64,000 nt of DNA, taken from contig NC_086108.1 in NCBI RefSeq assembly GCF_963921235.1, positions 63,304,001 to 63,368,000 on the forward strand. The letters run 5' to 3'. Shown in pieces: positions 1 through 64,000 of the stretch. The notes beneath the pieces were generated by a model. The model saw only the letters and a program-made list of their open reading frames with translations, was not told where the DNA came from and searched no databases. This stretch comes from Mobula hypostoma (lineage: Eukaryota). Positions within the stretch are counted from its first letter, which is position 1. Each line of letters starts with the position of its first letter. Both the position numbers and the translations under genes were made by a program.

Positions 1-556
1 CATCAAGAAAGCTCACCTCTGTCCCAGGATACTGACGGACTTTTACCGCTGTACCATTGAGAGCATACTCACCAACTGCATCTCAGTGTGGTATGGCAAT
101 TGTCCCATATCGGACTGCAACGCACTCCAGCGGCTGGTGAAAACTGCCCAGTGGATTATTGGCACCCAATTGCCCACCATTGAGAACATCTACCATAAAC
201 ACTGCCTGGGCAGGTTGAAAAGCATTATCAGGGATGCATCTCACCCCAACCATGGACTTTTTATCTCCTCCCATCCGGTAGGTGCTACAGGAGCCTCCGC
301 TCCCGCACCAGCAGGCACAGGAAGAGATTCTTTCCTGAGGCTGTGACCCTGCTGAACCTCACATCACAGCGCTAAGCAGTATTGCACCCATGTTAGACTG
401 TCTCAGTACTTTTATACTTGTGTGCTGTAGCACTTACTTTTTTATTGGCAGTTATTTTGTAAATAATACTATTCTTTTGCACTTCTAGTCAGATGCTAAT
501 TGTATTTCATTAGCTTTGTATCTGTCCTCGGCACAATGACAATAAAGTTGAATCTA

Positions 557-890
557 GCAACACACATAAAAGTTGCTGGTGAACGCAGCAGGCCAGGCAG
601 CATCTCTAGGAAGAGGTGCAGTTGACGTTTCAGGCCGAGACCCTTCGTCAGGCCTAACTGAAGGAAAAGTGAGTAAGCCTCCAACTTTCAAATCCCTTAC
701 TCACTGCTCCCCCTCCCCCTCCAACTTTCAAATCCCTTACTCACTCTTCCTTCAGTTAGTCCTGACGAAGGGTCTCGGCCTGAAACGTCGACTGCACCTC
801 TTCCTAGAGATGCTGCCTGGCCTGCTGCGTTCACCAGCAACTTTTATGTGTGTTGCTTGAATTTCCAGCATCTGCAGAATTCCTGTTGTT
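557..890. mobile_element. Non-autonomous PLE-derived fold-back insertion (terminal repeat plus inverted copy)
   Basis: Arms 557-677 and 736-856 are reverse complements (3 mismatches in 121 nt); 14-bp TSD TAAAGTTGAATCTA at 543-556 and 891-904; matches the 3' end of the PLE at 55324-56637. Confidence 0.9.
757..794 (+). ncRNA. Minimal type I hammerhead ribozyme (PLE-associated)
   Basis: UAGUC-CUGACGA-AGG(gucucgg)CCU-GAAA-CG-UC^GACUG: full catalytic core, stem I UAGUC/GACUG, 3-bp stem II, palindromic ACGU stem III. Confidence 0.8.
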
Positions 891-1139
891 TAAAGTTGAA
901 TCTAATCTAATCTAATCTAATAGAACATTCAGAAATCTGGTGGCGGAGGGGAAGAAGCTCTTCCTAAGACATTGAGTGTGTGTCTTAAGGTTTCTTCCCG
1001 ATGGCAATAATGAGAAGAGAGCATGTTAATGGTCTCCAAAAATGGATGCCACCTTCTTGAGGCATCACCTGGATGGTGAGGAGACTAGTGCCCACAATGA
1101 AGGGCACCAGTATATTGACTGGTCTGTTTTGCATTGCAG

Positions 1140-1199
1140 CTCATGAGTAAAGAACTGCCAGGAATATATGGTGAAGCATCTGGAGACTTGGAACAACGG
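1140..1199 (+). CDS. HOOK1: HOOK1 exon (~ex7) [20 protein letters not shown]
   Basis: ttgcag|CTC...CGG|gtaatt; 60 nt, phase 0/0. Confidence 0.88.
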
Positions 1200-4100
1200 G
1201 TAATTAGAAAATATGATCACATTTTACTTTGCTTACATTTGATTATTACGTCCAGAATTTATTCTAACAAATCTGGGTTTAAGCCATTCCTTTAAAACTT
1301 AAACAATAGTATATTTTTAAAGTTAAGTAAAACTCTATTTTTAATCACTATAATCAGCTCTATTCTCAGGCATGTGGACTCAAAATAATAGACAGCACTA
1401 AGCTTTTTTTGAAAGTAAGTGTTTTAATTTACCCATGAAATGTTAGAAAGCAGAACTGCACTGACTGACCAAAAGATTTCAGCAAGCAGTCATTAAATTG
1501 GATGACTTGAATTCCTGTAACAATTTTTTAATAAAGAGCAAATTTGTTAGTGCATCATAAAGACTGGCAGTTAGATGTGAGTGATAAAATTTGGGTAGGA
1601 GAGGGACAAGTAAAAGAAACTTGGTTTTTGGCAAAGGAGAAGATCTATAGCATGGGGAAGGGTGGGGGTGCAGGTGAAATTCCAACAAGGACAGAATAGT
1701 AATGCAGAGACGAAGGTGGAGCAGAGATTCTACATGTACGTTACTCAGTGGTCACTTCATTAGGTGAAGGAGGCACCGAATAAAGTGACCACTGAATGTA
1801 TGTTTATGGTCTTCTGCTGCTGTAGCCCATCTACTTCAAATTTCGGCATGTTGTGTGTTCAGAGATGCTCTTCTGCACACTCCTATTGTAACAAGTGGTT
1901 TTATGAACTACTGTCACCTTCCTGTCAGCTTGAACCAGCCTGGCCATTCTCTTCTGACCTCTCTCATTAATGAGATGTTTTTGCCCAAAGAATCGGCAGC
2001 ACAGTCATTCCACAGTCAAATTCACTTAGAATACATTTCTTTCCCATTCTGTTGTTTGGTCTGAACAATTAAACCTCTTGACCATCTCTGATGCTTTTAT
2101 GCATTGAGTTGCTGCCATATGATTGGCTGATTTGATATTGGTGTACTGATAAGGTAGCCACTGAGTCCACATCTTTAATTTCTTGAAATAATTTTGGATG
2201 AATTCAGATAATCAAGATTTAGTCATTAAAATATTTTACAATGATACATTCCTCTCCAGCATTGATACTGCTAATGCCTTCTCTGCATAGATGTACCAAA
2301 TGAACTCTGCCACGTCAATGTTGTTAATTTTAATCAAAAGAGACACCGCATGAATTTGGCTCATGCCTTTTACTGATGTTATTGATGCTAGTTATTGACA
2401 CTGTTGACATTGGGTATTGGTTAACTTTGATATTCAAGTTAAATTTTTGAGTCAAAGTCTTCCAGGATATTAGAAGGAAATGGAATGTTGTGGTGGGCAT
2501 TAGTAATAGTTAGAGATGAGCTATGTGTAGTTGTGGTCAAGTGTGGTATAGAGGATCCTCATATGTACAGGCCCAATCAGGTAGTTAGGGAAGACCCCAG
2601 TGTGCTAGTTATTGAGTATAATTCTTGTGTGACATTGATGAAAATTTGGGCATTCTCAGAAACTCGGCATATTGTCACTGTTGACAAACATGGGACTACC
2701 ATAAAGATGGGAACTGGGAAGGGAAGCAAGCAAGGGTGCATATCTGTGTTTGATTTGGTAAGCAGGTTGGCTGGCCTGCATTGTTCAGTGAACGGAGAAA
2801 GGATCAAGGTGGTTCTTTTTGAATTTGAGTCCAGTAGTCTGTCAGGGATGGTGTTTTAGAATTTAAAAGGCATTACAATTATGGAACAGATTACCTGTTT
2901 CACCAGGGGCATCACAAATTAGAAGGAATGAGGATTTCATTCAGAGCAACTAATTGCAAAGAAGGTAGAAGTAGAAATATATTCAGAATGAATGTTCTAG
3001 TTTATAGACAACATCGGGTGATCCTTTTCTACATCCTCTCCAAAGCCTCTACATCCCTTCTGTACTGTGCAATCAGAACTGCACACAATTCTCCGAAGTT
3101 CAACGTGGCTGCAGTATGACTTCCCAGCCAGTGAAAGCAAGCATGTTATACACCTCCATTGCCACTCTGAAGACTTGTGTTGCTACTTTAATGGAACAAT
3201 AGGCAAGCAATAATTTAAATGAAAAATATTTTTCTAGCCACCAGGAGGCATAAAGCATAAGAAAACAAAAAGTTTCTACTTCTGATGAAATCAGAAATTG
3301 CAATCTAATTATGTTCAACGTTGGTCTGGCTGAAATCTTTTACCTTTGAGTCTGAGCAAATTCACAGTTGTATAAAAGCATGCAGTCAGGCGGTACAGAA
3401 GCACAAAGATTAAAGAAAAGTGGATTTGAAATAACCTTTTCTATCTTATAATTACAAAATTAAATGTTTTAATGTTGACTACCAGTTGACCCAATACATC
3501 CCTCCTGTTTGTAAAACGTGAGGGAATATTTGTCGTTTATGTTTTCAGCTGCAACATGCCATGGAAGACCTGAATGATGCTTTGGTGGAGAAGAAAGAGT
3601 TGGCACACCGGTGCCAGGAATTGGATGTTCAGGTCAGTGTACAGAAAGCTGCTTTATAATCTGCATTTGAAGAATGAGCTTCAACCATACCTCAGCATGT
3701 TCAGCCAGTGTCAGTCTTCGATTATCTGGGAGTGAAGATGTGAAAGGAAGAAAAAATTGAGTTCACTATCTTTGTGTTTATAAAAGCCTATAAAGTAGAT
3801 TGGAAAGAGGGTCCAGTATGCTTCTTCACTTGCTCAGTGTCCCTATGAAACAATAATTTCCCCTCAAATGAGTGTTTGGTGAGAATAGTGAAATGCTTGT
3901 GTACTTTTTGATTTGTATTTGCATTCGGATTACATTGAAGAATCTTGATTATTGCTTATTTGCTAAGGCATATAACACTTATGCAGAAATGTATTTAGCC
4001 TTGTACAGTACAAACTAAATGCTTATCTGAACTATTAATGTCTATTTATAAATAGCACTATGAAATATGAGGTGCAGCTATGTTTTTGCTGTAACTAATT

Positions 4101-7100
4101 ATCTTAAATTCAGAATTGCAGTATTGAGTTACAAGGCTGAGGTGTGGAAATCTAGTGGTTATTTGTTCTGATGGAACAAGTAAATAGATTCCTATTTATC
4201 CGACACCTTGTTTGATCTACTGATGGAAGGGGAGCCTCTTAAAGTTTCTACCTGAATCTGATGGTAGCTTCAATAATCTGTATTAGACTAAGGAAAGAGA
4301 AGAGGATTGGTATGGCCTTGGGAAATGAAGCAAAACCAAAGGTTTAGGCGGCACTGTATTATTTTCTAACTTCATGAGTAATCACAGGTACCAAGAGGAA
4401 GAGATTGAAATTTGATCTTTGATGTATACATGCAATGTGCTGGCATTTTCATGCTGTAAGCCACCTCGGAAATTTGTTTTCCTCAAAGTTGCATTTTCTT
4501 GCATTTCATTGGACTCATTTTTTGGGAGGAACTTTAGTCAGAATGGTTTTTAAGAGGTCCAGAGGCTTGAAGGGTGAGTGCATTACAAATGCTTTATTAT
4601 ATTCCCCGCTGGACCTTGGATAACATTTATGTGTTATCTACGTGTGGGTGATATGGTAGCACAACTGGTGAAGTTGCTCTCCCACAGCTCCAGTGGCAAT
4701 TTGTACTCTTCATATGAGTTAGCTCATTCTCGTTGTGGCTTTGAGAGTTTCACTGAGTACATTGCTTTCTGCCCACATTCCAAAATTGGGTCAGTAGCTT
4801 TATTCACCTTTGTAAATTATCCTAGCATGATAGTTAGTGGTAGATGGGGATCTTTGAGAATAAACATAGAACATAGAATAGTACAGCACAGTACAGGCCC
4901 TTCGGCCCACAAAGTTGTGCCGACTCTCAAACCCTGCCTCCCATATGTCCCCACCTTAGATTGTCTAGTAGTCTCTTAAACTTCACTAGTGTACCTGCCT
5001 CCCCCACTGACTCAGGCAGTGCATTCCACACATCAACCACTCTCTGAGTAAAAAACCTTCCTCTAATATCCCCCTTGAATTTCCCACCCTTTACCTTAAA
5101 GCCATGTCCTCTTGTATTGAGCAGTGGTGCGCTGGAGAAGAGGCGCTGGCTATCCACTCTATCTATTCCTCTTATTATCTTGTACACCTCTATCATGCCT
5201 CCTCTCATCCTCCTTCTCTCCAAAGAGTAAAGCCCTAGCTCCCTTAATCTCTGATCATAATGCATACTCTCTAAACCAGGCAGCATCCTGGTAAATCTTC
5301 TCTGTATCCTTTCCAATGCTGCCACATCCTTCCTATAGTGAGGCGACCAGAATTGAACACAGTACTCCAAGTGTGGCCTAACCAGAGTTTTATAGAGCTG
5401 CATCATTACATCTCGACTCTTAAACTCTGTCCCTCAACTTATGAAAGCTAACACCCCATAAGCTTTCTTAACTACCCTATCCACCTGTGAGGCAACCTTC
5501 AGGGATTTGTGGACAGGTACCCCCAGATCCCTCTGCTCCTCCACACTACCAAGTATCCTGCCATTTACTTTGTACTCTGCCTTGGAGTTTGTCCTTCCAA
5601 AGTGTACCACCTCACACAAAATAGGAAAATAGTGTGGGATTAATATAATGGGTACTTGATCATTGGTCAGAATCGATGATCTTATGTTCACTTTCTGTGC
5701 CATGTAACTCCATGTATTTTTTGTTATATATTAATCCAGTGATATGGCCTATGTAGATATGAGCACTATTTAATTTCCTATCTCTATTTGCCTTTGAGAG
5801 GTGGTAGAAAGCTAACTTCTTGAACTGCCATTGTCCTTGTGGTGTGCGTATACTCACAAAGCTGTTAGTGAGGGAATTCTAGGATTTTGACCTAGTGAGG
5901 GTGAGGGGGGGGGGTGGTTGATATATTTTTTTATATACTTTATATACTTAATATACTTTCCAAGTATATCTGGTATGTGGCATAGACGTCTCCATACTTT
6001 GGCTACTCTTTTTCTTCTATCTGGCAGAGGTCATGAGTGCTAAAAGTGCTGTCTAATAGTCTTGGTGACTATCCTAAAGTATTTGGTCCCCACATCTTCA
6101 TATGAAAAAAGTGAAAGGAAACCTGCAGCTTATTGATAACAACTCCCTTTGTGAATGATTGTAGCTTTAGCAGATCACTCATTTCACCAGAATAAGATGT
6201 AAATACTTATCGAATTCTTGGACTGGACATCTCTTCTTGCATTTTCTGATGTCAGGATGCTTTCTAGGACCCCATTAGCATTTAAGGGAACATTTCCAGA
6301 TAAGGGAAAAAAGGCTGCATTATTTTAAAATGTCTTAATAAATAGAATTTCAAAAATCAAAAATAAAAACTTTTTGAAGTGCTTTGGTAATTAAGTAAGC
6401 AACATTTGTCTACTTATGATATTTAATGCATTAGAGGTAGTGTGTTTAATACATCCATATGCAACTAGACAATGCATAACATGACCTTTGCTGCCTGGGC
6501 AATGAGGATAAATTGAAAGTACATATACCTGTAGTTAACTACAAACTCTTCACAGTCAACTTAACACTCTTTTCACCTTGTGCAGAAGGAGAGAGGACTG
6601 GGGATATATCAATTCAAACTCCTCTAATGCATTTCCTGTATCTTTCCCAATATCAATGTAAGAAGATTTTAAGCACATCACATACACAATCACAGGGAAA
6701 GGGGAAAGTCAGTGTTTTTAAAGAAGAAGATTCCAAAATTGGGAGGAAATTCTTTATTAAATGGATATTCTTCCCTTATTTTGTTCCACACATCTTATTT
6801 AGAAATTCAGATGTCCATCACGTCATTCAGAAATGAGAATAAATGTTGAGCAGATATTGCTGCACCAATCACTGTCATGACATCATGCTTTACCAATTCA
6901 ATTGTAGCCCACATAAAAATGTGATTTGGCTAAAATAAAAAGTTTTCCAAACTACATTTTTTAATATTGGATTTTTTTACTGTGCTTTATTAACTGTAAT
7001 GCACAATACAATCTTGCTAGATGTCATTTCAATTGGATTTCTTTTTTGATTTTCATTATTACGTCATTTTGAAACTGTTTGAAAGCAGTAAAATCTAGTG

Positions 7101-10100
7101 AGTGTAATGACTTAACACAAAAATTATTTTATTTATGATTCAAGAAAAATGAATGCCATAAATCAAGAATATGACTGAGAATCATGTAAGAACTGTACAT
7201 TGGAGCACACAAAGGCCACTCATTTTAATTTTGTAAACAAACTAATTTTATCCTAATGGCAAGAGGAATAAGGAAAAAATATAAAGAGAATGGCAAATTG
7301 GCCATTAGTATCATATTTGCAAAATATGTACTGTATCTTCTGTAGCTACTAGGGTATGGTCATATGATAGGGATGTACATGATGCCGTATATTCATAACA
7401 CAAAGTCAAGCATGGATAGTGTAGAGTTTTCTAACGTACTTTGGGCATTGAGCTTCGACTCAGAAATACAATATTCATATGTTACAGTTTAAGATAAAGT
7501 TGTACACTTCCTCTGTAGTTTTTTCATCAAATTATAATGAAAGTGCCATAAACCTTGATAATTGGGACACCCATGTACTTGTAAGCAAGAAAATCAACAA
7601 TATTTGAATCCTAGTTAGGTATGCAGGAAGAAGAAATAATGAGGTACTTGTCTGGAAAATGATGTTTCGAGACGTGGAGATTAAGTTAAATGATCAGAGA
7701 TTAATTTAGATGAGGCTGGTACTCTCTTAAACTGAGAAGAATAAGTGGGGATCTCCTTGAAAGATTGAAAATTTTTGCTAAGCTTGACAGAATAGATGCA
7801 AAGTAACTGTTTCCCCTGGTTGTGGTGTCCAGAACCAAGATCCCAGTATCAACGTAAAGGCTTATCGTTCAGGACAGAGATGAGGAGAAATTTCTTCACT
7901 GTAAGCACAATGAATTTTCAACCCAAGAAATATGTTGAAGACCAAGGTCAAAATGTTTATAGGTCTTAAGGAATTGTGGAATACAAGAATAGTGCAGAAA
8001 AGAGGCTCTGGGGTAAAAGAGCTTATTAAATGGCAGAATAGGCTACACCTACATATGCTTCCTATTTTATGTTATTCCATCTGACTATGTTGGTGTTCCT
8101 TTTCTGATTCCAAATTTGTTGTCCACAGTGATTTGCCACATTACAGAAGTTACTTTTAAAATATTAGACATTAATAAATAATGTCCTCTAAAATGATTTT
8201 TTTTCCCCTTAAGATCATATCCACTGATTCATTCATTGCTCTTCCCTTTGTTTTCCTTAAATACGTTTAGCCTTGATTAAAACTATAGTAACATAAACAA
8301 ATATTGGAGAGCCCCCATCTTTGTTTGAATTTTCTACTAGACTTATGAATGATAAATTAATTCAATGAAGTTCTTTACCCAATGTGTTCAAATTCTTGTG
8401 CATATTACCACTTAGCGTAGTTGTGACAATTTGTCTCGATGCATTTAAATGGTAGTCGGACACAGGAGGGAGAAAGTAATGGAAGGAAATCCAGAGAGGA
8501 TGGCTGGAAGCAAACTGTGAAGGTCTTCATTCGACACAGTAAGCTGAATGACTTCCATATAAAACACAACATTTCATGAAATGAAACGTCAAATTATTTT
8601 TAATGCATTATGACTTAGTGTGCTATCTTCAGTTGAAGTAAATTCCATTGTATTGTAAAACAGTTCTATTGATTACCTTGTAAAGAGAATATTGCCATTG
8701 CAGAGAATGGAGAGAACAACTAGATCTTTTGTCACTTTATTTGAATGGAATTGTTTGATTCATTGCAAAAGGCAAAGCCACAAGATGCCATTTTGCTTCT
8801 TCAAAAGTGTACTATTAATGATAATTGTCCATGGAAATAGTGCTTTGTATATCTAGCCAAATAAATTTTTGCTTGGAGCTATATTGCTATAATAGTGCTG
8901 TTGTTGTAATCGCCCAGGGTGTACCTGTAATTCACACCCACACCTTCCATATGTTGGCTGACTCGGTCATGGATGTGATTGTTAGAGCTATCTGGTAAAC
9001 ACAATTACAACAATGCAAGGCACTGTTACATGGAAACATGATATTAATGGACAAAAAACCTTCTTGCCATCATAATGTCCTATTCTTCACAGCCATGTAA
9101 TTTCTTGAATACAGAGGGAAAGAACTGGAAACAAAAACTTTGGGGAAATTAATCAGCAAAACCCGAGTGAATGCCTCTCAGACCCTTCAGACAATCCAAT
9201 TATTCAGGAGATTTTATTGTTTATTTACGTATTGACTATTAATCTATGTAAATAGATTTAGGTATTTGGGTTAAATTGTTAACATGTCAAAGAATATGTA
9301 ACTACTTCTAGGTTTCTGCTCTACAAGAAGAAAGAAACAGTTTGTTGGCTGATAATGGCCTTCTAACAGAGAAAATACACCAGATGGATGCATTTGATGA
9401 CCCACACCTTGCAAGCAAGTACTTTAATGTTCAGCTACAGCTTGAACAAATGCAAGAAGAGAACTATAGGTTTGTGATTGATTTTGGTTCATTTAATCTG
9501 TGCAGTAAATGTGAGATGCGGGCATCAGTATTGGAACCATACCTTTTACAAAAGAGAAAGGCTGTTGAAGTCAAAGGTCAATCGCCCTAATCCCAGGACA
9601 TCACTACAGGGGCTCCTCAAGACAGTGTTAACTCATTTTCTGCAGCTTCATCAATTGAAGATTAAATATTAGCTTTATTTGTGATAGGGACATCGAAACA
9701 TACAGAGAAATGTGTCATTTGTATCAACAACCAACATAGTCCAAGGATTATGCTGGGGGCAGCCCACAAGTATCTTCCTAACATCATAAGCTCAGAGATA
9801 GGGGCGTTAACTAATGACTGCACAATGCTCAATTCCATTGTCAACTCCTTAACTCACAGGACCCTTGTCTCAAAGTTATCTAGATCTTGTTTCATTGAAA
9901 CATGAAAATGGCTTCATGAAACAGGACCTAGATAACTTTGAGGCAAGGGCTGGCAAGTAACAATCTGGCTACAAGAGGTGCCAGGCTATGGCCATCTTCA
10001 ACAAGAGGCAGCCTAACTGTAAGACTATAAGACCATATGACATAGGAGCAGAATTTGACCATTCAGCACATCGAGTCTGCTCCACTATTCCATCATGGCT

Positions 10101-13100
10101 GATCCTGGATCCCACTCAACCCCATGCACTTGCCTTCTCACCATGCCCACTGATGCCCTGACCAATTAGGAAAATATCCACTCCCGCCTTAAATATACAC
10201 ACGGATTTGGCCTCCACCACAGTCAGTGGCAGAGATTTCCACAGATTCACTACTCTCTGGCTTAAAAAAAAATCCTTCTCACCTCTGTTCTAAAGGGCTG
10301 CCCCTCAATTTTGATGCTGTGCCCTCTAGTTCTGGATACTCCCACCATAGGAAATTATCCTCTCCACATCCACCCTGTCTAGACCTTTCAATATTCAGTA
10401 GGTTTCAATCCTCCCACGTTCTTCTAAATTCCAGTGAGTACAGGCCCAAAACTGGCCAATGCTCCTCCTGTATTAACTCCTTCAGTCCCAGAATCATCCT
10501 CATGAAGCTCTTCTGGACTCTGTCTGATGACAACACATCCTTTCTGAGATATGAGGCCCAAAACTGTTGACTGTGCTCCAAGTGTGGCTTGACTAGTGTC
10601 TTATAAAGGCTCAGCGTTATCTCCTTGCTTTTATATTCTATTCCCCTTGAAATAAATACCAACATTGCATTTGCGTTCTTTACCACAGACTCAACCTGTA
10701 AATTAACCTTCTGGGAGCCTTGCACGAAGACTCCCAAGTCCCTCTGCACCGGTAATGTTTGAACCTTTCCCCATTTAGATAATAATCTGCACTATTGTTG
10801 CCTTCACCAAAATGCATTATCATACAGTTTCCAACACTATTCCATCTGCCACTTTTTGGCCTATTCTTCTAATTTATCTAAGTCCTGCTGCAATCACATT
10901 GCTTTCTCAGCACTACCTACTCTTCTACCTAGCTTTGTATCATCCGTAAACTTTGCCAAATAGTTGTCAATTCCACTGCATCTCCTTTGTCCAGCCTGCT
11001 TGTTACTTCCTGAAATAAATCTAACAGATTTGTCAGGCAGGATTTCCCTTCACAGAAACCATGCTGACTTTGACTTATTTTATCAATAGTCTCCAAATAC
11101 CTCCAAACCTCATCCTTAATAATAGACCTGCAATACTTTCTCAACCACTGAGGTTAAGCTAACTGGCTTATCATTTCCTTCCTTTTGCTTTCCTCCCTTC
11201 TTAAAGAGTAGAGTGACATTTGCAATTTTCTAGTCCTCCGGGATCATGCCAGAATCAAGAAGTGATTCTTGAAAGACCATGACCAATGCATCAGTTATCT
11301 CTTCAGTAACCTCTCTCAGGACTCTGGGATGTAGTCCATCTGGTCCAGGTGACTTATCCACCTTAAGACCTTTGAGTTTGCCTAGCACTTTTTCCTTTGT
11401 AATGGCAATAGTACTCACTCCTGCTCCCTAACATGGACCTTTGGCACACAGATAGTGGTCTTCCACAGTGAAGACTGATGCAAAGTATCCCAGATGTTCA
11501 TCTGCCATTTCTTTGTCCCCTATTAGTATATCACCAGTATCATTTTCCAGTGGTCCAATATCAATTCTTGTCTCCCTTTTACTCTTTATATAACTGAAAA
11601 TACTTTTAGTATCCTGCTTTATATTATTGGCTAGTCTGCCCTCGTATCTCATCTTTTCCCTTCTTATAGCTTTAGCCTTTTGTTGGATTTTAAAAGCTTC
11701 CCAATCATCCAACTTCCCACTCACTTTTGCTACCTAATATGTTCTTTCCTGGGCTTTTATGCCCTTTCCTTGGCTTATATGAGATCCTTAACTTCCTTTG
11801 TTAGCCACGGTTGCCTACCCCTGCCATTTGAGAACTTCTTCCTCTGTAGGATATATCTATCCTGTGCTTTGAGAACTATTCTCAGAAATTTCTGCCATCT
11901 TCCCCACCAGTGTCCTCCTCCAATCAACCTGGGCAAGCTCCTCTCTCATGCCTCTGTAATTCCCTTTATTCCATTCCGATACTGATACACGTCACTTATG
12001 CTTCTCCCTGTCAGATAGCAGTCTGAATTCAATCATTTTGATAACTTTCTCCTAGGGGTTCTATTACCTTAAGCTCCCTAGTAAGATCTAGGTTGTTATA
12101 CAACACCCAATCTAAGGTGGTCTTTCCCTGCATAGGCTCAAGCACAAGCTGCTCTAAAAAGCTATCTTGTAGATATTCAACAAATTCCCCCCTCTTGCAA
12201 TTTGACACCAATCTGATTTCCCCAATCGCCTTGCATATTGAAGTCCCCCATTACAATTAACCGCGGGGTGCAAAAAGTCTTTTTTTTAAAAAAAACACTG
12301 CTCTGGGAGAAGGGTCTGCACTGCGCAGGCGTATGACGTAGCGCACCAAGGTTTAAAAACAGACTACCATATACAGCAGGCAGCAGAGTGAGAGGGAGCA
12401 GAGTGGGATGGCTTTGGCTCAACAGGCTTCGGCGAGAACAGGCAGAGGCCAGGGTAGGTTCCGGTAAGTTTTTTGTCCAGTTTGTTCAGAGTAGAGAGAA
12501 TGCCAGGCAGGATGTTGGAATGCTCCTTGCAGGATCTGGGAAGTCAGGGAGCCCTCCAGTGTCCCTGACAACAACATCTGCAAGAAGTGCATCCAGCTGC
12601 AGCTCCTAACAAACCGCGTTAGGGAACTGGAGCAGGAGCTGGATGACCTCCGGATCATTCGGGAGAATGAGGAGATTATAGTTCGTAGCTACAGTGAGGT
12701 AGTTATGCCAAAGGAGCAGAGCACAGGAAATTGAGTCACTTTCAGGTGAGGGAAGAGGAAAGGACAGGCAGAGCAGGGTTCCCCTGTGGCCATTCCCCTC
12801 AACAACAAGAATACCGCATTGGATACTGTTGGGAGGGGGGGGGGGATACTTACTTGGAACAAGCTGCAGCAGCCAGATCTCTGGCACGGAATCTGGTTCA
12901 GCAGTGCAGAAGGGAGGGGGGAGAAAGAGGAGAGCAGTAGTGATAGGGGACTCGATAGTTAGAGGTGCAGATAGGAGGTTCTGTGATCGTGACAGAGAAT
13001 CCAGGATGGTTTGTTGCCTCCCAGGTGCCAGGGTCAGGGATGTCTCTGAACGATTGCATGACATTCTGAAATGGGAGGGTGATCAGCCAGATTGGTACCA

Positions 13101-16100
13101 ATGACATAGCAAGGAAGAGTGAGGAGGTCCTGGAGAGTGCGTATAGAGAGCTTGGTAGGAAGTTGAAAAGCAGGACCTCGAGGGTGGTAATCTCAGGATT
13201 GCTACCTGTGCTACGTGCCAGTGAGGGTAAGAATGGGATGCTCTGGAGGATGAACAAGTGGCTGAGGAACTGGTGTAGGGGGCAGGGTTTCCGATTTCAG
13301 GATCATTGGGACCTCTTCTGGGGCAGGTGGGACCTGTACAAGAGAGACGGGTTACACTGGAACTACAAGGGGACCAATATCCTTTCAGGGAGGTTTGTTG
13401 GTGCTATTGAGGAGGCTTTAAACTAGATTTGCAGGGCGATGGGAATCAGGGTGCCGGAGCTGACAGTGTGGCTGGGTTGAAAATAAATGATGTTAAAAGT
13501 TCAAGCAAAGCCGCTAATAGAAAGGTTGTGAGTGGTGGTAAAAATCTTCTGAGGTGTATATATTTCAATGCTAGGAGTATTGTGGGAAAGGCAGAAGAGT
13601 TGAGAGTGTGGATTGACACATGGATTTATGACGTTATAGCAATTAGTGAAACTTGGCTACAGGAGGGGCAGGACTGGCAGCTTAATATTCCAGGGTTCTT
13701 ATGTTTCAGATGTGATAGAGGCAGAGGAATGAAAGGTGGGGGGGGGGGTAGGGTGGCATTGCTTGTCAGGGAAAATATTACAGCAGTGCTCAGGCAGGAC
13801 AGATTAGAGGGCTTGTCTACTGAGTCCTTATGGGTGGAGCTGAGAAACAGGAAAGGTATGACCACATTAGTGGGGTTGTATTATAGACCACCCAATAGTC
13901 AGCGAGAATTGGAGGAGCAAATCTGCAGAGAGATAGTAGGCAACAGCAGGAAACATAAAGTTGTGGTGGTAGGGGATTTTAATTTCCCACATATTGATTG
14001 GGACTCCCATACTGTTAGGGGTCTAGATTGTTTAGAATTTGTAAAATGTGTTCAGGAAAGTTTTCTAAATCAATGTATAGAGGTACCAACTATTGGATCT
14101 CCTGTTAGGAAACGAGTTAGGACAAGCGACGGAAGTGTGTGTAAGGGAGTACCTTGGTTCCAGTGATCATAACACCATTAGTTTCAACTCGATCACGGAC
14201 AAGGATAGATCTGGTCTTAGGGTTGAGGTTCTGAACTGGAAGAAGGCCAAATTTGAAGAAATGAGAAAGGATCTAAAAAGCATGGATTGGGACAGGTTGT
14301 TCTCTGGCAAGAATGTGATTGGTAAGTGGGAAGCCTTCAAAGGAGAAATTTTGAGAGTGCAAAGCTTGTATGTTCCTGTCAGGATTAAAGGCAAAGTGAA
14401 TGGGAATAAGGAACCTTGGTTCTCAAGGGATATTGCAACTCTGATAAAGAAGAAGAGAGTTGTATGACATATATATGAAACAAGGAGTAAATAAGGTGCT
14501 TGAGGAGTATAAAAAGTGCAAGAAAATACTTGAGAAGGAAATCAGGAGGGCTAAAAGAAGACATGAGGTTGCCTTGGCAGTCAAAGTGAAGGATAATCCA
14601 AAGAGCTTTTACAGGTATATTAAGAGTAAAAGGATGGTAAGGGATAAAATTGGTCCTCTTGAAGATCAGAGTGGTCGGCTCTGTGTGGAACCAAAAGAAA
14701 TGGGGGAGATCTTAAATGGGTTTTTTGCGTCTGTATTTACTAAGGAAACTGTCATGAAGTCTATGGAATTAAGGGAAACAAGTAGTGAGATCATGGAAAC
14801 TGTAAAATTGAAAAGGAGGAGGTGCTTGCTATCTTGAGGCAAATTAAAGTGGATAAATCCCCAGCACCTGACGGGGTATTCCCTCGTACATTGAAGCAGA
14901 CTAGTGTTGAAATTGCAGGGGCCCTGGCAGATATATTTAAAATGTCGGTGTCTACGGGTCAAGTGCCGGAGGATTGGAGAATGGCTCATGTTGTTCCATT
15001 GTTTAAAAAAGGATCAAAAGTTAGCCGGGAAATTATAGGCCGGTAAGTTTGACGTCGTAGTAGGTAAGTTATTGGAGGGAGTACTAAGAGACAGAATCTA
15101 CAAGCATTTGGATAGACTGGGACTTATTAGGGAGAGTCAATATGGCTTTGTGCGTGGTAGGTCATGTTTGGCCAATCTACTGGAGTTTCTGGAGGAGGTT
15201 ACCAGGAAAGTGGATGAAGGGGAAGGCAGTGGCTGTTGTCTACATGGACTTCAGTAAAGCCTTTGACAAGGTTCCACATGGGAGGTTAGTTAGGAAAATT
15301 CAATCACTAGGTATACATGGAGAGGTGGTAAATTGGATTAGACGTTGGCTCAATGGAAGAAGCCAAAGAGTGGTAGTAGAGAATTGCTTCTCAGAGTGGA
15401 GGCCTGTGACTAGTGGTGTGCCACAGGGATCAGTGCTGGGTCCATTGTTATTTGTCATCTATATCAATGATCTGGATGATAATGTGGTAAATTGGATCAG
15501 CAAATTTGCTGATGATGCAAAGATTGGAGGTGTAGTGGACAGTGAGAAAGGTGTTCAAAGCTTCCAGAGTGACTTGGACCAGCTGGAAAAATGCGCTGAA
15601 AAATGGCAGATGGAGTCTAATACAGACAAGTGTGAGGTACTGCACTTTGGAAGGACAAACCAAGGTAGGTCATACAGGGTAAATGGTAAGGCACTGAGGA
15701 GTGCAGTAGAACAGAGGGATCTGGGAATACAGATACAAAATTCCCTAAAAGTGGTGTCACAGGTAGATAGAGTCGTAAAGAGAGCTTTTGATACACTGGC
15801 CTTTATTAATCAAAGTATTGAGTGTAAGAGTTGGAATGTTATGATTTTTTTTTGTATAAGGCATTGCTGAGGTCAAATCTGGAGTATTGTGTTCAGTTTT
15901 GGTCACCAAATTACAGGAAGGATATAAATAAGATTGAAAGAGTGCAGAGAAGGTTTACAAGGATGTTGCCGGGACTTGAGAAACTCACAGAGAAAGGTTG
16001 AATAGGTTAGGAATTTATTCCCTGGAGCGTAGAAGAATGAGGGGAGATTTGATAGAGGTATATAAAATTATGATGGGTATAGATAAAATTAATGCAAACA

Positions 16101-19100
16101 GGCTTTTTCCACTGAGGCAAGGGGAGAGAAAAAACAGAGGACATGGGTTAAGGGTGAGGGGGGAAAAGTTTAAAGGAAATATTAGTGGGGGCTTCTTCAC
16201 ACAAAGAGTGGTGGGAGTGTGGAATGAGCTACCGGACGAGGTGGTAAATGTAGGTTCTTTTTTAACATTTAAGAATAAATTGGACAGATATATGGATGGG
16301 AGGTGTATGGAGGGATATGGTCTGTGTGCAGGTCAGTGGGACTAGGCAGAGAATGGTTTGGCACAGCCAAGAAGGGCCAAAAGGCCTGATTCTGTGCTGT
16401 AGTTTTTTATGGTTTCTATGGCTTCTCTAGCCATCTAACCAATATAACAATTACAGCACGGAAACAGGCCATCTCGGCCCTTCTAGCCCGTGCCGAACTC
16501 TTACTCTCACCTAGTCCCACCGACCTGCACTCAGCCCATAACCCTCCATTCCTTTCCTGTCCATATAGCTGTCCAGTTTAACTTTAAACGACAACATCGA
16601 ACCTGCCTCAACCACTTCTGCTGGAAGCTCGTTCCACAGAGCCACCACTCTCTAAGTAAAGAAGTTCCCCCTCATGTTACCCCTAAACTTTTGCCCTTCA
16701 GCTCTCAACTCACGTCCTCTTGTTTGAATCTCCCCCACTCTCAATGGAAAAAGCCTATCCATGTCAACTCTATCTATCCTCCTCATAATTTTAAATACCT
16801 CTATCAAGTCCCCCCTCAACCTTCTACGTTCCAAAGAATAAAGACCCAACTTGTTCAACCTTTCTCTGTAACTTAGGTGATGAAACCCAGGTAACATTCT
16901 AGTAAACCTTCTCTGTACTCTCTCTATTTTGTTGACATCTTTCTTATAATTTGCTGACCAAAACTGTACACAATACTCCAAATTTGGCCACACCAATGCC
17001 TTGTACAATTTCAACATTACATCCCAACTCCTATACTCAATGCTCTGATTTATAAAGGCCAGCATACCAAAAGCTTTCTTCACCACCCTATCCACATGAG
17101 ATTCCACCTTCAGGGAACTATGCACTATTATTCCTAGATCCTAGATTGTGTCATTACTCTTATTACATGCCTTTTCCAGCTCCCTTTGCGATCTTAACCC
17201 CACATCTTGGCTGCTGTTTGGAGGCCTATATATGATTCCCAAAATGGTTTCTTTTACCCTTGTAATTTCTTCACTGCACCCAAAAAAATTCATCATTCTT
17301 TGACCCTATGTCACCTCTTTCTAAAGATATAATTCCATCTCTTGCCCACAGAGCTAGAGCAATACCTATGCCTTCCTGCTGGTCCTTTCATTACAAACAT
17401 ATCCTTTGATGTTAAGCGCTCAACTATCGCCTTCTTTCAGCCACGACTCAGTGATGCCCACAATGTAACACCGACCAATCTCTAATTGTGCCACAAGTTT
17501 ATTCACCTTATTTCGAATGCTACATGCATTTAAATACAGCACCTTCAGTCCTGCATTCTTCACCCTTTTGAATTTTGCCTCTGTGGTACAATTTAACTCT
17601 TTGCTCTGTCTGCATTTGTACCCAATCATTTGTTTGTCCTTTCTTACATTCATGTTACACCTATCATCTACTTGTAAACCTGCTGGATCATCCTGAGCTC
17701 TATCATACTGGTTTCCATCCCCCTGCCATATTAGTTTAAACCATTCCCAACAGCAGGGGTAAATCTGCCTACAAGAATTTGGTCCCCATCGGATTCATAT
17801 GCAACTGTCCCTTTTGTACAGGTCCCACCTGCCCCAGAAAAGGTCCCAATTAACCAGCATTCTGAATCCTGCTCCCTGCTCCAATTTTTCAGCCACACAT
17901 TTATCTACCACCTCATTCTATTCTTATGCTGTTGAGTGGCACCGGCAGCAATCTGAAGATTACCACCTTTGAGGTCCTGCTTCTCAGCTTCCTTCCTAAC
18001 TCCCTGTATTCTTTTTTCAGTACCTCCTCCCTTTTTGTTCCTGTGTTGTTGGTACCAATATGTTTCATGACTTCTGGCTGCTCAGAGCACGTCCAGAAAT
18101 ATCTTGGACCCTGGCACCTGGGAGGCAAACTACTATCCATGTTTCCTTTTTGTGTCCAAAGAATTGTCTCTGTCCCCCTGACTATAGAGTCCCCTATTAC
18201 AGCTGCCGTCCTTTTCATTTCGCTACCCTTCGCAGTCACAGAACCAGACTCGGTGCTAGAGGCACGGCCGCTGTTTCTTCCCCCAAGTAGGTCATCTCCC
18301 CAAACAGTACTCAAAATAGAGTAATTATTATTGAGGGGGACGACCACAGGGGTGCTCTCCACTATCTGACGTTTCCCATTCACTATCCTGACAGTCGCAC
18401 ATTTATTTGTCTCCTGTAGCCTGGGGTGACTAGCTCCTGTCTATCACTGCTTCACTTTCCCTAACAAGCGGAAGGTCATCGAGCTGTAGCTCCAGTTCTC
18501 TAACACTGTCTCTAAGGAGCTATATCTCAATGCATCTGGCACAGATGTGGCCATTGAGGAGGCTGGGAATCTTCTGTAAATCCCACATCTGACACTCGGA
18601 ACAGAACACTGGCTCTGTAGACATACCCGCTATTCTGTCAAGATTTAAGTAAGAAATAAGGAATGAACTTACCTACTTATTTTGCCTCTGCCTGTTCTTG
18701 CCGAAGCCTTGTTGAGCTAAAGCCTTACTACTCTGCCTCAGACTATTCCAATGACAACTGCTCCCATCATGACAGCTCCGCTAGGCGGTACCTCTTTTAT
18801 AGAGACTGTGTTTCCCATGGAAAATCTTCGTCAGACCTGCACGCGAATGCTCCTGTTGCATCCGTGTTGTAGTTCAATCAACCACTTCTGTCAAAAAGCT
18901 TGCTGCTTTTTCAGGCTGTTTGTCAGACCTGCGCAGGAACACTCCGGTTGTGTCTGCGCAGTACTCCAGTCAATTACTTTGACATTCAGTGGCTTTACCA
19001 TCACTGAATCCTCCTCTCTCAATATTCTGGGTGGAATTTGGTGGGGGTGGTGGGTGATTGATCACCACTGAACTTCAAAGAGGCACTACCACCTTTACAA

Positions 19101-22100
19101 AGACAATCTGAGAAGACAGACTTGCTGGGAGCTGTGGCACTCTATACTTTTACCACCAGATGGAGCTCCAATTACTCCCAGTGCTGCAGATGATTGTTCC
19201 CACAGCAGCTCAGTTCTACTAACTTCACCAGCCTTGCTGACCTTATGCTTAATTACCAGCAAGCTTAGAGCATCACTTCCCCACATTCTGTATTCATTGC
19301 ATCATCAGATCAACACATTAGCTCATGGTGCATCATATTCATTGCATCATCAGATCATAGTGCATCAAATTTTCTCCTTAAACAATAAGCAAATACCATG
19401 AACATTTTACATCAAATCTTTCCTTGCCATTCCAAAGGCAATTTAGCTTCTCTTATTTACAGCATCCATTTAAAGAGTTTGGTTGAACTTTCTGTTCTCT
19501 TTTAAAACTTTTCACTGACTTTTCAACTTGCTTGTCATTTTATGCACATATGCTCTTGCATTCTTAAAATTTGTAATAGTTTACTGGGAAAGGAACTTCA
19601 TAAACTAAAGAGCTTGCACTCATAACAACAGTCTGACAGTCTATTGGTAACGTTTTGGGAGATCCATTATTTGGTATATCTCCATTCTAAATCACAGAAA
19701 GAAAGCGGCTTAAAGTATGAATGAATTTTAAATAAAAGCTTTGATCCTCAGCAGTGACTGCTTTGCCAATTCAAAATATGTTAACGGTACATTATATTAA
19801 TTTTGGTTCATTTTTATTTAGCATAAATTTATATATATTTACAGTTATTTCCTTAAATATTTATTTCTGTTAGAATATCCTTTTTATTTGACATAAAATG
19901 CCTTTGGTCTTTTATTGATTACCTTTAATGCATAGCTTGCCTCCTAGCAGAATCAGTGTTTCCTTTATTCTTCTCATTACTATTATTTACTCAATTACTT
20001 TCTTATTTTCCCATGACATTTTCTTTCAGTTTTGATAATTTTGGAAATCAGGTAAGATGATATATTAAAACCAGAGGTCAGCAAAGTGTATGCTTTATAC
20101 TATTTTGCTTTTGATAAACTTTTGTGGTCATCTTGTGTATACATAATTGTTACTTAATGATATAATTAAAATTGTCCAAAAATTACATTATTTAGATATG
20201 TAAAGATAGTAGGTGGGATGTCCTTTCCTTAGTAATTTCTCCTCTCATTTCCCGTAAAGAGCTATTAGTGTTTGCCCTGATGGAGTCCCCTCGGTTGCGA
20301 ACTTAGCACGTGATGGAGTTGTGGCAGTGTGGAAGTGCAAATGGAACATATTATGTTTCACATTGTATTGCTAGGTATACCTGTTGCTTAGATTTTAACC
20401 CTAATCCAAAGCAGGAAATTGGATGTGCAAAGGGACTTGGAAGTCTACTGCAGGGTTCCCTAAAGCACGAGTGTTCTTTTTCTTTTGCAGGGGGCAGATC
20501 AATCTGCCCATCTGACCCAACAGGTGATTGTCAAGTACTCCAGTAGCAACTTGCTTTAAGTCAGCATATTGGGAGGCACTAACTCAAGGTATCCTGACGG
20601 TCTTTAATAGTTTGTCAGCTGTCAAAGGCTTCTCAAGAAGTTTTAAACCCATCTGCTTATCACTGTTTGCACTCAGTGTTCCCTACAGTGACAGTGTGAG
20701 CATTGAAGTAAATGAGGCTCCAGTTATACACTCTCTCTTGTGTGGAACTAAGAACTGGATGTAAAGAACACCCGAGCACTCCTTCGCGAGTTGTTCGGGT
20801 GAACTTCATTTCAAAGGTTGGTTGTGACATAGATCAAGGTCAATAGGTTCTTGGAAATAATTTTACAGAGCTGTTTTTGTTGTGAATCTCTCCAGGCTTG
20901 AAGCAGCAAAAGATGACTATCGTATTCATTGTGAAGAGCTTGAGAGACAACTGATTGAAGTACAGCACAGAAATGATGAATTAAACAGTTTGGCAGAGGA
21001 AAATCTCGCACTTAAAGATGAAATTGATGTTCTGAGGTAATAAAAAGATCTCCTGACAAAGAGTCTCCACCCGAAATGTTGACTGTACCTCTTCCTATAG
21101 ATGCTGCCTGGCCTGCTGCGTTCACCAGCAATTTTTATGTGTGTTGCTCCACCTACATTGTGTTAACTAACAGCACAAAATATTGGAGCAGAAGTAGAAA
21201 AACATAGAAAACCTACAGCACAATACAGGCCCTTCAGCCCACAAAGTTGTGCCGAGCATGTCCTTACCTTAGAAATTACTAGGCTTACCCATAGCCCTCT
21301 ATTTTTCTAAGCTCCATGTACCTATCCAAAAGTCTCTTAAAAGATCCTATCGTATCCACCTCCACCACCGTTACCGCCAGCCCGTTCCACGCACAAGTAG
21401 CCAAATAGTCCATTGAGTTTGCTTGGTTGAGTATGGCTAATCTGATCTTGGCTTCAAAAGTTCAAAGGTTCAATTTAGTGTCAGAGAAATGTATACAATA
21501 TACATCCTGAAATGCTTTTTCTTTGCAAAACATCCACGAAAACAGAGAAGTGCCCCAAAGAATGAACGACAGTTAAACGTGAGAACCCCAAAGGCCCCCC
21601 CACCAAGCTCCCCCCCCATGCGTAAGCAGCGGCGAGCAACAACCCCCTTCCCACTGGTAGAACAAAAAGCGCACCCGCTACCGAGCACAAGCGTGAGCTA
21701 AGTGATAGCAAAGACACAGACCTTGCAGTTTACCCCAAGGACTATAGCAATTCATCTGGCATTCGGCTACCCACAGATACTCTCTCTACCTCATAAGAGA
21801 GAGAGAGGTGTCCCCCATTTTCACAGTGAGCAGGAGACATAACAACAACCGGCTGGTTTATGATGTTAAAAAGTCCATTTCGTCGCTTTTTTCCGAGCTC
21901 TGTGCCCAAAGATCACAAAGATCTCAAGTCTTCAAGCCTCCAGCGAAAGATTTTCTGGCCTCCCTGACGACACACGAGTCTCCTGCCATGACTCTGACCC
22001 TCGATCCGCCCATCTCCAGAGCCCCAAGATCTTAGGCTTCCAGACACTACGCCACCTGTCAGGCCAACCCCTTGGCATGCTGAACATCAGCTGGTCCTGA

Positions 22101-25100
22101 AACCCTGAGAACGAGTCCCATTCCCGCAAAGAACCGAAGTGAGCGTGTAACTCCAGGTCAGGGTCTTCAAAAGAACCCTGAAAGGGAAAAATAAACATAT
22201 TAAAGATGGAAATAGAACTGTTTCCGAAGATGCAAGCAAAGGAGTCGCCGTTTAGCGCCATCATTACTCCGTCTCCATCTTCATTTACACTTTTTCCTTG
22301 CTCCTGATTGCCCTTGATGACACTATACATCAAAGATCTTATGAATATTTTTAATGACTCTGCCTCCATAGTTCACTGGAGGAGAGAATTCTTGAGATTC
22401 ATAATCCAAGAAAATTCTTGAGAACTTCCTCCTCATCTTTATCTTAAATGGGCAGCCCCTTAACCTACAGCAAGACTATCCCCTAATTTTAGATCCCTTT
22501 TAATGTGTATTGTCCGAATATTATTAAACTAAACAACAGCAACAATTCTGACCAGGAATTGTTTCATAATCTGTGTCATCAAAGAGTTTTTTATATTCGA
22601 AATAAGAGGATAGATAAATCATTCAACTGTATTCTGCCTCTTTCATAGGAGACCGACACAGAATGCAAGACCACCTACAATAATTGGCTTCAATTTTGGA
22701 TGCAAAAGCAGGAACACACAAAAAAAAACTGCTGGAAAATGTATAAGCACCAGCAAGTTCACTGTTCCTCTGCAGTTTTCTGACTATATGCTCCTATGTC
22801 GGACTGTGCATGTAATCTAATCGTGAAGTGCGAGATGGTGTTCAGAATTTGAAATCCATCAGTCACTCTGCACCAAGTGCAGGAACAGTTTTTCCTCTGT
22901 CTTAGAGTAGAACAGCTGTGAGAAACCAAACAAAGCTAAGATAATATATACCTTTTAATTATTTTGGTCAGTTTATTTTTACATATGAATTGCTTCTCAT
23001 TTTAACAGTTTGAATGTGATTTGATGGTTTATATTTTGAATGCTTTTGCTTGTGAAATATTCACAGTGCTCCAACAGGGGTAAGTTGAGTCACAGCTAAA
23101 CTGTAGTTTGAGTTTTTTCTGCATTTTTATTGGTGGGGCATGTTCTCCAACTCCTTACCCTCTCCTACCTCCTTTACAGGATTTGCATGGTGGAAGCTCT
23201 GTCACAGCAAAGAGCCTGGCCCCCAATGAGTGTGGAGCCTGCTTCTGTCCAAGGTTGAACTGTGCTGATTTTGATCAGTGGTCTGCCTTGCATAGAACAT
23301 AGAACACAGGTGCAGGAGTAGGCCATTCGGCCCTTCGAGCCTGCACCGCCATTCAGTATGATCATGGCTGATCATCCAATTCAGAACCCCGCCCCAGCCT
23401 TCCCTCCATACCCCCTGATCCCTTTAGCCACAAGGGCCAGATCTAACTCCTTCTTAAATATAGCCAATGAACTGGCCTCAACTGTTTCCTGTGGCAGAGA
23501 ATTCCACAGATTCACCACTCTCTGTGTGAAGAAGTTTTTCCTAATCTCGGTCCTAAAAGGCTTCCCCTTTATCCTCAAACTGTGACCCCTCGTTCTGGAC
23601 TTCCCCAACATCGGGAACAATCTTCCTGCATCTAGCCTGTCCAATCCCTTTAGGGTTTTATACGTTTCAATCAGATCCCCCCTCAATCTTCTAAATTCCA
23701 ACGAGTATAAGCGCAGTTCATCCAGTCTTTCATCATATGAAAGTCCTGCCATCCCGGGAATCTGGTGAACCTTATTTGTACTCCCTCTATCGCAAGAATG
23801 TCTTTCCTCAGATTAGGGGACCAAAACTGCACACAATACTCCAGGTGTGGTCTCACCAAGGCCTTGTACCACTGCAGTAGTACCTCCCTGCTCCTGTACT
23901 CGAATCCTCTCGCTATAAATGCCAGCATACCATTCGCCTTTTTCACCGCCTGCTGTACCTGCATGCCCACTTTCAATGACTAGTGTATAATGACACCCAG
24001 GTCTCGTTGCACCTCCCCTTTTCCTAATCGGCCACCATTCAGATAATAATCTGTTTCCCTGTTTTTGCCACCAAAGTGGATAACCTCACATTTATCCACA
24101 TTAAATTGCATCTGCCATGAATTTGCCCACTCACCTAACCTATCCAAGTCACCCTGCATCCTCTTAGCATCCTCCTCACAGCTAACACTGCCGCCCAGCT
24201 TCGTGTCATCCGCAAACTTGGAGATGCTGCATTTAATTCCCTCATCCAAGTCATTAATATATATTGTAAACAACTGGGGTCCCAGCACTGAGCCTTGCAG
24301 TACCCCACTAGTCACTGCCTGCCATTCTGAAAAGGTCCCGTTTATTCCCACTCTTTGCTTCCTGTCTGCCAACCAATTCTCTGTCCACATCAGTACCTTA
24401 CCCCCAATACCATGTGCTTTAAGTTTGCACACTAATCTCCTGTGTGGGACCTTGTCAAAAGCCTTTTGAAAATCCAAATATACCACATCCACTGGTCCTC
24501 CCCTATCCACTCTACTAGTTACATCCTCAAAAAATTCTATGAGATTCGTCAGACATGATTTTCCTTTCACAAATCCATGCTGACTTTGTCCGATGATTTC
24601 ACCGCTTTCCCAATGTGCTGTTATCACATCCTTGATAACTGACTCCAGCAGTTTCCCCACCACCGACGTTAGGCTAACCAGCCTATAATTCCCCGGTTTC
24701 TCTCTCCCTCCTTTTTTAAAAAGTGGGGTTACATTAGCCACCCTCCAATCCTCAGGAACTAGTCCAGAATCTAACGAGTTTTGAAAAATTATCACTAATG
24801 CATCCACTATATCTTGGGCTACTTCCTTAAGCACTCTGGGATGCAGACCATCTGGCCCTGGGGATTTATCTGCCTTCAATCCCTTCAATTTACCTAACAC
24901 CACTTCCCTACTAATATGTCTTTCCCTCAGTTCCTCCATCTCACTGGACCCTCTGTCCCCTACTATTTCCGGAAGATTATTTATGTCCTCCTTAGGGAAG
25001 ACAGAACCAAAGTAATTATTCAATTGGTCTAATGCATACTGTGCAATTGAATCTTCAGAGCTATATAATGTGTTTTAATACTGTTCAGAAACTGGGAAAA

Positions 25101-28100
25101 TCAAAAAGAATGTGGTATTGTGTTTTAAAATGAACTTCTTGTTTATTCATTGTGGTAATGTTACCCCTTCCTATGCCTGTAGTTGGTTTTATCTAGTTCA
25201 CCCACATCTGCTTGGCTTTTCATGAAATTTATTTGCTTTTCTAAATACTGAGTTTTCTACTCCTTTGCATGCTAAGCTTTTCTGATTACAAATTAAGTAG
25301 AGAGAAGCTGTTTCCATTGTGCAGCAGTTCAAGGACTAGAATTTAAAGTGATGACTGAAACACGCCAGGGAACGTCTTTATTATTATGCCGAGAGTGATT
25401 ATAAATTGGAACACAAGGGTGGTGTAAGCATCATCAATTAGGGTTTTCTGAGGGGAAATGTGTAGACACTTGGCGACAAATTAATTTCAAGCCTGCAGTG
25501 GAATATGACTAACGGGATTTCTGCTCCTGGACTAGTGTGGACAGTTTGAATGGCTGCCTCATGTGCCGTAACAATCTCTGATTCTGTGATTTGTTCTCTT
25601 CAGGAATTATTCAGATAAGGTCATCAAGCTAGAGACCACAGTGGAGACATACAAAAAGAAACTGGATGATCTGAATGACTTGAAGCGACAGATGAAGTTA
25701 TTGGAAGATAAGAACATGATGTACATGCAGAATGTAGTCAGCCTGGAGGAGGAACTGCGTAAAGTTAATGCAGCTCGTGCTCAGTTAGAGACATACAAGA
25801 GACAAGTAAGCACAAATCCTGTTATGGGAGATTATGTTGCAGTTTCATGAATTACAATAATATATCATCTGTGTTATAATTTAAATCTACAAGTCATTTA
25901 ATAAAACACCATCTAATGCAGTACTTAGTCATAAGGTTCAGAAGATCCCACATTTGATTTGTGGTCTGTTGCAGAAGTGACCTTCTGTGAATAACAGGTG
26001 CATTGTCATTCATTGTATCAGCATTTCTGAAATGGAGCTGAGAAGGATACTTTCCTCACTGGAGAGCAGATTTGTTAACATTTTTAACAACTTAATTTGT
26101 TTGCATTATACCAAAAATATGGTAGTGGAAGAAAGGTTGTTGAAATTTCCTGTAATTATTGTTTCTGTTCGTGAAAAAATGCTATCCACAGATCATTTTA
26201 TACCTTACTGAATTCCAAATACGGAATAGCTTGGACAATTTCCTATCCGGTTGTTTGAAATAACATATGGTTCGGCATTTGGCACACTAGGAAATGTTTA
26301 CTGCATCCCCTCAAAACTCTCCAGGGTCCTGGTTAATATGCTCCCCCCTACTCCCTCACTTCTAGTTCCCTTGATCCCTTCAAACTGAACAAGCCTTGTT
26401 TTCTGTGCTTCATTTAAACAAAAAGCTTCACTGGAAAATGTATTACCCTACTATATAATAAATTTAAAAAGTGAATTTAAAGTATGCTGGGTTATGAGTG
26501 TGGAAAATTTGTTGGTCTGGCATGACCAAAATCCTAAAACTGCCAGATTATTGGAGTTCTTACTGCATGTGGAAGAGCAACTGCTGTTCCAGTGGGAACA
26601 GGTAACTTGAAATGGGTTAAAAATTGATCTGAGGACTTTACTATTTTGACCATAAGATAGAGGTGCAGAAATAGGCTGTTCAGCCCATCGAGTCTGCTCC
26701 GCCATTCAATTATGGGCCGATACAACTCTTCCAGTCATCCCCACTGTTTGTGAGGTGCGCATTTCCCCATTACACTACCGAAGATAATTATCTCAATGTA
26801 TTATATCACTGTACCAGTTGATCTGGTGACTTCACGTTAACACTGGATGCATTTTGTTATTCAAGGTTCAGGAACTCCACAACTCATTGTCTGGGGAAAT
26901 GAGAAGAGCAGACAAATTGGCTTTTGAGCTAAAACAGATTGAGGAAAAGCATGAAGCATTGCTGAAGGAAAAAGAAGTGAGTGTCTTTGCATTCAGATAG
27001 AAAGGGGCATCATTGTCTTTATAAACCCTTGAATTGGATTGCCTTATTGGCTGATACATTGTCATGCTTTGGTTCACTGCAAGGTTTTTATAAAGGCTTT
27101 GAACTTTATTTTCTTTGATCCACATATTTCTTGGTGGTGATAAATTGTTACCTATTTTGTCAGATGTGACTTAATTTACACCATTTATGAGCAAACATAC
27201 ATATTTTAGCCTAGCCCCTAAACGTTCAGTCAGTAAAAGTGGATCAGATACTTTAATATTGGCTAAAGCAGCTAAATCTAAATATTGAAAACACCATTGT
27301 CAAAATTCGTACATTTCCTATTTTATTCAGTACTTAATACTTCAGTTTCCTTGCTATTACATTGTTTCCAGCATTGCAAACTCAATTTCCACAGAACTTG
27401 TGTTCTATCTTCTCAAGCGAGGGGAATAAGGGTTTCTTTTTCAAATCCCTTTCCACGAATAATTGAACAGCATGCTGATAGCAGCTTAAAGAACCTGTTT
27501 CTCTGCCCCATCAACGTGGAATCAGTTTGCCTTTAGTTATCAAAATTGGCATTGGAATCTAGTCAGCTGAAAACTTCTGTGTGCATACTCTAACGGTCAA
27601 CACAGTCAAGCTTTTAGGTGATAAGGCCAATAGTTCAGATGCTGTGCTCAAAATCCAGCACTGCAAGTCATAATCTGTGTATTGCCAACAGATACACAGT
27701 GTAAGTTTGCTTAAAAAAAATCCAATTGATATACCACTATGTCAGGTAGTGATATTCTCCATAACTATGCAAATAGCCAAGAGAGGTATTCACCAAATGT
27801 ATAGGAAACAGGGGGTAAATCAGGTGCTTGAGGAGTATAAGAAGTGCAAGAAAATACTTAAGAAAGAAATCAGGAGGGCTAAAAGAAGACATGAGGTTGC
27901 CTTGGCAGTCAAAGTGAAAGATAATCCTAAGAGCTTTTATAAGTATATTAAGAGCAAAAGGATTGTAAGGGATAAAATTGGTCCTCTTGAAGATCAGAGT
28001 GGTCGGCTTTGTGTGGAACCAAAGGAAATGGGGGAGATCTTAAATAGGTTTTTTGCGTCTGTATTTACTAAGGAAGCTGGCATGAAAGCTATGGAATTGA

Positions 28101-31100
28101 GGGAATCAAGTAGTGAGAACATGGAAACTGTACAGATTGAAAAGGAGGAGGTGCTTGCTGTCTTGAGGAAAATTAAAGTGGATAAATCCCCGGGACCTGA
28201 CAGTGTGTTCCATCGGACTTTGAAGGAGACTAGTGTTGAAATTGTGGGGGCCCTGGCAGAAATATTTAAAATGTCGCTGTCTATGGGTGAAGTGCCGGAG
28301 GATTGGAGAGTGGCTCATGTTGTTCCGTTGTTTAAAAAAGGATCGAAAAGTAATCCGGGAAATTATAGGCTGGTGAGTTTAATGTTAGTAGTAGGTAAAT
28401 TATTGGAGGGAGTACTAAGAGACAGAATCTACAAGCACTTGGATAGACTGGGACTTATTAGGGAGAGTCAACGTGGCTTTGTGCGTGGTAGGTCACGTTT
28501 GACCAATCTGTTGGAGTTTTTCGAGGAGGTTACCAGGAAAGTGGATGAAGGGAAGGCAGTGGATATTGTCTACATGGACTTCAGTAAGGCCTTTGACAAA
28601 GTCCCGCATGGGAGGTTAGTTAGGAAAATTCAGTGGCTAGGTATACATGGAGAGGTGGTAAATTGGATTAGACATTGGCTTGATGGAAGAAGCCAGAGAG
28701 TGGTGGTAGAGAATTGCTTCTCTGAGTGGAGGCCTGTGACTAGTGGTGTGCCACAGGAATCAGTGCTGGGTCCATTGTTATTTGTCATCTATATCAATGA
28801 TCTGGATGATAATGTAGTAAATTGGATCAGCAAGTTTGCTGATGATACAAAGATTGGAGGTGGAGTAGACAGTGAGGAAGGTTTTCAGAGTCTGCAGAGG
28901 GACTTGGACCAGCTGGAAAAATGGGCTGAAAAATGGCAGATGGAGGTTAATACTGACAAGTGTGAGGTATTGCACGTTGGAAGGACAAACCAAGGTAGAA
29001 CATACAGGGTTAATGGTAAGGCACTGCGGAGTGCAGTGGAACAGAGGGATCTGGGAATACAGATACAAAATTCCCTACAAGTGTTGTCACAGGTAGATAG
29101 GGTCGTAAGAGAGCTTTTGGTACATTGGCCTTTATTAATCGAAGTATTGAGTATAAGAGCTGGAATGTTATGATGAGGTTGTATAAGGCATTGGTGAGGC
29201 CGAATCCGGAGTATTGTGTTCAGTTTTGGTCACCAAATTACAGGAAGGATATAAATAAGGTTGAAAGAGTGCAGAGAAGGTTTACAAGGATGTTGCCGGG
29301 ACTTGAGAAACTCAGTTACAGAGAAAGGTTGAATAGGTTAGGACTTTATTCCCTGGAGTGTAGAAGAATGAGGGGAGATTTGATAGAAGTATATAAGATT
29401 ATGATGGGTATAGATAGAGTGAGTGAATGCAAGCAGGCTTTTTCCACTGAGGCAAGGGGAGAAAAAAAACAGAGGACATGGGTTAAGGGTGAGGGGGGAA
29501 AAGTTTAAAGGGAACATTGGGGGGGCTTCTTCACACAGAGAGTGGTGGGAGTATGGAATAAGCTGTCAGACGAGGTGGTAAATGCGGATTCTTTTTTAAC
29601 ATTTAAGAATAAATTGGACAGATACATGGATGGGAGGTGTATGGAGGGATATGGTCCGTGTGCAGGTCAGTGGGACTAGGCAGAAAATGGTTCGGCACAG
29701 CCAAAAAGGGCCAAAGGGCCTGTTTCTGTGCTGTAGTTTCTATGGTTTCATCATCATAGTCTCAGTCATAGTACATCAATAATAAAGTCCAGGTTTGCTC
29801 ACAGAATAAATAATATCTGCTTTATTGTGTAATTTAAAATCATATTGAGATAGTAATCATTGCTTATTTCTGTTACTCATTGTTAATTATCTAATAATGT
29901 CTTTCATTCACTTCTATGTGGCTATTATTTATTAGAGTGTGTTTTTAACCTACAGCGGTTGATTATTGAACGTGATACTCTTAAAGAAACCAATGAGGAA
30001 CTCAAATGCACACAACTACAACAAGACCACTTACTGCAATCAGGTAAATGTCAATTCCTTTAATCAGTCACACTCCATGCTCAGTAATTTTTGTAGTTTT
30101 CAGCAACTGAATTAATGTATGTGTTATTTAAAACTCTTGCACATCTCAGGTTTTCAACTTTTATTGAGTTGTTATGATGGCATCAGTTTTATATTGAATG
30201 ATGTTAACTATTTACAAATTAGACTTTAGACATCTACCTATTGCTTAGTCCTAACTCCATAAACAACTAGACTGTGATTAGCTCAAATTGCATTGATAAC
30301 TATGAAAATAATCATTAAAAGAGCTTACACAAGCATTTTTTTGGAAAAACCTTTTATCATGATAATTAAATGTGAAATGGAACTATGCATCAAGGAGATG
30401 CAAATGGAGTCATAATATAAATATAACTTAATTATCCACATTAAATGGTGAATAATCTTAAGAATCTGATCTCTAGGTAAATTCACGTTGGCTTCGCATG
30501 ACCATCTTGCAGCTGAAATTCTTCCTGTGGAATACCGGTATAGCTATTACATTTCTGCTTTGTTCAAAAATTGATCTCTCTTAATCTTAATAGTAAAGCT
30601 TAGAAAATAATCACTTTGAATATGCTTCTCAATTTAAAAGCAGATAAAACATAGAAACAGAAAACATAGAAAAACTACAGCACAATACAGGCCCTTTGGC
30701 CCACAATGCTGTGCTGAACATATACTTACTTTAGAAATTACCTCGGGTTACCCATCGCCCTCTGTTTTTTTTTTAAGCTCCATGTACCTATCCAGAGATT
30801 CTTAAAAGACCCTATTGTATCTGCCTCCACCACCGTCGCTGGCAGCCCATTCCACACACTCACCACTCTCTGTGTATTTTTTAAAAAAAACTTACCCCTG
30901 ACATCTCCTCTGTACCTACTTCCAAGCACCTTAAAATTGTGCCTTCTCATGTTAGCCATTTCAGCCCTGGGAAAAGCCTCTGACTATCCACACAATCAAT
31001 GCCTCCCATTATCTTATATGTCTTGATCAAGTCACCTCTGATCCTCCATCACTCCAAGGAGAAAAGGCCAAGCTCACTCAACCTATTCTCATAAGGCATG

Positions 31101-34100
31101 CTCCCCAATCCAGGCAACATCCTTATAAATCTTCTCTGCATACTTTCTATAGCTTCCGCATCCTTCCTGTATTGATGTGACCAGAACTGAACACAGTACT
31201 CCAAGTGGGGTCTGACCAGGGTCCTGTAGAGCTGTAATATTACCTCTCGGCTCTTGAACTCAATCCCACAGCTGATGAAAGCTAATGCACCTTTTGCCTT
31301 TTTAACCACATAGTCAACTTGCGCAGCAGCTTTGTGTATCCTATGGACTCAGACTCCAAGATCCCTCTGATCCTCCGCACTGCCAAGACTCTTGCCATTA
31401 ATGCTATATTCTGCCATCAGACTTGACCTACCAAAATGAACCCACTTCATACTTATCTGGGTTGAACTCCATCTGCCACTTCTCAGCCCAGTTTTGCATC
31501 CTGTCAATGTCCCAGTGTAACCTCTGACAGCCCTTCACACTATCCACAACACCCCCAACCTTTGTGTCATCAGCAAATTTACTAACCTATCCCTCCACTT
31601 CCTCATCCAGGTCATTTATAAAAATCATGAAGAGAAGGGGTCCCAGAACAGATCCCTGGGGCACACCACTGGTCACCAACCTCCATGCAGGATATGACTC
31701 GTCTACAACCACACTTTGCCTTCTGTGGGCAAGCCAATTCTAGATCCATAAAGCAATATCCCCTTGGATCCCATGCCTCCTTACTTTTTCAATAAGCCTT
31801 GCATTGAGTACCTTATCAAATGCCTTGCTGAAATCCATATACACTACACCTACTGCTCACCTTCATCAATGTGTTTAGTCACATCCTTAAAAAATTCAGT
31901 CAGGTTCGTCAGGCACAACCTGCCTTTGACAAAGCCATGCTGACTATTCCTAATCATATTATGCCACTCCAATACCAACCACTGAAGTAAGACTTATTGG
32001 TCTATAATTTCCTGGGCTATCCCTATTCCCTTTCTTAAATAAGGGAGCAACATCTGCAACTCTCCAATCCTCCGGAAATTTTCCCATCCCCGTTGATGAT
32101 GCAAAGATCATTGCCAGAGGCTCAGCAATCTCTTCCCTCACCTTCCACAGTAGCCTGGGGTATATCCCATCCGGTACAGGTGACTTATCCAACTTAATGC
32201 TTTCCGAAAGCTCCAGCATGTCCTCTTCCTTAATATCTACATGCTCAAGCTTTTCAGTCCACTACAAGTCATCCCTACAATCGCCAAGATCCTTTTCCAT
32301 AGTGAATACTGAAGCAAAGTATTCATTAAGTACCTCTGCTATATCCTCCGGTTCCATATACTCTTTTCCACTGTCACTCTTGATTGGTCCTATTCTCTCA
32401 TGTCTTATCCTTTTGCTCTTCACATATTTGTGTGCTCTTCACACATTTGTCTTGGGGTTTTACTTAATCCTGCTCACCAAGGCCTTCTTATGTCCCCTTC
32501 TGGCTCTGCTAATTTCATTCTTAAGCTCCTTCCTGCTAGCCTTATAATTTTCTGGATCTCTATCATTACCTAGTTTTTTGAACCTTTCGTAAGCTTTTCT
32601 GTTCTTCTTGACTAGATTTTCAACAGACTTTGTACACCATGGTTCCTATACCCTACCATCCTTTCCCTGTCTCATTAGAACGTATCTATGCAGAATGCCA
32701 CACATATATCCCCTGAACATTTGCCACATTTCTGCCATTCATTTCCCTAGGAGCACCTGTTCCCAATTTATGCTTCCAAGTTTCTGCCTAAAAATTTCAT
32801 TATTTCCCCTTACACAATTTAAATGCTTTCCTTATTTGTCTGTTCCTATCCCTCTCCAATGCTATGGTAAAGGAGATAGAATTGTGATCATTGTTTCCAA
32901 AATGCTCTCCCACTGAGAGACCTGACACCTGGCCAGGTTCATTTCCTAATACCATTTCAAGTACAGTCTCCCCTCTTGGAGGCTTATCTACATATTGTGT
33001 CAGGAAACCTTCCTGAACACAACTAACAAACTCCACCCCATCTAAACTCCTTGCTCCAGGGAGATGCCTATCAATATTGAGGAAATTAAAATCTCCCATC
33101 ACAACAACCCTGTTATTATTGCACTGTAAGGAGCCATTCCTGCCCCTGAGCCATCCAAGTCTCTCAAATGGCCACAACATCATAACTCCAAATACTGATC
33201 TATGCTCTCAGCTCATCCACTTAGTTCATGATGCGCCTTGCATTAAAATAGACACATCTCAAACCATCAGTCTGAGCATATCCTTTCTCTATCACCTACC
33301 TATCCTCTCTTTCACACTGTCTGCAAGCTTTCTCGATTTGTGAGCCAACCACCCCTTCCTCCGCCTCTTCAGTTTGGTTCCCACCACCCAGTAATTTTAG
33401 TTTAAACTCTCCCCAATAGCCTTAGCAAACCTTCCTGTCAAGATATTGGTTCTCCTCGGATTTAAGTGCAACCGTCCTTTTTGTTCAGGTCACGCTTGCC
33501 CCAAAAGAGGTCCCAATGATCCAGAAATCTGAATCCCTGCCCCCTGCTCCAATCCCTCAGCCACGCATTTATCCTCCACCTCACTCTTTTCCTATACTTA
33601 TTGTTGGGTGGCACAGGCAGTAACCCCGAGATTACTACCTTTTGAGGTCCTGCTTCTCAACTTCCTTTCTAACTCCCTGTAGTCTATTTCAGAACCTCCT
33701 CCCTTTTCCTACCTATGCCGTTGGTACCAATATGTACCACGACCTCTGGCTGTTCTCCCTCCCACTGCAGGATATCACGGATGCGATATGAAACATCCTG
33801 GACCCTGCACCTGAGAGGCAAACTACCATCCGTGTTTCTTTCTTGCGTCAACAGAATCGCCTGTCTGACCCCCTAACTATAGAGTCCCCTATCACAACTG
33901 CCCTCCTCTTCCTTTCCCTACCCTTCTGAGCCACAGGGCCAGACTCTGTGCCAGAGGCGCGGCCGCTGTTGCTTCCCCCAGGTAGGCCATCCCCCCAACA
34001 GCACTCAAACAGGAGTACTTACTGTTAAGGGGGACAGCCACAGGGGTACTCTCTATTCTCTGACTCTTGCCCTTCCCCCTCTCCTGATTGTTACGCACTT

Positions 34101-37100
34101 ATCTGTCTCCAGAGGCCCCAGTGTTAACTTCAGGAAAGTTGGGTATTATTCTCTTTGCACCTAAATTCCCATGTGTTCTCTCGGTTTAACATATATTTGA
34201 TTATATACTCTTTCTCTGGAGATTCAGTTTAACTCTTTCAATAATTTCTGTAGGTTCTCAGGATAGTCCGCATAGTTTCCTGTGCTTAAAATAAAGATTT
34301 AAAGCAAAAAAAAACTAATATGGAAATATCCAAATAAATTTATTTACAAAGCTCCAAGTGCACATTTTTGTTGTAGTTGTGGTATTCATTGTTTTAAAAA
34401 CAAACTGAGCAATGATTCTATTATAAACCACTTCTCAGCCAGCAGAATAAGAATAATTCTTGTACTTGATGGGCTGATGATGCTTTTCCTATCTTGACAA
34501 CAGCCATTCTTGCAGTCGCACTCACCTTTTGCAATACATTAAAATTGATTGATCTGTATATCTGGTGGAGCAACCTGTGAGCCATGTTTAGGTCACGATG
34601 ACAGAGCCTGATTCCCCACCTCTGCAATGCCCTAATGGCTTTCCGGCAGACTTTTGGCATCAAAGTTATGGTTTAACATGTATTCAATTATTTACTGCTA
34701 TTTTACTGTTATACATCTTTAAATTATTTTTAAAAGTTTCAAATGTTCAAAGCAGTAGATGTAGTGCATATGGATTTCAGCAAGACATTTGATAAAGTAC
34801 CCCATGCAAGGCTTATTGAGAAACAACTTTGTGGGCCGAAGGGCCTGTATTGTGCTGTAGGTTTTCTATGTTTCTAAATATTTAAGATTATTCTGAGGAT
34901 TAAGAAGTTAACAAATAATTTTTGTAAGTTAAAAAATGTTGGCAAAATGCTTTGTGGAAATGTTAGTGGAGTGTGTTCCTGTGCACAGAGAGAGAAGTGC
35001 TGTTTACTATGGTGAAAATTGTTTCATAAGTTGAATACACAAAAGAAATCAAAGGTGTTAGAGTACAAATTCATAAACTGAGCATTTGTAAATTGAGTAT
35101 AAGCTGAATGTTTTAGTCTAACAAGTGCATGTTGTGTTGAGAGCACTTGACTGAGCAATAATAATTCAATTTTCTCTGGACACTTAGAGAGAAGTTCATT
35201 CGACTGCAACATGAGAACAAGATGTTACAACTGCAACAGGAGGGATCAGAGAATGAGCGGATTTCGATACTTCAGAAATTGTTAGACGAAGCAAATCGGA
35301 CAAAGAACGAACTGGAGACAGAAAATAGGTTGGGCTGTGTTTTGAATATGATCTGGCTTGCCAGACAACTGCTACTTTCTTCATCCATGTTTCTTAGGTG
35401 ATGCTCTGATTATCAAATGAATCTCCAGTTCAATTATCCTTTTGCTTTTTATGATGAGACTTAAGTTACAGTTTTTGATGTACAAGCTTCATTTTTCAAA
35501 ATTCAAAGTAACGTTAATTATCATGTCACCACATACAACCCTGAGTTGCTGGTGAATGCAGCAGGCCAGGCAGCATCTCTAGGAAGAGGTGCAGTCGACG
35601 TTTCAGGCCGAGACCCTTCGTCAGGACTAACTGAAGAAAGAGCTAGTAAGAGATTTAAAAATGGAAGGGGGAGGGGGAGATACAAAATGATAGGAGAAGA
35701 CAGGAGGGGGAGGGATGGAGCCAAGAGCTGGACAGGTGATTGGCAAAAGGGATACGAGAGGATCATGGGACAGGAGGCCCAGGGAGAAGGAAAAGGGGGA
35801 GGGGGGGAAACACAGAGGATGGGCAAGGGGTATAGTCAGAGGGACAGAGGGAGAAAAAGGAGAGTGAGAGAAAGAATGTGTGTATATAAGGGAATGTGTG
35901 TATATATGTGTATATGAGGGAATTAAATGCAGCATCTCCAAGTTTGCGGATGACACGAAGCTGGGCGGCAGTGTTAGCTGTGAGGAGAGTGCTAAGAGGA
36001 TGCAGGGTGACTTGGATAGGTTGGGTGAATGGGCAAATTCATGGCAGATGCAATTTAATGTGGATATATGTGAAGTTATCCACTTTGGTGGCAAAAATAG
36101 GAAAACAGATTATTATCTGAATGGTGGCCGATTAGGAAAAGGGGAGGTGCAACGAGACCTGGGTGTCATTATACACCAGTCATTGAAAGTGGGCATGCAG
36201 GTACAGCAGGCGGTGAAAAAGGCGAATGGTATGCTGGCATTTATAGCAAGAGGATCCGAGTACAGGAGCAGGGAGGTACTACTGCAGTTGTACAAGGCCT
36301 TGGTGAGACCACACCTGGAGTATTGTGTGCGGTTTTGGTCCCCTAATCTGAGGAAAGACATCCTTGCCATAGAGGGAGTACAAAGAAGGTTCACCAGATT
36401 GATTCCTGGGATGGCAGGACTTTCATATGAAGAAAGACTGGATGAACTAGGCTTGTACTCGTTGGAATTTAGAAGATTGAGGGGGGATCTGATTGAAACG
36501 TATAAAATCCTAAAGGGATTGGACAGGCTAGATGCAGGAAGATTGTTCCCGATGTTGGGGAAGTCCAGAACGAGGGGTCACAGTTTGAGGATAGAGGGGA
36601 AGCCTTTTAGGACTGAGATTAGGAAAAACTTCTTCACACAGAGAGTGGTGAATCTGTGGAATTCTCTGCCACAGGAAACAGTTGAGGCCAGTTCATTGGC
36701 TATATTTAAGAGGGAGTTAGATATGGCCCTTGTGGCTAGGGGGATCAGAGGGTATGGAGGGAAGGCTGGGGCAGGGTTCTGAGCTGGATGATCAGCCATG
36801 ATCATAATAAATGGCGGTGCAGGCTCGAAGGGCTGAATGGCCTACTCCTGCACCTATTTTCTATGTTTCTATGTTTCTAAATAACGGATGGGGTACGAGG
36901 GGGAGGTGAGGCATTAGCAGAAGTTAGAGAAGTCAATGTTCATGCCATCAGGTTGCAGGCTACCCAGACGGAATATAAGGTGTTGTTCCTCCAACCTGAG
37001 TGTGGCTTCATCTTTACAGTAGAGGAGGCCATGGATAGACATGTAAGAATGGGAATGGGATGTGGAATTAAAATGTGTGACAGTCCTTCCAGGTGAGGCG

Positions 37101-40100
37101 ACACTTCACCTGTGAGTCGGCTGGGGTGATATACTGTCTCCGGTGCTCCCGATGTGGCCTTCTATATATTGCCGAGACCCGACGCAGACTGGGAGATCGT
37201 TTTGCTGAACACCTGCGCTCTGTCCGTCAGAGAAAATAGGATCTCCCAGTGGCCACTGAGGACTGGTTCATGGACCTGTAGTTTCCTCCTCCTGAAGTCA
37301 ATTGTCATTTTCTTCGTCTTGCTGACATTGAGTGAGAGGTTGTTGTTGTGGCACCACTCAGGCTGATTTTCAACTTATTTCCTATATGCTGATTCATTAC
37401 CATCTTTGATTTGGCCAACAGCAGTGGTATCGTCAGCAAATTTAAATATGACATTCGAGCTGTACTTAGCTTCACAGTCATAATTATAACGTGAGCAGGG
37501 GGATAAGCACACAGCCTTGTGGTGCACTTCTGCTGATGGAAACTCTGGAGGAGTTGTTGTTGATAACTCAAACTGACTGGCCTGCAAATGAAGAAACCTA
37601 GGATCCAGTTGCATAAGGAGGTATTGAGGCTAAGGTCTTGAACTTTTGATGGATGATAGTATTGAATGCTGAACTTTAGTCAATGAAGAGCATCTGGATA
37701 TATGCATCTTGGCTGTCCAGGTGTTTCAGAGTTGAGTGAAGAATCAATGAAATAACATCTACTGTTAATCTGTTGTGATGGTTGACAAATTAGAGTCAAT
37801 CCATTTCACTTCTTAGGCAGTTAATATGTATCATCATTAGCCTTTTAAAGAACTTCATCACAGTGGATGTAAGTGCTATTGGATGACCTTAAAACCTTAC
37901 AGCAGAACTGCCTCATTCTGATACAGAGTCCTGAAGGTTGCAACATGCCAAGACAGGGGTTGAGGTATTGTTCTTCAAGTTCACATTGGACCTATCTGGA
38001 ACAGTCTCAGAGCCTATTATGTTTTTAGACTTGATTGTGAAAGTAGAAGTGTAGGCTCATGTAGGCACTGAATCTCAAGAGAGAGAATTTGTAGAATGTC
38101 TACGAGATGGCTTTTTAGAACAGATTGTTGCTGAGCCCACTAGGGGATCGGCTGTACTGGATTGGGTATTGCGTAAAGATCCAGAGATGATTAGAGAGAT
38201 TGCGGTGAAGGAACCCTTAGGAGGCAGTGATCAAAACATGATTGAGTTTACTGTGAAATTTGAGAAAGAGAAGCCGAAATCCGATCTGTCGGTATTTCAG
38301 TGGAATAAAGGAAATTACAGTGGCATGAGAGAGGAACTGGCCAAACTTGACTAGAAAGGGACACTAGCAGGAAGGACGGCAAAGCAGCAGTGGCTGGAGT
38401 TTATGCGAGAAGTGAAGAAGGTACAAGACAGATATATTCCAAAAAAGAAGGAATTTTCGAATGGAAAAAGGATGCAACCGTGGCTGACAGGAGAAGTCAA
38501 AGCCAAAGTAAAAGCAAAGGAGAGGGCATACAAGGAAGCAAAAATTAGTGGGAAGACAGAGGATTGGGAAGTTTTTAAAAGCTTACAAAAGGAAACTAAG
38601 AAGGTCATTAAGAGAGAAAAGATTAACTATGAAAGGAAGCTAGCAGCTAATATCAAAGAGGATACTAAAAGCTTTTTCAAGTATATAAAGAGTAAAAGAC
38701 AGGTGAGAGCAGATAAAGGGCTGATAGAAAATGATGCTGGAGAAATTATAATGGGAAATAAGGAGATGGCGGAGGAACTAAACGAGTACTTTGCATCAGT
38801 CTTCACTGAGGAAGACATCAGCAGTATACCAGACACGCAAGGGTGTCAGGGAAAAGAAGTGTGCATAGTCACAATCACAACAGAGAAAGTGCACAGGAAG
38901 CTGAATAGTCTAAGGGTAGATAAATCTCCCAGACCAGATGAAATGCACCCTCGTGTTCTGAAGGAGGTAGCTGTGGAGATTGCAGAGGTATTAGCAATGA
39001 TCTTTCAAAAGTCAGTAGATTCTGGCATGGTTCCGGAGGACTGGAAGATTGCAAATGTCACTCCGCTATTTAAGAAGGGGTCAAGGAAGCAAAAAGGAAA
39101 TTATAGACCTGTTAGCTTGACATCAGTGGTTGGCCAGTTGTTGGAGTCGATTGTCAAGGATGAGGTTACGGAGTACCTGGAGGCATATGACAAGATAGGC
39201 AGAGCTCAGCATGGTTTCCTTAAAGGAAAATCCTGCCTGACAAACCTATTGCAATTTTTTGACGAAATTACAAGTAGACTAGACAAGGGAGATGCAGTAG
39301 ATGTTGTGTATTTGGATTTTCAGAAGGCCTTTGACAAGGTGCCGCACATAAACAAGATAAGAGCCCATGGAATTTAGGAAAAGTTACATACGTGGATAGA
39401 GCATTGGGTGATTGGCAGGAAACAGAGAATGGGAATAAAGGGATCCCATTCTGGTTGACTGCCGGTTACCAGTGGTGTTCCACAGGGTCTGTGTTGGGGT
39501 CGCTTCTTTTTATGTTGTACATCAACGATTTGGATTATGGAGTAGATGGCTTTGTGGCTAAGTTTGCTGATGATACAAAGATAGGTGGAGGGGCCGGTAG
39601 TACTGAGGAAACGGAGTCTGCAGTGAGACTTGGATAGAATGGGAGAATGGGCAAAGAAGTGGCAAAATGAAATACAATGTTGAAAATTGTATGGTCGTGT
39701 ATTTTGGTAGAAGAAATAAATCGGAAGACTATTATTTAAATGGGGAGAGAATTCAAAGTTCTGAGATGCAACGGGACTTGGGAGTCCTCGTGTAGGATAC
39801 CCTTAAGGTTAACCTCCAGGTTGAGTCGGTGGTGAAGAAGGCGAATGCAATTTTGGCATTCATTTCTAGAGGAATAGAGTATTGGAGCATGGATGTGATG
39901 TTGAGGCTTTATAAGGCACTGTTAAGACCTCACTTGGAGTACTGTGTGTAGTTTTGGGCTCCTTATTTAAGAAAGGATGTGCTGACTTTGGAAAGGGTTC
40001 AGTCTGTTCTTGGACTGTACTCCTTGGAGTTTAGAAGAATGAGGGGGGACCTCAGAGAAACATTTCGAATGTTGAAAGGCATGGACAGAATGGATGTGGA

Positions 40101-43100
40101 AAAGTTGTTTCCCATGGTGGGGGAGTCTAGTACGAGAGGGCATGACTTAAGGATTGAAGGGCGCCCATTCAGAATAGAGATGCGAAGAAATTTTTTTAGC
40201 CAGACGGTGGTGAATCTGTGGAATTTGTTGCCATGGATGGCAGTGGAGGCCAAGTCATTGGGTGTATTTAAGGCAGAGATTGATAGGTATCTGAGTAGCC
40301 AGGGCATCAAAGGTTATGGTGAGAAGGCAGGGGAGTGGGACTAAATGGGAGAATGGATCAGCTCATGATAAAATGGCGGAGCAAACTTGATGGGCCGAAT
40401 GGCCGACTTCTGCTCCTTTGTCTTATGGTCTTATGGTCTAAGAGCTAACTTGGAAATATGTTTCCAAATAAGGCTATGTTGGGAACCAAAACACCCAAAA
40501 ATAAATAAGAATGAATGCAGGGAATATGAACTGAGAACAGATAACTTTAAGTAAGGAATCTAAACAGCAGGAAGGTCCAAAGTAATAATTTGTTTAAACA
40601 AGCAATTTTCTGTTTGTTTTTCTTCAAACATATGCAGACTTAAAAATCAGCGTGTGCAGGAACTGCAACATCAAGTGGAAGATCTCCAGCGATACTTGCA
40701 GGAGCAAGGCACTAAGCCCGAAGATGTGAGTGAGTGAAAGTAAATTAAGATTAAATTACGTTTAAAATAGAAAATATAGTTTATTGGACTTACCTTGTTG
40801 GAGAACATTTTTCAGAATTTATGACAGAGCAAGTGTTGAATCGATGTGTGATGTTGGGTGGAGATGTGTCTCTACCAAAGGAGGTGGGAGGCATTCCTTC
40901 CCTCCACTAGCCTGCAGGTCACCCATGAGGAAGTTAGCCCTGCTTAGTCCCTCTGATCAGGGTCACATGAAGCCGTGGGAACAGGTGGTGGACAGGCGAA
41001 TGAGCAGCTGTTGCATATCGCAAGTGCTGGTCATGCTACCACTGATGCCAGGCAGTCAATCTCTGAAGAGTACTGATAATGGTTCTGTCACCTGTTTTCT
41101 AAAGCCACTACCCAGAAGAAAGTAATGGCAAATGACTTCTGTAGAAAAACAAACATGAAAAAATTTGCAGATGCTGGAAATCCAAGCAACACACACAAAA
41201 TGCTAGAGGAACTCAGCAGGTCAAGCAGTGTCTATGGAAAAGAGCAAGCACTCGACGTTTTGGGCCAAGACCCTTCATCAGGACTGCAAAGAAAGAGGAG
41301 AAGTCAGGGCAAGATGGTGGGGAGTAAAGAGTGGGAAAGTTGATTGGTGAAAGAGATAAAGGGCTAGAAAAGAGGGAATCTGATAGGAGAGGATAGAAGA
41401 CTATGGAATAAAGGGAAAGATGAGGAACACCAGAGAGAGGTTATGGGCAGATAAGGAGAAAAATTTGCCAAGAACAATCATAAACATGGAAAAACCATGA
41501 TCGCCCATGTCATATTACACAGCGCATAACGTACCAACAATATGTGATGTTGGATGCTGACTATTGTGAATCTTTAGAATGGTAATAACAAATTGGGTGC
41601 CAGAGGAAGTCTCAACTTTTTACAATCTATATTAATTATTTAGATAATGGAACCAAGTCTTTTAGAGCCAAATAGGCTGATGATGCAATTCTATCCACTT
41701 ACCTTTGATCTCCTGCTATCTCCTTTTGTTGTCCTCACTGCTTGCAGAATCATCAGACTTCACAGATATTTTATTCTGCGTGTTCATATACAAATCATTA
41801 ATCTATATCAGAGCAATAGTGGCCATCACACTATCACTGCTCTGTACCAACCCACATTCAAAACACAGAACTAGAATCATACAGCGTAGTATAGACACTT
41901 AGGCCCATGCTAGTCATTTAAACTCTATTGTGTCTTGAAGTTCAACCTTCCAAAGTGAATCACTTCACACTTTTATTGGACTGAACTTCATCTGACTCCT
42001 CTCAGCCCAGTTCTGCTTCCTATCGATGTTCCATTTTAACCTACAACAAGCCTGCTAAACATTCCACACCAGCACCAACCCTTGTGTCATTGTAAATACA
42101 GCCATATATCTTTTTATTAAGTAAATTATTTGTCCATTTTGTCATTGTCTCATTTATTTCCTGGGCTTTAGTATTGTTAACCAACCATTTTATATGAGAG
42201 ATTGTCTTCCGACAAGGCAGTATTCGAGAGCACATGCAGACAGTAGGTATTGTGCCCTTTTCATATAACTTGTATACAATGAGGAGAAACCTCATATAGA
42301 TTTGTCACATACGACACACCTGTTGTGGCTCTCTATAATTCGCTCAAAATTTGTAAGTGCCTGTTTTCTTTCCTTCACTTGTGGTAGGCAAACTTTAGGC
42401 AACATAGTTACAATCACCAGCTAGAGTTTCCAGATACGGACTTCTACCCTTGTGTGACCACTGGTGATGTCTGTTAGTTGCCAGACCTGATTTGTCTTCC
42501 ATGTTTATTGACATCTATTAGTCGATTTATGATGAAGGAAGTAGACCTGCACTACTTTTATATAACACAGAAATGAGTAGAATTACAAACGTACATCAAA
42601 TGCACATTGTCGCAGGATTCATTTTGCAGCAGTGTGCATTTTATATGGTTGACAGCAGTATGTATTGATGAGTGTATATTGAAATGTTCATAAAATATAT
42701 CTTGGAAATTCTAAAACATGAGGAAGGTATTTGAATTAAAATCAACTCTCTGGGGAATTTAATTATTTTCATATTGCAAGTACGCAATCTTGATGTCCTT
42801 CAGCAGCCTATGTTTTCCTATCATTTGCCATTGACCTTAAGAAAGAGGTATAGGAAAAGTCAATAGTTTAGTTATAATTACATCTGAAGTTGGTACATTT
42901 TCACTAATGTATTAATCATGACATGTTTCTGCATTTGTAGCTTCTTGTGATAACTGCTTTATGAATGACTGCAGTCTGTAGGATGACTGTAAACATAATT
43001 ATTTCATCTTAATCTGATTTGTATCGCTATAAAATCAATGTTGACTTGTTCATTAGCACATATTTGTGTTCATTAGCATAGATTTGATTAAATGTATTTG

Positions 43101-43547
43101 AATTACACACTCCAAAGTCAGGGAGTATCATGTAAAAGTACTTGCATTGTCTTGTTTTACAGTGTAGTGAACTAAAGAAATTGGATGCACATCTGTAAGT
43201 AAACTTTTTAAAATGTTATTGTCTATTTAGTAGTTCCCAAACTATCACTGTGTCTAAAAGTATGTAGATTTAATTATAAAGGAGACATTATATACTGCAG
43301 ATGCTTACAAAAAACAAACTGCTGTAAGAACTCAGTGAGTTAGGCATCATCCGTGGAGGCAGAGGTACAAATGATATTTCAAGTCAAAATCCTGCATCAG
43401 GGCAGATTCAATTACAGTATTGGAATCCGGTTTAATATCATCGAAATATGATGTGAAATTTGTAGTTTCGCGGCAGCAGTACATTGCAATACATAATAAA
43501 AACTGTACATTACAATAAATGTATGTATGTATTAATGTGTGTGTGTA

Positions 43548-43585
<38 letters not shown>

Positions 43586-43586
43586 G

Positions 43587-43632
<46 letters not shown>

Positions 43633-46600
43633 GTTTCTTCTGTTCCTTATCTAATATTATGTCTGGTTGGTTTGCCAGTACTGCTGATCAGTCTGTATAT
43701 GGAAGTCCCACAGGATCTTAGCTCTGCAATTCTCCACTACTTTCTCGGATATTTCCCGTTCGGACTTGAGAGTGCCCAATCCATACTCAGCGCAGATGTT
43801 CCCGCACACAATTCCTGCAACTTGGTTTGCCGTTCGGTGTACCTGTATGCTGTCCCTGCCTGCATCTCGCTACTATGTGTTGGATAGTTTCACTGGATTC
43901 CCTGCACAATCTGCATGTTGGTTCTTATCTGGTGTGATCGAGCCCTGCTTCTTTGTCTCTGGTGCTCAGCACCTGTTCTTGTGCAGCCATGAGCAGAGCC
44001 TCAGTGCTGTCCCTCAGCCCTGCCATTTCCAGCCATTGGTAGGACTTTCTTACGTCAGCCACCTCTGATCTGGCAATGGTACATCCCGCGCAGTGGCTTG
44101 TCCTGTCAGGCCTCTGGAACAGCGAGGATACTGCACTGAATCCTCAAGCTCCCAGCCCTAGGAAGAGGACCTGAGATTGAAGGGAAAGTACACGTACACA
44201 CCACCCTTAAGGGGTGAGAAAAAATTATTTAAATTAAATAAATAGTGCAAAGAGAGAGGAAAAAGAAAATCGTGTCATATGTTCTCCATCCATTTGGAAT
44301 TCCGATGGTGGAGGGAAAGAAGCACTGACTGTGTATGTTCAGGTTCCTGTAGCACCTCCTTGATGGTAGTAATAAGATGAGCACATGTCTTAGTCATTAT
44401 TGATCCTGGGGGCAATTTGTTTTTGTTACAGTTGCACCATAAATAATTAAAGAGTAATAAAACCATAAATAGTTAAATAGTAATATGTAAATATGTAAAT
44501 TATGCCAGGAAATAAGTCCATGACCAGCCTATTGGCTCAGGGTGTCTGACCCTCCAAGGGAGGAGTTGTAAAGTTTGATGGCCACAGGCAGGAATGACTC
44601 CCTATGACGCTCAGTGCTGCATCTCGGTGGAATGAGTCTCTGGCTGAATGTACTCCTGTGCCCAACCAGTACATTATGTAGTGGATGGGAGACATTGTCC
44701 AAGATGGCAGGCAACTTGGACAGCATCCTCTTTTCAGACACCACCGTGAGAGAGTCCAGTTCCATCCCCACAACATCACTGGCCTTACAAATGAGGTTGT
44801 TGATTCTGTTGGTGTCTGCCACCCTCAGCCTGCTGCCCCAGCACACAACAGCAAACATGATCACACTGGCCACCACAGACTCGTAGAACATCCTCAGCAT
44901 CGTCCGACAAATGTTAAAGGACCTTAGTCTCCTCAGGAAATAGAGACGGCTCTGACCCTTCTTGTAGACAGCCTCAGTGTTCTTTGACCAGTCCAGTTTA
45001 TTGTCAGTTCTTATCCCCAGGTGTTTGTAAACCTCCATCATGTCCACACTGACCCCCTGGATGGAAACAGGGGTCACCAATGCCTTAGCTCTCCTCAGGT
45101 CTATCACCAGCTCCTTAGTCTTTTTCACATTAAGCTGCAGATAATTCTGCTCACACCATGTGACAAAGTTTCCTACCATAGCCCTGTACTCAGCATCATC
45201 TCCCTTGCTGATGCATCCAACTATGGCAGAGTCATCCGAAAACTTCTGAAGATGACAAGACCTTGTGCAGTAGTTGAAGTCCGAGATGTAAATGGTGAAG
45301 AGAAAGGGAGACAAGACAGTCCCTTGTGGAGCCCCAGTGCTGCTGATCACGCTGTCGGACACACAGTGTTGCAAGCACACGTACTGTGGCCTGCCAGTCA
45401 GGTAATCAAGGGAGTCCGTAATGATGGATGCCGCCTTTTTGAAGCATTGCCATTTGAAGGTGTCTTGGATGCTGAGGAGGCTAGCACCCATGGTGAGACT
45501 GACTGAGCTTACAACGTTCTGCAGCTTTTTCCAGTCCTGTGCAGTGGCCTCTTCATACCAGTTAGAATGCTCTCCATGGTACATCTAGAGAAATTTACAC
45601 GTGTCTTTGCTAACATGCCAATTCTCCTGAAACTCCTAATGAAATATAGCCACTGTCTGTTTCCTTTGTAATTGCATCAATATGTTGGGCCCAGGATAAA
45701 TCCTGAAGAGATGTTGACAGCCAGAAACTTGAAACTGTTCGCCCTTTCCACTTCTTATCCTTCAATGAGGATTGGTGTATGTTCCCTTGACTTCCCAATC
45801 CTGAAGTCCACAGTCAATTCCTTGGTCTTACTGACGTATTGCTGTGACACCACTTAGCCAGCTGATCAATCTTGCTCCTGTATGTCTCCTCATCAGCATC
45901 AGAAATTCTGCCAACAATAATAGTGTCAGCAGCAAATTTATAGATGGTATTTGAGCTGTGCCTAGCCACACAATTGTGCGTGTAGAAAGTCGAGCAGTGG
46001 ACTAACCACACATCCTTGAGGTGTGCCAGTGTTGATTGTCAGCGAGGAGATGTTCTTTCCGATCTGCACAGATTGCATAAGTCAAGGATGTAGTTGGGTT
46101 GGGTGGTACAGAGGTCCAGGTTTTAGATATTGTTGATTAGAGCAGAGGGTATGATTGTGTTAAACGCTGAGCTTTATCCAATCAATAGTGGCCTGATGTA
46201 GATATTGCTATTGCCCAGGTGACCCACAGCTGAGTGGAGAGCCAGTGAGATTGTATCTGGGGCAAACCTATTGTGGCAATGGGAGAATTGCAGAGGGTCT
46301 AGGTCCTTGCTTAGGAAGGAATTGATTATAGCAATGACCAATCTCTCAAAGCCCTTCATCAAAGTAGATGTGAGTGCCACTGGGTGATAGTTGTTGAAGC
46401 AGCTCACCCTGTTCCTTCTTGGGCACTGGTATGATTGTTGCCCTTTTGAAGCATTGAGAGATTAAAGTTGTCTTTGAAAACTGTCGCCAGTTGGTTGGCA
46501 CAGGTTCTCAAAGCCCTACCAGGTATACCACCAGAGCATGACATCTTGGAAGGGTTCACCCTCTTGAAAAGTGTTCTAAAGTTGGCTCCTGAAACGTAGA

Positions 46601-49600
46601 TCATAAGGTCACCAGATGTCTGTAGTTTCAATTTTTTTTGCCTTGTCATAATCCAATCACTACAATATTACTTCTTGCACATATGCACCCATAAGCAAAA
46701 AGCACAACTAAAGAAGTCATGTTCTCTGCATTTGTCATTCCTATGTAACTTCCATGGTCAGGGAAAGCTCAAACTAGGCTGATCTCAATTGCTTTCTGCT
46801 TTATGTGGAAATGAGTAAGTCTCATAGCCTGCTGATAAATATTTAATTGCTCTGCATTCACATTTGTTCAAGCCTTTGACTTTAAAAGTTGTTTGTTGTC
46901 CAGCTGGACAGAATTGATCATGTGTCAAGCAAACTAGCCATCAATTCACCCAACATTTAGAAATAGTTTCTAAAGCTAGTAGAATGGATTTGTTTCACAG
47001 AATGAAGAAGAGTTTGAAATTTGTTTAAATATATCGGAGGTACTGGATGAAAAGTTGGAGTTTAATATATCTTTCATATGGGTTCTTAATGTTGAGGCAT
47101 TGAATAAAACACAAATTGTTTTATGTGGACTCTGTGTGATTTTTATCCATTAACACCTTTTGTCAGTGAGATTATATTGAGCAAGCAATGTTTTTCTCAC
47201 CCGGTTCCATTGCCCTTAGAAACTAAAGGACATAATATCAAGATAAAACATTGGTTTTTTAGGACACAGATTAGGAGACTGTGCATCTCTGTCGTTCAGT
47301 ATGACAGAGGGCTGTGGATTTTACGTTCAAGGTTATGATTGATCAGATATTAACAAATAGGGTGGACATGGGGAGGCAGTAGATGTTATTTAGTTGGCTT
47401 CTCAGAAGGCGTTTGATAAGGTGTCACACATGAGACTGCTTAACAAGATAAAATCCTGTGGCATTACAGGAAAGGTACTGGCATGGATAGCAGAATGGCT
47501 GACCGGATGCAGGCAGCAAGTGGGAATAACTGGGGCCTTTTCTCGTTGTCTGCCAGTGACCAGTGGTGTTCCTCAGGGGTCTGTGTTGGGATTGCAGCTT
47601 TTCACATCGTTTGGCAATGATTTGGATAATGGAATTGAAGGCTTTGTGGCAAAGTTTGCGGATGATACAAAGATAGGTGCAGGGGTAGGTAGTGCTGAGG
47701 AAGCAATGTCATTGCACTAGGACTGAGACTAATTGGAAAAATGGGCAAACAAGTGGCAGATGGAATACAGTGTTGGGAAATGTATGATAATACACTTTGG
47801 TCAAAGGAGCAACAATGTGGACTATTATCTAAATGGGAAGAAGGTTCAAACATTAGAGGTGCGAAGGATCTTAGGAGTCTTTGTGCAAGACTCCCAGAAG
47901 GTTAATGTACAGGTTGAGTTTGTGGTAAAGAAGGCAACTGGGGAATAGAAAATAAAAGCAAGAAGAATAGAATATAAAAGCAAGGAGATAATGTTGAGCC
48001 TTTATAAGGCACTAGTCAGGCCACACTTGGAACATTTTTATGCCCCATGTCTCAGAAAGGACGTGTTGTCATTGGAGAGAGTCCAGGGGAGGTTCACAAG
48101 GATGATTCCTGGAGTGAAAGAGTTAACATATGAGGAGCGTTTGGCAGCTTTGGGCCTGTACTCACTGGAATTTAGAAGAATGCTGCGGGATCTCATTGAA
48201 ACCTACTGAATGTTGAAAGGACCAGTTAGGGTGAATGTGGAGAGAATGTTTCCTATGGTGGGGGTATCCAGAACTAGAGGGCACAGCCTCAAAATTGAGG
48301 GATGACTCTTTAGAACAGAAGTAAGGAGGAATTGGTTTAGCCAGAGAATCTGTGGAGTGCTCTGCCACAGCCTGCCGTGGAGGCAAAGCTTGTACATATG
48401 TTTAAGGCAAAAGTTAATCGTTTCCTGATCAGTCAGGTCATCAAAGGATACGGCGAGAAGGCAATTGTATGGAGTTGAGTGGGATCTGGGGTCAACCATG
48501 ATGGAATGGTAGAGCAGACTCGATGGGCTGAATGACCTAATTCTGCTCCTATGTCTTATGGTCTAAAAGGATCAAAACATTTGTAACTTTTCACCTGCTT
48601 TCAGTTTAGTTTGTTGTACCTTGCAGCTACTGATAAAGTCAATAGGTTTGATGTTTTTTTCACAACTTGCTGCAAACAGTACTGAAAATGAAATTGGCAT
48701 GCGTGATGCAGATCAATGGCGATTTAAACTGAAAAAATTGTGGAGTAAATAGCTAAGTTCCAAGCAAGACTTTTTCATAGTTTAAATTGTTCAATATTTT
48801 GTTTTATAGAGAGAAGTTTCATGAAGCTCAAGATGAGCTACAGAAAAAGAATGAGCTTATTGAAGAATTACAGCATGAAATACAGCAGAGATGTAAGTAT
48901 AAACATCACTATATTAGAGAGATGTGTTGGCGCGTGGCCAAGTGGTTAAGGCGTTCATCTAGTGATCTGAAGGTCGCTAGTTCGAGCTTGGCTGAGGCAA
49001 CATGTTGTGTCCTTGAGCAAGGCACTTAACCACACATTGCTCTGCGATCACACCGGTGCCAAGCTGTATAGGTCCTAATGCCCTTCCCTTGGACAACATC
49101 GGTGGCGTGTAGAGGGGCGAATTGCAGCCGGTCTTCCATACAACCTTGTCCAGCCCTGCGCCCTGGACACCTTCCAAGGCGCAAATCCATGGTCTCACGA
49201 GACTAATGGACGCCTTAAAAAAAATTAGGGAGATCTAATCTTCCAAATAAATTGTCATAATGTTAACAAGAGTAAGCAAACTATAGGAGTAATGGAACAA
49301 AATAAGGATTGATAACAATTGTGCAAAAAGAAAAGCAGGTATGTCTTTGATCTTTCGCTAGGATTGGGAAGTGTTTTGTATGAGATCTGGAAAAGAAGGT
49401 GCAGAATAGAACAAAAACACAAAGTTCAAAGTAAAATTTATTAACAAAATACATAGATGTCACCACATATAACCCTGAGATGTTATTTCTTTTTCTGCAG
49501 GCATACTTAGTAAATCTATAGAAAAGTAACTATAAACAAGATCTATAAAGTGTAAGCATCAGGAACTGTAAACTAATCAAACTTCTAATACAGATATAAA

Positions 49601-52600
49601 TAAATAAATAACAATAAATAATGAGCGCAAAATAACAATTTAGGAGTCCTTAAATGACTGTAGCTGTCCTCTGTTGTTCAAGAGCCCAATGGTTGAGGGG
49701 TAGAAACTCTCCTTGAACTTGGTAGTGCAAGTCCTGAGGCATCTGTACCTCCTGCCTGATGGCAGCAGTGAGAAAAGAACATGACCTGTGTGGTGAGGAT
49801 CTTTGATGATGGATGCTGTTTTTCTACGACAATGTTTCACATACATGTGCTCAATGGTTGGGAGGCTTTTACCCAGGAGGTACCAGGCCAAATCCACTGC
49901 CTTTTATAGGATTTTCCATTCAAAGACATTAGTGTTCCTATATCAGGCTGTGATGCATATTTCCACCACATAGCTATCGAATTCTTAAGGCATTATAACA
50001 CATGAACATGTTAAGAAAATGATCTTTCAAATAAATTGCCAAGTTAAGAATGTAGTCTTTAAAATGAATAAGCAGCAAACAGAAAATTAGTAAATCATTT
50101 GTGATAAAGGTAAACAATGAAAAGAAACATTAATGACAGGAAGAAAGGAAGAAATATGTTGGGATGCCATGAAGTTGTGTAAGTTGCTATATAAAGTTCT
50201 CTCTTCTATTAAGGTGCTTTATCAGAATTACATGAAATAAATACATTTAAATTCATATTCACTGAGAGATATGTTCCTACTACTTAAAAGTAAATTAGTG
50301 CTCTGAAGCATTGTGACCCATGCTTGGTCTTTAAAAAACTATTCAAATCCTCTACATGTAGTATTCAATAGGAATTTATAAAACAATTTTTAGAATTTCG
50401 GTTGCTGTTCAACTTCCTATCGCATGATGCTTGTATAATTTTTTTCATAAAACATGAAAATATAATGACCCTTTAACAATTTAATGTAACAAAAATCAGA
50501 CTTGTATCATTTACCCTCAAATGCAATTAAATTTTATTGCAATTAAACAAGTTTAAATTGCAAATCTTATCATTCTAGCTCAAAGTATTGAGGAATTGCA
50601 ACGTGGGTTAACTAAAAAAGATGAAGATATGCGGGCAATGGAGGAAAGGTACAAAATGTACCTCGAGAAAGCTCGTAATGTGAGTGCACGTTTCAAGATT
50701 ACTTGTGGATTCTGACTTGCCAGTTCTTCTGCATTTTTTTACATTGATGTTCCCCATTGCTTCTTTTTCACTTTAGTCTGAGAGTTGCCTGATGGTAAAT
50801 ATACATTTTAAAAAATGCCAGAGTGAATGGATCTGAGATGATATATGGAAAATAATTTCAGTAATTTATTTTACTGATAACTGATTTTTTCATAGTAAAT
50901 AGTAGATCTTATTGGTGCTGGAGACATTTTATTTTTTATTTCCATGTTACTTTTTCCAAGTTGAACGTAATTTCTCTACTTTTTCCTCTCACTTCCTGCC
51001 TGATGTTGGGAAAAATACACTTTTTTTGTTGTTTATAATTAAAACATTCCAGACCAACTAGCCCATCATTAAATAGTGCTGCATTAAATAGTTCCAATAA
51101 ACCCATCCAAAATCTCAACTCCATGTAACTTTAGTATTTGGCATTGAAAATAGAGCTTGTTAAGGTTTTGTGAAGAATACAACTTTCAAAAAGAGTTATT
51201 TATCTGATGGGACTGTTGTCTTCAACTTCAGTTGTGGGAGCTAAGATTACATAGAACATACACCAGATAATCATAAAATTAACTTTGTGGAGTCAGTTTC
51301 TTTTTTAATAGTGGATTAAAATAATTCTGGCTGTTTGTGCTTCAGGTCTTATGCCAGGAGGACTGTGAATTGAAACCCAGATATGAGTTGTGGCACTTTG
51401 CTACATGTTTATGTTATGCTAAACATGTCCAGGATACGTGGGAACCGAACTGAAGAGACGGAGGAAGGGGCAGCTGGCTCATAAATCGAGAAAATTTGTA
51501 GACAGTATGAAAGGGAGGATAGGTAGGCGATAGAGAAAGGTTGCGCTCAGACTGATGGTTTGAGATGTGTCTATTTTAATGCAAGGAGCATCATGAACAA
51601 AGCGGATGAGCTTAGAGCGTGCGTCAGAACTTGGAGCTATGATGTTGTGCCCATTACAGAGACTTGGCTGGCTCAGGGGCGGAATTGGCTACTTAGAGTG
51701 TCAGGCTTCAGATGGTTCAGAAAGGACAGGGAGGGAGGCAAAAGATGTGGGGGCATGGCACTGCTGATCAGAGACAGTGTCACGGCTGCAGAAAATGAGT
51801 AGGTCATGCAGGGATTGTCCACTGCATCTCTTGTGGGTGGAAGTTAGAAACAGGAAGGGGTCAATAACACTACTGGGTGTTTATTTTAATAGATCATCCA
51901 GTAGTAACAGGGTCATCGAGGAGCAGATAGGGAGACAGACTCTGGAACGGTGCAATAATAACAGGGTTGTCTGATGGGAGATTTTAATTACCCTAATATT
52001 AAGACCATAAGATAAAGGAGCAGAAGTAGGCCATTCGGCCCATCGAGTCTGCTCCGCCATTTTATCATGAGCTGATCCATTTTCTCCTATTTAGTGCCAC
52101 TCCCCTGCCTTCTCACCATAACCTTTGATGCCCTGGCTACTCAGATACCTATCAATCTCTGCCTTAAATACACCCAATGACTTGGCCTCCTCTGCTGCCC
52201 ATGGCAACAAATTCTATAGATTCACCACCCTCTGACTAAAAAAATTTCTTCGCATTTCTGTTCTGAATGGGCGCCCTTCAATCCTTAAGTCATGCCCTCT
52301 CGTACTAGACTCCCCCTTCATGGGAAACAACTTTGCCACATCCACTCTGTCCATGCCTTTTAACATCCGAAATGTTTCTATGAGGTCTCCCCTCATTCTT
52401 CTAAACTCCAAGGAATACAGTCCAAGAGCGGACAAACGTTCCTCATATGTTAACCCTCTCATTCCAGGAATCACTCTAGTGAATCTTCTCTGTACTCTCT
52501 CCAATGTCAGCACATCTTTTCTTAAATAAGGAGACCAAAACTGCCCACAGTACTCCAAGTGAGGTCTCACCAGCGCCTTATAGAGCCTCAATATCACATC

Positions 52601-55600
52601 CCTGCTCCTATACTCTATTCCTCTAGAAATGAATGCCAACATTGCATTCGCCTTCTTCACTACTGACTCAACCTGGAGGTTAACTTTAAGGGTGTCCTGT
52701 ACGAGGACTCCCAAGTCCCGTTGCATCTCAGAACTTTGAATTCTTTCCCCATTTAAATAATAGTCTGCCCGTTTATTTTTTCTGCCAAAGTGCATAACCA
52801 TACACTTTCCAACATTATACTTCATTTGCCACTTCTCTGCCCATTCTTCCAATCTATTCAAGTCTCGCTGCAGACTCTCCATTTCCTCAGCACTACCGGC
52901 CCCTCCACCTATCTTCGTATCGTCAGCAAACTTAGCCACAAAGCCATCTATTCCATAATCTGAATCGTTGATGTACAACGTAAAAAGAAGCGGCCTCAAC
53001 ACTGATCCCTGCGGAACACCACTGGTAACTGGCAGCCAACCAGAATAGGATCCCTTTATTCCCACTCTCCTGCCAATCAGCCAATGCTCTATCCATGTAT
53101 GTAACTTCCCCGTAATTCCATGGGCTCTTATCTTGTTAAGTAGCCTCATGTGTGGCACCTTGTCAAAGGCCTTCTGAAAATCCAAATATACAACATCCAC
53201 TGCATCTCCCTTGTCTAGCCTACTGGTAATTTCCTCAAAAAATTGTAATAGGTTTGTCAGGGAGGATTTTCCTTTAAGGAATCCATGCTGAGTTCTGCCT
53301 GTCTTGTCATATGCCTCCAGGTACTCTTTTATCTCATGCTTGACAATCGACTCCAACAACTTCCCAACCACGGATGTCAAGCTAACAGGTCTATAATTTC
53401 CTGTTTGCTTCCTTGCCCCCTTCTTAAATAGCGGAGTGACATTTGCAATCTTCCAGTCCTCCGGAACCAAGCCAGCATCTATCGACTTTTGAAAGATCAT
53501 CGCGAATGCCTCCGCAATCTCCACAGCTACTTCCTTCAGAAGATGAGGGTGCATTCCACCTGGTCCAGGAGATTTATCTACCTTTAGCCTATTCAGCTTC
53601 CTGAGTACTTTCTCTGTCGTAATTGTGACTGCGCACACTTCTCTTCCCCGCCACCCTTGCGTGTCCGGTATACTGCTGTCTTCCTCAGTGAAGACTGATG
53701 CAAAATACTTGTTCAGTTCCTCTGCCATCTCCTCATCTCCCATTACAATTTCTCCAGTATCATTTTCTATTGGTCCTATATCTACTCTCACCTGTCTTTT
53801 ACTACTCTCACCTGTCTTTTACTCTTTATACACTTGAAAAAGCTTTTAGTATCCTCTTTGATATTATTTGCTAGCTTCCTTTCATAGTTAATCTTTTCTC
53901 TCTTAATGACCTTCTTGGTTTCCTTTTGTAAGGTTTTAAAAACTTCCCAATCCTCTCTCTTCCCACTAATTTTTGCTTCCTTGTATGCCCTCTCTTTTGA
54001 TTTAACTTTGGCTTTGACTTCTCCTGTCAACCATGGTTGCATCCTTTTTCCACTCGAAAATTTCTTCTTTTTTGGATTATACCTGTCTTGCACATTCCTC
54101 ATTTCTCGCATAATCTCCAGCCACTGCTGCTCTGCCGTCTTTCCCGCCAGTGTCTCTTTCCAGTCACCTTTGGCCAGTTCCACTCTCATGCCACTGTAAT
54201 TTCCTTTACTCCACTGAAATACCGACACATCAGCTTTCGGCTTCTCTTTTTCTAATTTCACAGTGAACTCAATCATGTTATGGTCACTGCATCCTAAGGG
54301 TTCCTTCACCTCAATCTCTCCAATCACCTCCGGTTCATTACACAATACCCAATCCAGTACAGCCGATCCCCTAGTGGGCTCAACAACAAGCTTTTCTAAA
54401 AAGCCATCTCACAAACATTCTACAAATTCTCTCTCTTGAGATCCAGTGCTGACCTGATTTTTCCAATCTACTCACATGTTAAAATCCCCCACAATTATCA
54501 TAACACTGCCCTTCTGACAAGCCTTTTCTATTTCCAGTTGTAATTTGTAGCCCACATCCCTGCAGCTGTTTGGAGGCCTATAAATAACTGCCATCAGGGT
54601 CCTTTTACCCCTGTTATTTCTTAGCTCAACCCTTAAAGATTCTGCACCTTCCGATCCTATAGCACTTCTTTCTAATGATTTAATATCATTTCTTACCAAT
54701 AAAGCCACGCCTCCCCTTCTGCCTACCTTCCTATCCTTCCGATACACCGTGTATCCTTGGACGTTCAGCTCCCAGAGACATGCATCCTTTAGCCAGGTCT
54801 CAGTGATGGCCACAATATCATACCTGCCAATCTGTAGCTGTACAACAAGATCATCCACCTTATTCCTTATGCTGCGTGCATTTAAGTACAACACCTTATT
54901 GATTGGTTTCTCCCTAGAGCAAAGAGTTTAGACGGGGTGGAGTTTGTTAGGTGTGTTCAGGAAGGTTTCTGGACACAATATGTAGATAAACCTACAAGAA
55001 GAGGGGCTGTACTTGATCTGGTATTGTGAAATGAACCTGTTCAGGTGTCAGGTCTCTCAGTGGGAGAACATTTTGGAGATAGTGATCACAATTCTATCTC
55101 CTTTACCAGAGCATTGAAGATGGATAGGAGCAGACAAGTTAGGAAAATGTTTAATTGGAGTAAGGGGAATATGAAGCTATCAGGCAGGAACTTGGAAGCA
55201 TAAGTTGGGAACAGATGTTCTCAGGGAAATGTACCGCAGAAATGTGGCAAATGTTCAGGGGATAGTTGCGTGGCATTCTGCGTGGGTGCGTTCCAGTGAG
55301 TCAGGGAAAGGAAGGTAGGGTACTGAAAACACACAAAAAGTTGCTGGTGAACGCAGCAGGCCAGACAGCATCTCTAGGAAGAGGTACGGTCGACGTTTCG
55401 GGCCGAGACCCTTCTTCAGAACTAACTGAAAGAAGAGCTAGTGAGAGATTTGAAAGTGGGAGGGGGAGGGGGAGATCCAAAATGATAGGAGAAGACAGGA
55501 GGGGGAGGGATGGAGCCAAGAGCTGGACAGTTGATTGGCAAAAGGGATATGAGAGGATCATTGGACAGGAGGCCTAGGGAAAAAGGAAAGGGGGAGGGGG

Positions 55601-58600
55601 GGAAGCCCAGAGGATGGGCAAGGGGTACAGTGAGAGGGACAGAGGGAGAAAAAGGAGAGAGAGAAAAAGAATGTGTGTATATAAATAAATAAATAACGGA
55701 TGGGGTACGAGGGGGAGGTGGGGCATTAATGGAAGTTTGCGAAGTCAATGTTCATGCCATCAGGTTGGAGGCTACCCAGACGGAATATAAGGTGTTGTTC
55801 CTCCAGCCTGAGTGTGGCTTCATCTTGACAGTGGAGGAGGACGTGGATAGACATATCAGAATGGGAAAGGGACGTAGAATTAAAATGTGTGGCCACTGGC
55901 AGATCCTGATTTCTCTGGCGGACAGAGCGTAGGTGTTCAGCAAAATGGTCCCCCAGTCTGCGTCGGGTCTCGCCAATACATAGGAGGCCGTATCGGACAC
56001 AGTATATCACCCCAGCTGACTCACAGGTGTAGTGTCGCCTCACCTGGAAGGACTGTTTGGGGCCCTGAATGGTGGTAAGGGAGGAAGTGTAAGGGCATGT
56101 GTAGCACTTGTTCCGCTTACAAGGATAAGTGCTAGGAGGGAGATCAGTGGGGAGAGATGGGGGGGTACGAATGGACAAGGGAGTCGCATAGGGAGCAATC
56201 CCTGCGGAAAGCAGAGAGTAGGGGGGAGGGAAAGATGTGCTGAGTGGTGGGATCCCGTTGGAGGTGGCGGAAGTTATGGAGAATTATATGTTGGACCCAG
56301 AGGCTGGTGGGGTGGTAGGTGAGGACAAGGGGAACCCTATTCCTAGTGGGGTGGCGGGAGGATGGAGTGAGAGCAGATGTGCATGAAATGGGGGAGATGC
56401 TTTTGAGAGCAGAGTTGATGGTGGAGGAAGGGAAGCCCCTTTCTTTAAAAAAGGAGGACATCTCCCTCGTCCTGGAATGAAAAGCCTCATCCTGAGAGCA
56501 GATGCAGCGGAGATGGAGGAATTGCGAGAAGGGGATGGCATTCTTGCAAGAGACAAGGTGAGAAAACGAATAGTTCAGATAGCTGTGAGAGTCAGTAGGC
56601 TTACAGTAGACATCAGTAGATAAGTTGTCTCCAGAGATACAGGAACCATGGGCTGTTGAGAATCTAGTCAAGAAGAAAAGAAAAGCTTATGAAAGGTTCA
56701 AAACATTAGGTAATGATAGAGATCTAGAAAATTATAAGGCTAGCAGGAAGGAGCTTAAGAATGAAATTAGGACAACCAGAAGGGGCCAATGGAGACCTTG
56801 GCGAGCAGGATTAGGAAAAACTCCAAGGCATTCTAAAAATATGTGAAGTGCAAGAGGATAAAGTGTGAGAGAATAGGACCAATCAAGTGTGACAGTGGAA
56901 AAGTGTGTAACGAACCGGGGTAGGTAGCAGAGGAACTTAATGAATACTTTGCTTCAGTATTCATTACAGAAAAGGACCTTGGCGATTGTAGAGATGAATT
57001 ACAGCGGATTGAAAAGCTCGAGCTTATCAACATTAAGAAAGAGGATGTGCTGGAGCTTTTGGAAAGCATCAAGTTGGATAAGTCACTGGGACCAGAGGAG
57101 ATATACCCCAGGCTACTGGGGGAGGCAAGGGAGGAGATTGCTGAGCCTCTGGCAATGATCTTTGCATCATCAATAGGGACAGGAGAGGTTCCTGAGGATT
57201 GGAGGGTTGCAGATGTTGTTCCCTTATTCAAGAAAGGGAATAGAGATAGTCCAGGAAATTATAGACCAGTGAGTCTTACTTCAGTGGTTAGTAAATTGAT
57301 GGAGAAGATCCTGAGAGGCAGGATTTATGAACATTTGGAGAGGCATAATATGATTAGGAGTAGTCAGCATGGCTTTGTCAAGGGCAGTTCATGCCTTACG
57401 AGCCTGATTGAATTTTTTGAGGATGTGACTAAACACATTAAAGAAGGTAGAGTAGTAGATGTAGCGTATATGGATTTCAGCAAAGCATTTGATAAGGTAC
57501 CTTATGCAAGGCTTATTGAGAAAGTAAGAAGGCATGGGATCCAGCAGGACATTGCTTTATGGCTCCAGAACTGGCTTGCCCACAGAAGGCAAAGAGGGGT
57601 TGTGGACGGGTCATATTCTGCATGGAGGTTGGTCACCAGTGGTGTGCCTCAGGGATCTGTTCTGGGACCCCTTCTCTTCGTGATTTTTATAAATGATTTG
57701 GATGAGGAAGTGGAGAGATGGGTTAGTAAATTTGCTGATGACACAAAGGTTGGGGGTGTTATGGATAGTGTGGAGGGCTGTCAGAGGTTACAGTGGGTTA
57801 TCGATAAGATACAGAACTGGGCTAAGCAGTGGCAGATGGAGCTCAATCCAGATAGCTGTGAGATGATCCATTTTGGTAGGTCAAATATGATGGCAGAATA
57901 TCGTATTAATGGTAAGACTCTTGGCAGTGTGGAGGATCGGAGGGATCTTGGGGTCTGAGTCCATGGGACACTTGAAGCTGCTGCGCTGGTTGAATGTGTG
58001 GTTAAGAAAGCATGTGGTGCATTGGCCTTCATCAATCGTGGGATTGAGTTCAAGAGCTGAGGGGTAATGTTACAGCTATATGGGACCCTAGTCAGACCCC
58101 ACTTGGAGTACTGTGCTCAGTTCTGGTCACCTCACTACAGGAAGGATGTGGAAACTATAGAAAGGATGCAGAGGAGATCTACAAGAATGTTGTCTGGATT
58201 GGGGGGCATGCCTTATGAGGATAGGTTGAGTGAACTTGGCCATTTCTTTTTAAACCGACGGAGGATGAGAGGTGACCTGATAGAGGTGTATAAGATGATG
58301 AAAGGCATTGATCATGTGTATTGTCAGAGGCGTTTTCCCAGGGCTAAAATGGGTAACACGAGAGGGCACAGTTGTAAGGTGCTTGGAAGTTTGTACAGAG
58401 GAGATGTCACGTGTAAGTTTTGTTACGTGGAGAGTGGTGAGAGCGTGGAATGGGCTGCTGGTGACAGTGGTGTAGGCGGATACAATAGGGTCTCTTAAGA
58501 GACTGCTGGATAGGTACATGGAATTAGAAAAATAGAGGGCTATGGGTAACCCTAGATAATTTCAAAAGTAACTACATGTTCGACACAACATTGTGGGCCG

Positions 58601-61600
58601 AAGGGCCTGTATTGTGCTGTCGGTTTTCTATGTTTCTATATCAAAATGTCCAAAGACATTGCTGAGTACATATTTGGGCTATGGCCTTCAGCTGCCTCTA
58701 AGTTTTCTAAGTATATTTCTCAGCTCCTCTGCAAATGAATCATTGGACAAAGTATTGTTTTTCTACCGTAGAAGAGAAGAAGTAATGATTGCCACCCCTC
58801 ACTCATCCAACTGGGTTAAACATCTGGACTCTCATCTTTAGCAGCAGATGGGCACTGTAAATGAGTCCACGATGGTATAGACTTCTATTGCCATGACTAA
58901 AATGAATTAGTAACCCCTAACTGTATGGACTTTGTCATGGACAATTGCAGGAATTAGTTGTATAGCAGGCCCTTGGAGAACAACAGAGTAAGTCTCAATG
59001 AAGTCTGGAATAATCTTTAATTTGAAAGATGAAGAACATTAGAAGCCGTAGTGATATTTTGGGATGAATATATTCTGCTTTATGGAAAGAGTAGATATCT
59101 GTCACAGTGCAATTTCCTAAGCTGTCTCTGGGGGCTGAGAGCCTTTTTTACCAACAGTAAGCATCAGAAAATGCTACATTGTCTCTTCATTTTTAAAAAA
59201 TATATATTTAGGACAAAGTTCATCAGCAGATTCTTTTTATATTAGTTGAGCAGAAATGAAAATAGTTTACGCCATTAACTCAGATTTATATTAATCTTTG
59301 CAACAGAGGGGACTGTAAATGCTAAGCCATTAAGTACATTCAAGCCAGGTATTAAGATGCTATGGGACAGGACTAGTGCAAGGAGGTGGAGTTTATGGTC
59401 AACCATGCTCTTATTGAAAACAAAACTAACTCAAAGGACCAAATAGACCCTGTTAATTAAGTTCATACCAGAGATCATAAATGACCAAATGTTCGATCTA
59501 ATTTTGTAACTTACCAAGAGCATCTACAGAAGTTGCCTATAGTGCATACAAGTTAAGAAATCTCATTGAAAGCCCTTCCCACTCTCCCCACACTCTAGTG
59601 AAATGATGTTATGTTTCATAAGTTTTTATAGAGGATATTTTTTGAAAAATTATTACATTGTTTATATCCCATATCTAGGTGATTAAAGCTCTGGACCCAA
59701 AACAGAACCCCGTGACTACAGAAATCCAGGCACTCAAAACTCAAATCATTGAGAGGGACAGAAAAATACAGATGCTGCAGGTATGATGATGTTTATAATT
59801 TTGGGATATGAACAAGAAGGAGGCTCCTCAGAGGAGGAATATGTGGGCAGTTTCTGAAATATACATGCATATGTTTAAACATGGAAATCCAGAAGAACAA
59901 TAAATTTCATGACATATACTAGTGATATTAAACCTGTTGCTGATACTGAAGTTGTGTTGTGTACTATTCCGTTTTTTCACAGAGTGTGATGTGCTGTTAA
60001 TTTGGAGTCAGTTAGAAATCAATTATTTTAGCATGTTATATTACATGCTGTTGCAATCAATTGTATTGTTGAAATAATTGTACCTCTTTTAAACAAGATG
60101 CCAACCTATAATTACTGCTGACCAAGATTTTCAACCTAATATTTAATTTTATGACTGGAGTCTAATGAGAACAATTTTAAGGAATCAGCCTCACTTAGAT
60201 TTTCATTAAAGTTCTAAGTACATTTATTATCAAAGTACATTTATGTCACCATATGCAACTTTGAGATTCGTTTTCGCGTGTGAGCGTACTTAATATATCC
60301 GATAACCGTAACAAAGTCCATGGAAAAACCACACAAAACAGGGTGGACAACGAGTTTTCAAAAGACAACAAACTGTGGAAATACAGAAGAAACAATAAGA
60401 AAAACTAGTAGTAAAGTGAGTCGATAGTTTGTGGGAGCAGTTTAGTGATGGGGTAAGTAAAGTTGAGTGGAGTTATTCCCTTTGATTCAAGAGCCTGATG
60501 GTTGGGGAAGTAACCATTCCTGAACCTGATGGTGTGAGTCCTGAGGGTCCTGTACCATCTTCCTGATGGCAGAAAAAAGAAGAGAACATGACCTGGGTGG
60601 TGGGTCCCTGATGATGGATCCTGCTTTCCTGCGACAATGTTCCTTGTGGATATGCTCAATGGTGGGGAGGACTTTACCCGTGATGGACTGGGCAGTATCC
60701 ACTATATTTCTTAGTATTTTCCATTCAAGGGCATTGGTGTTTCCATACCTGGCTGTGATGCAGCCAACCAGTGTGCTTTCCACCACACTTCTGTAGAAGC
60801 TTGTCAAAAGTTTACATGTCGTAGTGAATCTTCACAAACCTTGAAGGAAGATTTCACATTCTTTGTCAAGGCTTTTTCCTGTGTAACTGCTCCAGACCAG
60901 TCTGGGAGATGGTGTTGTCCAATGGTGTTCAGTAGTGTTCAAGTATATTTGAATGCCAATGTATTTTGAACACCACTAGACAAAGGGAGCAGTATCAGCA
61001 TGAGCAACATTACAAAGGACAATAGCACACTCATTTTTAACTCAGTTTACTCTTGTTTTAAAAACACAGACATAAGGAAATCTGCAGATGCTGGAAATTC
61101 AAGCAACCCACACAAAAATTGCTGGTGAACGCAATAGGCAGGCAGCGTCTATAGGAAGAGGTACAGTTGACGTTTCGGGCTGGAACCCTTCGTCAGGACT
61201 AACTGAAAGAAGAGATAGTAAGAGGATTTCTTACTAGCTCTTAGTATAGTAATCTCTTACTATTTCTTCTTTCAGTTAGTCCCGACAAAGGGTCCCAGCC
61301 CGAAAAGTCGACTGTACCTCTTACTCTTGGTTTTTGCCATTTTTTATGTTCCAGGTTAGCAAAGAAATTCAGCAAGACTTTCGGTGTAATATTCCCATCG
61401 AGCTATTTTAATTGTGGAACAATCTGAGATATTTATTGTTGCCTTTACTGATTTTACTATTTAATGTCATAGTAAATGCAATATTCTTCCATCAAAATAG
61501 ATTTAACATGTATAATGTGTAGAAAATAACTGTACATTTCCATCTGCAGAGCTCCAACTTAGAAATACATTATTTATACATTGGAAATACACTATCTTTC

Positions 61601-63839
61601 AAAGAAAACTTGAGTACTTTCTCTTTCTGTGTTTATACTAGCATGATTGTGAGCAAGCAAAACTTCGTGAGCATGAGGAGAACCTGTTAGTAACAGCTTG
61701 GTACAATAAGGTAAATCATTAAGTAAAGGTGACATACCACATTGCAACTTAGCAAAGAGTCTGTGGATTTCTTACTCTTTCCTGAAAACCCTTATGATTT
61801 TTCTGTAGATTTAAATCTAACTTCCTCTTGAAAACTGAAATTGCTTCTGTCCTTAAGCAATAACTTTCAAATTTAAACTCATTTTTAATTTAAAATAAAG
61901 CATCTCAATGCATGTAATAATTTATCTTGGTTTGCTTTTTGATCCTCAGCCAATTATTAACTATCTGTGACCTTTGGTAATGGCTCCTCTACTACTAGTA
62001 AAAATATTCCTTCTGTAAAAGCTACTTTTGAACACCCCTCTCTACTTTCTCTGGTCAATTCCTGTGTTTTGACTCTCTCTGAGTTTCTTGAAGTCCCTCA
62101 TTCATTTATAAATCTCATGTGATGAAAATCTAATCTCTTGGTTTATAAAGATTGCCCAGGTTACCTGTTTCAATGCTCCATACTTTTGTTTATAAACCTA
62201 AGAATCTCATGTTGCCTTTAATAAATTATCAACCTCCTCCACAATTTACAAATGTATGAGTCCTTCTAATGCGCTGGCCTTCAGTTACGAACACTTGATT
62301 TATGGACTCCCCTTCATATGAGTAAGCTTCCTTAATATTAAATTCAAAGGTCCAAAATATGTACTTACATACATGCATACATACATACATTCATTCCAAG
62401 GAATTTCATAACTAATTTCTACTTTTAGTATTTGTTCTTTCCTATCAATCTTATATACAGCTGATGCCATTCATTACAAATCTCTGGAGCTGGTTACCAT
62501 ATAGGGAGTGATTTTTGTTTATTGAGGACAAAATCAACTTGTAGATATCTGTGTAATCAAACCTGTTTGTTACTTGAGATGGCCTGTAATTTGTTTCATT
62601 CTGCTCTGTAAAAATCTTTACTTTGCACCTTTATAGCTCATATTTCATTTCCTCATTTTTGTATTCTATCCATATAATCCTAACATCTGCTAATGTCTCT
62701 TCAGTTGTTTAATGAACATCTGAGTTTGGTGTCATTTGAAACTCGAAATACTGTCCTCCTTACTCTCCTGGTTATGAATAGCAATTAATATTGATCCCCA
62801 GAACTACTTTATAGTTGTTTCTTCCAAATTGAAAAGCAATTCATCACCTTTCTTTTTTGTCTCCTCTTGTTCATTTCTGTGTATATGATGTCCCTCCCTT
62901 CTTTGTTATGGGTTTCAGTTTTGCCAACGATGAGCTACTTTTAACTCTCCTTTCCAATGCACCTCTATATTAGCTTTCTCTCCTATTTTACGAAAGAAAT
63001 CCAAATTATTCAAATAATACATGCACTTAGGAAATCCATGTGGACTGCATTTTTTGTCTCAAACCTTCTAATCTTTAAGTCTTGTTTAATTGAACACAGT
63101 TATTCCACAAAACTGACACTTATGGAATATTTTATGCTTTTGAGACACCCCCCCCCCAAAGTTTTGACAGAAAGAATAAACAAAATTGTTTCTATACCAA
63201 TGATCATAGCTTATTTTATACAGATTAAATTGTTTTCCATATGTGATGTGCTATGCTGATCTTAAGAAATAATGGACTGCCATAGTAAGTCTATGCTGAC
63301 ATTTCTCCAGTCATTGGTCTCGAACCCTGTGGGTCACTCAGCTCAGTACAAGTTTTTGTATATCATAAGAAGAATAGAAATGGAAGCAGGAATAATGCAT
63401 ACGATTGGTCAATTCTGCTCAGCAGTTGCGTGAGACCTGGTTGATGTACCTAATTTTTGTCTGATTTCCCTGGCATTCACAGACCTGTGAGGTATAGCAT
63501 TCCACAGGTTTACGGTCCTCTCCAAATCCACATTAGAATCCCAAACGTTTGAGCTATTTTCTTGAAATTATAATTCTTAAGTTCTGGAATTTTAGTACGT
63601 TCTTGGCACCTGCCCTCTCAATTCCCTTGAAATCTTGTTTTGTTATTTCCACATTTCTCAATATAAAACAAATAATTGTGCACTACTTTCAGAGTTTGGC
63701 TTTTCAGAAGATGGCAATTGAAGCTCGACTTGAAGGCCTCAGTTCAAATAAAAATCGGTCCTTCTTAGCACAACAACGACAGGTTACCAGTTCACAGAAA
63801 GCACTTACAGTTGCCGTGGCTGCAGCACCTCCCAAATAG
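1140..63839 (+). CDS. HOOK1: HOOK1 (hook microtubule-tethering protein 1), 3' part: 16 coding exons, 1668 nt, 555 aa + stop; 5' exons outside window
   Basis: Manually spliced exons with AG/GT boundaries and consistent phases give a peptide colinear with human HOOK1 as recalled ([65 protein letters not shown]). The C-terminal AWYNK-SLAFQK motif matches HOOK1 rather than HOOK2/3 (AWYNMGM). Confidence 0.95.
1742..2166. mobile_element. Degenerate non-autonomous Tc1/mariner-like DNA element
   Basis: Imperfect TIRs ACTCAGTGGTCACTTCATTAG.. (1743) and ..TACTGATAAGGTAGCCACTGAGT (ending 2166); an extra TIR copy makes a hairpin at 1743-1796; no ORF. Confidence 0.6.
3549..3632 (+). CDS. HOOK1: HOOK1 exon (~ex8) [28 protein letters not shown]
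   Basis: ttttcag|CTG...CAG|gtcagt; 84 nt. Confidence 0.93.
4652..5710 (+). mobile_element. Degenerate V-SINE (HE1-like), split by the CR1 at 4864-5617
   Basis: tRNA-like head GGTAGCACAACTGGT..., V-domain-like GAGTTAGCTCATTCTC...CCCACATTCCAAA, CR1-like tail resumes after 5617; recognised from memory of the family. Confidence 0.45.
4864..5617 (-). mobile_element. CR1 LINE, 5'-truncated 3' fragment
   Basis: ORFs 4927..5406 and 5434..5703 ([19 protein letters not shown]...FFTQRVV); TTCTATG-type tail. Confidence 0.93.
7640..8075 (+). mobile_element. Old degenerate CR1 3' fragment
   Basis: DNA similarity to CR1 3' ends elsewhere in the window (TTCAGGACAGAGATGAGGAGAAATTTCTTCAC); no ORF. Confidence 0.6.
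9312..9469 (+). CDS. HOOK1: HOOK1 exon (~ex9) [15 protein letters not shown]...[13 protein letters not shown]
   Basis: ttctag|GTT...AG|gtttgt; 158 nt; overlaps ORF 9342..9590. Confidence 0.94.
12259..16421 (+). mobile_element. Near full-length CR1 (frameshifted): ORF1 SGNH esterase ~12500-13426, ORF2 APE endonuclease + RT ~13540-16345
   Basis: GDSIVRG/GTND/DGLH motifs; YFNARS..SETWL..GDFN..SDH endonuclease motifs; [10 protein letters not shown] and KFADD RT motifs; TTTCTATGG tail. Confidence 0.95.
16431..17144 (-). mobile_element. CR1 3' fragment, tail-to-tail with the element at 12259-16421
   Basis: ORF 16652..17125 is a CR1 ORF2 C-terminus. Confidence 0.92.
20896..21036 (+). CDS. HOOK1: HOOK1 exon (~ex10) [47 protein letters not shown]
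   Basis: ctccag|G...AG|gtaata; 141 nt, phase 2/2. Confidence 0.96.
21051..21147 (+). mobile_element. PLE terminal-repeat fragment with degenerate hammerhead (CUGACAA)
   Basis: Colinear with 760-856; starts ~15 nt after a HOOK1 splice donor. Confidence 0.8.
21198..21394 (-). mobile_element. Short CR1 3' fragment
   Basis: Same 3' end as 30647; TSD AAGTAG at 21192-21197 and 21395-21400. Confidence 0.85.
21457..22275 (-). mobile_element. Non-coding non-autonomous retroelement with Rex1-like tail, inserted in an old CR1 relic
   Basis: Minus strand begins ..GATGGCGC.., is CpG-rich, and ends ..TAAATTGAACCTTTGAAC like the other Rex-type tails here; no recognisable ORF. Confidence 0.5.
23295..25032 (-). 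mobile_element. CR1, 5'-truncated, young
   Basis: 347-aa open RT ORF 23980..25023 plus C-terminal fragments; possible TSD TGCATA. Confidence 0.95.
25295..25591 (+). mobile_element. Old CR1 3' end abutting a HOOK1 acceptor
   Basis: AGAAGCTGTTTCCA...GAATGGCTGCCTCATGTGCCGTAAC followed by ATTCTGTG-type tail units. Confidence 0.55.
25604..25805 (+). CDS. HOOK1: HOOK1 exon (~ex11) [20 protein letters not shown]...AQLETYKRQ
   Basis: cttcag|G...CAA|gtaagc; 202 nt; overlaps ORF 25641..25850. Confidence 0.96.
26866..26976 (+). CDS. HOOK1: HOOK1 exon (~ex12) [37 protein letters not shown]
   Basis: ttcaag|GTT...GAA|gtgagt; 111 nt. Confidence 0.95.
27797..29748 (+). mobile_element. CR1, 5'-truncated; same family as 12259-16421
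   Basis: ORFs 27677..29173 and 29125..29508; DNA nearly colinear with 14468-16420. Confidence 0.95.
29956..30043 (+). CDS. HOOK1: HOOK1 exon (~ex13) [29 protein letters not shown]
   Basis: ctacag|CGG...G|gtaaat; 88 nt. Confidence 0.95.
30477..30537 (+). CDS. HOOK1: HOOK1 exon (~ex14) [21 protein letters not shown]
   Basis: ctctag|GT...CG|gtatag; 61 nt, phase 1/2. Confidence 0.92.
30647..34122 (-). mobile_element. CR1 extending into ORF1, degenerate with internal deletions
   Basis: ORF2 fragments 30738-33183; ORF1-like STPVAVPLN at 33892..34098; tail at 30647. Confidence 0.92.
34751..34875 (+). mobile_element. 125-bp CR1 chimera: RT-domain piece joined directly to the 3' tail
   Basis: 34751-34822 matches 57451-57522 and 34823-34875 matches ~58586-58638; imperfect TSD AAATGTTCAA/AAATATTTAA. 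Confidence 0.8.
35188..35328 (+). CDS. HOOK1: HOOK1 exon (~ex15) [25 protein letters not shown]...NELETENR
   Basis: acttag|A...AG|gttggg; 141 nt. Confidence 0.95.
35592..35629 (-). ncRNA. Minimal type I hammerhead ribozyme (PLE-associated)
   Basis: Exact reverse complement of 757-794. Confidence 0.8.
35914..36878 (+). mobile_element. CR1 3' fragment, young; same family as 23295-25032
   Basis: Open ORF 35880..36782 to the natural stop (GKAGAGF*); (TTTCTATG)n tail. Confidence 0.95.
37261..37886 (-). mobile_element. Rex1/Babar-like LINE RT fragment (probable tail remnant at ~35500-35544)
   Basis: [23 protein letters not shown] in ORF 37375..37614. Confidence 0.75.
38066..40439 (+). mobile_element. 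CR1, 5'-truncated; same family as 52001-54896
   Basis: ORFs 38169..40344; (TCTTATGG)n tail. Confidence 0.95.
40638..40725 (+). CDS. HOOK1: HOOK1 exon (~ex16) [29 protein letters not shown]
   Basis: atgcag|A...GAT|gtgagt; 88 nt. Confidence 0.94.
40850..41530 (+). mobile_element. Non-autonomous SINE-like element with RTE-type tail, split at 41150-41456
   Basis: Tail AATGGCAAATGACTTCTGT-AGAAAAA-TTTGCCAAGAAC rejoins across the insert and resembles RTE/Bov-A-type 3' ends (from memory). Confidence 0.45.
41150..41456 (-). mobile_element. PLE terminal fragment (related subfamily) with a G12A-mutant hammerhead at 41249-41286
   Basis: TSD AGAAAAA at 41143-41149 and 41457-41463; minus strand AGTC-CTGATGA-AGGGTCTTGGCCC-AAAACGTC. 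Confidence 0.78.
43163..43194 (+). CDS. HOOK1: HOOK1 32-nt microexon (~ex17) [11 protein letters not shown]
   Basis: ttttacag|TGT...CT|gtaagt; needed to link phase 0 to phase 2; resembles human SSKLKQKLEAHM. Confidence 0.88.
43519..43632. repeat. Compound microsatellite (TATG)n/(TG)n/(TA)n/(CA)n
   Basis: Read directly from the sequence. Confidence 0.95.
43633..44222. mobile_element. R4/Dong (Rex6-like) restriction-like-endonuclease retrotransposon fragment with internal inversion
   Basis: Minus 44110->43633 translates, with frameshifts and stops, to [69 protein letters not shown]; plus 44116-> gives the terminal GTARILH*ILKLP. Confidence 0.82.
44390..45409 (-). mobile_element. Younger Rex1-like LINE, 5'-truncated, nested in the older one
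   Basis: [33 protein letters not shown] open to the stop at 44529. Confidence 0.9.
47357..48564 (+). mobile_element. CR1 3' fragment, degenerate
   Basis: ORFs 47394..48209 ([20 protein letters not shown]); TCTTATGGTCT tail. Confidence 0.9.
48810..48892 (+). CDS. HOOK1: HOOK1 exon (~ex18) [27 protein letters not shown]
   Basis: ttatag|A...T|gtaagt; 83 nt. Confidence 0.94.
48924..49223 (+). mobile_element. tRNA-derived CORE-type SINE
   Basis: Pol III A box TGGCCAAGTGG 48935-48945; B box-like AGTTCGAGC from 48979; CORE-like GTGTCCTTGAGCAAGGCACTTAAC ~49007-49030; A tail; TSD ATTAG(A/G)GAGAT at 48913-48923 and 49224-49234. Confidence 0.85.
49424..49975 (-). mobile_element. Rex1/Babar-like LINE 3' fragment
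   Basis: ORF 49640..49897 ([28 protein letters not shown]). Confidence 0.8.
50579..50679 (+). CDS. HOOK1: HOOK1 exon (~ex19) [34 protein letters not shown]
   Basis: ttctag|CT...AAT|gtgagt; 101 nt. Confidence 0.96.
52001..54896 (-). mobile_element. CR1 with nearly complete ORF2 (frameshifted), nested
   Basis: ORFs 54472..54894, 53788..54345, 52214..53791; TSD TATT; a ~20-bp tandem duplication near 53782-53824 breaks the frame. Confidence 0.95.
55324..56637 (-). mobile_element. Neptune-type Penelope-like element, 5'-truncated (RT thumb, Cys linker, GIY-YIG, terminal repeat)
   Basis: [18 protein letters not shown] (56144..56671); CKRNKCYTC linker; [23 protein letters not shown] (55726..56178); TSD TAC. 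Confidence 0.92.
55387..55424 (-). ncRNA. Hammerhead ribozyme motif, core intact but stem I weakened
   Basis: UAGUU-CUGAAGA-AGGGUCUCGGCCC-GAAA-CGUC^GACCG, ~300 nt downstream of the PLE stop codon. Confidence 0.6.
59679..59780 (+). CDS. HOOK1: HOOK1 exon (~ex20) [34 protein letters not shown]
   Basis: atctag|GTG...CAG|gtatga; 102 nt. Confidence 0.95.
60208..60850 (-). mobile_element. Rex1/Babar-like LINE 3' fragment
   Basis: ORFs 60487..60807 ([20 protein letters not shown]) and 60405..60659. Confidence 0.8.
61061..61322. mobile_element. Second PLE-derived fold-back insertion with hammerhead motifs (minus 61164-61201; degenerate plus 61278-61313)
   Basis: Arms 61156-61224 and 61254-61322 are inverted; imperfect TSD ACTCTTG(G)TTTT. 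Confidence 0.85.
61642..61710 (+). CDS. HOOK1: HOOK1 exon (~ex21) [23 protein letters not shown]
   Basis: tactag|CAT...AAG|gtaaat; 69 nt. Confidence 0.95.
63693..63839 (+). CDS. HOOK1: HOOK1 last coding exon [13 protein letters not shown]...[11 protein letters not shown]...PPK*
   Basis: tttcag|AGT...TAG; in frame with ORF 63549..63839; 3' UTR runs to the window end. Confidence 0.95.
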   Translation, partial: SLAFQKMAIEARLEGLSSNKNRSFLAQQRQVTSSQKALTVAVAAAPPK

Positions 63840-64000
63840 AACGACTTGGAATCTATCGAATATGTACGGAATGTGTCTACATTAAAATAGCTCAAGAGTA
63901 GAAAGCAAAATTATGATATACATCAGTGTTTAATAATTCTGCTCCTTCTAAGAATAGGTTTCCTTTCTAATGGAAATGATTACCTTTAACTTGTAAAGAA

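Follow-up and report, generated by a model that had tools for sequence, protein, structure and literature searches.

The eight hammerhead motifs in the 64-kb window of Mobula hypostoma DNA analysed here (the window being the whole stretch) appear to be minimal type I hammerheads lying in the 3' repeats of six 5'-truncated or inverted PLE insertions, and in their present positions they are likely to be inert relics, a reading to which we assign a probability of roughly 0.85. All eight fit the minimal type I hammerhead consensus of PLE terminal repeats, published as a U-rich segment, helix I, CUGANGAH, G...C and GAAAN-palindrome-NUH (PMC4209133); the type I topology, the CUGANGA and GAAA boxes, NUH and helices I and II that mark PLE minimal hammerheads are found. 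A first-pass annotation had noted a complete hammerhead core at 757-794(+), an identical copy at 35592-35629(-) and six variants elsewhere. The core and its copy were borne out, the two sequences being identical and both passing a strict descriptor (see below), and all eight sites are present at, or no more than 3 nt from, the positions first given. The six variants are all there, but three of them have broken cores and three have mismatches in helix I.

In the 757..794(+) motif, which lies in the HOOK1 sense and has an intact core, helix I is formed by 757-761/790-794, the CUGACGA box occupies 762-768, A769 is an extra unpaired nucleotide, and helix II comprises 4 bp (770-773/778-781); the GAA box (782-784) is followed by the ACGU palindrome (785-788) and by C17 at 789, after which the cut is predicted. 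The earlier description of the motifs as minimal type I hammerheads with an ACGU palindrome, together with the predicted cut position, agrees with the published consensus. The extra base that separates position 9 from 10.1 recurs in all eight copies and the ACGU palindrome is kept in six. At 10.1-11.1 the 757 copy has a G-U pair, as do three of the eight copies in all, the family majority being G-C (5/8). The catalytic core is intact in five copies and mutated in the other three (21048, 41249 and 61277), and of the five with intact cores, three (619, 55387 and 61164) have helix I mismatches, such that six of the eight are damaged in one or the other.

It should be emphasized that the bare core pattern is not above chance, as it gave 10 matches in the window against a shuffle mean of 6.7, with 10 or more in 15 of 100 shuffles. 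A structure-aware strict descriptor, passed by only two of the eight copies, found those two sites, 757(+) and 35592(-), and none in each of 100 Markov-resampled controls. A covariance model made from the eight motifs recovers them at 47-64 bits, a match by construction, and the same model revealed no ninth copy in the window, its next match scoring only 11.8 bits. No hammerhead family was among the 21 Rfam matches to the window at E values up to 1, and a metagenome scan with the exact degenerate motif pattern returned no matches.

Since 619 and 757 form one inverted pair and 61164 and 61277 another, the eight motifs represent six insertions. The 757 motif belongs to a single head-to-head pLTR insertion (557..890; arms ~557-677(-) and 707-890(+)), in which its inverted mate, 619..656(-), has an intact core and two helix I mismatches adjoining that core. 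A tail of ~33 nt (858-890) is present on one arm only, the + transcript of the insertion is predicted to form a hairpin of ~125 bp, and a 14-bp target-site duplication (543..556(+), second copy 891-904) lies within an older LINE, in its tail of AATCT repeats. Where the two arms meet there is a ~27-nt direct duplication (678-706), which suggests a template jump. The second insertion (21051..21148(+)) is a 5'-truncated pLTR that starts 14 nt after a HOOK1 exon; the core of its 21048 motif is broken (G8>A), the palindrome and N17 are altered by CpG transitions, and no target-site duplication was found for it. At 21038-21051 this copy begins, 14 nt past the HOOK1 donor, exactly at the boundary of the second AG of the acceptor-like site. 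A third PLE copy, antisense to HOOK1, is split by a CR1-type insertion into a 3' part with the intact hammerhead at 35592-35629 (35544..35915(-)) and a 5' part (36878..37256) consisting of the endonuclease end, 36878-37079(-), and a 5' inversion, 37080-37256(+).

The pLTR at 41183..41300(-) is of a second subfamily, ~75% identical, in which the hammerhead (41249-41286) carries G12>A, and a pyrimidine tract and CAG overlap helix I. The longest PLE fragment, 55328..56650(-), contains the hammerhead at 55387-55424, a ~300-nt 3' region that is 79% pyrimidine, and an ORF (56686-55729, stop 55726-55728) comprising a frameshifted RT C-terminus, a C-x4-C-x2-C linker and a GIY-YIG endonuclease. The last insertion is a second head-to-head pLTR pair (~61070..61326), in which 61164-61201(-) has an intact core and a tail, and 61277-61314(+) a broken core. 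Copies 619 and 21048 have 3' ends ~68 nt after the start of the helix I 3' strand, copies 757, 41249 and 61164 end 25-33 nt further on, and the three other copies end earlier. A clear target-site duplication is seen in one of the six insertions, the best shared words of the others being 10 nt or shorter, or absent, with boundaries that are approximate. No tandem pair of motifs on the same strand occurs within the window. Inverted pairs, one-sided tails and duplications are all described signatures of PLE insertion (PMC8557442, PMC3846280, PMC11167929).

The link that the first-pass annotation drew between the 55387 copy, GIY-YIG and PLEs was confirmed through homologues and not through the frameshifted peptides of the window itself, which gave no relevant Pfam match. 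Homologues of the 55387-copy ORF carry, in order, RT YxDD, a CX4CxxC linker and GIY-YIG, and two of them (P0026 and P0032, with RT YxDD and GIY-YIG; Pfam PF01541, PF00078) are colinear on 56638-55720. A search of the PDB with the endonuclease profile found nothing significant. The 55387 and 35592 motifs lie ~300 nt past the stop of the GIY-YIG ORF, the latter after discounting the CR1 insert. The C-x4-C-x2-C linker is seen both in the window peptide and in the homologues. As Neptune and Nematis are described as having a CX2-5CxxC linker, and Penelope/Poseidon as lacking one (PMC8557442), the parent element is likely to be a Neptune-type PLE, with Nematis a possible assignment; the Poseidon clade, our first guess, was rejected on the presence of this linker. 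Ray RefSeq proteins named DIPK1C, CHID1 and mucin-2 (P0030, P0155, P0033, P0029) match the PLE ORF, and their names are thus misleading; two DIPK1C isoforms are the PLE ORF almost from end to end.

The location of the motifs in HOOK1 introns, also claimed at first pass, is upheld by the mapping of the protein on the window, which placed 16 exon pieces for residues 146-707 of the 707-residue HOOK1 at 1122..63836(+). One exon peptide is 100% identical over 65 residues to Mobula hypostoma HOOK1, compared with ~82% for HOOK3 proteins. Six motifs fall between mapped exons; we infer that 619 and 757 are also intronic, because the N-terminal HOOK1 exons lie outside the window, upstream. Copies 757, 21048 and 61277 are sense to HOOK1, and the remaining five are antisense. 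Self-similar sequence makes up ~47% of the window (30,055 bases) and consists for the most part of fragments of CR1-type LINEs (15982-16874 and many others), which include a 365-nt inverted pair 163 nt apart. A different LINE family is represented by a 351-residue RT ORF with an ALKBH8_N-like domain at 44529-45584, to which the fragment at 1-372 is similar, and the hairpin of a microsatellite, (TG)n(TA)n(CA)n, at 43517-43638 gives rise to spurious Rfam microRNA matches below gathering scores.

The state of the wider family was examined in a DNA run, from which 161,039 contigs were placed on 711 bases of the long 55387 copy. Among the 40 of 131 differences listed, the majority letters of the contigs restore helix I of this copy at 55388 (97.5%) and 55420 (96%), and N7 at 55415 (71%); at position 11.1 C is the majority (~69%) and U a minority (31%). 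The majority of the copies in the window agrees with the contig majority, and in both the core is intact. The intact motif is thus the parental one, copy 757 being a variant with G-U. Contigs of a second organism (code X17) are likewise rich in this PLE family. An opposite-strand joint at 55380/55419 marks another inverted pair, which begins at the hammerhead core; it is found in the DNA run and in contigs from two organism codes, and probably represents one shared locus; a head-to-tail joint from 55788 to 55349, with a unit of ~466 nt, is either a partial tandem or a retrozyme-like repeat.

Half of the 28 differences among the window copies are CpG transitions (14/28), CpG cells differing in 17 of 80 cases against 11 of 221 for the others (Fisher p = 7e-5, for copies that are not independent). 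None of nine pairs shows a two-sided, compensatory change among the seven distinct copies, which are ~90% alike and offer little divergence; the helices therefore rest on the cross-species consensus and not on covariation. CpG transitions together with the lack of compensatory change indicate decay after insertion.

Motif density in the window is 125 per Mb (Poisson 95% 54-246), and that of strict-descriptor passes 31 per Mb (Poisson 95% 4-113). If the window is typical, scaling to the DNA run, whose contigs add up to ~2.8 Gb, would give roughly 1.5-7 x 10^5 remnants and 10^4 to 3 x 10^5 intact motifs, both figures being extrapolated from this one window. A high copy number, as proposed earlier, is thus probable, as an extrapolation from window density only. 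Published counts of PLE hammerheads are ~4,000 for the coelacanth and ~9,000 for X. tropicalis (PMC4209133), which the ray may exceed, and a section title in the literature gives up to 120,000 hammerheads for the axolotl. Motif counts, however, overstate the number of active ribozymes, as the 38-nt motif contains five CpGs and decays fast.

In motifs of this kind there are two bases between A15.1 and U16.1, so that helix III forms only between two motifs (PMC4209133). Folding with nearest-neighbour energies, which ignore tertiary contacts and Mg2+, gave -11.0 kcal/mol for the misfolded monomer against -7.0 kcal/mol for the hammerhead-like fold, whose probability was 0.0006. The double hammerhead was predicted at -11.5 kcal/mol; two monomers, both misfolded, came to -22.0 and the MFE structure of the dimer to -30.3. 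In transcripts of the inverted pairs, 757-794 is predicted to pair with the upstream inverted arm with a mean probability of 0.97, and 61277-61314 with its inverted mate with a mean probability of 0.88. Published activities are low: single minimal hammerheads did not cleave and multimers cleaved weakly (PMC4209133), eight of nine frog dimers tested showed no cleavage (bioRxiv 10.64898/2026.07.22.740005), and the anole PLE hammerhead cleaves only with the element's protein, in a C3/G8-dependent manner, and is dispensable for insertion in vitro (PMC11167929). The first-pass annotation spoke of eight self-cleaving motifs, a description not supported as it stands, given the damage to six of the eight, the lack of a same-strand tandem partner, the unfavourable double-hammerhead fold, the predicted pairing of the intact sense copy with its inverted mate, the lack of compensatory change among the copies, and, in the literature, the low or nil unaided activity of such motifs and the protein dependence of the anole one.

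A coherent account would be as follows. In a tandem transcript of the parent element, the cut after C17 would be made only if two motifs shared the ACGU helix or if the element's protein chaperoned the fold. With folds unfavourable and published unaided activity low, we favour protein-assisted or dimer-dependent cleavage in the parent, the window copies being inert; by analogy with the anole PLE, protein-assisted cleavage is the likeliest activity of the parent. Reverse transcription begins at the 3' ends, and as the motif is ~70-100 nt away from these, nearly every truncated copy inherits it, which explains its density without a host function. In HOOK1 pre-mRNA five copies are antisense and two sense copies (21048 and 61277) have dead cores; the intact sense copy, 757, would be locked into a hairpin with the inverted mate that lies upstream of it. 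The sense copies are thus predicted to be core-broken, hairpin-locked with an inverted mate, or both, and, as there is also no tandem partner, spontaneous cleavage of the window copies in HOOK1 pre-mRNA is unlikely on these folding models. This pattern of broken or masked sense copies comprises three copies, too few to argue for selection, and may be due to chance.

The repeat also contains splice-like signals. A putative acceptor site at 735..759(+), in which a pyrimidine tract leads to CAG (753-755) and then to another AG (758-759), coincides with the start of helix I, and in all seven copies that retain upstream sequence a pyrimidine tract (0.70-0.90) ends in AG at this point. Among the window's 4,067 YAG sites they rank in the top 0.3-11%; the scores of candidate HOOK1 acceptors are 0.55-0.80. 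Other subfamilies, represented by loose ends of contigs, have the same tract and AG at helix I, with GTAAT over the ORF stop, and two Hypanus sabinus RefSeq isoforms are identical through the last PLE ORF codon and then diverge, which points to a splice donor there. The stop context of the main subfamily is GC-TAA, not GG-TAA, with no GT at the stop, and its own donor is thus not evident. Two of the six matches to the reading frame of the hammerhead are Mobula RefSeq proteins (the remaining four are weak), in which the hammerhead-frame peptide has its first residue at the CAG acceptor or no more than two codons from it. This frame, at 755-900, is open for at least 46 codons through hammerhead and tail, may start the ORF of the next unit, and is found inside STARD3NL isoform X3 and an uncharacterised protein. 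The four RefSeq ray proteins, with the accessions XP_062913069.1, XP_072132000.1, XP_059827355.1 and XP_059827357.1, are consistent with use of the acceptor and donor sites, although genomic 5' truncation could instead account for where the peptide begins in the two Mobula proteins. None of the 15 joints listed, of 176, is an exact intron-skipping joint. The contig depth ratio of guessed-RNA to DNA runs is ~3-5x lower in the stretch from the stop codon to helix I than in its two flanks (medians, x100, of 0.9/2.6/2.6 against 4.3/7.1/8.6 and 3.5/9.2/8.3), but this dip was not counted as evidence of splicing, as contig depth cannot rank the parts and sister subfamilies share the ORF end and the hammerhead but not the intervening stretch.

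In D. virilis, the 3' end of the Penelope pLTR intron maps to the start of helix I (PMC4209133), and by analogy the ray repeat may hold a spliceosomal intron ending at helix I, so that sense copies could occasionally be spliced into host mRNAs. The Drosophila intron is 75 bp and that of the ray, if real, would be ~300 nt; only sister subfamilies show a donor over the ORF stop. With an acceptor at helix I, the arrangement known from D. virilis would be generalized to a Neptune-type element of a vertebrate; since the overlap of intron end and helix I is already published, the ray case would be an extension of it.

It could be argued that the hammerhead is kept mainly as a splice acceptor, an ORF start or a protein-binding signal, cleavage being vestigial or the motif parasitic on the element. 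The acceptor-like context of seven out of seven copies and the frame open through motif and tail argue for this, as do the ability of the anole PLE to insert in vitro without hammerhead cleavage (PMC11167929) and the success of Naiad PLEs without hammerheads, parasitism being raised by the authors (PMC8557442). The core is, however, kept across metazoan PLEs despite unrelated helices (PMC4209133), the anole motif does cleave in a C3/G8-dependent manner (PMC11167929), and no frame is open past the motif in the 41249 subfamily copy, and we regard such a role as unlikely to be the main one. A bolder extension is that rays carry ~10^5 acceptor-plus-hammerhead cassettes, of which the sense copies are spliced into host mRNAs as the start of an exon and cut only with the Neptune protein. 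We consider this a long shot; if true, the cassettes would be among the largest ribozyme loads of any vertebrate, and PLE activation would be a protein-switched, transcriptome-wide cleavage that would select for inverted or mutated intronic sense copies.

Alternatively, the motifs could be active dimeric ribozymes, dispersed transcripts or retrozyme-like tandems derived from this pLTR cleaving themselves and perhaps circularizing, with some window copies acting in trans. This is quite improbable. The family-majority core is intact, PLE-derived non-LTR retrozymes with a mean unit of 363 bp are reported from one chondrichthyan (bioRxiv 10.64898/2026.07.22.740005), and contigs of two of the four runs contain the head-to-tail joint (3' end, 26 letters, back to 55788; unit ~466 nt), but that joint is equally a PLE partial tandem, the window holds no tandem same-strand pair, the double-hammerhead fold falls short of the stability of two misfolded monomers by ~10 kcal/mol and of that of the dimer MFE by 19, and the frog dimers, in the same preprint, failed to cleave in eight of nine cases. 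Similarly, the intronic location, with one copy 14 nt after an exon, could suggest that some copies have been recruited for HOOK1 regulation, in the manner of the ultraconserved hammerheads found in amniote introns. That copy, however, has a dead core, decay follows CpG mutation, and canonical hammerheads have longer helices and loop contacts that are missing from this motif; co-option, which we find most improbable, was rejected on these grounds. Inert relics of PLE insertion remain the preferred explanation of the window copies.

By every sequence feature examined, the window copies are PLE minimal hammerheads, and neither retrozymes nor Penelope/Poseidon motifs. Non-LTR retrozymes (PMC7229834; bioRxiv 10.64898/2026.07.22.740005) are likewise type I, pLTR-related and present in a chondrichthyan, but they form tandem arrays, whereas the copies of the window occur singly or in inverted pairs, two of them still joined to remnants of the ORF; tandem hammerhead units without an ORF do not occur in the window. 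Neptune EN+ PLEs (Craig et al. 2021, PMC8557442) resemble the ray element in their C-terminal GIY-YIG with CCHH-type residues, CX2-5CxxC linker, inverted 5'-truncated mate, one-sided tail of 30-40 bp and microsatellite-like target tract, although the window holds only 3' fragments, with no full-length or tandem element. PAc, the Poseidon of Anolis carolinensis (PMC11167929), is also a vertebrate PLE with a minimal hammerhead in its pLTR and has two preferred 3' ends that define a tail. It differs in belonging to another clade, Penelope/Poseidon, without the CX2-5CxxC linker, in having its start codon at helix II, where the main ray subfamily has no ATG, and in that its hammerhead activity has been measured.

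The closest likeness is to the PLE minimal hammerheads of PMC4209133, which share the type I fold, the extra nucleotide between 9 and 10.1, the G10.1-C11.1 pair of the family majority, the two-base palindromic 15.2-16.2 and the U-rich upstream sequence, and which mostly occur solo in truncated PLEs or as opposite-strand pairs 100-700 bp apart; helix II has 4 bp in the ray motif compared with 7-8 in Schistosoma. Cartilaginous fish are absent from the part of Fig. S3 and the two supplement files of that paper that were covered, and literature searches on cartilaginous-fish PLE hammerheads found no description of the ray family, although preprint supplements or Repbase/Dfam may have one. The class is already known, and the ray family most likely extends PLE minimal hammerheads to batoid fishes, providing a homogeneous and abundant family in which to probe the role of the motif, a question that the cited papers leave open.
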